Assembly: GCA_038087875.1 (NCBI GenBank)
Contig: JAXLNO010004019.1
Span: 1 to 64,000 of the forward strand
Length of the DNA: 64,000 nt
DNA from: Malacoraja senta
Lineage: Eukaryota
Direction: 5' to 3'
Shown: positions 1 through 64,000 of the stretch, in pieces
Numbering within the stretch: the stretch's first letter is position 1
Layout: every line of letters begins with the position of its first letter
Notes under the pieces: generated by a model
Seen by the model: the letters and a program-made list of their open reading frames with translations, nothing else
The model's database searches: none
What the model was told of the DNA's origin: nothing
Made by a program: the position numbers and the translations under genes

Positions 1-402
1 CCCTTCTTCACCCACCACCATATGGTCCATGATGCTGGTGTTGTTGCGGCTCACGGAGCCCCCGGGATGAGCACTTTCTTCAAGCTGCCATCCTCGACAG
101 GACGTGCTTGGTCACCATGAGGCTCCCTCCCCTCCCACCTGCTGCTGTCCACTCCCTGTTCGACCGCCATCTCCCCCTCGTCCTCCCCTCGCTCTGTCCA
201 CTCGGCCTCTTCCCCCCTCCCCCCTCCACCGCCATCTCCTCCTCCTTCTCCCTGGAGTCACCAACATACTGCACCTTGGAAGCAGCAGCTGGTGAGAGGA
301 GAGGGTGCCGCATGGTGAGCGTGCACCCTGTCAGTGGCAGCGACCTGAAGAAAGCACTGCCAGCCAGAGGCTACAATGTGAGCCACAACCACAGCCATGA
401 CA

Positions 403-1200
403 CATAGAAACATAGAAACATAGAAAATAGGTGCAGGAGTAGGCCATTCGGCCCTTCGAGCCTGCACCGCCATTCAATATGATCATGGCTGATCATCCAA
501 CTCAGTATCCTGTACCTGCTTTCTCTCCATACCCCATGATCCCTTTAGCCACAAGGGCCACAAACTCCCTCTTAAATATAGCCAATGAACTGGCCTCAAC
601 TACATTCTGTGGCAGAGAATTCCACAGATTCACCACTCTTTGTGTAAATTTTTTTTTTCTCATCTCAGTCCTAAAAGATTTCCCCTTTATCCTTAAACTG
701 TGACCCCTTGTTCTGGACTCCCCCAACATCGGGAACAATCTTCCTGCATCTAGCCTGTCCAACCCCTTAAGAATTTTGTAAGCTTCTATAAGATCCCCCC
801 TCAGTCTTCTAAATTCCAGCGAGTACAAGCCGAGTCTATCCAGTCTTTCCTCATATGAAAGTCCTGACATCCCAGGAATCAGTCTGGTGAACCTTCTCTG
901 TACTCCCTCTATGGCAAGAATGTCCTTCCTCAGATTAGGAGACCAAAACTGTACACAATACTCCAAGTGTGGTCTCACCAAGACCCTGTACAACTGCAGT
1001 AGAACCTCCCTGCTCCTATACTCAAATCCTTTTGCTATGAATGCTAACATACCATTCGCTTTCTTCACTCCCTGCTGCACCTGCATGCCCACTTTCAATG
1101 ACTGGTGCACCATGACACCCAGGTCTCGTTGCATCTCCCCTTTTCCTAATCAGCCACCATTCAGGTCTACTTTCCTGTTTTTGCCACCAAAGTGGATAAC
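403..1200 (-). mobile_element. CR1-type LINE, 3' fragment (RT C-terminus and tandem tail)
   Basis: ORF 502-1134 has [19 protein letters not shown] and GHSLRI motifs typical of CR1 ORF2; (CATAGAAA)n tail at 403-428. Confidence 0.9.
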
Positions 1201-1939
1201 CGGACTGTCAAAGCTGCCACAGCCAGATATAAAAACAGTTTTTTTTCCACGAGTAGTGGCTCTACTCAATAACCAAATACCCTCCTTTTGCTCTGGTATT
1301 ATAATTAATTCACATGTTTAATCAATGTTTTATTATTAATATTTACTATTTTACATGTCATTCCTAACTGTCACTGTATGTCGTTGTCACTTGCGGGCGG
1401 AGCACCAAGGCAAATTCCTTGTATGTGAATACTTGGCCAATAAACTTATTCATCCATTCATTCATTACAACACGGCTGTACTGTGAACATGCCTCGCTGC
1501 CTGTGAAAGGTGCGGGGACACCATGAAAGGTGCTCTGTGAATGACCACTGAGATTCACTGAGACACCAGCAGCCCTGGTTAAAGGAGCAAAGCACATGTT
1601 GGACAAACCCAGAAATTAGAGCCATTCCTCTGTCTGTGAACTGAGAAAAAGCAGTTCTTTTGTGCAGCAAAACTCACATCAAAAACACCAAGTAACTGGA
1701 CTCAGAATCTAATCTACGACCATCAGTGAATTCACAATGAAGAATAAAAGGTATTGACTTACTAAGGATCTCTAAATGTTGAAATTCAATACAAGATGCA
1801 AAGAAAACCTGGTGTACTAAACCCCACATCCAGAACCATGTACAACATTCTCTCATTATGTTCAAATCATTCATTGTTGTGAACCTTTGTTTTTTAACCA
1901 AACAGCATCAATTTGTTTTACAATCTAGAGAACCTTCTG

Positions 1940-2330
1940 TGTTCTGAAACAAGGAGTGTTTGACAGAGCAATGTAGAGGGAGCTTGACTCTGTGTCAAAC
2001 ACTCTGTCCCTGCACTGGGAGTATGTAACAGTGTAAAGGGAACTTCACTCAGTGACTAACCTGTAACCTGGGTGGGTGTGGGGACAGGTTGGAGGGAACT
2101 TCACTCAGTGACTAACCTGTAACCTGGGTGTGTGTGGGGACAGGTTGGAGGGAGCCTCACTCCTTTTCTAACCTGTGCTGTCCCTTCCCTGGGAGCGTTG
2201 GGATAGGACAGATGGAATGTTGTATCTAATCTGTAGCTGACAGCACAGTGACACGGGGAGATATATTCTGCATTTGACTCGTGCTTTGTCTGACCTGGAT
2301 ATGTTTGATGGGATCTCTTTGCGGGAGCAG
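1940..2330. repeat. Minisatellite, ~56-bp unit
   Basis: Two near-identical copies of AGGGAACTTCACTCAGTGACTAACCTGTAACCTGGG...GGACAGGTTGG at 2037-2092 and 2093-2148, with degenerate units on both sides. Confidence 0.75.
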
Positions 2331-2339
2331 GTATTGGAG

Positions 2340-3605
2340 ACATTGAGTCATAGAGTGATACAGTGTGGAAACAGGCCCTTCGGCCCAACTCGTCCACACC
2401 GGCCAACAATATCCTAGCTACACTAGTCCCACTTGCCTGCGCTTGGTCCATAACCATCCAAACCCGTCCTACCCATGTACCTGTCCAACTGGTTCATAAA
2501 ACGATGGGATAGTCCCAACCTCAACTACCTCCTCTGGCAGCTTGTTCCATACGCCCACCACCCTTTGTGTGAAAAAGTTACCTCTCGGATTCCTATTAAA
2601 TCTTTTCCCCTTCACCTTGAACCTATGTCCTCGATTCCCCTACTCTGGGTAAAAGAATCCGTGCATCTAATCATTTTGTATACCTCTATAAGATCTCCCC
2701 TCATCCTCAAGCGCCATGGAATAGAGACCCAGCCTACTCAACCTCTCCCTACAGCTCACACCCTCTAGTCCTGAAGGGTGTGAGCTGACAATATCTTTCC
2801 CATAACATGGTGCCCAGAACTGAACACAATATTCTAAATGCGGTCTCACCAATGTCTTAGACAATAGACAATAGTTGCAGGAGTACGCCCTTCAGCCCTT
2901 CGAGCCAGCACCGCCATTCAATGTGATCATGGCTGATCATCCCCGATCAGTACCCCGTTCCTGTCTTCTCCCCATATTCCCTGACTCCGCTATTTTTAAG
3001 AGCCCTATCTAGCTCTCTTGAAAGCATCCAGAGAACCTGCCTCCACCGCCCTCTGAGGCAGAGAATTCCACAGACTCACAACTCTCTGTGAGAAAAAGTG
3101 TTTCCTCGTCTCCGTTCTAAATGGCTTACTCCTTATTCTTAAACTGTGGCCCCTGGTTCTGGACTCCCGCAACATGTTTCCTGCCTCTAGCGTGTCCAAA
3201 CCCTTAACGATCTTATATGTTTCAATGAGATCTCCTCTCATCCTTCTAAACTCCAGAGTGTACAAGCCCAGCTGCACCATTCTCTCAGCATATGACAGTC
3301 CTGCCATCCCGGGAATTAAACCTACACTGCATTCCCTCAATAGCAAGAATGTCCTTCCTCAAATTAGGGGACCAAAACTGCACACAATACTCCAGGTGTG
3401 GTCTCACTAGGGCTCTGTACAACTGCAGAAGGACCTCTTTGCTCCTATATTCGATTCCTCTTGTTATAAAGGCCAACATGCCATTCGCTTTCTTCACTGC
3501 CTGCTGTACCTGCATGCTTACTTTCATAGACTGATGAACAAGGACCCCCAGATCCCGTTGTACTTCCCCTTTTCCCAACTTGACACCATTTAGATAGTAA
3601 TCTGA
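2340..3605 (-). mobile_element. Two adjacent CR1 3' fragments
   Basis: ORFs 2667-2864, 3005-3346 and 3285-3674 carry [11 protein letters not shown] and [11 protein letters not shown]; TAGACAA tandem tail near 2857-2873. Confidence 0.85.
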
Positions 3606-3967
3606 TACAACTGCAACTGGATTTACAAAATAAATAATAGATTCATTGAATCTCAGAGCACAGAACGGGGCCATTCATCTGATTGTGTCCGTACTTGTCC
3701 TTTAGCTGAGTTGGATGAATAATAGTGTGGTATTAGTGGGAGATTTAAACTTCCCTCATATTGACTGGGTATCCCACAATATTAAGTGCTAGGATGAGAT
3801 AGAATTTGTTAACCGCATCTCAGAAAGATTCCTTAATCAACTCAAAGAGGGTTCTGCTGGAACCGCTATAGAGAATACAACACTAAACCTCCGCTTCAGA
3901 TATGAGGCAAGGGATGAGATGTCAGTGTGGAAGCATTTTTAGACCAGTGACCATAGTTCTTCCAGTT

Positions 3968-4215
3968 TTAAACACAAAAAGCTAGAGTGCCTCTACAGGT
4001 CAGACAGCATCTCTGGAGAAAAGGAATAGATGGTGTTTCAGGTCAAGACTCTTCTTCAGCCTGAGAGTCCTTTCCCCTGACTCTCAATCTGAAGGGTCTC
4101 GACCCTAAATGTCACCGTTTCCCTCTCTCCAGAGATGCTGTTTGACCCGCTGAGTTATTCCAGCTTTTTGTATCTATCTTCAGTTTAAACCAGCATCTGC
4201 AGTTACGTCCTACAC
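3968..4215. repeat. Degenerate palindromic short repeat (hammerhead-core family)
   Basis: Arms AGCATCTCTGGAGA...CTTCTTCAG and CTGAAGGGTCTCGACCC...TCTCCAGAGATGCT are inverted copies of each other. Confidence 0.7.
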
Positions 4216-5369
4216 CTCTACTAGTTTTAAAGTAGTTATCGAGAAGCATGAAACTGGCCCACAAATGAAGATCCTAACTGAGTTAAGGCTGATTTTGGAA
4301 GCATTGGTCTGGAACTTGCAGAGTTTGTTTGGGAGAGTCTATTAGTGGTTAGGGGATGGCTGACATGTGGGAGGCTTTCAAAAGTGGGATAGCCAGAGTG
4401 CAGGGGCAGCTTATTAATGTTAGGGTGAAGGGCAAGTCTGGCACGTTCATGGAATCCTGGTTTTTGAGTGATGTTGAGTCTCTGGTCAGATAAAAGCAGG
4501 AGACATACCTCAGATTAAGGCTGTCGCGCTCAAGCGAATGCCTCAGTGGGTATAAGAAGCGTAGGAACACACTAAAGAATGCACGGGCAATAAAGAGGCC
4601 ATGAAATGGTTCTGACAGGCAAGGTCAAGGAAAACCCTAAGAGGGACTCTATAGTCAAATAACGATAAAGTAGTTTGGGGAAGAATAGGTCCCCTTAAAA
4701 TTCAGATCAGCATGGCCACCTTCGTGTAGACGCAAGAGATGGGCGAGATATTAAATGAATATTTCCTATCCGCAGTAACTAATGAGAAGATCATGGAAGC
4801 TAATGAGTTGAATCATAGGAGTTGTGATGTCTTAGATCATAACCAAATGACCAAAGAGGAGCTAATGGCAGCGTTCAAGTGCATTACGGTGGATAAATCC
4901 CCAGTGCCTTACAACTGCATCCTCTGATCTTGTGGGAAGCTCAGGAAAATAATTTACTTTCCGTCAGAGGTATTTACATCATCTTCCGCTGCAGATTAAT
5001 CTCCAAATGACTGGAGGGTGGCTGATACTGAAGTGTAATTGAAGAAGGACATTAGGGCCAAGCCAGGGATCTGCACCAGTGAGCCTGACGTCATTGGTGG
5101 GAATGTCCTTCATGACAGGAACTACCAGTATTTGGACAGGCACGGACTGATTAGGGATAGTCCTAAGTTTACACGAAGATCTAGATCACTTGGTAGGGTG
5201 GGCCAAGGATTAGGGACTGCATGGCTTGTGTTTGGGAAATTGTGCCTCATGAACCTGATAGGTCTGGCATGGTGGGCTGGCGTGGAAGGTTAGATCATAT
5301 GAAACCCAACACGAGCTAAATTAGCTTGGAGAAAGTGGACTGCTGCAGGGGTCAGTGCTGAGACCACTG

Positions 5370-6010
5370 TTGTTTGTTATCTACATTAAAATTTCTTGGC
5401 ACTCACATAAGCAATAACCTAAAATGGAAAATCAATTCAGATCACATTTATAAAAAAGCCAATCAAAGACTTTTCTTTCTCCGTCAGCTCAAGAAGTTCA
5501 GAGTGAGGAAACATCTCCTAATCCGATTTTACACAGCCATCATCCAAAGCATGCTCACTTCATCAATACCAGTTTGGTACAGCAGCTTAGACACTCACTC
5601 CCGTAATAAACTACAGCGCATTGTCAACAAAGCATCCAAAATCATCAGCACCCCCTCCCATCAATAGATTCACTCAATCTCAAACGGTCTGTGTCAAGGG
5701 TGAAGAAAATCATTTCTGATCCCTCCCACCCAGCTCACCACATCTTCCACCTGCTGCCGTCAGGAAGGCGCTACAGCTCACTGCCCGCCAAAACATCACG
5801 ATTTAAAAACAGTTTCTACCCATATGCAATTCGAACTCTGAACACTCTATGACAACATCACATAGCCACCTTGTGCATGTACTGTATACTGTATGTTGTT
5901 GTGTTTTATGTTATGTTTGACGGGAATCAGCCTATTATGTAACATCCTGTACTGAACATGAATTCCACCAGCTTGACTGTGTGGTCATTAAATAATCTGA
6001 ATCTGAATCT
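5370..6010 (+). mobile_element. Rex1/Babar-type LINE 3' fragment
   Basis: ORF 5374-5667 has KFLGTHISNNLKW...KANQRLFFLRQL; (AATCTG)n tail near 5995-6012. Confidence 0.8.
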
Positions 6011-6711
6011 GATTAACAGTTTGCCATACAATATAGTGGACATTGATAGTAAGTTTGCAGATGACACCAAAATCAGTGGACAGTGAGGAAGGATAAGTTT
6101 ACCAAAAGATCTAGATCAGCTGGGAAGGTGAGCCAAGGAATGCCAAATGGAATTTAACTCTGACTTGTGAGGGGGTGTTGAACTTTGGTCGATCAAACCA
6201 GGGCTGGACTTACACATTAAATGGTAGAGCCCGGAGAGTGTTGTAGAACAGACAGATGTGGAAATGCAGGGGCATGGTTCGCTGAGAGTGGCGAGTTAGG
6301 TGGACAGGGAGCTGGGGTGGCTTTTGGCAGACTGCCTTCAATAGGCAGTATCTGGAATGAGTTGCCAGAGGAAACTATAAAAGTAGATAGAATTCTTATT
6401 ATCAAACAAATCCGATATATGGATGAGAAGGATATGTGGCCAAAGGGACGAGCCCAGAAAACCAGCTTGGTCGGCATGCACAAGATAGATGATGGCGAGA
6501 CTCAGGGAAAGAACAGCCTGTGGGGCAGTTCAACGCGGTGGGAAATGTACTGTTGTTGGGTAGATTCTAACTGCAGAAACCCGCCAGTCTCCGGGAAATC
6601 CGTGCAATTGTTCCAAATATCTCACCGAGTTCAGGTCAATTACAGAATTTCCAAAGACCATAAATTAATGAAACACAACTGGGTAAAATGGAATTGAGGA
6701 ATTGGTCTTAC

Positions 6712-6751
6712 CTGAAGTCACTGTCAGCGAGGTTCCTGCACCCCAGTTGTC
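6712..6751 (-). other. JH segment (DNWGAGTSLTVTS) with splice donor
   Basis: GAC AAC TGG GGT GCA GGA ACC TCG CTG ACA GTG ACT TCA G followed by GTAAGA; WGxG motif; no RSS between V and J. Confidence 0.92.
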
Positions 6752-7189
6752 ATCTCGCACAGTAATAGGTGGCCGTTGTCGTCCAGTCTCAGGCCGTTCA
6801 TTTGGAGATAGACATTGCTGATGTCCTTGGAAACCTCGAATCGGCCGCTGAAGACAGGCGCGTAATTTTTGTCACCATTATACCTCATCCTCGCCACCCA
6901 CTCCAGCCCTTTCCCGGTGACCTGTTTCACCCAGTGTAGCTGCTGAGGCTGAACCCACTGGTTGCACAGGTCAGTTTGAGGGACCCTCCAGACTTTGCCA
7001 CCCCGGTCGGGGTCTGATTCAGCACGACCGCGGATCGAACGCCTGCCAATAAAAGAGAAACAATGTTGAATAAAAACTTGAAGAGGCAGAGGGTGAAAGA
7101 GTGTCCAAGAAGTAGCTCGGCCCCGAGTGGGGGTGACGCCCACCTGGCAGACAGGACAGAAGGAGACAGAGATAAGCAGCGACCCCCAT
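6712..7189 (-). pseudogene. IgW: Germline-joined IgW-type heavy-chain leader-V-J pseudogene
   Basis: Leader exon 7189-7144 (MGVAAYLCLLLSCLP/G), 101-nt GT-AG intron 7143-7043, V exon 7042-6753 (GVRSAVVLNQT...LTCATSGFSLSSY / WVKQVTGKGLEWVAR...GRFEVSKD...LRLDD / TATYYCAR) fused to J. Frameshifts in CDR1 (TAC AC TGG), before TATYYC (+1 A) and at the junction. IgW rather than IgM is from recalled leader and framework patterns. Confidence 0.9.
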
Positions 7190-7475
7190 CACTCTGAGCA
7201 CTGACACACACTTGGACACTCCTTTTTTTTAAATTTCAAAATATACTTTATTCAAGTAATAAATATTTACAATACGTGAACCGTGCGAAAAATTAATCCG
7301 GCATTTTCGGAGGCTATACAAATTGTCCAATGCAGTTAATACATTTTTTTTCAAATTCCACAAATCCGTCCCCCACCCGTGCCACTCATGTGGCCCCCTG
7401 GCGTGGGATACCTTCCCTTATTTTGAGGGGCGTCTCCACCATACCGTGCCCCCCATGTCCAGCAGCGGGAGGACC

Positions 7476-10400
7476 CTAGACTGCGGCCCTCCCCCATCGA
7501 GCCTTGGCGTTGGCTGCACCAAGCTTCAGTGCATCCCTCAGCACGTACTCCTGCAGTCTGCAGCGGGCCAGTCGGCAACATTCCCTGACGGACATCTCGC
7601 TCTGCTGGGTGGTGAACAACGCTCGGGCAGACCAAATAGCGTCTTTCGCCGAGTTGATGACCTTCCAGCAGCATTCGATGTCAGTCTCTGAATGTGTCCC
7701 TGGGAACAGTCCGTAAATCACAGAGTCCTCTGTGACGGAGCTGTTCGGGATAAAGCGTGCCAGGGATCCCTGCATACTTCTCCAGATTCTTTTTGCAAAT
7801 CCACACTCTGCGAAGAGGTGGGCAACCGTCTCCTCTCCATAGCAGCCGTCCCGTGCGCTGGCAGTGAGGTTCTCGACGGTGCAGGAAAGATCTGACTGGG
7901 AGGGCTCCCCTCACCGCCAGCCAAGCCAGGTCTTGGTGCTTGTTGGTGAGTTCTGGCGATGAGGCATTTTGCCAGACAAGCTGGGCAGTCTGCTCTGGGA
8001 ACCACGCCACCGGATCAATCGAGTCCTTTCCCTGCAGTGCCTGCAGGACGTTCCGTGCTGACCACTGCCCAATGGACATGTGGTCAAAGGTGTTGGTCCG
8101 GAAGAACCTTTCCACAGACGACAGATGGGGCAGCAATGTCCAGCTGACTGGCACATTGCGTGGCATCTGCGCCAGGCCCATCCTTCGCATCCTTCAGCAG
8201 GTAGTGACACTTGGTGCCCATGTGCCTTGGCTCTACACTCCGCCTGATGCAGCCACACACAAAGGTGGCCATCAGGGTGAGGGCGACGTTGGGCACGCTT
8301 TTACCCCCGTTGTCTGCTGACTTGTACATTGTGGCCCGTCGCACCCGGTCTATCCTCGACCCCCAGATGAACTGGAAGGCGGCCCGGGTGATCCCTGTGG
8401 CGTAGGAGGGAGGGACAGGCCACACTTGCGCCAAGTACAGCAGCCCCGAGAGCACCTCACACCTGATGACCACATTTTTTCCGGTTATGGAGAGGAGCGT
8501 TGCCTCCACAGCTCTAGCTTCTTCCCCACCTTGACTATCCGCTCCAGCCAATTCTTGTTACACGCCTCAGCCCCCCCGAACCAGATCCCCAGCACCTTCA
8601 AGAAGTCAGGCTTGATGGTGAAGGGGACAGAAGTTCGGTCGGGCCAGTTGCCAAAGAGCATGGCCTCGCTCTTCCTGCGGTTCACCCTGGCTCCCGTGGC
8701 CGACTCAAACTGGTCGCAGATACTAATCAGTCTGCGGACCGACCCTGGATCCGAGCAGAAGACAGCGACATCGTCCATGTACAGGGACATTTTGACGAAT
8801 GCCCCCACTGCCTGGCAATGTCACTCCTCTTATGCTCGCATATTCCTGATGGACTCGGCAAAAGGTTCAATACAGCAGATAAACAAGACAGGAGAGAGAG
8901 GGCACCCCTGCCTGACTCCAGACCTTACAGGGAAACTGTCTGATTCCCACCCATTGATTTGGACTGCACTACGGATATTGGTGTAGAGCAGTTTGATCCA
9001 ATTTCGGATTCCCTCCCCAAAACCCATTTTGGAGAGCACGTCCCTCATGAACGTGTGCGATATCCTGTCGAAGGCCTTCTCCTGGTCCAAGCTGACTAGG
9101 CAGGCATCCACCCGTCTGTCCTGCACGTAGGCGATGGTATCTCTCAGCAGCAGGTACAGCACAGGTTTGTGTTGGATCACCTGTCCCAGAGCTGACTTGA
9201 CCCGGTTGGCGATGGCCTTAAACAGGATCTTGTAATCTACATTCAACAATGTGATGGGTCTCCAATTCTTTATATCCTTCATCTCCCCCTTCTGCTTGTA
9301 GATTAGGGTGATGCTGCCATTCCTCATGGAGTCTGACATGCTGCTGGCTAGAAGCATGTCGTTGTACACTTCCAGCAGGTCCGGGCCCACCCAGTCCCAC
9401 AGAGCCGAATACAACTTGGCCGGTAAGCCATCGCTTCCGGGAGTTTTACTCGAGTCAAAGGAACGGATGGAGCCAGTCAGCTCCTCTAGGGTCAGTGGTT
9501 GGTCCAGACTCTCCCGCTTGCTGTTCTCCAAGACCTCCGTGATAGAGGACAGGAAGTTCTGGGAGGCGGTGCTGTCTGTGGCCTTTTTGTCGTACAAATC
9601 CGTGTAAAAGGATTTGCAGATCCTCAGCATGTCCGTCTGCGAGGATGTTACCGAGCCGTCCTCTTCCCTAAGGCTGTTCATCACAGAGCTTCCCCTGTGA
9701 ACCTTATGGAAGAAGAAACGTGAGCACGTCTCATCCTGCTGCACATGGCGGACCCTGGATCGGAAGATGATCTTGGAGGATTCAGACGTAAAGAGCCGAG
9801 CTTGCCGGTCCTTCACCTCTCTGTTCCTCCCTCACATCCACCCCTCTCGACTGCAGAAGGAGCAGTTGTTGCAAATCTGTCTGGAGTTGGCACAATTCCC
9901 TCTGACTCTGTCTTGCTCTCTGAACCCCTTTAACTATGAAGAACCTCTTAATGTTCTCCTTGGTTGCTTCCCACCAGCGTGTCGGGGAGTCAAAGAGGGG
10001 CCTCACCGTTCTCCAACATGCGTAGTCCCTCTTTAGCTCCTCAACGTTCTCTGGGGTCAACAGCTTCATATTTAACTTCCACGTCCCCCTGCCTGCCTTC
10101 CGGTCCTCCTGTAGGTGACAGAAAGCCCGAAGGAGGCAGTGGTCAGAGAAGAACACCGGCGTGAGGTCGGTGTGTCTCACCGTGACGGCCTTCGTCGTGA
10201 AGACGAAGTCTATCCGGGGTCGGGCTAAACCGTCCGATCTCGACCAGGTGAAATGCAGCTGGGACCTGCCTGCAGGGTTGCTGAAGGCGTCGTGCAGCTT
10301 TGCATCTTTTACCGTCTCCATGAGGAACTTGGACGTGCTGTCCAGTCTGTTGTCGGCACTGCCGGATCGTCCAGCCGCATCGATGATGCAGTTGAAGTCA

Positions 10401-10837
10401 CCGGCCAGAACGAGCTGCCGGGACGTGGCCAGCAGCGATGGGAGCTGCTGGGGAACGGCCAGCCGCTCGCTCTGCACGGGTGAGGTATACACATTAATCA
10501 GCTGGAGCGTAGAACCACGGTACATAACATCCACCACGGGGAGACGCCCCCCAACCACCTCCCTGACCTCAGCGATGGCGAAGTTCCCTCCCCGCAGCAA
10601 GATCCCCAGGCCGGAATCGCAACAGTCATTGCCCCCCGACCACACCGACAGTCCGTGGGGCCACCATCGCGACCACCTCCGGTAGCAGCGGAGGTGCGGC
10701 AGCCCGCACTCGTGGGGAAAAGTCACATCTGCCTTGACGTTGGCCAGGTACTGCAAGGCATTTACACATCGCCCAGTGCTCTTTATACTGCGCACGTTTA
10801 AAGATGCCAGTTTTATCTCCATTGTCTTTAGAGTCAC
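7476..10837 (-). pseudogene. Tx1 ORF2 (APE endonuclease, RT, C-terminal Cys domain), frameshifted
   Basis: SLNVRS, GDFNC, IDFVF...SDH (endonuclease); KTPGSDG, NWRPITL, DQEKAFD, GVRQGCPLSP, LYMDD (RT). Confidence 0.9.
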
Positions 10838-10859
10838 TGACCATTCTCGTGTCCCCTCA

Positions 10860-12405
10860 TGCCCACCGCTTCAGTGAATTGCCTCAGCTTTCCTGGGCTC
10901 AGGAACCCAGTGCCGGCATCCTCAATGAGGTGGGTTTCCTGTGGCGTAACCCAAGGTGTCGTTGGGAGGGGCCTACTCGTTCCACCCGCTTCAGGGCGCG
11001 CTGCTTCCTCCGTAGCTGGGGTACGGTGGCTGGTTCACTGCTCCTGCAAGCCCGGGGTTGGGGCCCATCGGCCGCTGCGCTGCTACCGGTCGCCCGGAGC
11101 TGGGGCCCATTCGCCGCTGCAATGCTCCCAGTTGCCCCATCTTGTCGCCTGTGCATAGGTGCAGGCTCTTTTAGGGGGCCCCATCGACCGCTGCGATGAT
11201 CCCGGTCTCCAGGGGCTGGAGCCCCTCGGCCTCTGCACTGCTTCCGATGTCCTGGCGCTGGAGCCCCTCGGCCGCTGCTCTGCTCTCGGTCTCCTGGGGC
11301 TGGGGGATGATCGGCGTGGCCTTTCTCTTTTCCTCCCCTGTTTTCTTCCTCTGCCTCCATCGTTGGGACTTCCCGGTCGCCTCATCCTCCGACGAGGAGA
11401 GGTTGCTGCCTTCTGTCAGGGAGAAAGATCTTTTTTGGGATTTATTTTTGGGCTTACCAGCCCTTTCCAACCTCGGCTCTTTCGGCTGAACCCTCTGGTG
11501 CTTCTTGTACATCACCGTCGTCCATTTCTCCTGCTGTCCCCCCTCCTCCATCGACTCTCCCTCCTGGGCAGGGTGATGGGGGTCTCCTTCCGGCACTTGG
11601 GGGATCGAGGTGGTCGGGCTGTCCTCGTCCCTGTTCCCCCTTTCTGCTGCAGTCTTGGCAATGGTGAGGGGTGTCTCACCCACCCTGGGGGTGCTGGCAG
11701 CAGCCCCTCTTGTCGCCTGTGCATAGGTGCAGGCTCTTTTAGGGCAGGCCCTGTAAAGGTGGCCTGCCTCCCCACACAGGTTGCAGTTCTTGCTGGCCTG
11801 ACAGTCCTTTGACAACTGCAGTGCATTGGACCATCACATGCCCAGGCTTGTTGCATTTCCTGCACAGCCTGGGTTGCCCCGTGTAGCTCATGTACCCTCG
11901 GTTCCCTCTGATAGCGAACAACGAGGGAGGGTGGATGATGGCTCCGTTCTTGTCCACCCTCAGCTTCACCTTCACTTGCCGCTTGCTCGTCCAGATCCCG
12001 TACAGGTGCTTTATGTCCACACAGTTCCCTGCTCCCTCGACATGACGAACAAGGAAGGTGAGGACATCCACTACGGGCACATGTGGGTTGAACGTGCAAC
12101 GTGATCATCCTTTCCTTCTGGGTGGGGGGGATGAAGAGCGGCAGCGGAGCTTCATTCCCCTTCTCCCGGAAGTCTTCCATCAACTTTTGCCATCCCGTCG
12201 GATACTTGAAGGTAACATCAATGTATCCATTACCCGGGAACTCCTGGAGGCAGTAGATGTCCTTGGCCTCAAATTTGCAGGCCTCTAGCAAGACCTTCTT
12301 CACGAACAGGTCCCGTGAGAAGGGAACCCCCTTGCTGAGGTCCTTAACGCTGATTCTCAGGGTATTGCGGATACCCTGTACTCCCGCTCCAGTTGCTGCT
12401 GCCAT
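10860..12405 (-). pseudogene. Tx1 ORF1 (gag-like, CCHC zinc knuckles), frameshifted
   Basis: Knuckles CRKCNKPGHVMVQC and CNLCGEAGHLYRAC; N-terminus IRNTLRISVK...DIYCLQEF; low-complexity repetitive C-terminus. Confidence 0.85.
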
Positions 12406-12914
12406 TGTGGCTGAATGAGGTGTTAGTTTGGTTGCCCAACCAGCATGGATCCACCTCTAAGCCCGCAGCCGACCGACTCCTCGTCACTGATTCTGCTCCG
12501 CGATCCACGGCCCTTGTCCCCAAGGGGCCGCCAGAACTGTTCTAATAAGAACAGAGTCTCTTTTACTCAAATACTCGTCCTGGGAGAACCTCCTTGGTGA
12601 TCAAGGTTTCTCCCCTGCCAGGTGTACAGATATCCTGGTGAGAGAGAGGGACTGAGAGACACCAATTAGTGCAGATATCCACATCAATGAGAGGACTGAG
12701 AGACAGTGAGTCGGGTTTATTGTCACATGTACCGAGGTACAGTGAAAAGCTTTAGTTGCATGTTAACCAGACAACAGACGGACAATATATGATTACAATC
12801 GAGCACAGTGAGCAGAAACATGATGAAGGGAATAACATGAATAAAGTTCAGTGCAAGATAAAACCAGTAAATTCTGATCAAAGATAGTCCGAGGGTCTCC
12901 AATGAGGTAGATAG

Positions 12915-13990
12915 AGCACAGAAGTCAAGCTACAACAGCCAGTCGTGATGCTATGAATGAAGTCCATCTACACCTATATCGGCGACAATCTATGACAATG
13001 TATGACCATACCGACAACAAGCTACGACCTTACTGGCAACATGTTACTGTGAATGTAAATCTTGAATAAACGCTGTAAGATTGTTCTGTGAAGGTAAAAT
13101 GGTTTGGCCAGGTGGACTGGATTAAAACATAAAATGTCTGCTGACCAAAGTTGCTTAATATGTAGCTGCCGGTTTCAGGAAGTTGTGGTCAGGAGAAATA
13201 CACATTGTCCTGCTGTTACTGCATATTCGCGACTATGGTATTACCCGCACCCGTCTGACTGAGATGGCTGGCTCTCAGAAGTCTGAGGAATATACAAACC
13301 GCCGCGCCCAGAAGTCTGAGGAATGTACCTGTCTTATCTCTAGTATTGTTCCACTAAATAACACCTCCCAATATGTACGTGCCTGTTATCCTGACCATTG
13401 CGTACGTGTCTGTTGCTTTGTTTCAGTAATATGGGAGGCATAAACCGTAGCCTTAAAGTATATAAGGCATTACGAATAAAGGCATTGAGCTTGACTCTTT
13501 GCTAGGTTGCTAACCTGTGTAAAGACTCCTGCTGAATAAACGTACATTTAAACCAACCCAGGTGTCCGGTCGATTATTGTCGAAACAACCGATGTAAGAG
13601 AAAATGGACACTCACACTACGACAGCTGGCAACCATCGGCAACAGTTGACGTGACTAGCTACATCAGGCTACGACAGTGACTCCTCCGTGGGTCTCCTTT
13701 TTCTCCAGGATAGGGCCCACCCAGTGTCTTCAGCTCCTGAAACAGCTCTGAGGGAAGCCTGGTGAAGTTTCTGAAGGCATCCTCATCTTCTTGCTGGAGC
13801 TCAATCGTCAGGTTGTCATACTGGCCCAACCTGGGTCTCTACAGGGACAAGGGCTTCAACCACGCACACCTCTTCTTGGGCTTCCTCTTCCCCATTCTTC
13901 TTGTCCTTCTGTCTTGCTGATCTTTAAGCATGAGGGCTGCTGCAAGCAGCAGGGCTTCTTCTTGTGAGAGCAATGCAATTATAAACCTAG
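12915..13990 (-). mobile_element. Harbinger/PIF-like transposon remnant with transposase N-terminal fragment
   Basis: Minus strand ~13860-13690 reads RPRLGQYDNLTIELQQEDEDAFRNFTRLPSELFQEL, a Harbinger-type N-terminus; repeated TACGAC-type subterminal motifs. Confidence 0.6.
13074..13587 (+). mobile_element. Possible solo LTR nested in the Harbinger remnant
   Basis: ~510-bp unique block with TG...CA ends, TATATAA followed by AATAAA, and an internal direct repeat CAGAAGTCTGAGGAAT; no TSD found. Confidence 0.35.
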
Positions 13991-14484
13991 CAATTATAGA
14001 CCTGTTAGTTTGACGTTAGTGGTGGGCAAATTAATGGAAAGGATACTTAGAGATAATATATATAAGCATCTGGATAAGCAGAGTCTGATTAGGAAGTCAA
14101 CATGGATTTGTGCCTGGAAGGTCATGTTTGACTAATCTTCTTGAATTTTTCAAAGAGGTTACTAGGGAAATTGATGAGGGTAAAGCAGTGGATGTTGTCT
14201 ATATGGACTTCAGTAAGGCCTTTGACAAGGTTCCTCATGGAATGTTGGTTAAGAAGATTCAATTGTTGGGTATTAATGGTGGAGTAGCAAGGATTCAACA
14301 GTGGCTGAATGGGAGATGCCAGAGAGTAATGGTGGATGGCTGTTTGTCAGGTTGGAGGCCGGTGACTAGTGGGGTGCCTCAGGGGTCTGTGTTGGGTCCA
14401 CTGTTGTTTGTCATTTACATCAATGATCTGGATGATGGTGTGGAAAATTGGATTAGTAAGTATGCAGATGATACTAAGATAGGT

Positions 14485-14665
14485 ACACAAAAATGCTGGA
14501 GAAACTCAGCGGGTGCAGCAGCATCTATGGAGCGAAGGAAATAGGTAACGTTTCGGCCCGAAACGTTACCTATTTCCTTCGCTCCATAGATGCTGCTGCA
14601 CCCGCTGAGTTTCTCCAGCATTTTTGTGTACCTTCGATTTTCCAGCATCTGCAGTTCCTTCTTTA
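14485..14665. repeat. Palindromic short element with 14-bp TSD, inserted in CR1
   Basis: TSD ATACTAAGATAGGT at 14471-14484 and 14666-14679; 76-bp perfect inverted arms 14481-14556 and 14558-14633. Confidence 0.9.
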
Positions 14666-15693
14666 ATACTAAGATAGGTGGTGTTTTGGAAAATGAAGTC
14701 GATTTTCAAAGTCTGCAGAGAGATTTAGGCCATTTGGAAGAGTGGGCTGCAAGATGGCAGATGGAGTTTAATGCTGATAGATGTGAGGTGCTGCATCTCG
14801 GCAGGACAAATCAAAATAGGACGTACATGGTAAATGGTAGCGAATTGAGTAAAGCAGTTGAACAGAGGGATCTAGGAATAACTGTGCATAGTTCCCTGAA
14901 GGTGGAATCTCATGTACAGTAGATAGGGTGGTAAAGAAAGCTTTTGGTGTGCTGGCCTTTATAAATCAGAGCATTGAATATAGAAGTTGGGATGTAATGT
15001 TAAAATTGTACAAGGCATTGGTGAGGCCAATTCTGGAGTATGGAGTACAATTTTGGTCGCCTAATTATAGGAAGGATGTCAACAAAATAGAGAGAGTACA
15101 GAGGAGATTTACTAGAATGTTGCCTGGGTTTCAGCAACTAAGTTACAGAGAAAGGATGAACAAGTTCGGTCTTTATTCTTTGGAGCGCAGAAGGTTAAGG
15201 GGGGACTTGATAGAGGTCTTTAAAATGATGAGCGGGTTAGACAGAGTTGACGTGGATAAGCTTTTCCCATTGAGAGTAGGGAAGATTCAAACAAGGGGAC
15301 ATGACTTGAGAAGTAAGGGACAGAAGTTTAGGGGTAACATTAGGGGGAACTTCTTTACTCAGAGAGTGGTAGCTGTGTGGACGGGTTGCACTTGAACCCG
15401 AGGGGGACCAATATCCTGGCGGGGAGATTTGCAAAGGCTACTGGGGAGACTTTAAACTAGAACGGTTGTGGGAAGGGACACAAATAGAGAAACCTAGTGG
15501 AAAATGTGGGAGGCAGGAGGCAGAGAAGGGAAGCACTCGGACCCAAAATGTAGGGGAGAAAGAAGAAAAAGATAATAAACAGAGAATAAGTGGTGGAGGG
15601 TTTCTTAAATGTGTATATTTTAATGCTAGGAGCATTGTAAGAAAGGTGGATGAGCTTAGAGCCTGGATTGACACCTGGAAGTATGATGTTGTG

Positions 15694-15911
15694 TTAAAGA
15701 AGGAACTGCAGATGCTGGAAAATCGAAGGTACACAAAAAAATGCTGGAGAAACTCAGCGGGTGCAGCAGCATCTATGGAGCGAAGGAAATAGGTAACGTT
15801 TCGGGCCGAAACGTCTGAAGAAGGGTTTCGGCCCGAAACGTTACCTATTTCCTTCGCTCCATAGATGCTGCTGCACCCGCTGAGTTTCTCCAGCATTTTT
15901 TTTTTGTGTAC
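15694..15911. repeat. Palindromic short element with hammerhead core and 20-bp TSD
   Basis: TSD CCTGGAAGTATGATGTTGTG at 15674-15693 and 15912-15931; central CTGAAGAAGGGTTTCGGCCCGAAACGTT at 15815-15842. Confidence 0.9.
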
Positions 15912-16898
15912 CCTGGAAGTATGATGTTGTGGCGATCAGTGAAACATGGTTGCAGGAGGGCTGTGATTGGCAAATAAATATTCCAGGATTTCGTTGCTTC
16001 ATGGGTGATAGAATTGGAGGGGCAAGAGGTGGGGGTGTTGCATTGCTTGTCAAGGAAGATATTACAGCAGTGCTTTGGCAGGATAGATTAGAGGGCTCGT
16101 TTAGGGAGGCTATTTGGGTGGAACTGAGAAATGGGAAAGGGGTAGCAACACTTATAGGGGTGTATTATAGACCGCCAAATGGGGAGCGAGAATTGGAAGA
16201 GCAAATATGTAAGGAGATAGCAGATATTAGTAGTAAGCACAAGGTAGTGATTGTGGGAGATTTCAATTTTCCACACATAGACTGGGAAACACATTCTGTA
16301 AAAGGGCTGGATGGTTTGGAGTTTGTAAAATGTGTGCAAGATAGTTTTTAACAGCAATACATAGAGGTACCTACTAGAGAAGGGGCAGTGAGACAGGGCA
16401 GGTGGCGGAGGTATGCGTCGGGGAGCACTTCGGGTCCAGTGATCACAATACCATTAGTTTCAATATAATTATGGAGAGGTTCAGAACTGGACCTAGGGTT
16501 GAGATTTTTGTTTGGAGAAAGGCTAACTTTGAGGAGATGCGAAAGGATTTAAAAGGAGTGAATTGGGACATGTTGTTTTATGGAAAGGATGTAGAAGAAA
16601 AATGGAGGACATTTAAGGGTGACATTTTAAGAGTACAGAATCTTTATGTCCCTGTTCGGTTGAAAGGAAGTAGTAAAAAATGGAAAGAGCCATGGTTTTC
16701 AAGGGAAATTGGACACGGTTCGGAAAAAGAGAGAGATCTACAATAATTATAGGCAGCATGGAGTAAATGAGGTGCTTGAGGAGTTATGAAGTGCAGCAGT
16801 GAACTATCGACATGCGTCACCACCAACGGAAGCATTTTACGTCAGAATGCATTTATTAATAAAATTGAAATTCCCAGATCATGGGTTGGAATTTTGAG

Positions 16899-17219
16899 CT
16901 CATGTCGATTTTGAACTCAAGGTCAGCCTGCTGCCTCCAGCTCATCAAGAGACCACGCGTAGCCACACAGCCACCCTCGAATGTGTGCTCTCTGGTTTCT
17001 ACCCGGACCTCATAAACGTCACTTGGGAGAAAGACGGAGCCCCGATCTCCTCCACCACCAACGCTACACCGACTGCTCTGGAGCAGGGGGGGACTTTCAG
17101 TGCTTGCCATTTCCTGGCTGTGAGTTCAGAGGATTGGAAGAAAGGCTCAGTCTTCGGCTGTACAGTGTCTCATCCCCCCTCGAACACCAGTATCAGTCGG
17201 GAAGTGAAAAGCTTTCAAG
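16899..17219 (+). pseudogene. IgW: Orphan Ig heavy-chain constant (C1-set) exon, IgW CH4 / IgNAR C3-like
   Basis: 321-nt phase-1/phase-1 open exon: HVDFELKVSLLPPAHQETTRSHTATLECVLSGFYPDLINVTWEKDG...PTALEQGGTFS...WKKGSVFGCTVSHPPS...SFQ, then a GT donor. The PTALEQ motif matches recalled IgNAR C3 / IgW. An alternative acceptor at 16877 would include an in-frame TGA. Confidence 0.88.
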
Positions 17220-17329
17220 GTACGGTGCTGGGATTCACTTTAATGAACACATCTTTTACCCCGTCACAAAATAGGGCCAGGCAAGTTTAGCACTGAAGGA
17301 CAGGTGTTGCAGTGTGTGAGTGAGTGAGT

Positions 17330-17850
17330 GATAACCAAGAGGCCTAGACTAGGGTCAAGAAGAGTGAAGAGTGTTTTATTGTCATATGCCCCAGACAGGA
17401 CAATGCATTTCATGCTTGCTGCAGCACAACAGAATATGTGAATATGTAAACATAGTACATAACGGGGGAAGAGAAAAATAGAAAAAGATCAATAAATAAC
17501 AAATAGTGCAAATAACAAATAATAATATAATCTTTTGCAGTTCAGAGCTCAGAGCTTATTCGTTGTGTTTAATAGCCTGATGGCTGCAGGGAAGTAGCTG
17601 TTCCTGTACCTGGACGTTACAGTTTTCAGGCTCCTGTAACTGCTTCCTGATGGCAATGGTGAGATGAGTGTGTGGCCAGGATGGTGTGGGTCTTTGATGA
17701 TTTTGGCTCCCTTTTTGAGGCAGCGACTACGATAGATCCCTTCGACGGTCAAAGCCGGCGATGAACTGGGCAGTAGTCACAACTTTTGTAGTCTTTTTCG
17801 CTCCTGGACGTTCAAGTTGCCGAACCAGGCCACGATGCAACCAGAACTAG
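17330..17850 (-). mobile_element. Rex1/Babar LINE 3' fragment
   Basis: IIKDPHHPGHTLISPLPSG...YRNSYFPAAIRLLN. Confidence 0.8.
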
Positions 17851-18020
17851 GGCACAATGCTAAATATCTCTGTACTTTTACATCTTCAGTTTATTCCAAA
17901 ACTGCTCAGTAGCCAGGACACTGAGAAGACCAAGCCTGCTGTTCTTCAAAATTAGTGTCACAGGGTCAGTCCACTCATTGTTGTCGGCCCTCTGTGTGTG
18001 GCATCTCAGTCTAGTTGGCT

Positions 18021-18110
18021 TGCTGCTAATTTGAAGAGTGGAGTTGAGTATTTGTACTTGTACAATTGTTTGTCGACACTGGAAAAGAGGTCCATCAGAA
18101 AGTCCATTGA
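18021..18110 (+). pseudogene. Possible degenerate 3' half of a further IgW constant exon (IgNAR C4-like)
   Basis: Reads AANLKSGVEYLYL...LSTLEKRSIRKS, resembling W.SG.EY.C...LPTP.K.SIRK with W to L and C to Y; no clean splice sites. Confidence 0.4.
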
Positions 18111-18149
18111 GTGGATGGAGCTGGGTACAAGCGTGTTGGCATTGGAGTG

Positions 18150-18830
18150 ATCATGGAGTCATAGATTTATACAGGACGGTAACAGGCCCTTCGGCTCAGC
18201 TTGCCTTTGCCAACCAAGGTGCCCGATCTACACTAGTCCCGTCTCCCCGTGTTTGGCCTAAATCACTGATCATCTCATGTTCATGTGATAGGAGCAGAAT
18301 TAGGCCATTCAGCCCATCAAGTCTACTCTGCCATTCAATCATGGCTGATCTATCTCGCCTTCCTAACCCCATTCTCTTGCCTTCTCCCCTTGACACCAAT
18401 ACTAATCAAGAATCAATCTATCTCTGCTTTAAAAATACCCATTGAGTGGGCCTCCACAGCCTTCTGTGGCAATGACTTCCTCAGATTCACTACCCTGTGA
18501 CAAAACAAATTCCTCCTCATCTTCCTAGAGGAACCTCCTTTAATTCTGAGGCTATGGTCCTCGACTCTCCCACCAGTGGAATCATCCTCTTTACATCCGC
18601 TCAGTCCAGGCCTTTCACTATTCGTCCTATCCATGTACCTGTCCAAATAACTTTAAAACATTGTCATAGTTTCTGCGTCAACTACCTCCTCCTGCAGCAC
18701 ATTCCATGTACCCAGTGCCCTCTGTGTGAAAAGGTTGCCCCTCAGATTCCCATTAAATCTGTCCCCCCTCACTTTAAACCCATGCCCTGGTTCTTGATTG
18801 CACTACTCTGGGTGAAGGAGCCTGGTTGTA
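18150..18830. mobile_element. Cluster of short CR1-related 3' end fragments
   Basis: GCCATTCAGCCCATC...ATCATGGCTGAT terminal motifs; FCHRVVNL and HSLRIKG on the minus strand. Confidence 0.65.
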
Positions 18831-19084
18831 CATACGTGTGTCTAACCATCTCCTGCACTCTGTCAAATGTGGTTATCTCCTCTTGTGATATTGTGCCGAT
18901 AGTAACAAGACCAGGCTGTGGTTAGTTGAGCAGTTGCTACTCTTGAGGAAAGGGAATGTCTCTCCAGAAAGTCACTGCTATGCAGTGTCTTGTGCAGACT
19001 GGTGTTCCAGGGTTCACATTACTCAGCCAGGGAGAGAATGTCAACTGAGAATGAAAATGGATTCCAGACCAAATTCATATCAAA

Positions 19085-19585
19085 CATCATTTTTTGGTTA
19101 AACATAACTGGTTGCATCATGGCTTGGTTCGGCAACTTGAACGTCCAGGAGCGGAAAAGAATGCAGAAAGTTGTGACCACTGCCCAGTCCATCATCGACT
19201 CTGACCTCCCTACCATCGAAGGGATCTATCGCAGTCGCTGCCTCAAAAAGGCTGCCAACATCATCAAAGATCCACACCATCCTGGCCACTCACTCATCTC
19301 TCCGTTGCCATCAGGAAGAAGATACAGGAGCTTGAAATCTGGAACATCGAGGTTCAGGAACAGCTACTTCCCCACAGCCATCAAACAAACTCTGAACAAT
19401 AACAGCCTATTGCACTTTATCTGTTTATTTATTGTGTATATATATGTATATATATATGGTCTATAGACACACTGAACTTTTATCTCCTGTTCTGTATTAT
19501 GTTTACATATTCTGTTGTGCTGCTGCAAGCAAGAATTTCATTGTCCTATCTGGGACACATGACAATAAAACTCTCTTGACTCTTG
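19085..19585 (+). mobile_element. Rex1/Babar LINE 3' fragment
   Basis: TGCIMAWFGNL...IIKDPHHPGHSLISPLPSGRRYRSL; CTTGA tandem tail near 19575. Confidence 0.8.
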
Positions 19586-20559
19586 AAATATCAATTACCA
19601 AAGTTTCAGAGCTTGCAGTTACTATGATAACATCTTTGTGTCAGGTCTGATCCTGCATGACACCTGCAGAGACCCCACAAGAGGCTACATGTGTGTTTGT
19701 GTCAATGTAACCTATGAATGTTCAATAAAGAATATACATGTAGTGTTGGTGTTGGTGTTCCCTGTTGGTGTGTTTTGGGAGGTGTTGCCAAGTTGGTGGG
19801 GAACACGTGACCTGGATCTAAGATTGCACATTGTCTTTCTACAGATTATGTAAATATACATGTATTAGTCTCCTCCGTCCAAAGAATAGAACATTCTGAA
19901 TGAGGGTCTCGACCCGAAACGTCACCCATTCCTTCTATCCAGAGATGCTGCATGTCCTACAGAGTTGTGTGTCTATCTTTGGTGTAAACCAGCATCTGCA
20001 GTTCCTTCCCACACATTCGTGATGAACCTTTCTGGTCTTTAAAATATTCAAAGCTAATGAACAGGGAAAGGAGTTTTGATCATCTTTGTGAATGCATTTG
20101 ATAAACTCATTCAGAAAGTGGAAAGTTACAGAAGGAAGTGCCAGTGATGAGTTTTGCCTGTGGCAACGTGTTCAGGGCTGAAGCTATTCACTATATTTAT
20201 TGATAGTTGAGATGTCGGATAGAAAGCCACACGACCAAGTTTGCCGCTCACACAAGGCAAGCAGAAGTGTCAACAGAGCATCTGGATGGTATCCTTGCTG
20301 AGATAAGGATAAATGAAGTGAATGGGCAAATCTGTGGCAAGAACCAGCTCTTTAAATGTGTGTGGACCACACTCAAATACACAATAGACAATAGGTGCAG
20401 GAGTAGGCCATACGGCCCTTCGATCCAGCACCGCCAATCAATGTGATCATGGCTGATCTTCCCCAATCAGTACCCCGTTCCTGCCTTCTCCCCATATTCC
20501 CTGACTCCGCTATTTTTAAGAGCCCTATCTAGGGGGAGGGAGAGCGGGAGGGCGGGAGG

Positions 20560-20795
20560 TAGGTCAACATTACCACAAGTCGCGTTTGGCATCAGCAAAT
20601 GGCGGCCGTGACGTGACAACCTGACTACGTCAGACGATTGGTCCATCTTGCTCCTCTAGTAACTTTGGGCGGGATCGACTACATTTCCCGGCGCGCTTTG
20701 CGGCACAGCGGCCATCTACAGTGGAAGCGGGAAGATGTCGACATCGGCACCAAGATCGGCCGCCTGGCTCGTCGTGTGGAGGAACTCGAGGTGAA
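20560..20795 (+). promoter_or_regulatory. CpG-rich housekeeping-type promoter and first-exon remnant
   Basis: ZNF143/SBS-like ACTACATTTCCCGGCGCGCTTTGCG (~20678-20702), YY1-like AAATGGCGGC, CRE-like TGACGTGA and TACGTCA, reverse CCAAT, GC box, GGAAGATGTCG, then AG/GTGA donor at ~20790. Confidence 0.5.
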
Positions 20796-20809
20796 AACAA
20801 GAAAGGCCC

Positions 20810-21000
20810 TGGTGGAGACAGAGGGGGAGAGACGAGTGGCGAGGGGAGCAGTGGAGGGGGAGGTGAGGGAGAGAGGGATGTGAGGGGTAGGGGAGAGAAG
20901 GAGAGAGGGAATGGGGAAGGAGTGGAGGGGAGGAAGAGGTGAGGGGTAGGGTAGAGAAGGAGAGAGGGACTGGGGAACGAGTGGAGGGGAGAGTGGGGAT
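20810..21000. repeat. GA-rich low-complexity tract
   Basis: Imperfect GAGGGGTAGGG(G/T)AGAGAAGGAGAGAGGGA repeats. Confidence 0.8.
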
Positions 21001-21099
21001 CATGGTTGGATTCAAATTGAGTTTATTGACATGCACAAGTATGGATAAAACAAGATATTAGTACAACAGATATTGAGGAAAAAAGAATGTCTACTTATG

Positions 21100-22580
21100 T
21101 AATATAATAATAATAATAATATAACTTTAATTGTCATTCAAATATACACATAGACACAGTGCACATTGAACGAAATTTCGTTGCATTGACTCTTCCAAGT
21201 AGCAGCAGAATATACCATTTATATCAGGCGATCAGTAAAAATGCTTAGTGTGTCCATAAAAAGTGCTTCATGTGCATAGTTAAAAAAGGAAAGTTTTTAA
21301 AAAGTGGCATTGTATAAGACAGTTTTTTGCATCGGTTTGATTGTGAGTTCAATAATCTTATGGCCTGGGGGATGAAACTGTTGCAGAACCTGGTTGACCG
21401 GCCCTTCATGCTGCAGTACCTCCTCCCAGAGTTCAGCAGTGTAAACAGTCCATAGTGTGGGTGTGTGGGGGCTCTGGTAATGCCCTTAGCTCTTGACAGA
21501 CAGCGTTTGTAACCAATGTCCATGATGGAGGGAAGAGAAGTCCCAATGATTTTTTCCGCTGTCCTCACCACTCTCTGAAGGCACTTCCAGTCCGCAGCTG
21601 TACAGCCGCCGCACCACACAGAGATGCAGCTGGTCATGACTGATTCAATGGTGCTTCTGTAGAATGTGGTGAGGATGGGAGGGTGGAGGTGTGATCTTCT
21701 CATCCTGCGGAGGAAGTACAAACGCTGCTGTGCCCGTTTTACCAGAGATGTGATGTTAGTAGCCCAAGTTAAGGTATCCGTTATATGCACACCCAGGAAC
21801 TTGATGCTTTTCACCTGCTCCACTGCTAAGTTGTTAATGCACAGCGGACTGTGACTGGGCTGATTTTTCTTTCTGAAATCGACGTCAATCTCCTTGGTTT
21901 TGTCCACATTTAGGAGAAGGTTGTTCCTGCTGCACCAGCTGCTCCACCTCCTCTCTGTATGCCTGGTTGTCGTTGTTGCGGATGAGGCCCACTACTGTTG
22001 TGTCAATAGCGTATTTGATGATATGGTTAGTAGTGGACTTGGCGACACAGTCATGTGTCATCAATGTGAAGAGCAGCGGACTCAGGACACAGCCCTGAGG
22101 GGAGCCGGTGCTCAGTGTGATGACCGAGGAGGTGTTCTTCCCCACCCGCACAGACTGGGGTCTTTCAGAAAGGAAATCCAGGATCTAGTTGCATAGTGTG
22201 GTATTGAATCCTAGGGGCGCCAGTTTGCTCACCAGATGCTGGGGGATTATCGTATTGAATGCTGAGCTGAAGTCAACAAACAGCATCCGCACGTTGGTGT
22301 TCTTCACCTCCAGGTGTTGTAGGCTCAGGTGGACTGCAGAGGAGATAGCATCCTCTGTGGAGCGGTTCGGGCGATAAGCAAACTGGAATGGGTCAAAACT
22401 GGGGGGTAGATTAGAGACCATGTGCTGCTTAATAAGCCTCTCAAAGCACTTCATTATTATTGGTGTGAGTGCTACGGGGCGGTAATCATTCAGGCAGGTT
22501 ATTGTAGACTTTTTGGGAACTGGTATGATGGTGGCTGTCTTGAAACATGATGGAACAATGGCCTGGTTCAGGGAGGTGGC
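21100..22580 (-). mobile_element. Rex1/Babar LINE, RT region
   Basis: [43 protein letters not shown] across ORFs 21245-22454; (TAA)n tail near 21100. Confidence 0.88.
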
Positions 22581-23889
22581 CCATAGTGTAATGGCCCTGT
22601 CTCACGGTGCGAGTTGACCCACGAGGTACCCCGAGTGAAAGACTCGTGGTTGTGTACGAGATTCCAAGTGTATGATCAAGAATGTAACCGAGTTCCCACG
22701 GGTATGACTACGTTTGCGGTTAACTTGTCATTTTTGCGATGTTCCAAGTTCGTGTCCCGAGTTACCAAGTTCCTCTCCCGAGTTACTCTTGAGCCAAACG
22801 TGAATGAAGGTCTGTTTTAATAAGCAACAGTGTTACTGAAGAAGGGTTTCGACCCGAAACGTCGCATATCTCTTCTCTCCGTAGGTGCTGCCTCACCCGC
22901 TGAGTTTCTCCAGCATTTTTTGTTTGCCTTTGCATATTTACAAGCCTTGTTATCACCGTTTTTAAACAAAACAATATTCATGCTCAACATTATGTTTATC
23001 GAAGTACGTTCACTGTACTTCCTTTACTGTAATAGACGTTGGAACCTCCTGAGTTTGTGATGGGCGCTATTTAAATACAGGGATGTCTCTTCATTGCTGG
23101 ACGTTTTTCCCTGTAACATATTTAATAGAATTTAAACTTTATAATTAAACTATTCGCATCCGCATATAAAATCTGAATTAAGCCGAATTACTCATTGAAC
23201 TGGCAATCGTGACATGAAAGCCATAAAGACGGAAATGGCAGACACAGACGCAGAATATTTGTATCTGCATTGCATTTACGTGCAGTTCATTTGGACCACA
23301 GTCTATGGCCCTTCCGCTGCAGGATATTGAAATGGGGACACCCGTCAGACAAGGGTAGGGATATCACCCTAAGGGGCACATAGCGACAAGAGAGTTTTGT
23401 TTAAATATACATGGAAACACTCCTAAGTATGACACTATTGAATGTATAGACACTGATAATGCATTGCACTGTTTTTGTTTTATGCACATTTCTTATTCTG
23501 AGTAAAGTTTATTTTAGAAAAATATCAAAGGCATTAACCACTGAGAATCTATGAAAAGATTTCACACGGTTTTTGTTTTATACATATTTTTATTCAGGAG
23601 AAACATTATTTTTGAAATTACACATGACATTGGTGTATTGCATATCCTGTACATCTTTTTGTGAATAAAGTTTAAAAAAAAAAAAATCCACTGAAGGCAC
23701 TGTTGTGTTTTTAAATTGATCTCAGTAACTGCAGGAGCATTTGTTAATGAAACAACATTCTCAAGTATCTTAATAATAAACCACGGTTTAAGTTTTCGCA
23801 AAAGCCTTTAGGAATGGCAATAATTATTTCATTTAAAGGATAACCTTTCAAATACTGACCGTTAATAAGGACGTAATAAATTTAAGCTG

Positions 23890-24275
23890 GAGTAAGCAAT
23901 CCTTTGGTCTTCTCCGCCGTCCAGGTAGATCACGGCTGATCTAGTTTCTTCTTCATAATGTGTGGAGCTCCGTCCGTTCCTGGAACCCCAAGCCGCTGGG
24001 GGTTCTCCCGACGCCGGAGCACCATCACCCGGCGAGAACATCGGGCGCTGTGGCGGCGACTGTGGAGGCCTCAGTGGGCCCGACTCTGGGTGGACAAGAG
24101 GATGGGGACTGGACTTTGTGCCTTCCCCCACAGTGGTTCCCACTGTGGAGGGATGTTTTGGTGTTGAACTTATTTTTAATACTGTGTTGTATTTTATTAG
24201 TGTGCTGCAAGGACATCTGAATTTCCCCTGAATAAGGGGATTAATAAAGTCTAATTCAATTCAATTCAATTCAAT
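23890..24275 (+). mobile_element. LINE 3' end with (ATTCA)n tail
   Basis: GC-rich 3' UTR, CACAGTGGTTCCCACTGTG hairpin, AATAAA and AATTC tandem tail. Confidence 0.55.
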
Positions 24276-25289
24276 ATGATATCCTATGAATTGATAACGA
24301 GTTTTCCAGGCGAAGCAGAACTTTTGCAATATCCGTTGCAGAAACAGGGGGTGCGCAGTTTAATATTACCTGCACCCTATAATCAGTGACTGGATTCTTG
24401 CTTTTCAATCAAAATAAGAAAGCACCACGTTAATTCACGAGAAAGTACATTGCAAAGCTCGATTCTACAAATATAGCAAACTCTCAAAATATTGTTCCTT
24501 TGTCTACAGTTTATAGTCTTTAACTATTTTTTTTTTTTACTGTGGTCTAATGTATTAAACTATTGGTAAAAAAAACAACCAAAGGAAATATGCAGGATTA
24601 TGTCACTTTTTAACATCTGCTGGCAGAAAATATATTTACTACTCTACATATATTTATCAAAAAAAAGAATATTGTAAATATTTTATAAATGTCACTTGCT
24701 GTAGAATTTTGTTCAGAAATAATTAAAATAGCAAGTGAAATGTAGTTATATTGCCAGGGAACGGCTTAAAATTGCTTGCTAAATTTAGGTTAGCAATAAA
24801 ACACAGCAACGATTCAAATAAATTATTTCATTATTGTCACGTGTAAAAGCTTTGTTTTGCATACTATCTTATCAGATGGATAGCATCGGTTTGGAAGGAT
24901 ATGGGCCATACGCTGGCATGTGGGGCGCCATGTTCGGCATGGAGAAATTGGACCAAATAAGCTGTTTCCGTGTTGTATGACTGACTCTATGAGTAGCAAT
25001 GTTACAACATTTTGAGATTTAAAAAATCAAGTCTGTAATTTATCCCGTCAGATAATGCATAAAAAGACGTTTAATTTGACACCTAATTCACTTTCATATC
25101 TTCAGTATTAAAAAAGCTATGGCCATTTTCATACTCGGAAATTAGCATCTTGTTCCCTATTGCTTTTCCATTGACTTAACACAAAAGCTGTGATCGAGGA
25201 CAGTCAAAAGCCCATAACTTTCTTAAAAATTAAGAGAACTGAAAGAAATTTTCAGTTATTATAGATTGAAGCATTCTGAAACAAATATA

Positions 25290-27010
25290 ATAATAATAAT
25301 AATATATTTTATTGTCATTGCACGTCAGTGCAACGAGATTTAGTATGCAGCTCCACCGATGTACAAGAAAAGTAAAATAAATAAACCATGTGAGGTCCTC
25401 TGAAATGTGAGTGCCCAGAAACTTAAAGCTGGACACTCTCTCCACACTTTCCCCGTAAATGGAGATTGGGGCGTATTCTCCATTATGGGACCTCCTGAAG
25501 TCGATAATCAGCTCCTTGGTCTTGGAGGTGTTTAGTGACAAGTTGTTATGAGCGCACCAGTCCGCCAGGTTCTGCACCTCCGCTCTGTATTTTGTTTCAT
25601 CACTGTTGGTGATCACCGTTGGTGTAGTCTGCAAACTTCACGATGGTGTTGGTGTCGAATGCAGGGACACAGTCGTGAGTGAAGAGGGAGTAGAGCATGG
25701 GGCTTAGTACACAGCCCTGTGGTGCTCAGGGTGATAGTGGAGGACAGGTGCGGGCCCGGTCTCACTGCCTGCGGTCGCTCCGTCAAAGTTCAAGATCCAA
25801 TCGCATATCGAGTTTGGTGGTGAGCTTGGGTATTGATGACCGTGTTGAATGCAGAGCTATAGTCAATGAAGAGCTTCCTCACATACGTGCCCTGTCTGTC
25901 CAGGTGAGTCAGGACAGTGTGAAGAGCCAGATAGATGGCATCCCCTGTATGCAAATTGATGGGAGTCCAGTGAGGCAGGGATGCTGGATTTGATATGGGA
26001 GAGGACCAGCCTTTCGAAGCACTTCATTGGGGTTGGAGTTAGGGCAACCGGGCGGTAGTCGTTCAGGTTGGTGATTTTGGACTTTTTCGGCACCGGCACT
26101 ATGGTGGCTGTTTTCAGGCACTTGGGGACCGTTGCCAGAGATAGAGACAGATTGAAGATTCTCGTGAATACCTCCGCCAGCTGTACAGCACAGTCCTTTA
26201 GTACCCTTCCCTGGACTCCATCCGGGCCTGCAGCCTTGCGTGGATTAATCCTACGCAGAGCGCACTGTACCTCCTGGGTGCTCAGTGTTAAGGCCTGTCC
26301 CTCCGCCATGGCCGGGGTTATTCCACTCCTGGTGGTGTTGCCAGTTTCGAACCGGGCAAAGAAGGTGTTTAGTTCGTTGGCCAGTGTGATATCACCGTGG
26401 GGGCAGGCGGGGCTGCTCTTGTAGTCGGTGATGTCCCTGACACCCTGCCACATGCTTCTGGTGTCCGCGGTGTTGAAGTGGTCTTCTACCCTTTGCCTGT
26501 GGATGTCTTTGGCCTTTTTTGTGCCTCTGTTCAGGTTCGACCTGGCCGCACTGTAAGCAGAAGTGTCCCTGGATTTAAAGGTATTGTTGCGTGCCCTTAG
26601 CATATCCTGAACCTCCTTGTTCATCCTTGAACATCTTTATTTGCTTGTCCACTGTGACAGTCTCCGCACAGCAATTGATGTAGGAGAGCACAGTGGAAGT
26701 GTACTCCTCCAAGTCTACCTCTGTACCACTGGTAGCCTGTTGTGCAAACAGGTCCCAGTTGGTGCGATCAAAGCATTCCTGGAGTTGTAGGGTGGCGTCC
26801 TCGGGCCATATTTTGACCGTCCTTATTGCAGGTTTGGTCTTGTGGATGAGGGGTTTGTATGCAGGCAGTATAAACAGTGAGAGGTGATTGGATTGTCCCA
26901 GGGATGGGCGGGGGAGAGCTCTGTATGCGTCCTTGATGTTGGTGTACACTTTATCCAACGTGTTTGAGCCCCTGGTAGGGCACTGCACATGCTGGTGGAA
27001 TTTGCGGACA
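25290..27010 (-). mobile_element. Rex1/Babar LINE, internally deleted ORF2
   Basis: [39 protein letters not shown]; (ATA)n tail at 25287-25303. Confidence 0.85.
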
Positions 27011-29999
27011 ATCTTACTTAGATGACATGAAATTAAAGCATATAATTAGTTAGTACCTAATTGTAGCTAATTACAAAATTCAACTACTAGATCTAAACAT
27101 CTTATCAATTTCTTAAGAATAGATTAACATTTTTAAATAGCCTAAGTGTCCAAATAACATTCACACAAGAATTCACAATATAACATCATTTTTAAATCTC
27201 ATTGTCATGGATTTATAGGCCAAATGGAACGAATACCTGTAATGTTTAATACCTGTAAATTAATGGGCATTTAAATCATCTTGCGAGTGGGTTTTTCTGG
27301 AACGCGATCATTTGGAACGTTGATTTGCGGTGAATTTAACCCCGTATCGGCATGAAAAATACTGCCATTAGTTCGGGGAAAAAAATCACCTTTTCGCAAA
27401 TTAAAATGTGAATTAAAGGCCTCTTAAGGAGCACTTTTATACATAAAATAAACTGCTTTCGTTTACCTGTCCCGTGCGTGAAATCCGCCCCCGTTGTCGG
27501 CGTTGACGGCTTCAGAAGCTGATTTTAAAATGACTCCAGCGCTGAACTTGTCGGGAGATTTTTAAAACAAAATACACATAACGCCCATCGGAACGATTCT
27601 TCAGCAAAAGCTGGCACTCCAACGAAATATAATTCAGGACAAGGTAGGAGAAACCCGCGTTTTAACCCCGCCCCCCCCCTTCAAAGGCGGCAAAATAGCG
27701 CACACAGCTAGTGGCAAAAGTGGATGTAGTGTATCTAGACTGATGTCAAAATACCGTGGCTGGATTTATTAATTAAACGGAGCTCTGATGAAAGATCGCA
27801 CTCGAAACGTTAATCCAACACGGTAGACTCAAGAGTCACTAAGTTTAACTCAAGGGCCACCACGTTCTTACAAATGTTTCAATTTTTAACCTCAAGAGTA
27901 AATTTTACTCGTGGAAAACTTTAAACATGTTTGAACTTTTTCAACAGTTAACAAGTTTCACGGGTACCTGCCGTTAGCGCCACGAGTCGCTAAGTTGCGT
28001 CCACGAGTTCCGACGTTCCCACTACGTTAATTGTAAGTGATTACCACGAGTTAAATTTGTTTTAAGCTCGGGGTACCTCGTGGGTCAGCTCGCACTGTGA
28101 GACGGGTTTAACTGTGTTTAATTGAGAGGGAGGGGGAGAGAGGGAGGGGGAGAGGGAGGCCTTCAGATGAAATTTAGCATTGTTGGTAGGTGTTGTAGGG
28201 AATTTTGAACATGTTAAGTAAGATAAGTAGGAACTCGCATACTGGGAAGCATGGTGTGGACAATGGCCAAGAATGTAGTCAGAATAGCAAAGCTGAATCA
28301 TTTTGCTGAAAAGCAGACTGGAGGACAGAGGATCTAAGGGGGTAGAGGAACTGAAATAAATTTTCATTAGGCGAGAAATAGTATTGGGTTGGCTAATGGG
28401 ACTGAAGGATGATAAATCCCCTGGGCCTGATGGTCTGCATCCCAGGGTTCTCAGGGAGGTGGCTCTAGAAATAGTGGACGCATTGGTGATCATTTTCCAA
28501 TGTTCAATAGATTCAGGATCAGTTGCTGTGGATTGGAGGACAGCTAATGTTATCCCACTTTTCAAGAAAGGAGCGAGAGAGAAAACGGGGAATTACAGAC
28601 CAGTTAGCCTGACCGGTGGTGGGAAAGATGCTGGAGTCAATTATTAAAGAGGTAATAATGGGGCATTTGGATAGCAGTAAAAGGATTAGTCCAAGTCAAC
28701 ATGGATTTATGAAAGGGAAATCATGCTTGACTAATCTTCTGGAATTTTTTGAGGATGTGACAAGTAAAATGGATGAAGGGGTGCCAGTGGATGTAGTGTA
28801 TCTAGACTTTCAGAAAACCTTTGATAAGGTCCCGCACGGGAGACTGGTGACTAAAATTAGACCACGGTATTAGAGGTAGGGTGTTGACATGGATAGAAAA
28901 TTGGTTGGCAGACCGGAAGCAAAGAGTAGGAGTGAATAGGTCCTTTTCAGAATGGGATGCAGTGGCGAGTGGAGTGCCGCAAGGCTCGGTGTTGGGGACG
29001 CAACTGTTTACCATATAAATTAATGATTTGGAAGAGGGAATTAGGAGCAACACTAGCAAGTTTGCGGATGACACAAAGCTGGGTGACAGTGTGAACTGTG
29101 AAGAGGACGTTAGGAGGTTGCAGGGTGACCTGGACAGGTTGAGTGAGTGGGCAGATGCGTGGCAGATGCAGCAGGGCTGGAAATTAGCAGTTGCCTGGGC
29201 CCCATTGACCACAGAAAGTGCCCCCGGGCAACCTAAACGCCGACTCATTTTGCCCGGCTTGGCACCCAAATACTGGTTTATACCGGTAGACGCAAAAAAC
29301 TGGAGTAACTCATGCAGCATCTCCAGCGAATAGGAACTGACGTTTCGGGTCGGCGGCTGTATTCCTCTAGTATCTTTGATTGCGGGTCAAAGATACTAGG
29401 TGCCTGGTGACGAAGGGTCGGGGCGAATGACGGGCCCCGAACAGCGGCAACAGCGGCCGCGACAGCAGCTCCACCGCCTCCCGCCCGGCGGAAGGAGGCC
29501 TCCCTCTTTCCCCCCCCTCCTCGGCGTGCGAGAGGGGGTTGTTTTGAAAGCGTCTTTTGCGGATTTGCCATCAGTGGCTCCTATCGCCCTGATAACGGTC
29601 GCTGCTTGCAACTCCGCTAACGACACTTTCAAACCAACCCCACTCGCACGCCGAGGCCGGGAGGAGGGAGGGAGAGGGAGGCCTCCTTCCGCCGTCTGAA
29701 GCAGCTGCACCAAAGATCCTACAGCTATAGGATCTTTGAGCTGCACCGCTCGGCCCCGCACCTTCCTGTCGGCTGGCGGAGGAGGGGAGGCGGTGGCGAG
29801 GAGGCGGCGACGGCACTTTGGTGTTGGACAGGGACGGCCAAGGCAGCGGGGCGATGTCCGAGGAGCGCTTACCTTTCTTCCTCCCCACCTCCTCTGCCCC
29901 TTCCCGCCCCCCCTCTTTCTCTCTCTCTCTCTTGTACGCCCCCCTCCACCGCTCTTATCCTAGGACCCCTCCTCTCCATCCCGCACTGATCCCCATTCC

Positions 30000-30560
30000 C
30001 TCCTCTATTCAGTCCTCACTGACATCCTCTGTGCTCCCCTCCCCATCTACCCCCCCCCCCAATCTATTCATCACCCTACCCACCTCGCATTGATTCTTCT
30101 GCCACCCCCCCCCCCCATCCATCCTACACTGGTCCCCCAATTCATCCTGTACTGATCCCCTTCCCATCCATCCTGCACTTCTCCCCCCCCACCATTCATA
30201 CTGCACTGATCCGCCCATTCATCCCGTACTGACCCACCCTCCATTTACCCTGTAGTGATCTCCCATTCATCCTGCATAGACCCTCCGATCCACACTGCTC
30301 TGACCCCCCCATTCATCCTGTACTGATCCCCCCATTCATCCTGTGCTGATCCCCCCCCCATCCATCCTGTACTGATCCCCCCCATTGAAAAAGAATGGGG
30401 GGAACAGTCTGAAGAAGGGTGTCGACCCGAAACGTTGCTTATTTCCTTAGCTCCATAGATGCTGCCTCACCCGCTGAATTTCTCCAGCCTTTTTGTCTAC
30501 CCCCATTCGTCCTGTACTGAACCCCCATTCATCCTATACTGATTCCCCCCATCCATCCCA
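30000..30560. repeat. C-rich minisatellite (CCCATTCATCCTGTACTGATCC-like unit)
   Basis: Many imperfect ~22-27-nt units; a homologous array lies at ~58960-59430. Confidence 0.8.
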
Positions 30561-30939
30561 TATTGATCCCCCCCCATTCAACACCACTGACATCCCCCGT
30601 GCTCTCCTCTCACAATTTTACATACTCCAACCAACACGTACTAATCACCTGCCTCAATCCATACATTCCGCACCGATTGCCTTCTCAACCCCCCCCCCCC
30701 CGCCATCTATCCACCCCGCATTGATTCACACACCCCCTGACCCTATTGTGCTTCATGGTCTTCAGAGCGAACATTGATTATGTTTGATAACTGAATTTAA
30801 TCAAATGTGTTTTAATTCCCAATGTTATTATTTGTTTTGACACCTTTAAACATATTACCAAAAGAACATTTGCTGCAGTTATGTCCTTTGGCCATCTCTT
30901 GTCAGTTAGTGTAATGTTTAACCTGTCAGATGGGTATAC

Positions 30940-31420
30940 ATAGATACATAGAAAATAGGTGCAGGAGTAGGCCATTCGGCCCTTCGAGCCTGCACTGCCA
31001 TTCAATATGATCATGGCTGATCATCCAACTCAGTATCCCGTACCTGCCTTCTCTCCATACCACCTGATCCCTTTAGCCACAAGGGCCACATCTAACTCCC
31101 TCTTAAATATAGCCAATGAGCTGGCCTCAACTACCCTCTGTGGCAGAGAGTTCCAGAGATTCACCACTCTCTGTGTGAAAAAGTTTTTCCTCATCTCGGT
31201 CTTAAAGGATTTCCCCCTTATCCTTAAGCTGTGACCCCTTGTCCTGGACTTCCCCAACATCGGGAACAATCTTCCTGCATCTAGCCTGTCCAACCCCATA
31301 AGAATGTTGTAAGTTTCTATAAGATCCCCTCTCAATCTCCTAAATTCTAGCGAGTATAAGCCAAGTCTATCCAGTCTTTCTTCATATGAAAGTCCTGACA
31401 TCCCAGGAATCAGTCTGGTA
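30940..31420 (-). mobile_element. CR1 3' fragment nested in the TIR element
   Basis: ORF 31030-31401 (SGLSYEERLDRLGLYSLEFRR); near-identical to 403-900. Confidence 0.88.
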
Positions 31421-34400
31421 TAGTCGGTACAGTCAGGAATAGTCGGTATTAACAGCTATTATCATAAAATGCCTTTAGAAATTTCCTTGCAACCTGTATA
31501 TTTTGTTATGGATAAATTATGTGGGAAGCCAGAGTGTTTCTGTGCCAATAGCAATAACGACCCATGCTATGGACATGTCATGGTAATTTTCGGTCCTTCA
31601 CAGAAAATATGGTTGCATCAATTTGTAGCGTGTATGGTTAAGCATATGCTGATGGGTTTCACCCTTCTTCAGACTGATGGGTTTCGGCCTGAAACGTTGC
31701 TTATTTCCTTCGCTCCATAGATGCTGCTGCACTCGCTGAGTTTCTCCAGCACTTTTGTCTACCTTTGATTTTCCAGCATCTGCAGTTCCTTCTTGAACAT
31801 AATATGTGAATGCTTCATTGAGCATAATTCCGAATGGTACCTACGCACTTCGTCCGAGCCCATTATCGCACGGGTCATGCAAACCGTCTTCAATGACCAC
31901 CTAAACTGTCATTTGGCAACCTAAAAGGCTGTCAAGGTTGCCCGGCTGGCAACAGGGGAAAAAAGTTAAGTGAGAGCCCTGTGCAGTATAATATAGATAA
32001 TTGTGAGGTTATCCACTTTGGCGGCAAAAACAAGGGAGCAGATTATTATCTCAATGGGGTTAGGTTAGGTAATGGGGAGGTACAGCGAGACCTGGGTGTC
32101 CTTGTACACTGAAAGTTGGCGTGCAGGTACAGCAGGCAGTGAAGAAAGCTAATGGAATGTTGGCCTTCATAACAAGAGGATTTCAGTACAGGAGTAAAAA
32201 GGTTCTTCTGCAGTTGTATAGGGCTCTGGTGAGACCACATCTGGAGTATTGTGTACAGTTTTGGTCTCCTAATTTGAGGAAGGACATCCTTGTGATTGAG
32301 GCAGTGCAGCGTAGGTTCACGAGATTGATCCCTGGGATGGCGGGACTATCATATGAGGAAAGATTGAAAAGACTAGGCTTGTATTCACTGGACTTTAGAA
32401 GGATGAGGGGGATCTTATAGAAACATAAAATTATAAAAGGACTGGACAAGCTAGATGCAGGAAAAATGTTCCCAATGTTGGGCGAGTCCAGAACCAGGGG
32501 CCACAGTCTTAGAATAAAGCGGAGGTCATTTAAGACTGAGGTGAGAAAAAAACGTTTTCACCCAGAGAGTTGTGAATTTATGGAATTCCCTGCCACAGAG
32601 AGCAGTGGAGGCCAAATCATTGGATGGATTTAAGAGAGAGTTAGATAGAGCTCTAGGGGCTAGTGGAGTCAAGGGATATGGGGAGAAGGCAGGCACGGGT
32701 TATTGATGGGGGACGATCAACCATGATCACAATGAATGGTGGTGCTGGCTCGAAGGGCCGAATGGCCTCCTGCACCTATTTTCTATGTCTATGTTTCTAT
32801 GTCTACGTTTCTATGTTTCTTATCAATCGGAGGGAAGGATAGTCCTTCACAGTTGTGTCTGGGTTCTTATCTGTTGCAATCTTGCATTACAGCTGCTCTT
32901 GGTCATTATGTTTAGCAGCCAGTTCTCGCAAAGGTTAACAAATTGCCACTTTTACAAGGGGATTCCATTTGGTGGGGGAATCTGGCCATTTATGGCATCC
33001 ACAGGTGAGATAAGTGGGTGGGAGAATTCCAAACAACAAGAAAGGCAAGATTTAAGTCAACTTTGGGGAGACGTTGATTTATGATTGTTTATTTCAACTC
33101 CACAAGTAACCATTGTGTCATGAGGGTATAAGAATCCTACAGTTATTGTAGGATTTTGAAGTAGTTTGAGTTTGCTCACACTGCTTCCCGATGTATTTTG
33201 CTGAGGCCTTTATTAAACTGACATGTTAGATAGACTCGCCACTGATCTATGAGTTTTTTCAATTTGTGTCTGTGCCTATCTGAGTAAAGTCGGATATAGA
33301 CTATGGGTAAAGTACAAAATGCCCTCTAACAGAAGGTCTTTGTATCCTCAGCATCCTTCATAGTTTGTTATAGTGGAAGGCGTGTTTATAGCTTTTTATA
33401 TCTATTTTATATCTATCATTGGATTTGTTCTGCAAATTAATACTAGTTATTTTTTAATGCATTCAAACCAAATATACTTTAATATTCCTTAATCAACTCA
33501 AATTATACCCATTATTATCATAAGCAATGACAGACATCCAGCATTAGGTGCTTTGCTGAATATTGCACAAAATAGCATGACTAAATCTGTATTTTGTCTA
33601 ATAGTTTAAATGTAAGCTGTAAGCTTTCATGTTTGTTTATATTTCCTGCAATAATATTGTCTGTGGGGAACAAAAGCTTTAAATATTGGCTTATATTCTT
33701 ATTTCAAAAACTGCTCTTTCACAAAGTTGCATTTTATTATTCTCTTGAATAATAGAATATTGCACTAACTAACTGGATTTATCATTTTTTTAAGATGATA
33801 AGATGAAGCTTGTATTTTTCAGTTTGAAGCCTCTGCTTGTTTTTGGTTATGTTGAGCTTTTAGAGGATTAAGTTGCTCCTGACATAATTTTACTGGCGTG
33901 CTGCAAGTCATACTGAGCTCGGGCATTGTGGAAGAGCACATGGATGCTTGTACAGAACTGTAATATTGCTAAGTTTTAATGTTTGACAGCAGGAAGTGGC
34001 CTGCATCAGTCAGAGTATTGAGTATAGTTGGGAGGTCATGTTGCAGTTATATAAGATGTTGGTGAGGCTGCCTTTAGAGTATAGACTTCCGGTGGCGCTA
34101 TGGAGGAATAGAGGTCCGCGCCAGCTAGCTCCACGCAAAATTGTTTGAAAACGGGGAGAAAAGAACGGGACTGACCCGCTGATAACACTCTGGCTGCTTG
34201 CAACGAGTGAGTGACGTCATCAGGCGAGCGACTCCGGCGGTATGTCTGTCTAACATACCCCCCCACCCCCAAGACGAAAAGCCCAACCGTGAAGCCCAAG
34301 GACTGAAGTCTCAGTCGGACTACGCCCGACTGAAGCCTCGGGCTCAGTTTTAGCGTCGTCCCAGGAAGATGTTTCAAAGAAGACAAAAGTCGAAAAAAAC

Positions 34401-34518
34401 AGAAATAGAGGAACTTCGAAGTTTTCTCTCACAAGAAATTGCAAGTATAAAGGAACAATTGAAAAGTTTTAAAGAAAAACTGAACTTTAAAGAAGAACTG
34501 CAATCCTTTAAAGAATAA

Positions 34519-35301
34519 ATGAAAGAAGAAATTACAAACTCTGTTCATGAAGTGTTGGAAGCCTGGAAGATAACAATGGAAGAAAATCTTACTCTACAGA
34601 TCGAAGAGGTAAATGTTAAAATAAATTCGATGGAATCCAGCTTTAATTCTAAGTTGGATACCATCATCCAGACATTAAATCAACAAAATACAGCTATAAC
34701 TCAATTAGAGGATATTGCTGAGACAGGTGCCGAAACTACAAAAAAGCTTCTCTCCGAGAACAAGCGTTTATCAGACTCATTGAGTAAAATAACTGAAAAA
34801 TGTATTGACTTGGAGGGATGTCAGAGACGACAAAATTTAAGAATTGTGGGCGTCCAGGAAGGCAGAGAGGGGAGCCGTGACCTCCGTGAATTTTCTGCAG
34901 ACTTATTACAAAAAGTCTTAAATCTTGATCAAAAACCCCTACTAAGTCGGGCACACAGAGCACTGGGACGCCGCCCAAGACAACTGATAGTGAAGGTGCA
35001 ATATGGCCATGTTTTGGATAATATGATGAAGAAAATCGTTCGCAACAGAGATCTCCTATTTGAAGGAGACAAGATCAGTATATTTAGAGATTATCCTGTG
35101 GAGGTCACCAGGAAGAGAGCGCTGTTTACAGAGACAAGAAGAATACTTAAGAATATACAAGATCTGAGATTATGGACTGATGTATCCCGCAACACTGAGT
35201 TACCTACAAGAGGAAGGAATATTTCTTCACTGACCACAAGGAAGCACTTGATTTCGCCCTGGACATTGAGAATAAGACCGATGATTGAACAATACTTGTG
35301 A
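34519..35301 (+). CDS. L1 ORF1 protein (coiled coil, RRM, CTD; transposase-22-like), 3' end frameshifted
   Basis: LEGCQRRQNLRIVGVQEG...RAHR...PRQLIVK...ISIFRDYP. Confidence 0.8.
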   Translation: MKEEITNSVHEVLEAWKITMEENLTLQIEEVNVKINSMESSFNSKLDTIIQTLNQQNTAITQLEDIAETGAETTKKLLSENKRLSDSLSKITEKCIDLEGCQRRQNLRIVGVQEGREGSRDLREFSADLLQKVLNLDQKPLLSRAHRALGRRPRQLIVKVQYGHVLDNMMKKIVRNRDLLFEGDKISIFRDYPVEVTRKRALFTETRRILKNIQDLRLWTDVSRNTELPTRGRNISSLTTRKHLISPWTLRIRPMIEQYL

Positions 35302-35826
35302 GATTCAAAATCACAAATGCTTTTAGAGACAAAGTCGGCAAAGAAGCTTTTTATTCAAATCATATTCTGCAGAATAGGTGCCTCTCCTCTGATGTCCCCT
35401 AGAGGCACACCGAGGATCGGGATGTCTTCTATCTTTATACATTTCATGGGTATCATTGTCACACCCTCATCCCTCCCCATTGTGCTTCTTCCAATCATAA
35501 CATAAAGCCCACATTCCCACGAGAACGTCCTGGAACGTCCACCCGGCGTCAAAGACACCTCCCATATCATGCATCGCATGTGCATTTAAATGAGACATCT
35601 TGTCATAGTGGGTGTGTGTACATATTCATGTAAGTTCATTGCCCATGCGCACAGAGTGTTTCTTATGACCCTTACCCTAGTTCTATCCTGGACGGTCTCC
35701 TTATCTTCTCTGTTCTCATCCTTGAAAAAGTCACCATCTGTGCTCGTTCTTCACTCCCCCTATCCTCCCTACTATACAAAGGGTTCTTGTCTAAATCAAC
35801 TTATACCTATTAACCCCTTCCTCACA
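35297..35826 (-). repeat. ERV 3' LTR (530 bp)
   Basis: TG...CA ends; differs from the 5' LTR by ~7 substitutions and one 12-bp tandem duplication (by eye). Confidence 0.93.
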
Positions 35827-35828
35827 AT

Positions 35829-35844
35829 CCACACTTTTACTTTT
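35829..35844 (-). promoter_or_regulatory. Degenerate polypurine tract
   Basis: AAAAGTAAAAGTGTGG, 2 nt upstream of the 3' LTR. Confidence 0.65.
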
Positions 35845-35862
35845 GCTACTGCAATCTTTGAT

Positions 35863-36500
35863 TTAGACTATCTGCCCCTTCTCTAATGCTAGCAGCAGAA
35901 TCTTCGCCTCCTTATCTTCCTCTCGCTGGTCATACTTTGTTTTAAATAGGCACAGCAACCCCATCATAACTACCACTGATGTTAGGGCTGATGTAAAGAT
36001 GTGCTTCCATTTCCCAAACCAGGAGTCTAGAAACCCGGTCCAGGAGGTGTCTACTCCGGAGTTCTCGGGCAATTCGATAGACAGGGAGGTGAGACCTGCT
36101 AGGGCTCTCGATACTGACCCATCAGGAGCAGTGTTGTTGGAGATGAAGGTGCAACATTGTTCCCCAAACATTACACACACCCCTCCCTTCTCAGCCAGTA
36201 GCATGTCTAAGGCCATGCGATTTTGCCAGGCCATTAGGCTGGTATCTGTCAGTTGTTCCGCTAATCCTTCAACCGCATCTCGAGTGTAATTTATAAAGCG
36301 TTGTTGATTGTAGTATAGGTAGTTGATCCAGTCCACATTTTTATTAAGTGTGGACCACCAGAAGAGTATGGACTCAAAGCCCGCAGCTATCTGGTTTCTG
36401 GCTTTGAATTCATCGGGTACCCCTCTTGGCACCCCTATCGCATCTATATATATGTGTGTGTTGAAGGGTCTGTCCTTCGGCCCTTTGTATTGTTGTTGCT
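35863..36500 (-). pseudogene. env: Retroviral env, TM subunit remnant
   Basis: IDAIGVPRGVPDEFKARNQIAAGFES, immunosuppressive domain QNRMALDMLLAEKGGVC, CX6CC motif; SU, furin site and part of the anchor/tail are deleted. Confidence 0.92.
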
Positions 36501-36908
36501 AGCCGGGAATAGGTAATGATAACTCTGGCAGGTCGCATCCTTTGGTAGGATGGGATTCGTGAATTGCTGTAGTATACATGACATAGCCCCAGGTGTCCTA
36601 TCCCAATTCAAGGGAAATGGTTCTGGAACCAGCTGAGGCTTAGCAATTGGTGTGTTGCATACTCCTGGCCGTGTACATCATCCAGGCAAGCCAGGTGTTG
36701 GCTCCCTTCCCTCCTGTAGGTATTCCCTCCTCATATAATTGCCTTAATTCTGTTTCTCCTGCTACTATCATTATCTTCAAATCCTTAGGCTCATTCTCCC
36801 TGTTCTATCTGCACATATCCAATACCTACCACTTTCCTGCATTTGAACACTCTGTATGCTTACATAGTTGGGTAACCACCCAACACACGACCCACCAACA
36901 CGAAATCT

Positions 36909-37307
36909 TCATTTTTCCCGCGGGTTCTTGTTAAATATTAAAGTCAATGGTTCCTCTCCTTTGCGCACAGTCCACGGGCTGATATTGTTTGGTGGGGCCT
37001 CCACAGGTCCCTTAAATCGGCTTGCGTGTGTCCACCCTTTTTCTTTTGTTCGTACTGCTGTCTCGGTGATTAGTAACACCAGGTAGGGTCCAGTCCACTT
37101 AGGTTGCAGCTTTTCTTCCTTCCATGATGTTACAAGATCCCAGTCCCCCGCTTTCACAGAATGGATTGGAAAGTCGAGATGGGGACTCTGTGCCAGCAGC
37201 CCCTTGGTTCTTAATTCTGTAATAGAACGAGATACTGCCAGTAAATAGTTCCTTAGGAATACATCATCCCCTTGTATTTGTTGGGACCCCTTCTATCTTT
37301 CCTAAAT
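36909..37307 (-). pseudogene. pol: pol integrase C-terminus, type B
   Basis: FLRNYLLAVSRSITELRTKGLLAQSPHLDFPIHSVKAGDW...WKEEKLQPKWTGPYLVLLITETAVRTKEKGWTH. Confidence 0.85.
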
Positions 37308-40300
37308 AATAAAGACCTAACTTGTTCAACCTTTCTCTGTGTCTTAGTTGCTGAAACCCAGTCAACATTCTAATTGATCTCCTCTGTACTCTCTCTATTT
37401 TGTTGACATCCTTCCTATAATTATGCCTACCAAAATTATACACCATACTCCACAATTGACCTCACCAATACCTTGTACAATTTAACATTACAACCCAACT
37501 TCTATACACAATGCTCTGATTTATAAAGGCCAACACACCAAAATCTTTCTTTACCATCCTATCTTCATGAAATTCCACCTTCAGGGAACTATGTACAGTT
37601 ATTCCTAGATCCCTCTATTCAACTTCATTCCTCAATTCACAATCATTTACCATGTACATTCAATTTTGATTTGTCCTGCCAAGATGTATCATCTCACACT
37701 TATCAACATTAAACCTATCTGTCATGTTTCAACCCATTCTTCCAAATGATCTAAATCTCTCTGTACACTTTTAAAATCTACTTCATTATTCACAACACCA
37801 CCTATCTTAGTATCATCTACATACTTATTAATCTATTTTACCACATCAACATCCAGATTATTGATTCACATGACAAACAACAGTGGACCCAACACACATC
37901 CCCGAGGTACCCTTCTAGTCACTGACCTCCAACCTGACAAACATCCATCCACCATTGCTCTCTGACATCTCCCATACAGCCACTTTTTAATCCATCTTGC
38001 TATTCCTTACTAACCCTTCTTAACCAACCTTATTTCTTTATTGAACCTTGTCAAAGGCCTTACTGAAGTTCATCTAGACAACATCCATCACTTTATTATT
38101 TTTTTTTTAAATTTTTATTTACATTACATTACAACCACATACATTAGTACTCGTCATTTATATCTTCTTACAATTAATGTACTCCATTTATTTTTTACAC
38201 TAGAAAAGGAAAAGATTGAAAAAAAGAAGAAAGTGAAGGAAAAAGTGAAAGTGTAGGAAATGTGACAACAAAAAAGGACGAAGACCCTATAAGAGCAAAA
38301 TTAAAAACAAAAGAAAAAGAGTTAAGAAATAGACCCTAGGAAAGAAAGAGGAAAAAGAGAGAAATAAATATTTTTATGAGCATTACGTAAATGGGACATA
38401 CCAACTCTTCAACTATCATCCCCCCCTTACCTGACCTCAATTTTTTAAATTTTTTTTAAAGTACTTTTGCACCCTATGTTTGTAATAATTCTATAAATGC
38501 AGACCACGTCAGGTGGAAGTGATCTGGTTTACCTGCTAGGAGGAGTCTTATCTCTTCTAGGTGTAATGTTTCAAACATATTTGAAATCCACATATTTATA
38601 GTTGGTATTGGAGCCTTCTTCCAAAATTTTAGAATTAGCTTTTTTCCAATTATTAACCCATAGTCCATTAGTTTCTTTTGAAACACATTTAGTTCTGGAC
38701 CATCTTCCGTTATACCGAAGATAATCCATTCTGCTTTGGGTATCAGTCTTGTTTTAAATAACTTTGTAAAGATTTCAAAAATTTCATTCCAAAATTTTTG
38801 AATTTTTGTACAGAAAACGAATGAGTGCGCTATAGTAGCTTCTTGGGATTGACATTTATCACAAATAGATGATACATTTGGGAAAATGTTATGAATTTTA
38901 GTTTTCGAATAATATAATCTATGTAAAATTTTAAATTGTATTAAAGTGTGTCTTACATTAATCGAGCATTTATGCACGTTTAATAAGTATTCATTCCAAC
39001 TTTCCTTTGAAATTTTAATAGCTAACTCTTGTTCCCAGTCTCTTCTGATACCCTCCGTAGGTGGTATTTGTACATTTAAGATAATATTATACAAATAAGA
39101 TATTAAGTTTGCTGATTCCGCTTTTATCTGCATTGCCTCGTCCAATACATCTACTGGGTTATTATAATGATCTTTTGTATATTTTTTCAAATAGTCGCAT
39201 ATTTGAAAATATTTAAAATATTGATTATTTCCGAGTTTATATTTTATTTGTAATTGTTGAAATGAAAGTAATTTTCCAGTTTCATACAAGTCACCAAGCG
39301 TTTTAATTCCTAATCTATCCCATTGTGTATAAGCTTTATCTATAATAGAAGGATTAAACGAAGGGTTATTGACTATAGGTAATAAAAGTGATAAATTTCT
39401 TAATTTTAAATTTTGTTTTATTTGTTTCCAAATTCGGATTGTACTATGAATAATTGGGTTCTTATTATAATTTATGTTATTCAGTTTCATTGGAGAGAGG
39501 AGGATCGCTCCAATGTTTCTAGAGGAGCAATCCTCTTTCTCCATTACAATCCAGTCCACTTGCTGGGCGGAGTTATCCATCAGTTGAATCATATTTTTAA
39601 TATTTACTGACCAATAATAATACATAAAATTAGGTAGTGCTAGACCCCCTAATACTTTAGGTTTATTCAGATGAGTTTTTTGTATTCTATGTGATTTATA
39701 GTCCCATATAAAATTAGTGATATCTGAGTCGAGTTTTTAAAAAAAACTTCTTTGGTAAGTATATAGGAATTGATTGAAATAGGTATAAAATTTGTGGTAA
39801 AAAGATCATTTTTATTGCGTTTATTCGGCCTATTAAAGACATCGGGAGCGTTTTCCAGAATTTAATTAGTGTGTTTAATTTATTAAGTAAGGGGTCAAAA
39901 TTGGCCCTAAACATACCTTGATATGATCTGGTAATTTCGATTCCCAAGTATTTAAATTTTTCTATAGCTATTTTAAAAGGGAATTTTAAAAGATGTGTTG
40001 AATCTTTCGGTTTTATTGACATAATTTAACTTTTATTCCAATTTATTCTATATCCAGAAAAAGATCCAAAGTCTTCAATTAAATTTAATATATTTGGTAT
40101 AGTGATTTGAGGTTTTGTAATGTACAGTAATATATCATCCGCGTATAAAGATATTTTATTATATGAATCTTTAGTATTATATCCATGGATATCAGGGTGT
40201 ATTCTATTTTTTTCTGCTAGCGGTTCAATAATGAGAGCAAACAGCTGTGGTGATAATGAGCATCCTTGTCTATTTCCCCTTGATAGTTGGAATTTCGAGG

Positions 40301-42318
40301 ATAATATGTTATTAGTTAGTATTCTAGCTGTAGGTTTTGTTATATAGTAACTTGATCCATAGAATAAAATTCTCCCCCAGTTGAAATTTTTGTAATACTT
40401 TGTCCATATAATTCCATTCTACTTGATCAAATGCTTTTTCAGCATCCAGCGAAATAATTGATAATTCTTGATCCTCAGATTTGTGTGAGTGCATTATGTT
40501 GAGTAGACGTCTCATATTGTTAGATGAGTATCTCTTGGGGATAAACCCCGTCTGATCTGGGTTTATTAATTTACTAATGTATTTACTTAATCTTCTAGCT
40601 AATGTTTTCGCTAATATTTTTTGATCTGTGTTTAACAATGCTATAGCTCTATATGAACCAGGTGCTTCTAAGTCTTTATTTTTCTTAGGTATTAATGTAA
40701 TCGTTGATTCCGCTAATGTATCAGGTAGTATTCGTTTTTTAAAAGCATATTGGTACATTTTTTGTAATCTTGGTATTATTTTATCATAAAAGCTTTTATA
40801 AAATTCATTAGTAAATCCGTCAGGGCCTGGTGTTTTTCCATTCTTTAGTGAGTTTATTGTATCTTCTAATTCCTTAATTGAGATTTGTGCACCCAGTTCC
40901 TCTTGTTCCTTCAGCTCTAACTTTGGAAGATTACAGGTGATATTATTGGAATCAATTGTCGTTTTAGATGTATACAAATTCTCATAAAATTGCGCAAATC
41001 TATTATTAATATCCTTTGGTGTTGTTAATAATTCCCCTTTATCTGATTTGATCTTTGGTATAGTATGTTCCTTTTCTCGTTTTTTTAGCTGGCGAGCCAA
41101 AAGTTTATGCGGTTTATCCCCAAATTCAAAATGCTCTTGTTTTGTAATTTGAAAAAGTCTTATAAGTTTGGCAGATAATAATTTATTTAATTTAAATTTC
41201 AAAATTATTATTTTATTATGTTTATCTATTGATGGATCTTTAGCATTATCTATATCCATTTGTCTAATAAGTTCTTCTAACTGTCTTTGTTCATTCTTAT
41301 TCTTTTTATTTTGAAAAGCTTGATATGAAATTATAATACCCCTAATGTATGCTTTAAAAGATTCCCATAATACAGTAGGCGATATATCTGGAGTATCATT
41401 TATTTGAAAAAAGACCTCCATTTGTTCTTTTAAATATATACTCGCTTGTGGATCTTTTAGAATTTGAGAATTAAATCTCCAAAACGATTTATTCTTAGAC
41501 AATCCTTCCAGTTTTAAAAAGAAAGTTAGTGGAGAATGGTCTGAAATCGAGTTTGTGTGGTATATTGCATTAGATGTTTGGGGGATTAATTTTGTATCCA
41601 GCAGAAAGTAGTCTATACGTGAGTATGTCTTATGTACCATTGAGTAAAACGAGTATTCCCTGCCAGTTGGATTAACAATTCTCCAAACATCTGCTATATT
41701 AGTGTTTATATAGGTATTGAGAAGTTCACCAGTTTTCGATTTCATATTCCCTCTCTGTTTTTGACTTGATTTATCTAAGTACGGATCTAAAACACAGTTA
41801 AAGTCTCCTCCTATTATAACATTTTGATAGTTTGACTCTGCAATTATGTTGAAAATGTTATTGAAAAAGTGGGGGTTATCAAAGTTAGGGGCATATATAT
41901 TTACCAAAGTAAGTGGAGTGTCATGGATTTCTCCATTAACTATTAGGTATCTCCCTTCTATATCTGTTATAATATTCTTTGCTTTAAATGGTATACCTTT
42001 TCTTATGATGATTGACGTGCCTCTAGATTTTGAAGTAAATGAAGAATGGTATGTTTGACCTATCCATTTCGCCCTCAACCTAACTTGATCCTGAGATTTT
42101 AGGTGTGTGTCTTGTAGGAAGGTAATGTCGGAGTTGTACAATTTCAGCTCTTTACCCTCATCAATTTCCCTAATAACCTTTTCAAAAAATTCAAGATTAG
42201 TCAAACATCACAATCACAAATCCATGCTAATTCTTCCTAATCCTACCCTATTTATCCAAATTCTTATATATTGTCTTAAGTATCCTTTCCATTATTTTGC
42301 CCACCACTGATGTCAAAC
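37308..42318 (-). mobile_element. Hypermutated CR1 fragment inside the provirus (37308-38095 and 42150-42318), split by an L1
   Basis: Colinear with CR1 60470-61440; lacks both the 3' tail and a TSD; many substitutions at G and C. Confidence 0.85.
38096..42149 (-). mobile_element. 5'-truncated L1-type LINE (ORF2 with few frameshifts)
   Basis: ORFs 40324-42204, 39714-40022 and 38474-39625 cover endonuclease, RT and Cys domain; poly-A end at ~38096; short TSD CTTTA at 38091-38095 and 42150-42154. Confidence 0.92.
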
Positions 42319-42399
42319 AACGTTCTTGTTCAAACTCTACTCTTTTCTCACATCTTTGTCCTCCTGTTCACTTACCTCAGGGCTATTATCTATTCGTAC

Positions 42400-42900
42400 C
42401 TGCGGGACAGCCCTCAGGTATTATTGAAATGGTACCAGGTATATCAACCTTCTACCTGAACATCGGTCGGTAGTTTAGAAAACTCATACATACACCTTGT
42501 CTTCAGGTTTAAAGGGTCCTTCCTCCTGGTCCACCTCCAACAGCTTTTACTTTTCCTGTTCATAAATAGACTTGTATATCATAATTAACTGTTTCATATA
42601 CTTTTTAAATTCTATCTTTAACTGTTCCAAACTCGGTCTCTTGTAGGGACCTCTCCATTGTGCCACCTGCTCGGTTAGTTTGCATGCAACATCTCTTCAG
42701 TGCCAATGGCAGGGCATCGATCCAATTCAACTTTGTAATTAAACAAATCTTATTTATATTAACCTTCAATGTTCCATTTATTCTTACATACCCAAATGTG
42801 TATTTTACTCTAAGGGTCTCTATCGCCAATTTAGCTACTCCCTAAATGAAAACAATCCGTTGTCAAAGCTGATTTCTGTTGGTCTACCAAACCTCTTAAT
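42400..42900 (-). pseudogene. pol: pol integrase core and C-terminus, type A (decayed)
   Basis: IKRFGRPTEISFDNG, INGTLK...TKLNWIDALPLAL, YMKQL...GPFKPEDKVYV with stops and deletions. Confidence 0.75.
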
Positions 42901-44810
42901 TACCTTATTCATCATAAACGACACTACAGGGCTTATACCAAATCTAGTCTGAACTATATCCTGCCTTTAAATCCCTTTCTCTCTTGGGGACCCCAGTCCT
43001 GTTAGGGCTTATATCCAGATTAATTTCACTCCTGATAGGACCTTTTGAGGAAACGTACCCCAAAGACATTCATTATTGGCATGTAATTCTCTGGCCCTGC
43101 TTGGTTCCGTCATAGGACTCACTTAGGTCCATTGTTTATTGACAACACCTCCTCCTGCTGGTTTGCAAGTCTTTTTCCTATCTTTGCGATATTTCTCGAC
43201 CGCAGAGACCAACTGTTCGCTGAATCTGCTTGACTTTAAGAAGAATGACATCCACCACAGTAGTTCATAATATAATGTTCATCAATCAACTCTCCACCTT
43301 TTCAGCTGGTTTTCCAGATAGGCTATTTGCCTTTCCTTCTTGTGTATCTCCCCTTTGTTCCTTGGGGTTCCTCTTAAGTGGGTAACATTGTCTGAGGGTC
43401 TGCCATACCCTCTGCCTGACTGTGTCAAACAGTATGCCATTGCTTGTTACATTGTTCGCATCAGTTTATACCATCCATCTTCAGTAGTTCTGTCACTTTA
43501 GTGGTTCCTATCACTTTTACCAACAGTGCCTTCAAATCTTCCATGATCAATAATCGTCCCACGTTCTCCTCCAAAGCCCTAATCCATTTCCTACCCCATC
43601 AGGGATATAGGGTGAGGTATTTTTTAGCCCTTTCAGTTTATGGGTGCCCCAAGGGATAATCCGTGTCTGTCCTTCTCTTTTCTCTTTAAAGCAGTCTCAT
43701 CACTTTATCCCAATGCTTCCAACTTTAATCCTTTCTGGTATGCCTTCCTTCTAATTCTAAACTCAATTTCTTGCTTCTCAAATATTCTAGCCTCCTTGCA
43801 AAAATCTTCCACTGACTCCTCCTGCTTTATTACTTTCACGCCTGTTGTTTTTCTACTTCTGTTATCTTCTAACTGCCTCTCTCTCCTTTCTTTCTAAACT
43901 TGAATGTTTACCAATTAACTTATTTCCAATTATTTCAATCCATATTCACCACTATTTTAAATGTCCAATTCCTAGCACTAGTAACAATTTTCCAAATTAT
44001 CTTTACTGACTAGAAATCTAAAAGAACATCAGAAAAACCAAAAGCTGGTTTCACAACTTCCCCTTCTAGGTTAAGGCCAACAAACAATTAAACGTTATCT
44101 TACAGCTGTTCGTCGCCTTTCACCATGACCTGATTTATTTAAAGGAACATGCACCTACCTACAGTGAACATTTTTGATTTTAATAAAACTTACTTACTTA
44201 CTCTTACAATGTGGTCTACAAATACAATAAACAAAATAATTATCACATATATAAACTTCCTCTTTCATTCCCAACCGGTTTTTACACACAAATCACATTC
44301 GTTCCATTCTTACTTCAAATAAATGCAACATCTTTTACATGTATTAAAACTCAATATAACAGAATCAAATCATTTTTGTCTTCTTCAATCCCTGGGTATT
44401 TCTCTGCCCCCAGAGGCTCAGTATTCGCCCCAACGGACTATCAGGCAGAATGCGGGGTCGGGCTTACTGCCCTTCCCCTCCCTTTTGGGCTCTCCGTTTT
44501 CATTGCCCATCCTCCCGAGCGGAATTTTTCCCCCGATCTTCCTCCCGATCGGAATTTCCCCCCGATCTATTTGCCCCCGATCTATTTAATCGCCCGAGTA
44601 GTACTTAATAGTCAGTTTTCTTACCAGGGTCTTGTGCACAAGAATCACTCGATTTGGCTCCTTCACGATTTCCAACTACTCCCACTTCTTTGCTGAGTCT
44701 CTGTTCAGGGATACCACTCGCCCAAACCGCTGACGACAATCTAGGGGTCTGGGACCGCTGAAATCAACGGGGTGCACTGTCCCTTCTTCCGTATACCGTC
44801 GTCAGCCGGA
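42900..44810 (-). pseudogene. ERV leader and gag-region remnant, strongly C-depleted on the sense strand
   Basis: Positioned between PBS and integrase; weak MHR-like KQEESVEDF near 43800; many stops. Confidence 0.45.
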
Positions 44811-44816
44811 GTGGGG

Positions 44817-44835
44817 GTCCCGAGACGAGCCCCCA
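44817..44835 (-). promoter_or_regulatory. Primer binding site, tRNA-Pro type
   Basis: TGGGGGCTCGTCTCGGGAC, 5 nt inside the 5' LTR, versus canonical Pro PBS TGGGGGCTCGTCCGGGAT. Confidence 0.85.
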
Positions 44836-44840
44836 AAAAT

Positions 44841-45382
44841 TGTAAGATTCAAAATCACAAACGCTTTTAGAGACAAAGTCGGCAAAGAAGCTTTTTATTC
44901 AAATAATATTCTGCAGAATAGGTGCCTCTCCTCTGATGTCCCCTAGAGGCACACCGAGGATCGGGATGTCTTCTATCTTTATACATTTCATGGGTATCAT
45001 TGTCACACCCTCATCCCTCCCCATTGTGCTTCTTCCAATCATAACATAAAGCCCACATTCCCACGAGAACGTCCTGGAACGTCCACCCGACGTCAAAGAC
45101 ACCTCCCATATCATGCATCGCATGTGCATTTAAATGAGACATCTTGTCATAGTGGGTGTGTGTACATATTCATGTAAGTTCATTTACCATGCGCACAGAG
45201 TGTTTCTTATGACCCTTACCCTAGTTCTATCCTGGACGGTCTCCTTATCTTCTCTGTTCTCATCCTTGAAAAAGTCACCATCTGTACTCGTTCTTCACTC
45301 CCCCTATCCTCCCTACTATACTCCCTACTATACAAAGGGTTCTTGTCTAAATCAACTTATACCTATTAACCCCTTCCTCACA
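44841..45382 (-). repeat. ERV 5' LTR (542 bp)
   Basis: TG...CA ends; adjacent PBS; carries a CTCCCTACTATA duplication. Confidence 0.93.
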
Positions 45383-45985
45383 ATACTCAACACCCACCTG
45401 ACGTTACCGGACGGACATCGTTACCTCACAGAGAACAAATGGAACTTTAAATTGTTTTACTTAAGGACTAATGAAAGCTGATAATGATAGTCGAGCAAGT
45501 TTTTTTTATTGCTATTGATATATAACATTTATATTTTAGTACTAATTACTACTAATTATGATTACTAATTATTACTAATTATTATTAATTGGAGCCACTT
45601 AGAATTAGTTCAAAATATGAATTATAAGTAAGGTTTGATTCAGGCAATTTATTAATAATTTTTTTTTTTTTTTAATACTATTGACCAATTATCGATTCAT
45701 ATTTTTTTAATATGAGACTAATATTTTATCTTGAGAATAATAACTTTTTCACTAACAGATTATAAATATTTTGGACCTAAAAATGTCTTCCCCCTTCCCT
45801 ACAAATTGTTATTATTGAAACTTTTTTTAAAGAAAAGCATGGAGCTGGTATTATTATTTTTTTTCCAAAGGCTACGGAAGTCTTTAGATGGCTAGCCACA
45901 TTAGTGTGGCTATCACTAACTACACCAACTATAGATGTAGTTTTTTCTCTTCTTTTACACTTTATTAACCATTTATTCTTTCACC

Positions 45986-48900
45986 TTTTTTTATTTAAAT
46001 CTTTTTATTTGAATTTCACGTCAATTTACAAACATACAATAATAACAGACAGTAACAATCAAGGCATAATTGTACAACAGTATGTAAGCGATCCTCAAAA
46101 CCCTTACCCTTACCCACCTTCAACCCACCCAAGTCAGGTTGGAGCCAAACGGGGACAAACAACACTCACATACGTACACATCCACACACAAATGGTGGAA
46201 TAGACAAAACAAAATGTGCTATATAAAAATTTAAAAATATATATATATATCTAAATAAATAATTGTAGGGAGGGGGGGGGTTAAGGGGAAAGCAGCTGCT
46301 GTAGAACAAAACGATGATGGAGAACACTCAGTCCTCTTCCGAGTCCGGGGACAAGGTAAGAGAGTTAACCAGTTCAAAGAAAGGGTTCCATGTATCTAGG
46401 AATGTCTTGGTAGAGCCTTTGAGAGAGAACCTAAGTTTTTCAAGTTTCAGATTGTAAATCACCTCCTTAATCCAACGGGCATGTGTCGGGGGACAGATAA
46501 GCCTCCAACTAAGCAAGATCAGTCTCCGGGCTAACAAGGTTGTAAAAGCTAGGACCCGTTTCACCGCAACAGAGAGGTTAGTATTGGGAGGGGTACCGAA
46601 AATAGCTGACATTGGATTTGGAAGAATAGTCTGGTCGTAAGCTCTGCTTATCAATTCAAAAGAACTCCAAAAGGCTGCTAGCTTAGGGCAAGGCCAAAAC
46701 ATGTGGCTATGGTTGGCAGGAGATTGACTACATCTGTTACAGGTGTCATTAACAGCTGGGTACATTCTAGCTAATCTTGCATTTGTGTAGTGGACTTTGT
46801 AAAGGACTTTGCATTGGATTAGGCCATGACGAGCACATATGGAAGAAGAGTGGATCAAATCCAAGGCAGAGTCCCATTGCTGGTCTGTTAATTTCGTATT
46901 CAGCTCTCCCTCCAACGCAGCTTTTAATGAGGTATGAGGTTTCAATAAAACCGACCCTAGCAAATTATACAAAATAGAGATGCATTTCTTCCGATTGGGG
47001 TCTAAAGCTAAGATGATATCAGTCAGGGTTTCAGGAGGGCGATTTGGGAAGTAGGGAAATGTCTTCTTCACAAAATCCCTAATCTGGAAAAACCGAAAAA
47101 GGTGATGTTTGGGAGGTTGTAGTTAGACCAGAGCTCCACGAAAGATGAGAAGATGCCATCCTTATATAGGTTTTTAATACTACTGATGCCATTGCTATGC
47201 CAGGTTTTAAATGCGTGGTCTATACTTGAAGGTTTAAAAATGTGATTTTTAAGCAGTGGGGTCAAGATGGAAGGACCCTGTAAACCGAGGTTTTTCCTAA
47301 ATTGACTCCATATCTTGAGCGAAAGGGACACAATTGGGCCTGCACCCACAGATGTTATAGAAAGGGGGAGTTGGGAGCATAGGACAGACCGCAACGGGAG
47401 ACGTGAACTCGCCTTTTCCATATAAAGCCTGATCGGTGGGTGCTCGCAATCATCATTCATCCAATACAGGAGTTTTTGCAAGTTAGCTGCCCAGTAGTAT
47501 TGCCTAAAATCAGGGAGGGCCAAACCGCCATCACTCTTAGGCGACTGCAGTATCGCCTTTCGGATTCTGACCGGTTTGCTACCCCATAAGAATTTAGATA
47601 TTGTCCTTTCTAAGTTGTCAAAAAAAGATTTGGTGATAAGTATGGGGACATGCTGGAAAAGATACAGGAATTTGGGTAGGACAACCATCTTAACCAGATT
47701 TATCCGGCCCACGAGGGATAGCGGTAAGACTGACCAGCGATCAAAATCTTTTTCGGCTTTCTCAACCAGAGGCAAAAAGTTTGTGCGGAACATATCAGAT
47801 AAGGGTATTGTGATAAAAACGGTGAGATAGCGAAACCCATCCTCTGCCCTTTTGAATGAGGTTAAAGAGCGAGGGAGCTGCTTAGCCGGTAAGTTAATCG
47901 GTAATAGCTCACTCTTTTGGTAGTTAAGTTTATAACCAGAATATGCACCAAACCGTTCTAAAATATTCATAATCACAGGGAGAGAACTGACTGGGTTCGA
48001 GCAGGTCATCCGCATACAATGAGACTTTATGAGTTGTGTCAAACCGTGTAATACCTTTAAAGCCCTTCTCTGCGCGTAACCAGACCGCCAGGGGTTCTAT
48101 CGCGACAATAAACAAGAGTGGAGATAGTGGTACCTGTCTGGTACCTCTCTGAAGTGTGAAGTGGGGCGACAGTATGTCGTTTGTTTGTACTGAGGCCACC
48201 GGGGACGAATATAATAGGCTCACCCAGAGAATAAAACTGTTTCCGAGGCCAAACCTATCCATCGCCTCATATAGGTACCTCCACTCGACCCTGTCGAAGG
48301 CCTTTTCGGCATCGAGGGAGACCACCATCTCCGGGGTCTCATTACTCGAAGAGTGAATGATGTTAAGGAGACGCCTAGTATTATGGGAAGACTGTCGGCC
48401 AGGTACAAACCCCGTTTGATCCAACGAGATAATAGAGGGCATCACTCGTTGAAGACGAAGCGCAAGGGCTTTAGAAAGGATTTTGAGGTCCACATTCAGT
48501 AGTGAGATTGGTCTATAGCTACTACAAAGCAGGGGATCTTTCTCCTTTTTAAGAATTAGGGAGATGGTAGCCCACGACAAGGTGGGCGGTAGGCGACGAT
48601 GTAAAAACGCCTCATTGTACATATCTCTCAGGACTGGTGCGAGGAGGTCAGAGAAAGCTTTGTAATATTCTACTGAGAAGCCGTCAGGGCCGGGTGACTC
48701 CGCTTTGCAGCGATGTGATGGCTGCTTGGACCTCAGCTACAGTTATGGGACCACCCAAGTCTCTCATGGCTTCTTCGTCAATTCGGGGAAGCGTCATACT
48801 GCTGAACATGTCACCTGCAGTGGGCGGACAGTCGGAAGTGTATAGTTCAGTGTAGAATTTAGCAAATGCTTCATTAATTCTGCGAGGATCAGTATGAGTC

Positions 48901-51900
48901 TCCCCTGAGCTGGATCTAATGGCTGGAATTAGCCGTGAAGTCGCCTCTGTTCTGTCCTGATAGGCCAAAAGCTTTCCACCTTTATCCCCAGATTCAAAAA
49001 AGTGTTGCCTAGATTTGAGCAGTCGTAGATTGGCTTTATTAATGGATATGAGGTCAAAGTCTGTTTGTAGCCTAAGGCGTTCTCTATAGAGATTAGGGTT
49101 TGGGTCAGATGCATATTTGTCATCAATGTCCTTTATTTTTTGTAACAGATCTGCCGTTTGGAACGTCTCGGTTCTTTTCAGGTTGGAGATAAAGGAAATG
49201 AGTTGGCCCCTAATATAGGCTTTTGAAGCTTCCCAAAGTATACCTCTTTCTATGTCCGGCGAGTCATTCAGCTCAAAATATAGGGTGATTTGGGAGTGCA
49301 AGAATTGCATGTATTGAGCCTCTGCTAATAATGAGGAGTTGAACCTCCACTTAAAGGGGTTAGTTCGTTTACGAAAATGAAGATCAAGAGAGGTTGCAGC
49401 ATGATCTGATATAACGATGCTATGGTACTCACTAGATTTGATTTTGGAAAGCAATCTATTATCGAAGAGAAAGAAGTCTATACGGGTAAACGTACGATGT
49501 ACGTGGGAGAAAAATGAAAATAATTTAGTCGTGGGGAATATAAATCTCCATGGATCTGTAAGCCCCAGTTGTTTGGCAAGAACATGCACAGTCTTACCGG
49601 ATTTAGTTAAAGTAGAGGCTTTATTCGAAGATCTATCCAGTATAGGATCTTGGACCAGATTAAAGTCTCCACCCACAATGACATGGTGATTTTCAATATT
49701 TGGGAGAGATGTAAAATATTTAGTTATAAATGAGCTGTCATCCCAGTTGGGTCCATAAATGCTTGCCAATATGACAGGTGTGTCTTGCAATTTGCCCGAC
49801 ACCATGACAAAGCGACCAGCAGGGTCTTCCACAGTTTTCTGTGGTTCGAAATTAATGTTCTTACGAATCAGGATAGCAGTGCCCCTAGCCCTATTATTAC
49901 ATTTCGAGTGAAATAGTTGACTAATCCAGCCTCTCTTAAGCCGTGTTACCTCTCTGTTGCGAAGGTGGGTCTCTTGGATGAAGAATATATCACCTTTGAG
50001 CTGTTGCAAATGGGCCAAGATCCTATCAGTTTTGGTAGGACTTCCCGTCCCTCTCACATTCCACGAGACAAATCTAAGAGTATCGTTTGTGTTGGCCATA
50101 TTTAGCTATATGGGTAATGCGCTGTAGTTCTGCAAAACGAGACGGAAGAGCGCATCGAAGCCAGCTGCNNNNNNNNNNNNNNNNNNNNNNNNNNNNNNNN
50201 NNNNNNNNNNNNNNNNNNNNNNNNNNNNNNNNNNNNNNNNNNNNNNNNNNNNNNNNNNNNNNNNNNNNNNNNNNNNNNNNNNNNNNNNNNNNNNNNNNNN
50301 NNNNNNNNNNNNNNNNNNNNNNNNNNNNNNNNNNNNNNNNNNNNNNNNNNNNNNNNNNNNNNNNNNNNNNNNNNNNNNNNNNNNNNNNNNNNNNNNNNNN
50401 NNNNNNNNNNNNNNNNNNNNNNNNNNNNNNNNNNNNNNNNNNNNNNNNNNNNNNNNNNNNNNNNNNNNNNNNNNNNNNNNNNNNNNNNNNNNNNNNNCAC
50501 ACACAGCAAACAAGTGGAACACATATCATTTAACCATCTTTCAAACCTGAGACTCCAGACCTGAGATCCCCCATGTCTCAACTGAACCTTAAGTGCCCAT
50601 TGCACCAAGGTGCGTTGTCCTCGCTTCCGCATGGAGATATCCAATCTTAACTCCTTATATCACCGCTTCCCAAAGCGACGGTCACTCAGTGTCGATAAGA
50701 TAACATGAAGTAAAATAAGTATAGTAATAGTAATAATGACGATGATGATAATAATTTGAAAAATAGAGAGTAGGAATAAAGTAAGATAAACATACATTGA
50801 TAAATGCAAAGTTAAAATAATAACCATAATGGTTGCACTGCCAGTACCATTGCTAACACTAATAGTAATATTAGCAATGATGATAGTCACAATAAGACAA
50901 AGCATATTAACAAAATGGTGATAGTAAATAAACCGGCTAACCTGTAAGTGGATCCGGAATAACTTCCTTTGGTGTTACATAGTATGTCTTAAAATCGACA
51001 AAGTATAAAGAGAGAGTTGGCGTTGGAAAGGTTAGCAAATTACAAACTGGGCTGTTGGATTAAAGCACAGCGCTAAAGGCATCAATTATGTTTTGTTAAA
51101 CAAAAAAGGTATAAGATAAGATTTATATAACACCGCCCTGGCTGTAATGAGCTCTTATCAGCCTCAGACAGTTCGTTATGAAGATTAGTATAAGCAAACT
51201 AGCCAGGTGCTGACAGCGTTAGCGGGCAGCTGTTAAGAACAGGAAGGCAGAGACCAAATCACAAACCACAAAGTGGGTCCTTTAAGCCCAGTTTTATAGG
51301 ATATGCTGGTGAGGGACCCCTCAAGTATGATTACACATAGACAATATAAGAAAAAGTTAGTATAAAATATTCGCAAATCCTGGTGATTTCTTACCAGCCA
51401 CATACATTTTGAAACCGGGGTCTAGTATAATCAGCAATGCTGAACGCTAACCATAGCTAGTTATTAGGAACAGTCAAGCTAAAGTTAGTCCATGTAACCA
51501 TAGATTAACCGGCCCCTGTGCCACTCGAATATAGACGTACTGAACGAAGTCAGTCATCTGTCTGCGTCGATGGTAAGATGAGATGAAATCCTGAGCGTCC
51601 TCGGGAGATGTTGGTCGTCGCCTCTTTCCCTCCCCGGACATTATGAACAGCTTGGTTGGATAATGAAGGGAGGGTTTGAGACCCAGGTTATACAGCTCCT
51701 TCATAACGTCTCGGTACTCGAAGCGTTGTTCAACTATCTCGGGACAGTAGTCTTCGAAAATGTGGAACGGGGTATCTTTGTATTTCAGCTTACCCCTCTG
51801 TCTCCGAGCCTCACGTACCACCAACTCACGGGTCTGGTATCTATGGAAGCAGATCACAACTGCTCTGGGTTTTTCACCAGGGCTTGGCTTGGCTGTTAGC

Positions 51901-52478
51901 GTACGGTGGGCTCGGTCTAGCTCCAGGGCTGATTCCGGTATGTGTTTGCCAAGAGTCTCGAGCAGAAGTTGAGAGAAAAACGCTGTTGTTTGGGACCCTC
52001 GATATTCTCGGGAAGACCCACTATCCTTATGTTATTTCGGCGACTCCTGACTTCCAGGCCGATAAGCTTAGCCTTTAGCTTGGCGTTCTCTTCGGTCACC
52101 GTAGTTAACATTAATGTTATAGCTCGTGGTAGCGGCAAGAGACTCTAATGACGAGAGACGGTGTTGGTGGTCTAACAGTGGTCTGGATATTGTCCAGCTT
52201 TGTTTCCAATTTGGTAACGCAGTGTTGAATTCTGCCAGTAACAATACCTTATGTTCTGTTATCATGGCTGCTAGCGTGGCCGTCGGGTCTTCTGTCTTTT
52301 GCTTTGCTTTCTTTCCTTTGTTTGGCATCTTTACAACGTAGAGAGGTACTGGCAATGATGTTTAAATGTTTGTGGGTGGTTAAAAAACTTAGACTGAGCT
52401 GTAATAAAAGTTGGAGGTGAAAAGGTCGGGAGCGTGGAAAAGTGCGACTACTCCAACATGTCGCCCCCACCGGAAGTC
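45986..52478 (-). mobile_element. Near full-length L1-type LINE (frameshifted ORF1 and ORF2, long inter-ORF spacer)
   Basis: 5' end GACTTCCGGTGG; ORF1 ~52330-51480 (RSRRNNIRIVGLPE); ORF2 50099-46328 (SWNVRG, GGDFN, SDH, LDAEKAFD, LYADD); TSD TCTTTCACC at 45977-45985 and 52479-52487. Confidence 0.92.
50169..50497. other. Assembly gap (329 N)
   Basis: Run of N inside the L1 inter-ORF region. Confidence 1.
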
Positions 52479-53206
52479 TCTTTCACCTTTTTTACTTTAT
52501 ACCATATTATAATTTTAATTTTGAATGGAATTATAAGATTACAGACACTGTATATGTATGCTTTTCCTCAACAGAAACTGCCAGAAACTTTAAACGAATC
52601 TACAATAACACTTATACCAAAAACAGATAAGGACCTTGAAGGCATAGGTTCATATAGAGCAATAGCTCTCTTAAATACTGATCAGAAAATATTAACTAAA
52701 ATTCTAGCACATAGATTAAGTTTAGTGATTAATAAATTAGTACACCCCGACCAAACAGGTTTTATTCCAAAACGATACTTATCTTATAATTTGAGACGAT
52801 TATTCAATATTATATATTCAAATAGAATTGCTAATGTAGACCTAGTAATCATTTCGTTAGATGCTGAAAAAGCATTTGATCACCTGGAATGGCCCTATCT
52901 ATTTTCGGTGATGGAAATTTTCAACTGGGCGAGAAGTACTGCACACTCTTATATACTAACCCAACAGCTAGAATATTAACAAACCAAATGTTATCAACTA
53001 AATTTAACTTATCTAGAGGTTGTAGACAAGGATATCTCCATTATTATTCGCTCTCGCTATTGAACCATTAGCAGAAAGTGTTAGAGCCCATCCAGAAATA
53101 TACGGGTATAATACCAAAGACACAGTGAATAAAATGTCTTTATATGCAGATGATGTATTAATATACATTAGAAACCCAGAAACTAGCATTCCAAACCTAT
53201 CCAAAC

Positions 53207-56200
53207 AGGGCAGTTTACTGTTCTGGATGTCAGATGTGGGAAGTCATGGAGTCTGATAGCCCTCCAGACGTCCACATCTGCGCCAGGTGTATCGAGATGG
53301 GGCTCCTAATGGACCGTATTAGGAACCTGGAGCAGCAGCTCGATGACCTCCGTCTGGTCAGGGAGAGCGAGGAAGTCATTGAGAGGAGTTACAGGGATGT
53401 GGTCACTCCAACACCACAGGAGGCAGGCAAGTGGATCACGGTTGGGAGAGGCAAGGGGCACAGGCAGGGACTAGAGAGTACCCCGGTGGCTGTACACCTT
53501 GACAATAAGTACTCCTGTTTGAGCACTGTTGGGGTGGACAGCCTACCTGGGGGTAGCGACAGCGGCCGGGCCTCCGGTATAGAGACAGGTCCTGTTACCA
53601 CATAAGAGATTAGGATACAAACTTAAATCACACGGTATTGGGGGTTCAGTATTGATGTGGATAGAGAACTGGCTGGCAAACAGGAAGCAAAGAGTAGGAG
53701 TAAACGGGTCCTTTTCACAATGGCAGGCAGTGACTAGTGGGGTACCGCAAGGCTCAGTGCTGGGACCCCATCTATTTACAATTTATATTAATGATCTGGA
53801 CGAGGGAATTGAAAGCAACATCTCCAAGTTTGCGGATGACACTAAGCTGGGGGGCAGTGTTAGCTGTGAGGAGGATGCTAGGAGACTGCAAGGTGACTTG
53901 GATAGGCTGGGTGAGTGGGCAAATGTTTGGCAGATGCAGTATAATGTGGATAAATGTGAGGTTATCCACTTTGGTGGCAAGAACGGGAAGGCAAACTATT
54001 ATCTAAATGGTGGCCGATTAGGAAATGGGGAGATGCAGCGAGACCTGGGTGTCATGGTACAACAGTCATTGAAAGTAGGCATGCAGGTGCAGCAGGCAGT
54101 GAAGAAAGCGAATGGTATGTTGGCCTTCATAGCAAGAGGATTTGAGTATAGGAGCAGGGAGGTTCTACTGCAGTTGTACAGGGTCTTGGTGAGACCACAC
54201 CTGGAGTATTGCGTACAGTTTTGGTCTCCAAATCTGAGGAAGGACATTATAGCCATAGAGGGAGTGCAGAGAAGGTTCACCAGACTGATTCCTGGGATGT
54301 CAGGACTTTCATATGAAGAGGAGGGCAATATTAATAGGGGACTCTATAGTTAGGGGGTCAGACAGGCGATTCTGTGGACGCAGTCGGGAGACCCGGATGG
54401 TAGTTTGCCTCCCTGGTGCCAGGGTCTGTGATGTGTCTCAACGTGTCCAAGACATCCTGAAAGGGCAGGGAGAGGAGCCCGAGGTCGTGATACATATAGG
54501 TACCAATGACATAGGTAAAAAAAGAGAAGAGGTCCTGAAAGGAGAATTTAGGGAGTTAGGAGGGGAGTTAAAGAGAAGGACAGCAAAGGTAACAATCTCG
54601 GGATTACTGCCTGTGCCACGCGACAGTGAGAGTAGGAATGGAGCGAGGTGGAGGATAAATGCGTGGCTGAAGGACTGGTGCAGAAGGCAGGGATTCAAAT
54701 TTCTGGATCATTGGGACCTCTTTTGTGGAAGGTTCGACCTGTACAAAAAGGATGGGTTGCACTTGAACCTGAGGGGGACCGATATTCTGGCAGGGAGCTC
54801 TGCAAAGGCTACTGGGGAGACTTTAAACTAGAATGGTTGGGGCGAGGGACTCAAATAGAGAATGCTATTAGACAGTGTGTGAGGCAGGAGGCAGAGAAGG
54901 AAAGCACTCAGACCCAACATGTAGGGGGGGAAGAAGAAAACAATAATAAACAGAGAATAAGAGGTGGTGGGGTTCTTAAATGGGTGAGCAGAGAAACAGA
55001 GGTGTAAAATGCGGGCGGAAGCAATAGGTAGCAAGGTGAAAAGTAAAAGTGGCAGGCAGACAAATCCAGGGCAAAAATCAAAAAGAGCCACTTTTCAACA
55101 TAATTGTATAAGGGGTAAGAGCGTTGTAAAAACAAGCCTGAAGGCTTTGTGTCTCAATGCAAGGAGCATTCGTAATAAGGTGGATGAGTTGAACGTGCAG
55201 ATAGCAATTAATGATTATGATATGGTTGGGATCACGGAGACATGGCTCCAGGGTGACCAAGGCTGGGAGCTGAACATCCAGGGATATTCAATATTCAGGA
55301 GGGATAGAGGGAAAGGAAAAGGAGGTGGGGTAGCGTTGCTGGTTAGAGAGGAGATTAACGCAGTGGAAAGGAAGGACATTAGCTTGGAGGATGTGGAATC
55401 GGTATGGGTAGAGCTGCGAAACACTAAGGGGCAGAAAACGCTGGTGGGTGTTGTGTACAGGCCACCTAGCAGTAGTAGTGAAGTTGGGGATGGCATCAAA
55501 CAGGAAATTAGAAATGCGTGCAACAAAGGCAAAACAGTTATAATGGGTGACTTCAATCTACATATAGATTGGGTGAATCAAATTGGCAGGGGTGCTGAGG
55601 AAGAGGATTTCTTGGAATGTATGAGGGATAGTTATCTAAACCAACATGTAGAGGAACCAACGAGAGAGCAGGCTATTCCAGACTGGGTATTGAGTAATGA
55701 GGAAGGGTTAGTTAGCAGACTTGTTGTGCGTGCCCCCTTGGGCAAGAGTGACCATAATATGGTTGAGTTCTTCATTAGGATGGAGAGTGACATTGTTAAT
55801 TCAGAAACAACGGTTCTGAACTTAAAGAAAGGTAACTTTGAGGGTATGAGACGTGAATTGGCCAAGATTGACTGGCAATTAGTTCTAAAAGGGTTGACGG
55901 TGGATATGCAATGGAAGGCATTTAAAGACTGCATGGATGAACTACAAAAATTGTTCATCCCAGTTTGGCAAAAGAATAAATCAGGGAAGGTAGTGCATCC
56001 GTGGATAACAAGGGAAATCAGGGATAGTATCAAAGCAAAAGATGATGCGTACAAATTAGCCAGAAAAAGCAGCATACCAGAGGACTGGGAGAAATTCAGA
56101 GACCAGCAGAGGAGGACAAAGGGCTTAATTAGGAAAGGGAAAATAGATTATGAAAGGAAACTGGCAGGGAACATAAAAACTGACTGCAAAAGTTTTTATA

Positions 56201-57485
56201 GATATGTGAAGAGAAAGAGATTAGTTAAAACAAATGTAGGTCCCTTGCAGTCAGAAACAGGTGAATTGATCATGGGGAACAAGGATATGGCGGACCAATT
56301 GAATAACTACTTTGGTTCCGTCTTCACTAAGGAAGACATAAATAATCTGCCGGAAATAGCAGGGGGCCGCAGGTCAAAGGAGATGGAGGAACTGTGAAAT
56401 CCAGGTTAGTCGGGAAGTGGTGTTGGGTAAATTGAATGGATTAAAGGCCGATAAATCACCAGGGCCAGATAGGCTGCATCCCAGAGTACTTAAGGAAGTA
56501 GCTCCAGAAATAGTGGATGCATTAGTGCTAATTTTTCAAAACTCTTTAGATTCTGGAGTAGTTCCTGAGGATTGGAGGGTAGCAAACGTAACCCCACTTT
56601 TTAAGAAGGGAGGGAGAGAGAAAATGGGGAATTACAGACCAGTTAGTCTAACATCGGTAGTGGGGAAACTGCTAGAGTCAGTTATTAAAGATGGGATAGC
56701 AGCACATTTGGAAAGTGGTGAAATCATTGGACAAAGTCAGCATGGATTTACGAAAGGTAAATCGTGTCTGACGAATCTTATAGAATTTTTCGAGGATGTA
56801 ACTAGTAGAGTGGATAGGGGAGAACCAGTGGATGTGTTGTATCTGGACTTTCAGAAGGCTTTCGACAAGGTACCACATAAGAGATTAGGATACAAACTTA
56901 AATCACACGGTATTGGGGGTTCAGTATTGATGTGGATAGAGAACTGGCTGGCAAACAGGAAGCAAAGAGTAGGAGTAAACGGGTCCTTTTCACAATGGCA
57001 GGCAGTGACTAGTGGGGTACCGCAAGGCTCAGTGCTGGGACCCCATCTATTTACAATTTATATTAATGATCTGGACGAGGGAATTGAAAGCAACATCTCC
57101 AAGTTTGCGGATGACACTAAGCTGGGGGGCAGTGTTAGCTGTGAGGAGGATGCTAGGAGACTGCAAGGTGACTTGGATAGGCTGGGTGAGTGGGCAAATG
57201 TTTGGCAGATGCAGTATAATGTGGATAAATGTGAGGTTATCCACTTTGGTGGCAAGAACGGGAAGGCAGACTATTATCTAAATGGTGGCCGATTAGGAAA
57301 TGGGGAGATGCAGCGAGACCTGGGTGTCATGGTACACCAGTCATTGAAAGTAGGCATGCAGGTGCAGCAGGCAGTGAAGAAAGCGAATGGTATGTTGGCC
57401 TTCATAGCAAGAGGATTTGAGTATAGGAGCAGGGAGGTTCTACTGCAGTTGTACAGGGTCTTGGTGAGACCACACCTGGAGTATT
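53207..57485 (+). mobile_element. CR1 with esterase-type ORF1 and 3'-truncated ORF2; ORF1 interrupted by its own RT segment
   Basis: ORF1: CARC...IGDSIVRG...HIGTND...DGLHLN (SGNH esterase-like); ORF2 55009-57485 has endonuclease and RT motifs with one stop near 56397. Confidence 0.9.
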
Positions 57486-58305
57486 TTTTTTTAAAAAGTT
57501 GATTCCATTGTCACAAGCTTTATTTGGGATTATAAGAATCATAGAATAAGCAAAAAACATTTATGTAAATCAAAGACAAATGGAGGTTTAGCTTTACCAA
57601 ATTTTTTGTTTTATTTCTGGGCAATCAATATTAAAAATATGAACTTCTGGTTGGAAGAAATGGATCAGTAACCAGACTGGTTGAAGATGGAAAATGAAGA
57701 CTGCTTACCTTTGGTTTAATTTTTTTTGCTCCACAAAATTGAACAAAAAAACCTGTAGTGAAAACCCTATAATATATAGTGGTTTACGAATTTGGAAACA
57801 ATTAAAAAAGACTTTAAAATTGGATAACTTATCTCTATTACTTCCCATTGTAAATAATCCTTTATTCAACCCCTCTGTGTTGGATAAAGGTTTTATACAA
57901 TGGAAAAATCATGGAATTAAAAAGATGGGACATCTCTATAGGAAAGGCACTTTTCTTTCATTTCAGGAGTTACAACAGATTCATGGACTACACTCAAATA
58001 ACTTTTTCAGATTATAGAACTAGAGAACCAGAAACTCTTGATGAATGTTTGAATAAACATCCTAATACAGAAAAATTAATATCTCATTTATAATACCCTC
58101 TTAGACAGTGAGGTCCCGCCGACGGAATTATAGAGACAAACATGGGGAAATGAATTAGGCCAACCTATAACGAAAGATATTTGGGACGAAAGTCTACAAC
58201 ATATACATCAATGCTCGTTAAATGCCAGACACTCTTTAATACAATTTAAAGCATTACATAGACTACATTACTCTAAAACAAAATTAAATAGAATCTTCCC
58301 ACATA

Positions 58306-59834
58306 CAGGACTCGAATTTAGCAGTTGCCCGGGTGCCATTGATAACTCAAAGCGCCGACGGGCAACCTAAACATAGAGTCATTTTGCCCGGCTTGGCAAC
58401 CAGATACTGGTTTGTACCGAAGATAGACACAAAAAACTGGAGTAACTCCGCGGGACAGGCAGCATCTCTGGAGAAAAGGAACGCGACGTTTCGTGTCAGC
58501 GGCGGCTGTGCGGGGAAAATATACTAGGTGCGGGGTGAGGAAGGGTCGGAGCGAATGAAGGGCCCCGAACAGCGGCAGCAGCGGCCGCGACAGTGGCTCC
58601 ATCTCCTCCTCCTCCCGCCACCCGCCCGTCCTGATAAGGGCCTCTGCTTGTAAATCAGAGGCCCTTATCAGGGGGGGCGGGGGCGGGAGGAGGAGGAGGA
58701 GTAGATGGAGCTGCTGCTGCTGCCGCTCCGACACGTCTGAAGCGGCTGCACCAAAGATCTTATAGCTATAGGATCTCTGAGCTGCATCGCCCGGCCCCGC
58801 ACCTTGCTGTTGGCTGGCGGAGGAGGGAGGCGGTGGCGAGGAGTTCCCAACAGCCAAGGCAGCGGGGTGATGTTGTCCAAGGAGCACTGACCTTCCTTCC
58901 TCCCCACCACACCCCTCTCCCTCTCTCTCTCTCCCTCTCTCTTGTACGCCCCCTCCACCACCCCCTATCCTGGGACCCCTCCACTCCATCCTGCACTGAT
59001 CCCCATTCCCACCTCTATTCAGTCCTCACTGACATCCACTGTGCTCCCCTCCCCATCTACCCCCCCCCCCATCTATTCATCCTGCGCTGATCACCCTATC
59101 CACCTCGCATTGACTCTCCTGCCACCCCCCCCCCCCATCCATCCTACATTGGTTTCCCAATTCATCCTGTACTTACCCCTTTCCTGTCCATCCTGCACTT
59201 CTCCTCCATCCATCCTGTACTGATCCCCATCCATCCTGTACTAATCCACGCATTCATCCCGTACTGACCCACCCTCCATTTACCCTGCACCTTCCCCCCT
59301 TCCCCTCATTCATCCTGTAGTGATCCCCCATTCATCTTGCACAGACCCTCCGATCCACACTGTACTGACCCCCCCATTCATCCTGCGCTGATCTCCCCCC
59401 CATCCATCCTGTACTGATCCTCCCATTCAAGAAGAATGGGGGGATCAGTCTGAAGAAGGGTCTCGACCCGAAATGTTGCCTATTTCCTTCGCTCCATAGA
59501 TGCTGCCTCACCCACTGAGTTTCTCCAGTAAAAAGAGTTGAGATAGAAAGAGTTGTGAAAAGAGCCTTATAATTTTGCTGCGTGTCATTGTGGGATATAT
59601 CATGTCTTGATTGGTGAATATGTTTAGTTTGTGACTTTATTTGAAGCAGAAATAATATGTGAATGCTTCATTGAGTATAATTCCGACTGGTAACTATGCA
59701 CTTCGTCCGAGCACATTATCGCACGCGTCATGGAAGCCATCTTAAATGACCACCTAAACTGTCATTTGGCAACCTATAAAGCTGCCAAGGTTGCCCGGCT
59801 GGCAACAGGGGGAAAAAGTTAAGCGAGAGCCCTG
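58306..59834. mobile_element. Non-autonomous composite TIR element, copy 2
   Basis: Ends CAGGACT...AGCCCTG; TSD ACATA/ATATA (one mismatch), whose removal restores the L1 frame IFPHMSPICDKC; same internal modules as 29172-31981. Confidence 0.78.
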
Positions 59835-60078
59835 ATATATGTCTCCTATTTGTGATAAATGTCAGCATTTAGAGGCTAACTTAACTCATACCTTTGTAAA
59901 CTGTATAACCCCCAAAATTAAAATGTGGATTATGGAAATGTCGGAGACCTTACATTTGGAAAGAACTAGCCTTGTCTTAATTGACAAACAAGAATTAATT
60001 GTTTGAATATGGTCTCCATTTATTGAATTTTTGAAAGGGTAAATTGGTCCAGCAAGGGAATCTGACTGAAGCTCGAAC

Positions 60079-63000
60079 TATATAACAATTACAGCACGGA
60101 AACAGGCCATCTCGACCCTTCTAGTCCGTGCCGAACATGTATTCTCCCCTAGTCCCATATACCTGCGCTCAGACCATAACCCTCCATTCCTTTCCCGTCC
60201 ATATAACTATCCAATTTATTTTTAAATGATAAAAACGAACCACCTTCACTGGAAGCTCATTCCACACAGCCACCACTCTCTGAGTAAAGAAGTTCCCCCT
60301 CATGTTACCCCAAAACTTCTGTCCCTTAATTCTCAAGTCATGTCCCCTTGTTTGAATCTTCCCTACTCTCAGTGGGAAAAGCTTATCCATGTCAACTCTG
60401 TCTATCCCTCTCATCATTTTAAAGACCTCTATCAAGTCCCCCCTTAACCTTCTGCGCTCCAAAGAATAAAGCCCTAACTTGTTCAACCTTTCTCTGTAAC
60501 TTAGTTGCTGAAACCCAGGCAACATTCTAGTAAATCTCCTCTGTACTCTCTCTATTTTGTTGACATCCTTCCTATAATTAGGCGACCAAAATTGTACACC
60601 ATACTCCAGAATTGGCCTCACCAATGCCTTGTACAATTTTAACATTACATCCCAACTTCTATACTCAATGCTCTGATTTATAAAAGCCAGCACACTAAAA
60701 GCTTTCTTTATCACCCTATCTACATGAGATTCCACTTTCAGGGAACTGTGCACAGTTATTCCAAGATCCCTCTGTTCACCTGCTTTCTTCAATTCCCTAC
60801 CATTTACCATGTACGTCCTATTTTGATTTGTCCTGCCAAGATGTAGCACCTCACACTTATCAGCATTAAACTCCATGTGCCATCTTTCAGCCCACTCTTC
60901 CAACCGGCATAAATCTCTCTGTAGACTTTGAAAATCTACTTCATTATCCACAGCCCCACCTATCTTAGTATCATCTGCATACTTACTAATCCAATTTACC
61001 ACACCATCATCCAGATCATTGATGTACATGACAAACAACAGTGGACCCAACACAGATCCCTGTGGCACCCCACTAGTCACTGGCCTCCAACCTGACAAAC
61101 AACCATCCACCATTACTCTCTGGCATCTCCCATTCAGCCACTGTTGAATCCATCTTGCTACTCCACCATTAATACCCAACCATTGAACCTTCTTAACCAA
61201 CCTTCCGTGAGGAACCTTGTCAAAGGCCTTACTGAAGTCCATATATACAACATCCACGGCTTTACCCTCATCAATTTCCCGAGTAACCTCTTGAAAAAAT
61301 TCAAGAAGATTAGTCAAACATGACCTTCCAGGCACAAATCCATGTTGATTGTTCCTAATCAGCCCCTGTTTATCCAGATGCTTATATATATTATCTTTAA
61401 GTATCCTTTCCATTAATTTGCCCACCACTGACGTCAAACTAACATGTCTATAATTGCTAGGTTTACTCTTCGAACCCTTTTTAAACAACGGAACAACATG
61501 CGCAGTACGCCAATCCTCCGGCACTATTCCCGTTTCTAATGACATTTGAAATATTTCGGTCATAGCCCCTGCTATTTCTACACTAACTTCCCTCAATGTC
61601 CTAGGGAATATCCTGTCAGGACCTGGAGATTTATCCGTTTTCATATTTTTCAAAAGTGTCCGCACCTCCTCTTCTTTGAATCTCACAGTTTCCATTGCTA
61701 CTCTGCTCGTTTCCCTTACCTCACATAATTCCATATCCTTCTCCTTCGTGAATACCGAAGAAAAGAAATTGTTCAATATCTCCCCCATCTCTTTTAGCTC
61801 TGCAGATAGCTGTCCACTCTGACTCTCTAATGGACCGATTTTATTCCTTGTTATCCTTTTGCTATTAATATAGCTGTAGAAACCCTTTGGATTTACTTTC
61901 ACCTTACTTGCCAAAGCAACCTCATATCTTCTTTTAGCTTTTCTAATTTCTTTCTTAATATTCTTTTTACATTCTTTATACTCCTCAAGCACCTCATTTA
62001 CTCCATGCTGCCTATAATTATTGTAGATCTCTCTCTTTTTCCGAACCAAGTGTCCAATTTCCCTTGAAAACCATGGCTCTTTCCATTTTTTACTATTTCC
62101 TTTCAACCGAACAGGGACATAAAGATTCTGTACTCTTAAAATTTCACCCTTAAATGTCCTCCATTTTTCTTCTACATCCTTCCCATAAAACAACATGTCC
62201 CAATTCACTCCTTTTAAATCCTTTCGCATCTCCTCAAAGTTAGCCTTTCTCCAAACAAAAATCTCAACCCTAGGTCCAGTTCTGACCCTCTCCATAATTA
62301 TATTGAAACTAATGGTATTATGATCACTGGACCCGAAGTGCTCCCCGACGCATACCTCCGCCACCTGCCCTGTCTCATTTCCTAACAGGAGGTCCAGCAC
62401 TGCCCCTTCTCTAGTAGGTACCTCTATGTATTGCTGCAAAAAACTATCTTGCACACATTTTACAAACTCCAAACCATCCAGCCCTTTTACAGAATGTGTT
62501 TCCCAGTCTATGTGTGGAAAATTGAAATCTCCCACAATCACTATCTTGTGCTTACTACTAATATCTGCTATCTCCTTACATATTTGCTCTTCCAATTCTC
62601 GCTCCCCATTTGGCGGTCTATAATACACCCCTATAAGTGTTGCTACACCTTTCCCATTTCTCAGTTCCACCCAAATAGCCTCCCTAGACGAGCCCTCTAA
62701 TCTATCCTGCCAAAGCACTGCTGTAATATCTTCCTTGACAAGCAATGCAACACCCTCACCTCTTGCCCCTCCAATTCTATCACACCTGAAGCAACAAAAT
62801 CCTGGAATATTTATTTGGCAATCACAGCCCTCCTGCAACCATGTTTCACTGATCGCCACAACATCATACTTCCAGGTGTCAATCCAGGCTCTAAGCTCAT
62901 CCACCTTTCATACAATGCTCCTAGCATTAAAATATACACATTTAAGAAACCCACCACCACTTATTCTCTGTTTATTATCTTTTTCTTCTTTCTCCCCTAC

Positions 63001-63085
63001 ATTTTGGGTCCGAGTGCTTCCCTTCTCTGCCTCCTGCCTCCCACATTTTCCACTAGCTTTCTCTATTTGAGTGCCCCCAACCGTT
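60079..63085 (-). mobile_element. Young CR1 with near-intact ORF2
   Basis: 911-aa open frame 60169-62904 spanning endonuclease and RT; only the last ~20 codons are out of frame. Confidence 0.92.
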
Positions 63086-64000
63086 GCTGCCTATAATTAT
63101 TGTAGATCTCTCTCTTTTTCCGAACTAAGTGTTCAATTTCCCTTGAAAACCATGGCTCTTTCCAATTTTTACTATTTCCTTTCAACCGAACAGGGACATA
63201 ATGATTCTGTACTCTTAAAATTTCACCTTTAAATGTCCTCCATTTCTCTTCCACATCTTTCCCATAAAACAAACTGTCCCAATTTACTCCTTTTAAATCC
63301 TTTCGCATCTCCTCAAAGTTAGCCTTTCTCCAATCAAAAATCTCAACCCTAGGTCCAGTTCTGACCCTCTCCATAATTATATTGAAACTAATGGTATTGT
63401 GATCACTGGTCCCGAACTGTTCCCCAACGCATACCTCTGCCACCTGACCCGTCTCATTTCCTAACAGGAGGTCCAGCACCGCCCCTTCACTAGTAGGTAC
63501 TTCTATGTATTGCTGCAAAAAACTATCCTGCACACATTTTACAAACTCCAACCCATCCAGCCCATTTACAGAATGTGTTTCCCAGTCTATGTGTGGAAAA
63601 TTGAAATCTCCCCCAATCACTACCTTGTGCTTACTACTAATATCTGCAATCTCCTTACATATTTGCTCCTTCAATTCTCGCTCCCCATTTGGCGGTCTAT
63701 AATACACCCCTATGAGTGTTGCTACCCCTTTCCCATTTCTCAGTTCCACCCAAATAGCCTCCTTAGAAGAGCCCTCTAATCTATCCTGCCAAAGCACTGC
63801 TGTAATATCTTCCCTGATAAGCAATGCAACACCTCCACCTCTTGCCCCTCCAATTCTATCACACCTGCAGCAACGAAATCCTGGAATATTTAGTTTCCAA
63901 TCACAGCCCTCCTGCAACCATGTTTCACTGATCGCCACAACATCATACTTCCAGGTGTCAATCCAGGCTTTAAGTTCATCCACCTTTCTTACAATGCTCC
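63086..64000 (-). mobile_element. Second CR1 endonuclease segment fused in tandem upstream
   Basis: ORF 63063-63983 parallels 62020-62904 with several diagnostic differences; joins the ORF1-end sequence AACGGTTGGGGG at ~63085. Confidence 0.85.

Follow-up and report, generated by a model that had tools for sequence, protein, structure and literature searches.

A skate endogenous retrovirus in which one LTR pair encloses two distant class I integrase ends and a dead CR1 piece

Introduction

A 64,000-nt stretch of the Malacoraja senta genome (positions 1 to 64,000 of contig JAXLNO010004019.1, assembly GCA_038087875.1; hereafter the window) contains a provirus in which the ends of two different integrases lie on either side of a CR1 fragment. 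How could parts of two retroviruses and a LINE come to share one element? A sequence-only reading of the locus had described two unrelated integrase C-termini joined through captured CR1, and had attributed them to template switching by reverse transcriptase (RT) among co-packaged RNAs.

Recombinant endogenous retroviruses (ERVs) have been described before. recKoRV1, as outlined in PMC6112702, is a recombinant of koala KoRV and PhER, and Harlequin HERVs, in the account quoted from PMC4724089, are attributed to co-packaging and jumps of the polymerase, with reintegration by means of a helper. In the literature searched, which was mostly open-access, no comparable recombinant was found in skates or cartilaginous fish.

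Results

The window holds one provirus on the minus strand, between LTRs at 35297-35826 and 44841-45382. Its outer parts and insertion site are as follows.

44841..45382, minus strand: 5' LTR, 542 nt, with TG...CA ends and TATA-like and poly(A)-signal-like hexamers
44817..44836, minus strand: primer-binding site with one extra base, from inspection of the sequence
44511..44816, minus strand: leader, with short tandem repeats (~44510-44587) found in the sequence
35863..36912, minus strand: env, 349 codons interrupted by 5 stops; surface part shortened, transmembrane part well kept
35297..35826, minus strand: 3' LTR, 530 nt
35292-35296 (left copy) and 45383..45387 (right copy), unstranded: target-site duplication of 5 bp, copies matching
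34080..35296, plus strand: host element receiving the provirus, an L1-like 5' region and an ORF1-like frame (34519-35301); left edge approximate

Paired TG...CA LTRs, a target duplication and a primer-binding site together mark an integrated provirus. In pairwise alignment the two LTRs differ by 7 mismatches over 529 columns and one 12-nt duplication. We take the primer-binding site to be tRNA-Pro-like; the 64-kb window contains no tRNA genes for comparison. From its position, the leader is the presumed packaging region. The element at the insertion site is presumably L1-like, and Pfam returned no L1 ORF1 family for its frame.

The internal parts, in the sense of the provirus, are the following, with A and B denoting the two retroviral lineages.

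44359..44510, minus strand: start of a B gag (HERV-IP-like), frameshifted, ending after ~50 codons
43900..44358, minus strand: AT-rich stretch, 31% GC, with a contig depth resembling that of the A cassette
43162..43660, minus strand: A gag (capsid-like) remnant, frameshifted, from a profile match
42671..42957, minus strand: A integrase core remnant, missing ~10 codons internally
42319..42666, minus strand: A integrase C-terminus and acidic tail, decayed, from profile and tree; the tail (42416-42319) was read by eye and is unscored
42150..42318, minus strand: 5' part of the CR1 piece, sense to the provirus, 83.3% identical to the window CR1 at 60461-61439
38096..42149, minus strand: nested L1, truncated 5' at the ORF2 start, with a short A-tail and a 5-bp duplication
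37304..38095, minus strand: 3' part of the CR1 piece, 85.7% identical to the same window CR1, ending inside ORF2 without a tail
36912..37303, minus strand: B integrase C-terminus, from Pfam, profile and tree

The order A, CR1, B proposed from the sequence is thus retained, but the 5' end is also B-type, giving B-A-CR1-B, and the A integrase runs further 3' than had been proposed. The provirus has LTRs of identical type at both ends, all parts in sense and no third internal LTR, as PMC4724089 requires of a mosaic ERV; self-comparison of the window found no third LTR-like copy, and an unrelated LTR remnant inside 43900-44358 is possible. It falls short of an infectious recombinant in the sense of the same paper, with gag-pro-pol-env all in order, since it gives no protease, RT or RNase H match. 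This is a defective provirus, a mosaic without any encoded working enzyme.

The two integrase ends are clearly distinct. Against profiles built from 18 of the 27 A rows and 7 of the 8 B rows, the A piece scores 59.2 bits on the A profile with no domain on the B profile, and the B piece 178.2 bits on the B profile versus 17.8 on the A profile. Median identity is 13% between the A piece and 7 B relatives, and 17% between the B piece and 18 A relatives. A tree of 27 rows without an outgroup, which left out 17 of 41 database rows including all 6 gypsy outgroups (the cut motif failed), places the starred A and B sequences apart. The tree, a kind of check that had been suggested, supports the claim of two different C-termini in one provirus, and an internal duplication within a single family is refuted by profile and tree alike. 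Calling them "unrelated" was too strong, as they are homologous class I integrases. PF18697, the MLV-type C-terminal domain of integrase, is present on both lineages. Among relatives, P0002 (543.6 bits) and P0069 (387.6 bits) score best on p80 RT/RNase H entries, with foamy, Ty3 and HIV entries far behind. On these comparisons, both donors are class I (gamma/epsilon-like) ERVs of distant lineages.

The B integrase lies in a single frame (37292-36912), with 14 further codons matching in another frame (37320-37279). It scores 32.2 bits on Pfam MLVIN_C, for which the cut-off is 29.2, and is 84% identical over 127 residues to an ERV Pol of Leucoraja erinacea. That Pol family (the P0001 cluster, 16 members) has long open Pol frames, in contrast to the provirus here with neither RT nor RNase H, and may represent the helper lineage. 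As the sequence-only reading had stated, env adjoins the B integrase downstream (Pfam TLV_coat, E 1.7e-9); this env type is also seen next to A-type and other integrases (P0011, P0121), a point that tells against the recombinant reading proposed below. About 14 of 31 residues in the B gag start match the Gag consensus headed HERVIP in supplement 3 of PMC4724089 (one consensus, compared by eye); Pfam and protein searches returned nothing for this segment. An env motif also matches in that supplement, in which one integrase motif was not found. The gag and env motif matches by themselves suggest that the B lineage is HERV-IP-like.

On the A side, the stretch 43595-43452 of the gag remnant scores 22.8 bits (E 2.8e-8) on a 3-sequence profile, with weaker collinear pieces on each side. 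The integrase C-terminus occupies a single frame from 42666 to 42478 and resumes in another at ~42479-42417. Nine pol queries found no protease, RT or RNase H upstream of the A integrase, with nothing at E<=1 outside integrase; a candidate RT at 43900-43600 was dropped after this search gave no RT match. By these matches the A cassette is a decayed gag and integrase of a fish lineage, without detectable protease or RT. The AT-rich stretch is probably the A-lineage leader, and the 5' B/A junction would lie within it or at its edge. A contig from organism B departs from this stretch at 44154.

The CR1 piece halts ~290 nt before the end of the ORF (60169) in the window's other CR1 copy, and neither flank shows a target duplication. 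It does lack a 3' tail and a duplication, as had been noted, and with them the hallmarks of ordinary insertion; this does not argue against a normal CR1 insertion, because any later crossover or deletion falling inside CR1 would have removed both the tail and one copy of the duplication. Possible junction matches, judged against the CR1 parent DNA alone, are 3 nt at A/CR1 and 1-2 nt at CR1/B.

The piece is also heavily decayed. It carries private changes in 42 of 509 columns, versus 15 and 14 in two free copies; these include 11 G>A and 10 C>T, and the CpG observed/expected ratio is 0.06. Over 225 codons we counted 52 non-synonymous and 13 synonymous changes and 7 stops, compared with 15, 12 and 0 over 169 codons in a free copy. 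Such decay far exceeds the age of the LTRs, and the CR1 piece, by its letters, was long dead before the provirus integrated here. The env is decayed as well, with 5 stops over 349 codons. CR1 and B may therefore have decayed side by side, and the order of events proposed below is the weaker for it.

The nested L1, with its 5' truncation, A-tail and target duplication, has the features of an ordinary insertion and looks like a late local insert. Public contigs of runs X1 and X2 contain an L1-free joint (38080-42150), the short side of which is only 20 letters, and some window letters are lost. The search for sibling chimeras without the L1, which had been suggested, yields this joint, but none of the contigs listed (in tables cut short by 52 joints, 1,719 loose ends and 82,738 pieces) bridges the outer CR1 junctions at 37304 or 42318, so that the A-CR1-B linkage in other copies is indirect.

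The contig evidence draws on 4 of 24 runs, the other 20 having small shares. In run X2 the summed contig depth, which does not equal copy number, is 6,596-9,667 in A bins, 2,494-5,911 in B integrase/env bins and 4,561-10,154 in LTR bins. A single X2 contig crossing LTR and flank has a depth of 47.9 and carries no other letter. At 17 of 20 CR1 sites (20 listed of 360 rows), the X2 depth without the common CR1 letter is 4,000-11,100 within totals of 16,000-629,000, a remainder that may include third letters. One site at which a private letter persists is a stop. Private CR1 letters in X2 thus come to approximately the same depth as the A cassette, as would fit the capture, in one piece, of an older cassette made of A and CR1. 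The remainder depth in X1 is noisy (2,163-206,472), without an A-over-env step. An X2 joint (44254-44387) spans the gag start, joints from LTR to env end occur in both X1 and X2, X3 carries 37659-37952 with 5 differences in 294, and X6 gives cover over CR1 and L1 alone, a gap that carries no weight as evidence of absence. Since the interior, the private letters and the L1-free joint are all deeper than the LTR-flank junction, the contig depths point to the mosaic being an amplified non-autonomous family. No related locus was found in the viral and metagenome contigs searched. Ten peptides from the window, some of them spanning junctions, were looked up by exact match, and 0 of 10 turned up (a weak test).

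Discussion

At the level of sequence, the anatomy, the two lineages and an interior older than the LTRs are established. The claim of an inter-lineage recombinant within one LTR pair is upheld by profiles, tree and LTR comparison. We propose, with moderate confidence, that the provirus is a non-autonomous recombinant of the recKoRV/Harlequin type, a B retrovirus with a captured A+CR1 cassette, copied in trans. A HERV-IP-like B retrovirus would have retained LTR, primer site, leader and gag start on its 5' side and integrase end, env and LTR on its 3' side, with most of its gag-pol exchanged for an older cassette, a deleted A element with CR1 in its integrase tail. We infer the order of events as follows. 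CR1 would have entered the A integrase tail by ordinary insertion; the 3' crossover would then have fallen inside CR1, with loss of the tail and the second target duplication; a helper may have copied the mosaic in trans, resetting the LTRs; and the L1 would have entered the present copy last. Template switching, the route first suggested for the whole locus, is plausible and even likely for the B/A exchange, but the sequence cannot separate it from DNA-level events, and a direct switch onto free CR1 RNA is possible though unneeded. The near-identical LTRs, the one matching duplication and the B-type sequence at both ends do not fit a simple deletion between two separate proviruses.

Possible, though doubtful, is a chain of RT switches during reverse transcription that began on A RNA, passed through a free CR1 RNA and ended on B RNA, with the product decaying over a long non-autonomous history. 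CR1 is sense to the provirus, the orientation that template switching demands, both its ends are internal, the stop densities of env and CR1 are fairly close, and the short junction matches may be traces of switching; multi-donor LTR-mediated capture, in one case with Alu, is among the examples quoted from PMC5131818. However, this account calls for three or more switches among three kinds of RNA, and the matches are short beside the 6-bp median given there for Drosophila captures. CR1 is abundant in the genome, which makes ordinary insertion likely beforehand and sense orientation expected half the time, and the CR1 letters follow the A depth rather than that of the B leader in X2 (weak evidence). 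The stronger form, in which RT bridged distant retroviral lineages via free CR1 RNA and the three-donor product was widely amplified as a non-autonomous element, we consider rather improbable. If true, a cartilaginous fish would hold many copies of a dead LINE fragment made by an ERV, and abundant LINE RNA would serve generally to connect recombining viruses that share almost no sequence.

Assembly at the DNA level is unlikely. Here an A provirus with CR1 would have nested in a B provirus, two genomic deletions would have taken out B gag-pol together with the A LTRs and the CR1 tail, and what was left would later have been retrotransposed. Nesting is common in the window (the provirus in an L1-like element, the L1 in CR1), the junction homology is small and the piece has decayed in the manner of genomic DNA; yet each deletion must remove exactly one A LTR while gag-integrase-env stays collinear, and the window's self-comparison revealed no extra LTR-like copy.

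Quite improbable is an accident at a single locus that never spread, with A, CR1 and B each abundant alone and the LTRs kept alike by gene conversion. The CR1 junctions, unbridged in the contigs listed, and the empty peptide look-up fit it, as does the caution in PMC4724089 that low LTR divergence can mislead; but the letters that create stops or amino-acid changes in the dead CR1 piece persist at family-level depth, and the L1-free and gag-spanning joints are deeper than the flank contig. An assembly artefact joining repeats can practically be dismissed: the window is repeat-rich with an N gap at ~50170-50498, but the provirus contains no N, the duplications match at both provirus and L1, the gene order is collinear, and the X2 contig crosses LTR and flank without another letter.

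How does the preferred B recombinant with its A+CR1 cassette compare with known systems? As in recKoRV1 (following the description quoted from PMC6112702), one virus supplies the 5' LTR, the leader and the 3' end including its LTR, and an older, degraded retroelement supplies the middle, the B-type call at our 5' end being made by eye; disrupted frames and target duplications are further likenesses, as many copies would be. Unlike recKoRV1, the provirus here keeps an integrase end and all of the env span in its B part and has a dead LINE piece in its middle; its donors belong to distant class I lineages, its host is a skate and the event is old. With Harlequin it shares matching LTRs around a class I mosaic drawn from several donors, and HERV-IP-like parts, whereas the donors listed in the structure quoted from PMC4724089 are all LTR-element families with no LINE part, and many copies are mapped there against one resolved here. 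In the LTR-mediated retrocopies treated in PMC5131818, foreign sequence likewise replaces internal frames without tail or duplication and further non-autonomous rounds follow; the cargo there is spliced mRNA with junction microsimilarity, while here it is ERV plus CR1 with a possible match of only 1-3 nt.

The class of mechanism is already established; what is new, within the literature searched, is the cartilaginous fish host, and the dead LINE part sets the locus apart from the two mosaics above. The locus extends recKoRV/Harlequin-type mosaics to a skate, with donors whose integrase ends share <25% identity. It is a likely case of an ERV amplifying a dead LINE piece, and in repeat annotation such copies would wrongly be counted as a CR1 subfamily. 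If many copies exist, the order of capture could be tested directly on their junctions.

Results

The window is animal DNA, rich in repeats. Besides the provirus it carries a second, different L1-type ORF2 in four broken frames (46328-50105, minus strand), which stops at an N gap (~50170-50498), two arrays, related to each other, built from a C-rich ~23-nt unit (29968-30574 and 58931-59443), and two duplicated pairs of CR1-like sequence (53596-53895 and 56871-57170, 100% identity; 62006-62305 and 63085-63384, 96%), which reflect either recent tandem duplication or assembly doubling. The provirus is framed by two LTRs:

35297-35826, minus strand, 3' LTR, TG...CA ends
44841-45382, minus strand, 5' LTR, TG...CA ends

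Aligned over 529 columns, the pair shows 7 mismatches in addition to a single 12-nt duplication; the same 5 bases lie on both outer sides. A tRNA-Pro-like primer site follows the 5' LTR. At the rates quoted in PMC4422223 (a mammalian 2.2e-9 and, by assumption, 2.2e-10 for shark), the LTR difference of 1.3% would bracket integration loosely at ~3 to 30 million years ago. The provirus stands at the very end of an L1-like ORF1 frame (plus strand) in a host element (34080-35296) that resumes beyond the 5' LTR, from 45388. Contigs over the LTR flank (45338-45460) have depths of 47.9 and 325 in the public sequencing runs X2 and X1, with several other small contigs at 6-22 in X2; the greater depth may mean that the locus itself was duplicated a few times.

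The sequence-only reading described two integrase C-termini in this one provirus, and both are real. They belong to two class I lineages, A (fish-lineage) and B, which we take to be HERV-IP-like. With profiles built from 18 relatives for A and 7 for B, the A piece scored 59.2 bits on the A profile with no domain on the B profile, and the B piece 178.2 bits on the B profile and 17.8 on the A profile; identity between the lineages is 8-23%. The tree (27 rows, no outgroup, window pieces occupying only 22-37% of columns) placed them apart, as separate lineages: a starred set (95/95) united both A pieces with 9 A rows, and database protein P0001 was the partner of the B piece (100/97). Scores, identities and tree rule out internal duplication of one family. 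The claim that the integrases are unrelated did not hold, since in both lineages full Pols have gammaretroviral-type RT as their best match and carry PF18697; together with the profiles and tree, this makes them distant homologues.

The B end shows 84% identity over 127 residues to a Leucoraja erinacea ERV Pol, the next named matches being in other rays, which makes a skate the probable host. One frame of the A stretch matched 24 proteins by phmmer, including stingray, bamboo shark, bichir and teleost ERV proteins, and a second A-lineage search returned full-length Pols.

CR1 sequence does lie between the two integrase ends, as had been proposed, but the 5' end of the provirus is B-type. The leader is followed by a broken B gag start (44510-44359), alike by eye at ~14 of 31 residues to the Gag consensus that PMC4724089 supplement 3 gives under HERVIP, a record labelled herv4 that carries HERVIP order number 10410. 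The env transmembrane part closely matches the Env consensus in the HERVIP block of the same supplement; this env type is also found beside other Pol lineages. Between the B gag start and CR1 sits the A cassette, comprising an unassigned AT-rich stretch followed by a capsid-like remnant (E 2.8e-8), integrase core and integrase C-terminus; nine Pol queries found no match to protease, RT or RNase H in it. The order is therefore B-A-CR1-B, and the provirus is a non-autonomous mosaic.

Off-frame text of the A cassette recurs in contig proteins P0012, P0036 and P0037, and in P0020 and P0038 on 25 contigs, implying that degenerate A relatives exist elsewhere. In contigs at 42784 and 42577-42738, some A relatives retain an integrase-core segment deleted here and others skip a further 160 nt; judged from these contigs, the A family is variably deleted. 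The A-lineage database proteins P0011, P0035, P0115 and P0131 make large jumps internally, going from integrase to the env transmembrane part or from gag to integrase; these represent similarly deleted elements or else splicing in the gene models. A contig of X3, a run with a different organism label, tracks the AT-rich stretch to 44154 and then runs on for at least 255 letters of other sequence, which may be what lies upstream in the A element itself or may belong to a second recombinant.

The CR1 piece is sense to the provirus and lacks both of its ends; an L1 with an A-tail and a 5-bp duplication interrupts it:

37304-38095 and 42150-42318, minus strand, CR1 piece
38096-42149, nested L1

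Over 509 columns the CR1 piece has 42 private changes, where two free copies have 15 and 14, and its 225 codons include 7 stops, where a free copy has none in 169; G>A and C>T are balanced and CpG is almost gone. LTR divergence permits only ~0.7% change per copy after integration, so this decay suggests, barring LTR gene conversion, that CR1 was dead long before. The env, with 5 stops in 349 codons, implies that the B parts also predate this integration.

Origin of the mosaic

We lean towards a history in which a B virus would have retained its own cis signals and 3' end and acquired an older A+CR1 cassette through two crossovers; a helper would have copied the product, and the L1 would have inserted last. 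The missing CR1 tail and target duplication, previously read as an abnormal insertion, proved uninformative on the route of entry, because any crossover inside CR1 removes both. Template switching is established in retroviruses, and the sequence-only reading invoked it; here it is a plausible route, and junction matches to the CR1 parent measure 1-3 nt. An RT switch directly onto free CR1 RNA seems rather unlikely. Nesting at the DNA level plus deletions is more doubtful still.

PMC5131818 describes foreign RNA captured by an LTR-mediated route, once including an Alu. The mosaic shares its layout with recKoRV1, whose ends come from one virus and middle from an older degraded element (PMC6112702), and Harlequin is a class I mosaic of several donors, HERV-IP parts included (PMC4724089). 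The literature searches listed neither an example from a skate nor a recombinant ERV with CR1 in it; the family may be recorded in Repbase or in subscription papers.

Copies in public contigs

Parts of the stretch occur in 23 of 24 runs listed, half or more of it in 2; four runs were compared in detail. Summed contig depth does not equal copy number, and the best-matching runs may depend on the same source as the window. X2 depth is 47.9 for the LTR-plus-flank contig, 2,278 in the leader bin, 6,596-9,667 in A bins and 2,494-5,911 in B integrase/env bins. At 17 of the 20 CR1 sites listed, X2 depth minus that of the common CR1 letter is 4,000-11,100 at any total depth; window letters are missense or stop at 18 of the 20. 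Among the L1 sites listed, 2 of 18 leave no remainder in X2 and 4 more leave <2,400, the others being high because common L1 copies have the same letters.

The sequence-only reading proposed a search for siblings lacking the nested L1, and a joint bypassing it appears in X1 (1,977) and X2 (233), with a short side of 20 letters, in a search that left out 38092-38120, the expected place of a plain L1-free joint. A low-depth X1 joint running from the LTR start (45381) straight to the B integrase end (37031) suggests an env-less copy. Two points count against an amplified family: the X1 signal is noisy, and none of the contigs listed bridges 37304 or 42318. A further joint, 44254-44387 (X2, 796), places the gag start beside the AT-rich stretch in copies other than this one, and X3 contains env, LTR and CR1 piece at depths of ~3, the last with 5 differences from the window in 294. 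With the A/CR1/B linkage in these copies indirect, the mosaic is probably an amplified family of tens of copies or more.

Follow-up and report, generated by a model that had tools for sequence, protein, structure and literature searches.

Sense-strand cytosine loss in a CR1 passenger carried by a mosaic endogenous retrovirus lineage of Malacoraja senta

Defective transducing retroviruses and non-autonomous recombinant endogenous retroviruses (ERVs) have had coding sequence replaced by captured sequence, are mobilized in trans, and are mosaics made by template switching. The element described here differs from these in that its internal cargo, a piece of a CR1 retrotransposon, is a neutral reporter of mutation that spans two helper families. 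With APOBEC3-type editing it shares a strand-biased loss of C:G pairs before integration in an LTR element, as well as a gradient that is highest toward the 3′ end. However, the opposite strand is affected here (C to T at 22/103 sites versus G to A at 23/266), 45% of the C losses are transversions, a GG or GA preference is absent, and the changes are inherited stepwise rather than found in single hyperedited copies. One screen of LTR retrotransposons and ERVs for APOBEC3-type editing used sense C-to-T as its negative control (Knisbacher and Levanon, PMC4866542), and fish were reported to show little retroelement editing (PMC3880073); these papers, and those cited below, are cited for excerpts of their text. 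Mouse mammary tumor virus (MMTV) and TBLV proviruses without Rem also carry sense-strand C-to-T changes and some transversions (PMC7760323, PMC13120120), but the excerpts describe both strands and WRC and TYC motifs, whereas here one strand dominates and the change is a germline trait of the whole lineage. Lentiviral genomes have likewise drifted over a long period to high A and low C, a drift for which reverse transcriptase (RT) error or nucleotide pools have been proposed; the routes given are G-to-A when dCTP is low and U-to-C when dATP is low (PMC3511177, in excerpt), while here C itself gives way to U, A, and G. In bacteria, errors in transcripts lean toward C-to-U and G-to-A (Li and Lynch, PMC7259958, in excerpt), and the top two transitions on the RNA strand here are C-to-T and G-to-A, although that bacterial spectrum leaves C-to-A at 14% unexplained and would require a putative fixation by retrotransposition. 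The literature searched, mostly its openly accessible part, yielded neither an account of this element nor one of an ERV losing sense-strand C.

The window is a 64,000-nucleotide stretch of Malacoraja senta DNA (contig JAXLNO010004019.1, positions 1 to 64,000). The mosaic ERV occupies 35297-45382 on the minus strand, so that a plus-strand G is a sense-strand C. Identical 5-bp target-site duplications (35292-35296 and 45383-45387) enclose a 5′ LTR (44841-45382) and a 3′ LTR (35297-35826); the latter is 96% identical to the former, has TG...CA ends, and matches the LTRs of family-B copies. Two sources contributed to the interior. Family B, a gamma-like ERV, provided the LTRs, a leader, integrase-B, and env, while family A, a fish ERV, provided the CR1, integrase-A, and gag-A. 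Reading from the 5′ LTR, all on the minus strand, the family-B leader (44349-44840, 84 to 92% identical to family-B leaders and unbiased) has a primer-binding site, presumably of the tRNA-Pro type, adjoining the LTR. It is followed by a family-A leader (43905-44348) with a low, parent-derived C content, a broken gag-A (42959-43900, 72 to 86% identical to deleted family-A copies), and a broken integrase-A (42324-42945, with a homolog bearing an rve domain and matches at family-A loci). The CR1 passenger comes next in two pieces, a 5′ piece (42150-42318) whose junction is common to a sister family and a 3′ piece (37304-38095) from the ORF2 RT region, in the same sense as the ERV. The C-terminal piece of integrase-B (36866-37308, MLVIN_C E=3.5e-9) overlaps the CR1 match by 5 bp at 37304-37308, and an internally deleted env (35866-36866, TM-region frame 35866-36498, TLV_coat E=3e-10) precedes the 3′ LTR. 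A Pfam search of the broken gag and integrase frames found no domain, and Gag_p30 ERVs were rejected as the source of gag-A. A VH-JH pseudogene lies at about 6715-7030, 30 kb from the element.

A 5′-truncated L1 with EN and RT domains (38096-42149, minus strand) separates the two CR1 pieces and is flanked by its own 5-bp duplication (38091-38095/42150-42154). It was found only here and at one 99% duplicate locus; other copies of the ERV run directly from 38095 to 42150. Thus, the L1 entered after ERV integration, at one locus. Paired LTRs, a target-site duplication, a primer-binding site, the absence of RT, and many dispersed copies identify the ERV as a non-autonomous recombinant, in agreement with the circulating lineage proposed in the preliminary description, and the helper family has its LTR and leader in common with the mosaic. 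The closest match of the family-A RT was from Mobula (76%), in keeping with a cartilaginous-fish host, and the RTs of both families have an ordinary YVDD motif. RNA reads and presumed-RNA contigs on the stretch carried mostly free-CR1 letters and were uninformative on expression.

A hand count in 37681-37860 had suggested C:G-targeted mutation, and we found it exact at sites where both free CR1 copies agree, where the plus strand has changes at 7 G, 11 C, and 2 A/T. The best source subfamily of the passenger was a set of 17 free CR1 copies. Against it, the passenger was changed at 40/103 sense C, 25/266 G, 12/272 A, and 14/263 T, so that the viral RNA strand has lost about 39% of its C. In another count, over both pieces together (37304-38095 and 42150-42318), the plus-strand counts were G 40/100, C 23/264, A 15/262, and T 10/268; in the 5′ piece, 9 of the 16 C of the sister family were gone. 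Against the 17 copies, the difference between sense C and G held outside CpG (Fisher p=7e-10). Lost C became T (22 sites), A (14), or G (4), making 18/40 losses transversions, while changed G became A (23), C (1), or T (1). With a B-like subfamily as the reference, sense C-to-A exceeded G-to-T at 14/107 versus 1/285 (p=8e-8). C-to-A and G-to-T transversions are also common in the background of this genome. Losses fell at every codon position (19/47, 17/34, and 8/26), and the changes comprised 8 synonymous, 30 non-synonymous, and 6 stops. The passenger is a neutral, non-coding cargo.

Could this be ordinary repeat decay, an AT-rich CR1 subfamily, an assembly error, or spill-over of activation-induced deaminase (AID) from the immunoglobulin gene? 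The pseudogene 30 kb away and the fact that CR1 sense strands were C-poor before the losses speak for such origins, which we nevertheless consider extremely improbable. Free CR1 copies changed C and G equally (42/2282 versus 119/6905, non-CpG), and the shared changes of their subfamilies were not clearly biased to sense C (2/135 versus 14/409, 5/195 versus 15/550, and 3/192 versus 3/545). The proposed control at 3700-6480 gave only short matches of about 70% among the loci collected; five other window repeats substituted for it and lacked a comparable skew. An AT-rich subfamily was rejected, as only 3 to 4 of 46 changes were common to free subfamilies and the changes, stops among them, were mostly non-synonymous. 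Neither CpG dominance nor the spectrum of aged repeats was found, and the same alleles recur in 49 loci and in separate sequencing runs.

The C depletion extends over a block from 37304 to about 43900. Confinement to the 5′ half of the ERV had been claimed; the block stands, but loss within it is uneven, and the family-B leader (44349-44810) is unaffected. In the other parts, changes were as normal as described: the LTR pair has 9 mismatches of mixed type, env (about 98% identical to family B; 97 to 99% over 35944-36465 to 9 family-B copies) shows no base bias, integrase-B (84 to 88%, about 87%, identical to family-B copies) has no C depletion and is changed across all four bases, and the nested L1 has balanced C/T changes against other L1 copies. 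The skew of 11 G versus 42 C at 43861-44040 was counted correctly. However, over the same columns five related family-A copies have 7 to 9 G and 36 to 38 C, and the window has 8 G and 34 to 36 C; the skew was inherited from the family-A parent and is therefore no evidence of hypermutation. C loss within the block rises toward the 3′ end, from 21/125 in gag-A to 23/92 in integrase-A and 38/100 in CR1 (17%, 25%, and 38%; p=0.0015). Against a sister copy, integrase-A also had 8 C gains; in gag-A, 14 gains offset most losses, leaving a weak net loss. This gradient is confounded, since gag-A is more distant from the sisters at A/T sites (38/440 versus 31/521), and gag-A may have a separate recombinant history.

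The passenger was present in 49/49 family copies compared, with its C losses fixed (49 of more than 150 candidate loci, taken from search lists and not at random). Private changes were symmetric (C 156/26749 versus G 271/48820), and no private burst occurred in this partial sample of the family. The same alleles were found across many contigs, including at least 13 of chromosome scale and contigs from separate sequencing runs. Parts of the passenger are also found in related species. The C skew is real and a trait of the lineage, not damage to the window copy. Because the losses are fixed in copies on many contigs while private changes are symmetric, they predate integration, as first proposed, and the immunoglobulin neighbor, first raised as possibly incidental, is incidental. 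A/T sites changed by 4.4 to 5.3% in the passenger, compared with 0.8 to 1.0% in the free source CR1 and private rates of 0.8% in sisters and 0.3% in the family; the stem thus evolved several-fold faster than genomic decay. After capture, inherited changes in family-B parts were unbiased (C 5/225 versus G 5/256), and CR1 plus integrase-A still leaned to C (10/137 versus 14/390, p=0.09). No intermediate of the stem itself (branch 0.117) was found, which leaves room for one or two bursts along it.

The sister family has the same CR1 insertion and the same bias at a lower dose. Inherited non-CpG changes, those in at least 3 of 29 loci, affected C 21/134, G 15/407, A 7/403, and T 5/387 (p=9e-6); these loci include L340, which groups with free CR1, L341, a twin of L333, and the partial L362, and a 25-locus chromosome-placed subset gave C 19/134 versus G 14/401. 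Private changes were C 49/3095 versus G 126/8919, an inherited-to-private ratio that differs between the bases (p=0.0008). The integrase-A part repeated the inherited bias (C 11/118 versus G 6/186, p=0.04). Losses fell on about five nested carrier groups, with 1 to 7 in each, and per-copy loss ranged from 4 to 15%; more than 40 sister loci exist, of which 28, drawn from search lists and not at random, were read. The sister family thus shows stepwise gain across several branches at an above-clock rate, which for the long stem is not observable. The C sites hit in the two lineages coincided (13/34 versus 9/59, p=0.02). A direct stepwise descent of the window copy from the sister copies was rejected, as these carried 0 to 1 of its 26 A/T alleles. 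A second CR1 passenger (L254/L255) at first looked like a replicate (C 11/119 versus G 9/340, p=0.007) and was dropped: some 20 of the changes its copies share merely separate CR1 subfamilies, and a better source gives C 3/101 versus G 1/316.

With sister changes building up few per branch, "hypermutation" as one burst was not borne out. A packaged host deaminase that edited either the viral RNA or the plus-strand DNA of the stem lineage, in a single burst or a small number of them, seems to us quite unlikely, even though an edited genome could survive where no coding capacity is required. The long stem without intermediates and the context preference suit it, as does the 3′-high gradient, which resembles APOBEC3 editing gradients (PMC7760323, PMC3511177, in excerpt), and APOBEC1 editing of retroviral RNA is named in PMC7760323 (in excerpt). 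However, private bursts numbered 0/49 in the family and 0/27 in the sister table, A/T sites and indels were also fast, RNA deamination would yield C-to-T only and not the transversions, and the gradient is confounded as described.

Inherited changes in family-B pol were unbiased in three comparisons of C versus G (4/176 and 7/283, 2/190 and 5/252, and 3/168 and 7/259), which, like the count for captured family-B parts, rest on small counts under coding constraint. Open-frame family-A copies gave a weak signal, with C changed at 9/305 versus G at 3/393 and A (14/512) and T (14/358) as frequent. Four-fold sites of family-A frames held 9 to 19% C, versus the 1.6% implied by the passenger.

RGYW/WRC targeting had been suggested from several sites, and it did not reach significance: WRC versus other C gave 20/38 versus 24/69 (p=0.10) in one count and 32/98 versus 50/219 (p=0.07) in another. 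Enriched instead was G or T 5′ of the lost C. WGC, a motif picked after seeing the data, gave 19/41 versus 63/276 (p=0.0035); CC was avoided (7/63), and AC, which is half of WRC, was disfavored (20/106). G-to-A changes (54/638 overall) occurred at 7/187 GG and 23/231 GA. Changes were not clustered (runs test p=0.25). Lost and kept C were equally unpaired in predicted RNA structure (0.23 versus 0.20, p=0.78), and dislocation, in which the product equals the neighbor, was not seen, C-to-G being almost never found after G.

These contexts bear on the main rival, in which an AID-like deaminase acts on the non-template (sense) strand of transcribed germline master proviruses, R-loops on G-rich transcripts assist, uracil excision and bypass give transversions, and mutated masters seed subfamilies. 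Such a process, which we think unlikely, would account for transversions and for a bias that is inherited but not private. The WGC preference, CC avoidance, and greatest loss in the G-rich CR1 part favor it. C-to-A exceeds C-to-G, however, and REV1-type bypass is expected to favor the reverse. WRC enrichment was absent from the sister data (8/42 versus 19/87) and the non-CR1 part (14/62 versus 30/155), the strands were unequally hit (39% versus 9%), GYW was not in excess on the opposite strand (9/134 versus 45/504, p=0.49), and family-B masters, necessarily transcribed too, are unbiased. Sharks have functional AID and tested fish enzymes vary in sequence preference (PMC8201067, in excerpt), but tandem substitutions, a mark of shark hypermutation in the same source, were not in excess (9 adjacent versus 8.8 expected). 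Also in favor of this rival, Rem-minus MMTV shows an AID-linked rise in C-to-T on both proviral strands (PMC7760323, in excerpt).

Damage to G in exposed minus-strand cDNA, or to G that RNA polymerase II misreads in the DNA strand it transcribes, would have the same polarity (minus-strand G-to-A, G-to-T, and G-to-C), whether by oxidation, alkylation, or depurination fixed at the next copying step. A 3′-high gradient would be expected from single-strand lifetime, and the transversion background of this genome fits as well. We judge this reading very unlikely: its main product would have to be G-to-A, a change that 8-oxoG does not produce, GG on the minus strand, where oxidation usually concentrates, is avoided, and an equal effect on family B would be expected.

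A CR1 inserted behind the integrase-A of a pol-deleted family-A provirus, and the resulting element spread as the sister family. One branch underwent heavy C loss, lost the CR1 3′ end, took up the LTRs, leader, integrase tail, and env of family B, and was re-amplified. The C bias on one strand is seen in inherited changes and not in private ones, and biased copying over many viral replication rounds, rather than a single host-enzyme attack, is the most likely cause. Opposite polarity to APOBEC3 had been noted correctly, with sense C lost above sense G. Of the two mechanisms originally offered, a replication bias fits better than a deaminase-type restriction, given few changes per branch, no private burst, non-significant WRC, C-to-A above C-to-G, and amplification of the lineage. 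Specifically, we consider it reasonably probable that copying errors on template C arose at the RNA or first-strand stage and accumulated through many cycles of this family-A-mobilized cargo. The junctions of the mosaic would have arisen by template switching, and the branch would have passed through many replication cycles. The bias would belong to family-A replication, through its RT, its nucleotide pool, or damage to RNA by an activity in the cells used, and would have weakened after capture by family B. Against this reading count the weak signal and the four-fold C content of family-A frames, the ordinary YVDD motif of both RTs, and the residual lean to C after capture. C-to-U deamination of RNA could supply the C-to-T part, and misincorporation opposite template C, for example at low dGTP, the C-to-A and C-to-G part. 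The second-strand G-to-T and G-to-C expected from low dGTP are absent, however, and the mix of C-to-T with C-to-A/G and a WGC preference also fits DNA deamination with uracil excision. From sequence alone, errors of the RNA phase look the same as mutation of master copies under active transcription.

A bolder and more tentative proposal is that one fish retrovirus clade is subject to a reverse-polarity mutator, its own RT or an unrecognized host activity linked to the niche of the clade, that converts sense C to U, A, or G in a G/T-C-T context. The captured CR1 would be the reporter, showing the mutator active while family A was the helper and declining once family B took over. If so, editing screens would be blind to it, because sense C-to-T is used as their negative control.

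Retroelement editing has been read almost solely as sense G-to-A; here the bias is strong and opposite, with many transversions. It is repeated in two families with one common insertion, on a neutral passenger of known origin, and provides a full 12-class mutation spectrum for an ERV lineage together with a contrast of two helper families in one genome. Divergence dating of such elements overstates their age several-fold. A host enzyme, if responsible, would be a candidate for antiretroviral activity in a lineage that lacks APOBEC1/3. If the RT or nucleotide pool is responsible, retroviral genomes could become C-poor by a path other than G-to-A.

The provirus, on the minus strand at 35297-45382, is flanked by a 5-bp target duplication and bounded by TG...CA LTRs that are 96% identical with 9 mismatches. 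Read 5' to 3', its contents are a leader, remnants of gag and integrase that are both broken, an internal piece of a CR1 LINE (the passenger, 37304-38095 and 42150-42318, split by an L1 at 38096-42149), the tail of a second integrase, and an internally deleted env; it lacks RT. This provirus is a mosaic of two ERV families, A and B. The LTRs, the leader at 44349-44840, integrase-B (36866-37308), and env match family B, which is gamma-like with Gag_p30 and TLV_coat domains. The gag-A and integrase-A parts and a leader piece at 43905-44348 match family A, a fish ERV whose RT is nearest to a Mobula protein (76%) and then to teleost proteins (66%). The L1 looks normal because it was inserted after provirus integration: it occupies this site only in the window and one 99% duplicate locus, and the remaining copies join 38095 directly to 42150. 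Family copies L009, L128, L129, L131, L272, L273, and L296 carry later insertions of their own (L1, CR1, other) at differing sites. Env deletions and LTR/leader variants also differ widely among members (window 35866-36866 versus L261-L299 and L121-L140), as if the ends had been repeatedly swapped with those of family B around an unchanging C-depleted core. The provirus and its flank recur two to three times per contig at 98-99% on contigs C5857, C2078, C6061, and C3758 as the unit of a segmental repeat that may correspond to Ig clusters, and tandem arrays also lie on C7 near 26.2 Mb.

The preliminary description rested on a plus-strand hand count over 37681-37860 (7 G, 11 C, and 2 A/T changed), which was exact on recount. 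We refined the CR1 reference in three steps, from 29 young free copies (outside the ERV) to 21 B-like copies and finally 17 closest-subfamily copies. Against these 17, 40 of 103 C on the sense (viral RNA) strand had changed (22 to T, 14 to A, 4 to G), compared with 25 of 266 G (23 to A, 1 each to C and T), 12 of 272 A, and 14 of 263 T. With CpG sites excluded, C remained far ahead of G (37/98 versus 23/261, p=7e-10); C and G change alike in the free CR1 copies themselves (42/2282 versus 119/6905, non-CpG). An ordinary cause for this spectrum is extremely improbable, and five other repeats of the window had no comparable skew. Losses fell on all codon positions, with 30 nonsynonymous changes and 6 stops, and only 3 to 4 of 46 were common to free subfamilies; an AT-rich CR1 subfamily as the source was therefore ruled out. 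The gag skew (11 G and 42 C) held as a count but failed as a sign of hypermutation, since related family-A copies have it in the same columns, and it is inherited from the parent.

Two backgrounds were also inspected. Free CR1 copies (L168-L190, L342-L358) were rich in C>A/G>T transversions, which in the B-like set equaled non-CpG transitions in number. Differences among L1 copies (window 38130-42140 versus L128, L138, L247, and L256) were mostly sense-strand C<>T, balanced both ways (against L138, 34+42 versus 9+7 for G<>A); codon degeneracy may account for this excess, or C may be labile in the RNA phase to a milder degree.

In a family search, each of the 40 scored DNA matches listed lay at 96-100%, and integrase-B gave at least 150 scored matches; 20 loci taken from the bottom of the integrase-B list all carried the C-depleted passenger. 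Among 49 copies, CR1 had 38/101 fixed C changes, integrase-A 28/95, and gag-A 31/137; of the family-B parts, integrase-B had 14/95 (with A changed at 18/135) and env 2/200. Changes private to single copies were symmetric (C 156/26749, G 271/48820). The damage thus predates integration, as had been proposed. Bursts by a packaged deaminase seem improbable; none of the 49 copies had a private mutation burst. C-depletion is a family trait, and with the provirus lacking RT and the depleted passenger found throughout the copies compared, the suggestion of a circulating nonautonomous lineage was borne out. The stretch was also covered by contigs from four studies (four runs, labeled as four organisms); the clearest, from a low-depth run, was a piece of the passenger with 5 differences over 294 bases.

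Because C-depletion is common to the family, the nearby Ig sequence is incidental, as first supposed. This heavy-chain V pseudogene (~6715-7030, minus strand) is already joined to a J segment and looks germline-joined; its framework, YYCAR, and WGAGTSLTVTS motifs lie in changing frames. Adjoining it is a minus-strand LINE (~7400-12100), presumably of Tx1/L1 type, whose ORF1 has ZCCHC3-like RNA-binding domains and which also encodes endonuclease and RT; another broken L1 lies at ~46000-50100.

A search started from a pol-deleted family-A copy revealed a sister family that shares the CR1 5' junction and retains a complete CR1 3' end; the stretches read had no match to family-B parts. The junction was spanned by 40 of 40 scored matches. 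Each sister copy had lost 4-15% of passenger C. Non-CpG changes present in at least 3 of 29 sister loci again favored C (21/134: T12, A6, G3) over G (15/407), A (7/403), and T (5/387; p=9e-6), and the inherited ratio differed from the private one (C 49/3095, G 126/8919; p=0.0008). Sister integrase-A agreed (C 11/118 versus G 6/186, p=0.04), and every C change there was C>T. In the carrier table, C losses sat on about five nested groups, each adding a small number, and a single long branch leads from this tree to the window family. C sites lost in the window were more often affected in sisters (13/34 versus 9/59, p=0.02); since of the 26 A/T alleles in the window the sisters have 0-1, the shared losses are parallel hits. 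The genomic clock gives ~1% A/T change since CR1 insertion, versus 4.4-5.3% (C: 39%) in the window passenger, from which we infer many replication cycles. The sister family spans at least 40 loci (L331-L339, L359-L378), with carrier patterns partly in conflict with a single tree, suggesting frequent recombination. A second pol-deleted family-A lineage (L254, L255/L300, L305, L306, L311), on at least 3 chromosome-scale contigs, carries a distinct CR1 insertion, placed between gag-A and integrase-A.

For family-B pol and the captured family-B parts, inherited changes lacked the C bias (pooled 14/759 versus 24/1050, p=0.62); family-A-type sets had it (41/557 versus 24/986), and the ratios differ (p=0.014). 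This is only suggestive of a tie to family-A rather than family-B machinery, since the family-B counts are small and constrained and since, where family-A copies have open frames, changes are as frequent at A and T as at C. C occupies a low 8-11% of fourfold sites in family-A RT, CR1, L1, and a gypsy-like frame, 19% in family-A gag and integrase, and 21-26% in family B.

Context was counted against one sister copy (C lost 82/317). Losses favored 5' G (30/74) and T (25/74) over A (20/106) and C (7/63), and 3' T (39/95) over C (5/64); both effects persisted in the retroviral part alone. A at -3 was enriched in CR1 (17/23, p=0.003, one of six positions tested) without reaching significance in the retroviral part (p=0.09-0.33). 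An AID-like enzyme with uracil excision, acting on transcribed master copies, is a possible but doubtful source. Sharks have an active AID, and their hypermutation includes tandem changes (PMC8201067); for Rem-minus MMTV, AID-linked C-to-T is reported on both strands (PMC7760323, PMC13120120). The RGYW/WRC context first suggested fell short of significance: WRC gave p=0.07 and was flat in sister changes (8/42 versus 19/87), and WGC gave p=0.0035 as a motif picked afterwards. G>A changes had no GYW, GG, or GA preference, and the losses showed no clustering, tandem excess, or link with RNA pairing. Loss was highest in CR1 (38/100), intermediate in integrase-A (23/92), and lowest in gag-A (21/125, accompanied by 14 gains; p=0.0015), a gradient that recombination may explain because gag-A is also more distant from sisters at A/T.

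C was lost from one strand, in inherited rather than private changes, faster than genomic decay, and stepwise in the sister family. We somewhat favor a per-cycle error in the RNA or first-strand phase. Such loss would arise where the strands differ, in transcription, RNA, or first-strand synthesis, and would accumulate since the cargo is free of coding constraint. As to chemistry, pure RNA deamination cannot yield the 18 transversions, and low dGTP predicts second-strand marks too, which are absent. Lesions of G in single-stranded cDNA or template DNA are a quite unlikely alternative to this per-cycle error. RT under skewed dNTPs yields G>A or U>C (PMC3511177), and mistakes in bacterial transcripts favor C>U and G>A (PMC7259958).

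The polarity is the reverse of APOBEC editing of LTR elements, which is sense G>A, with C>T clusters taken as the negative control in a vertebrate screen (PMC4866542); zebrafish elements gave a negligible editing signal, and fish are without APOBEC1 and 3 (PMC3880073). The literature searched, with most subscription papers outside its scope, held no account of such sense-strand C loss. A restriction enzyme as the cause goes beyond the evidence, and we see no Ig-locus effect. The mutation signature is real, replicated, strand specific, and of reverse polarity in a nonautonomous ERV lineage, and it is a form of retroviral mutational bias.
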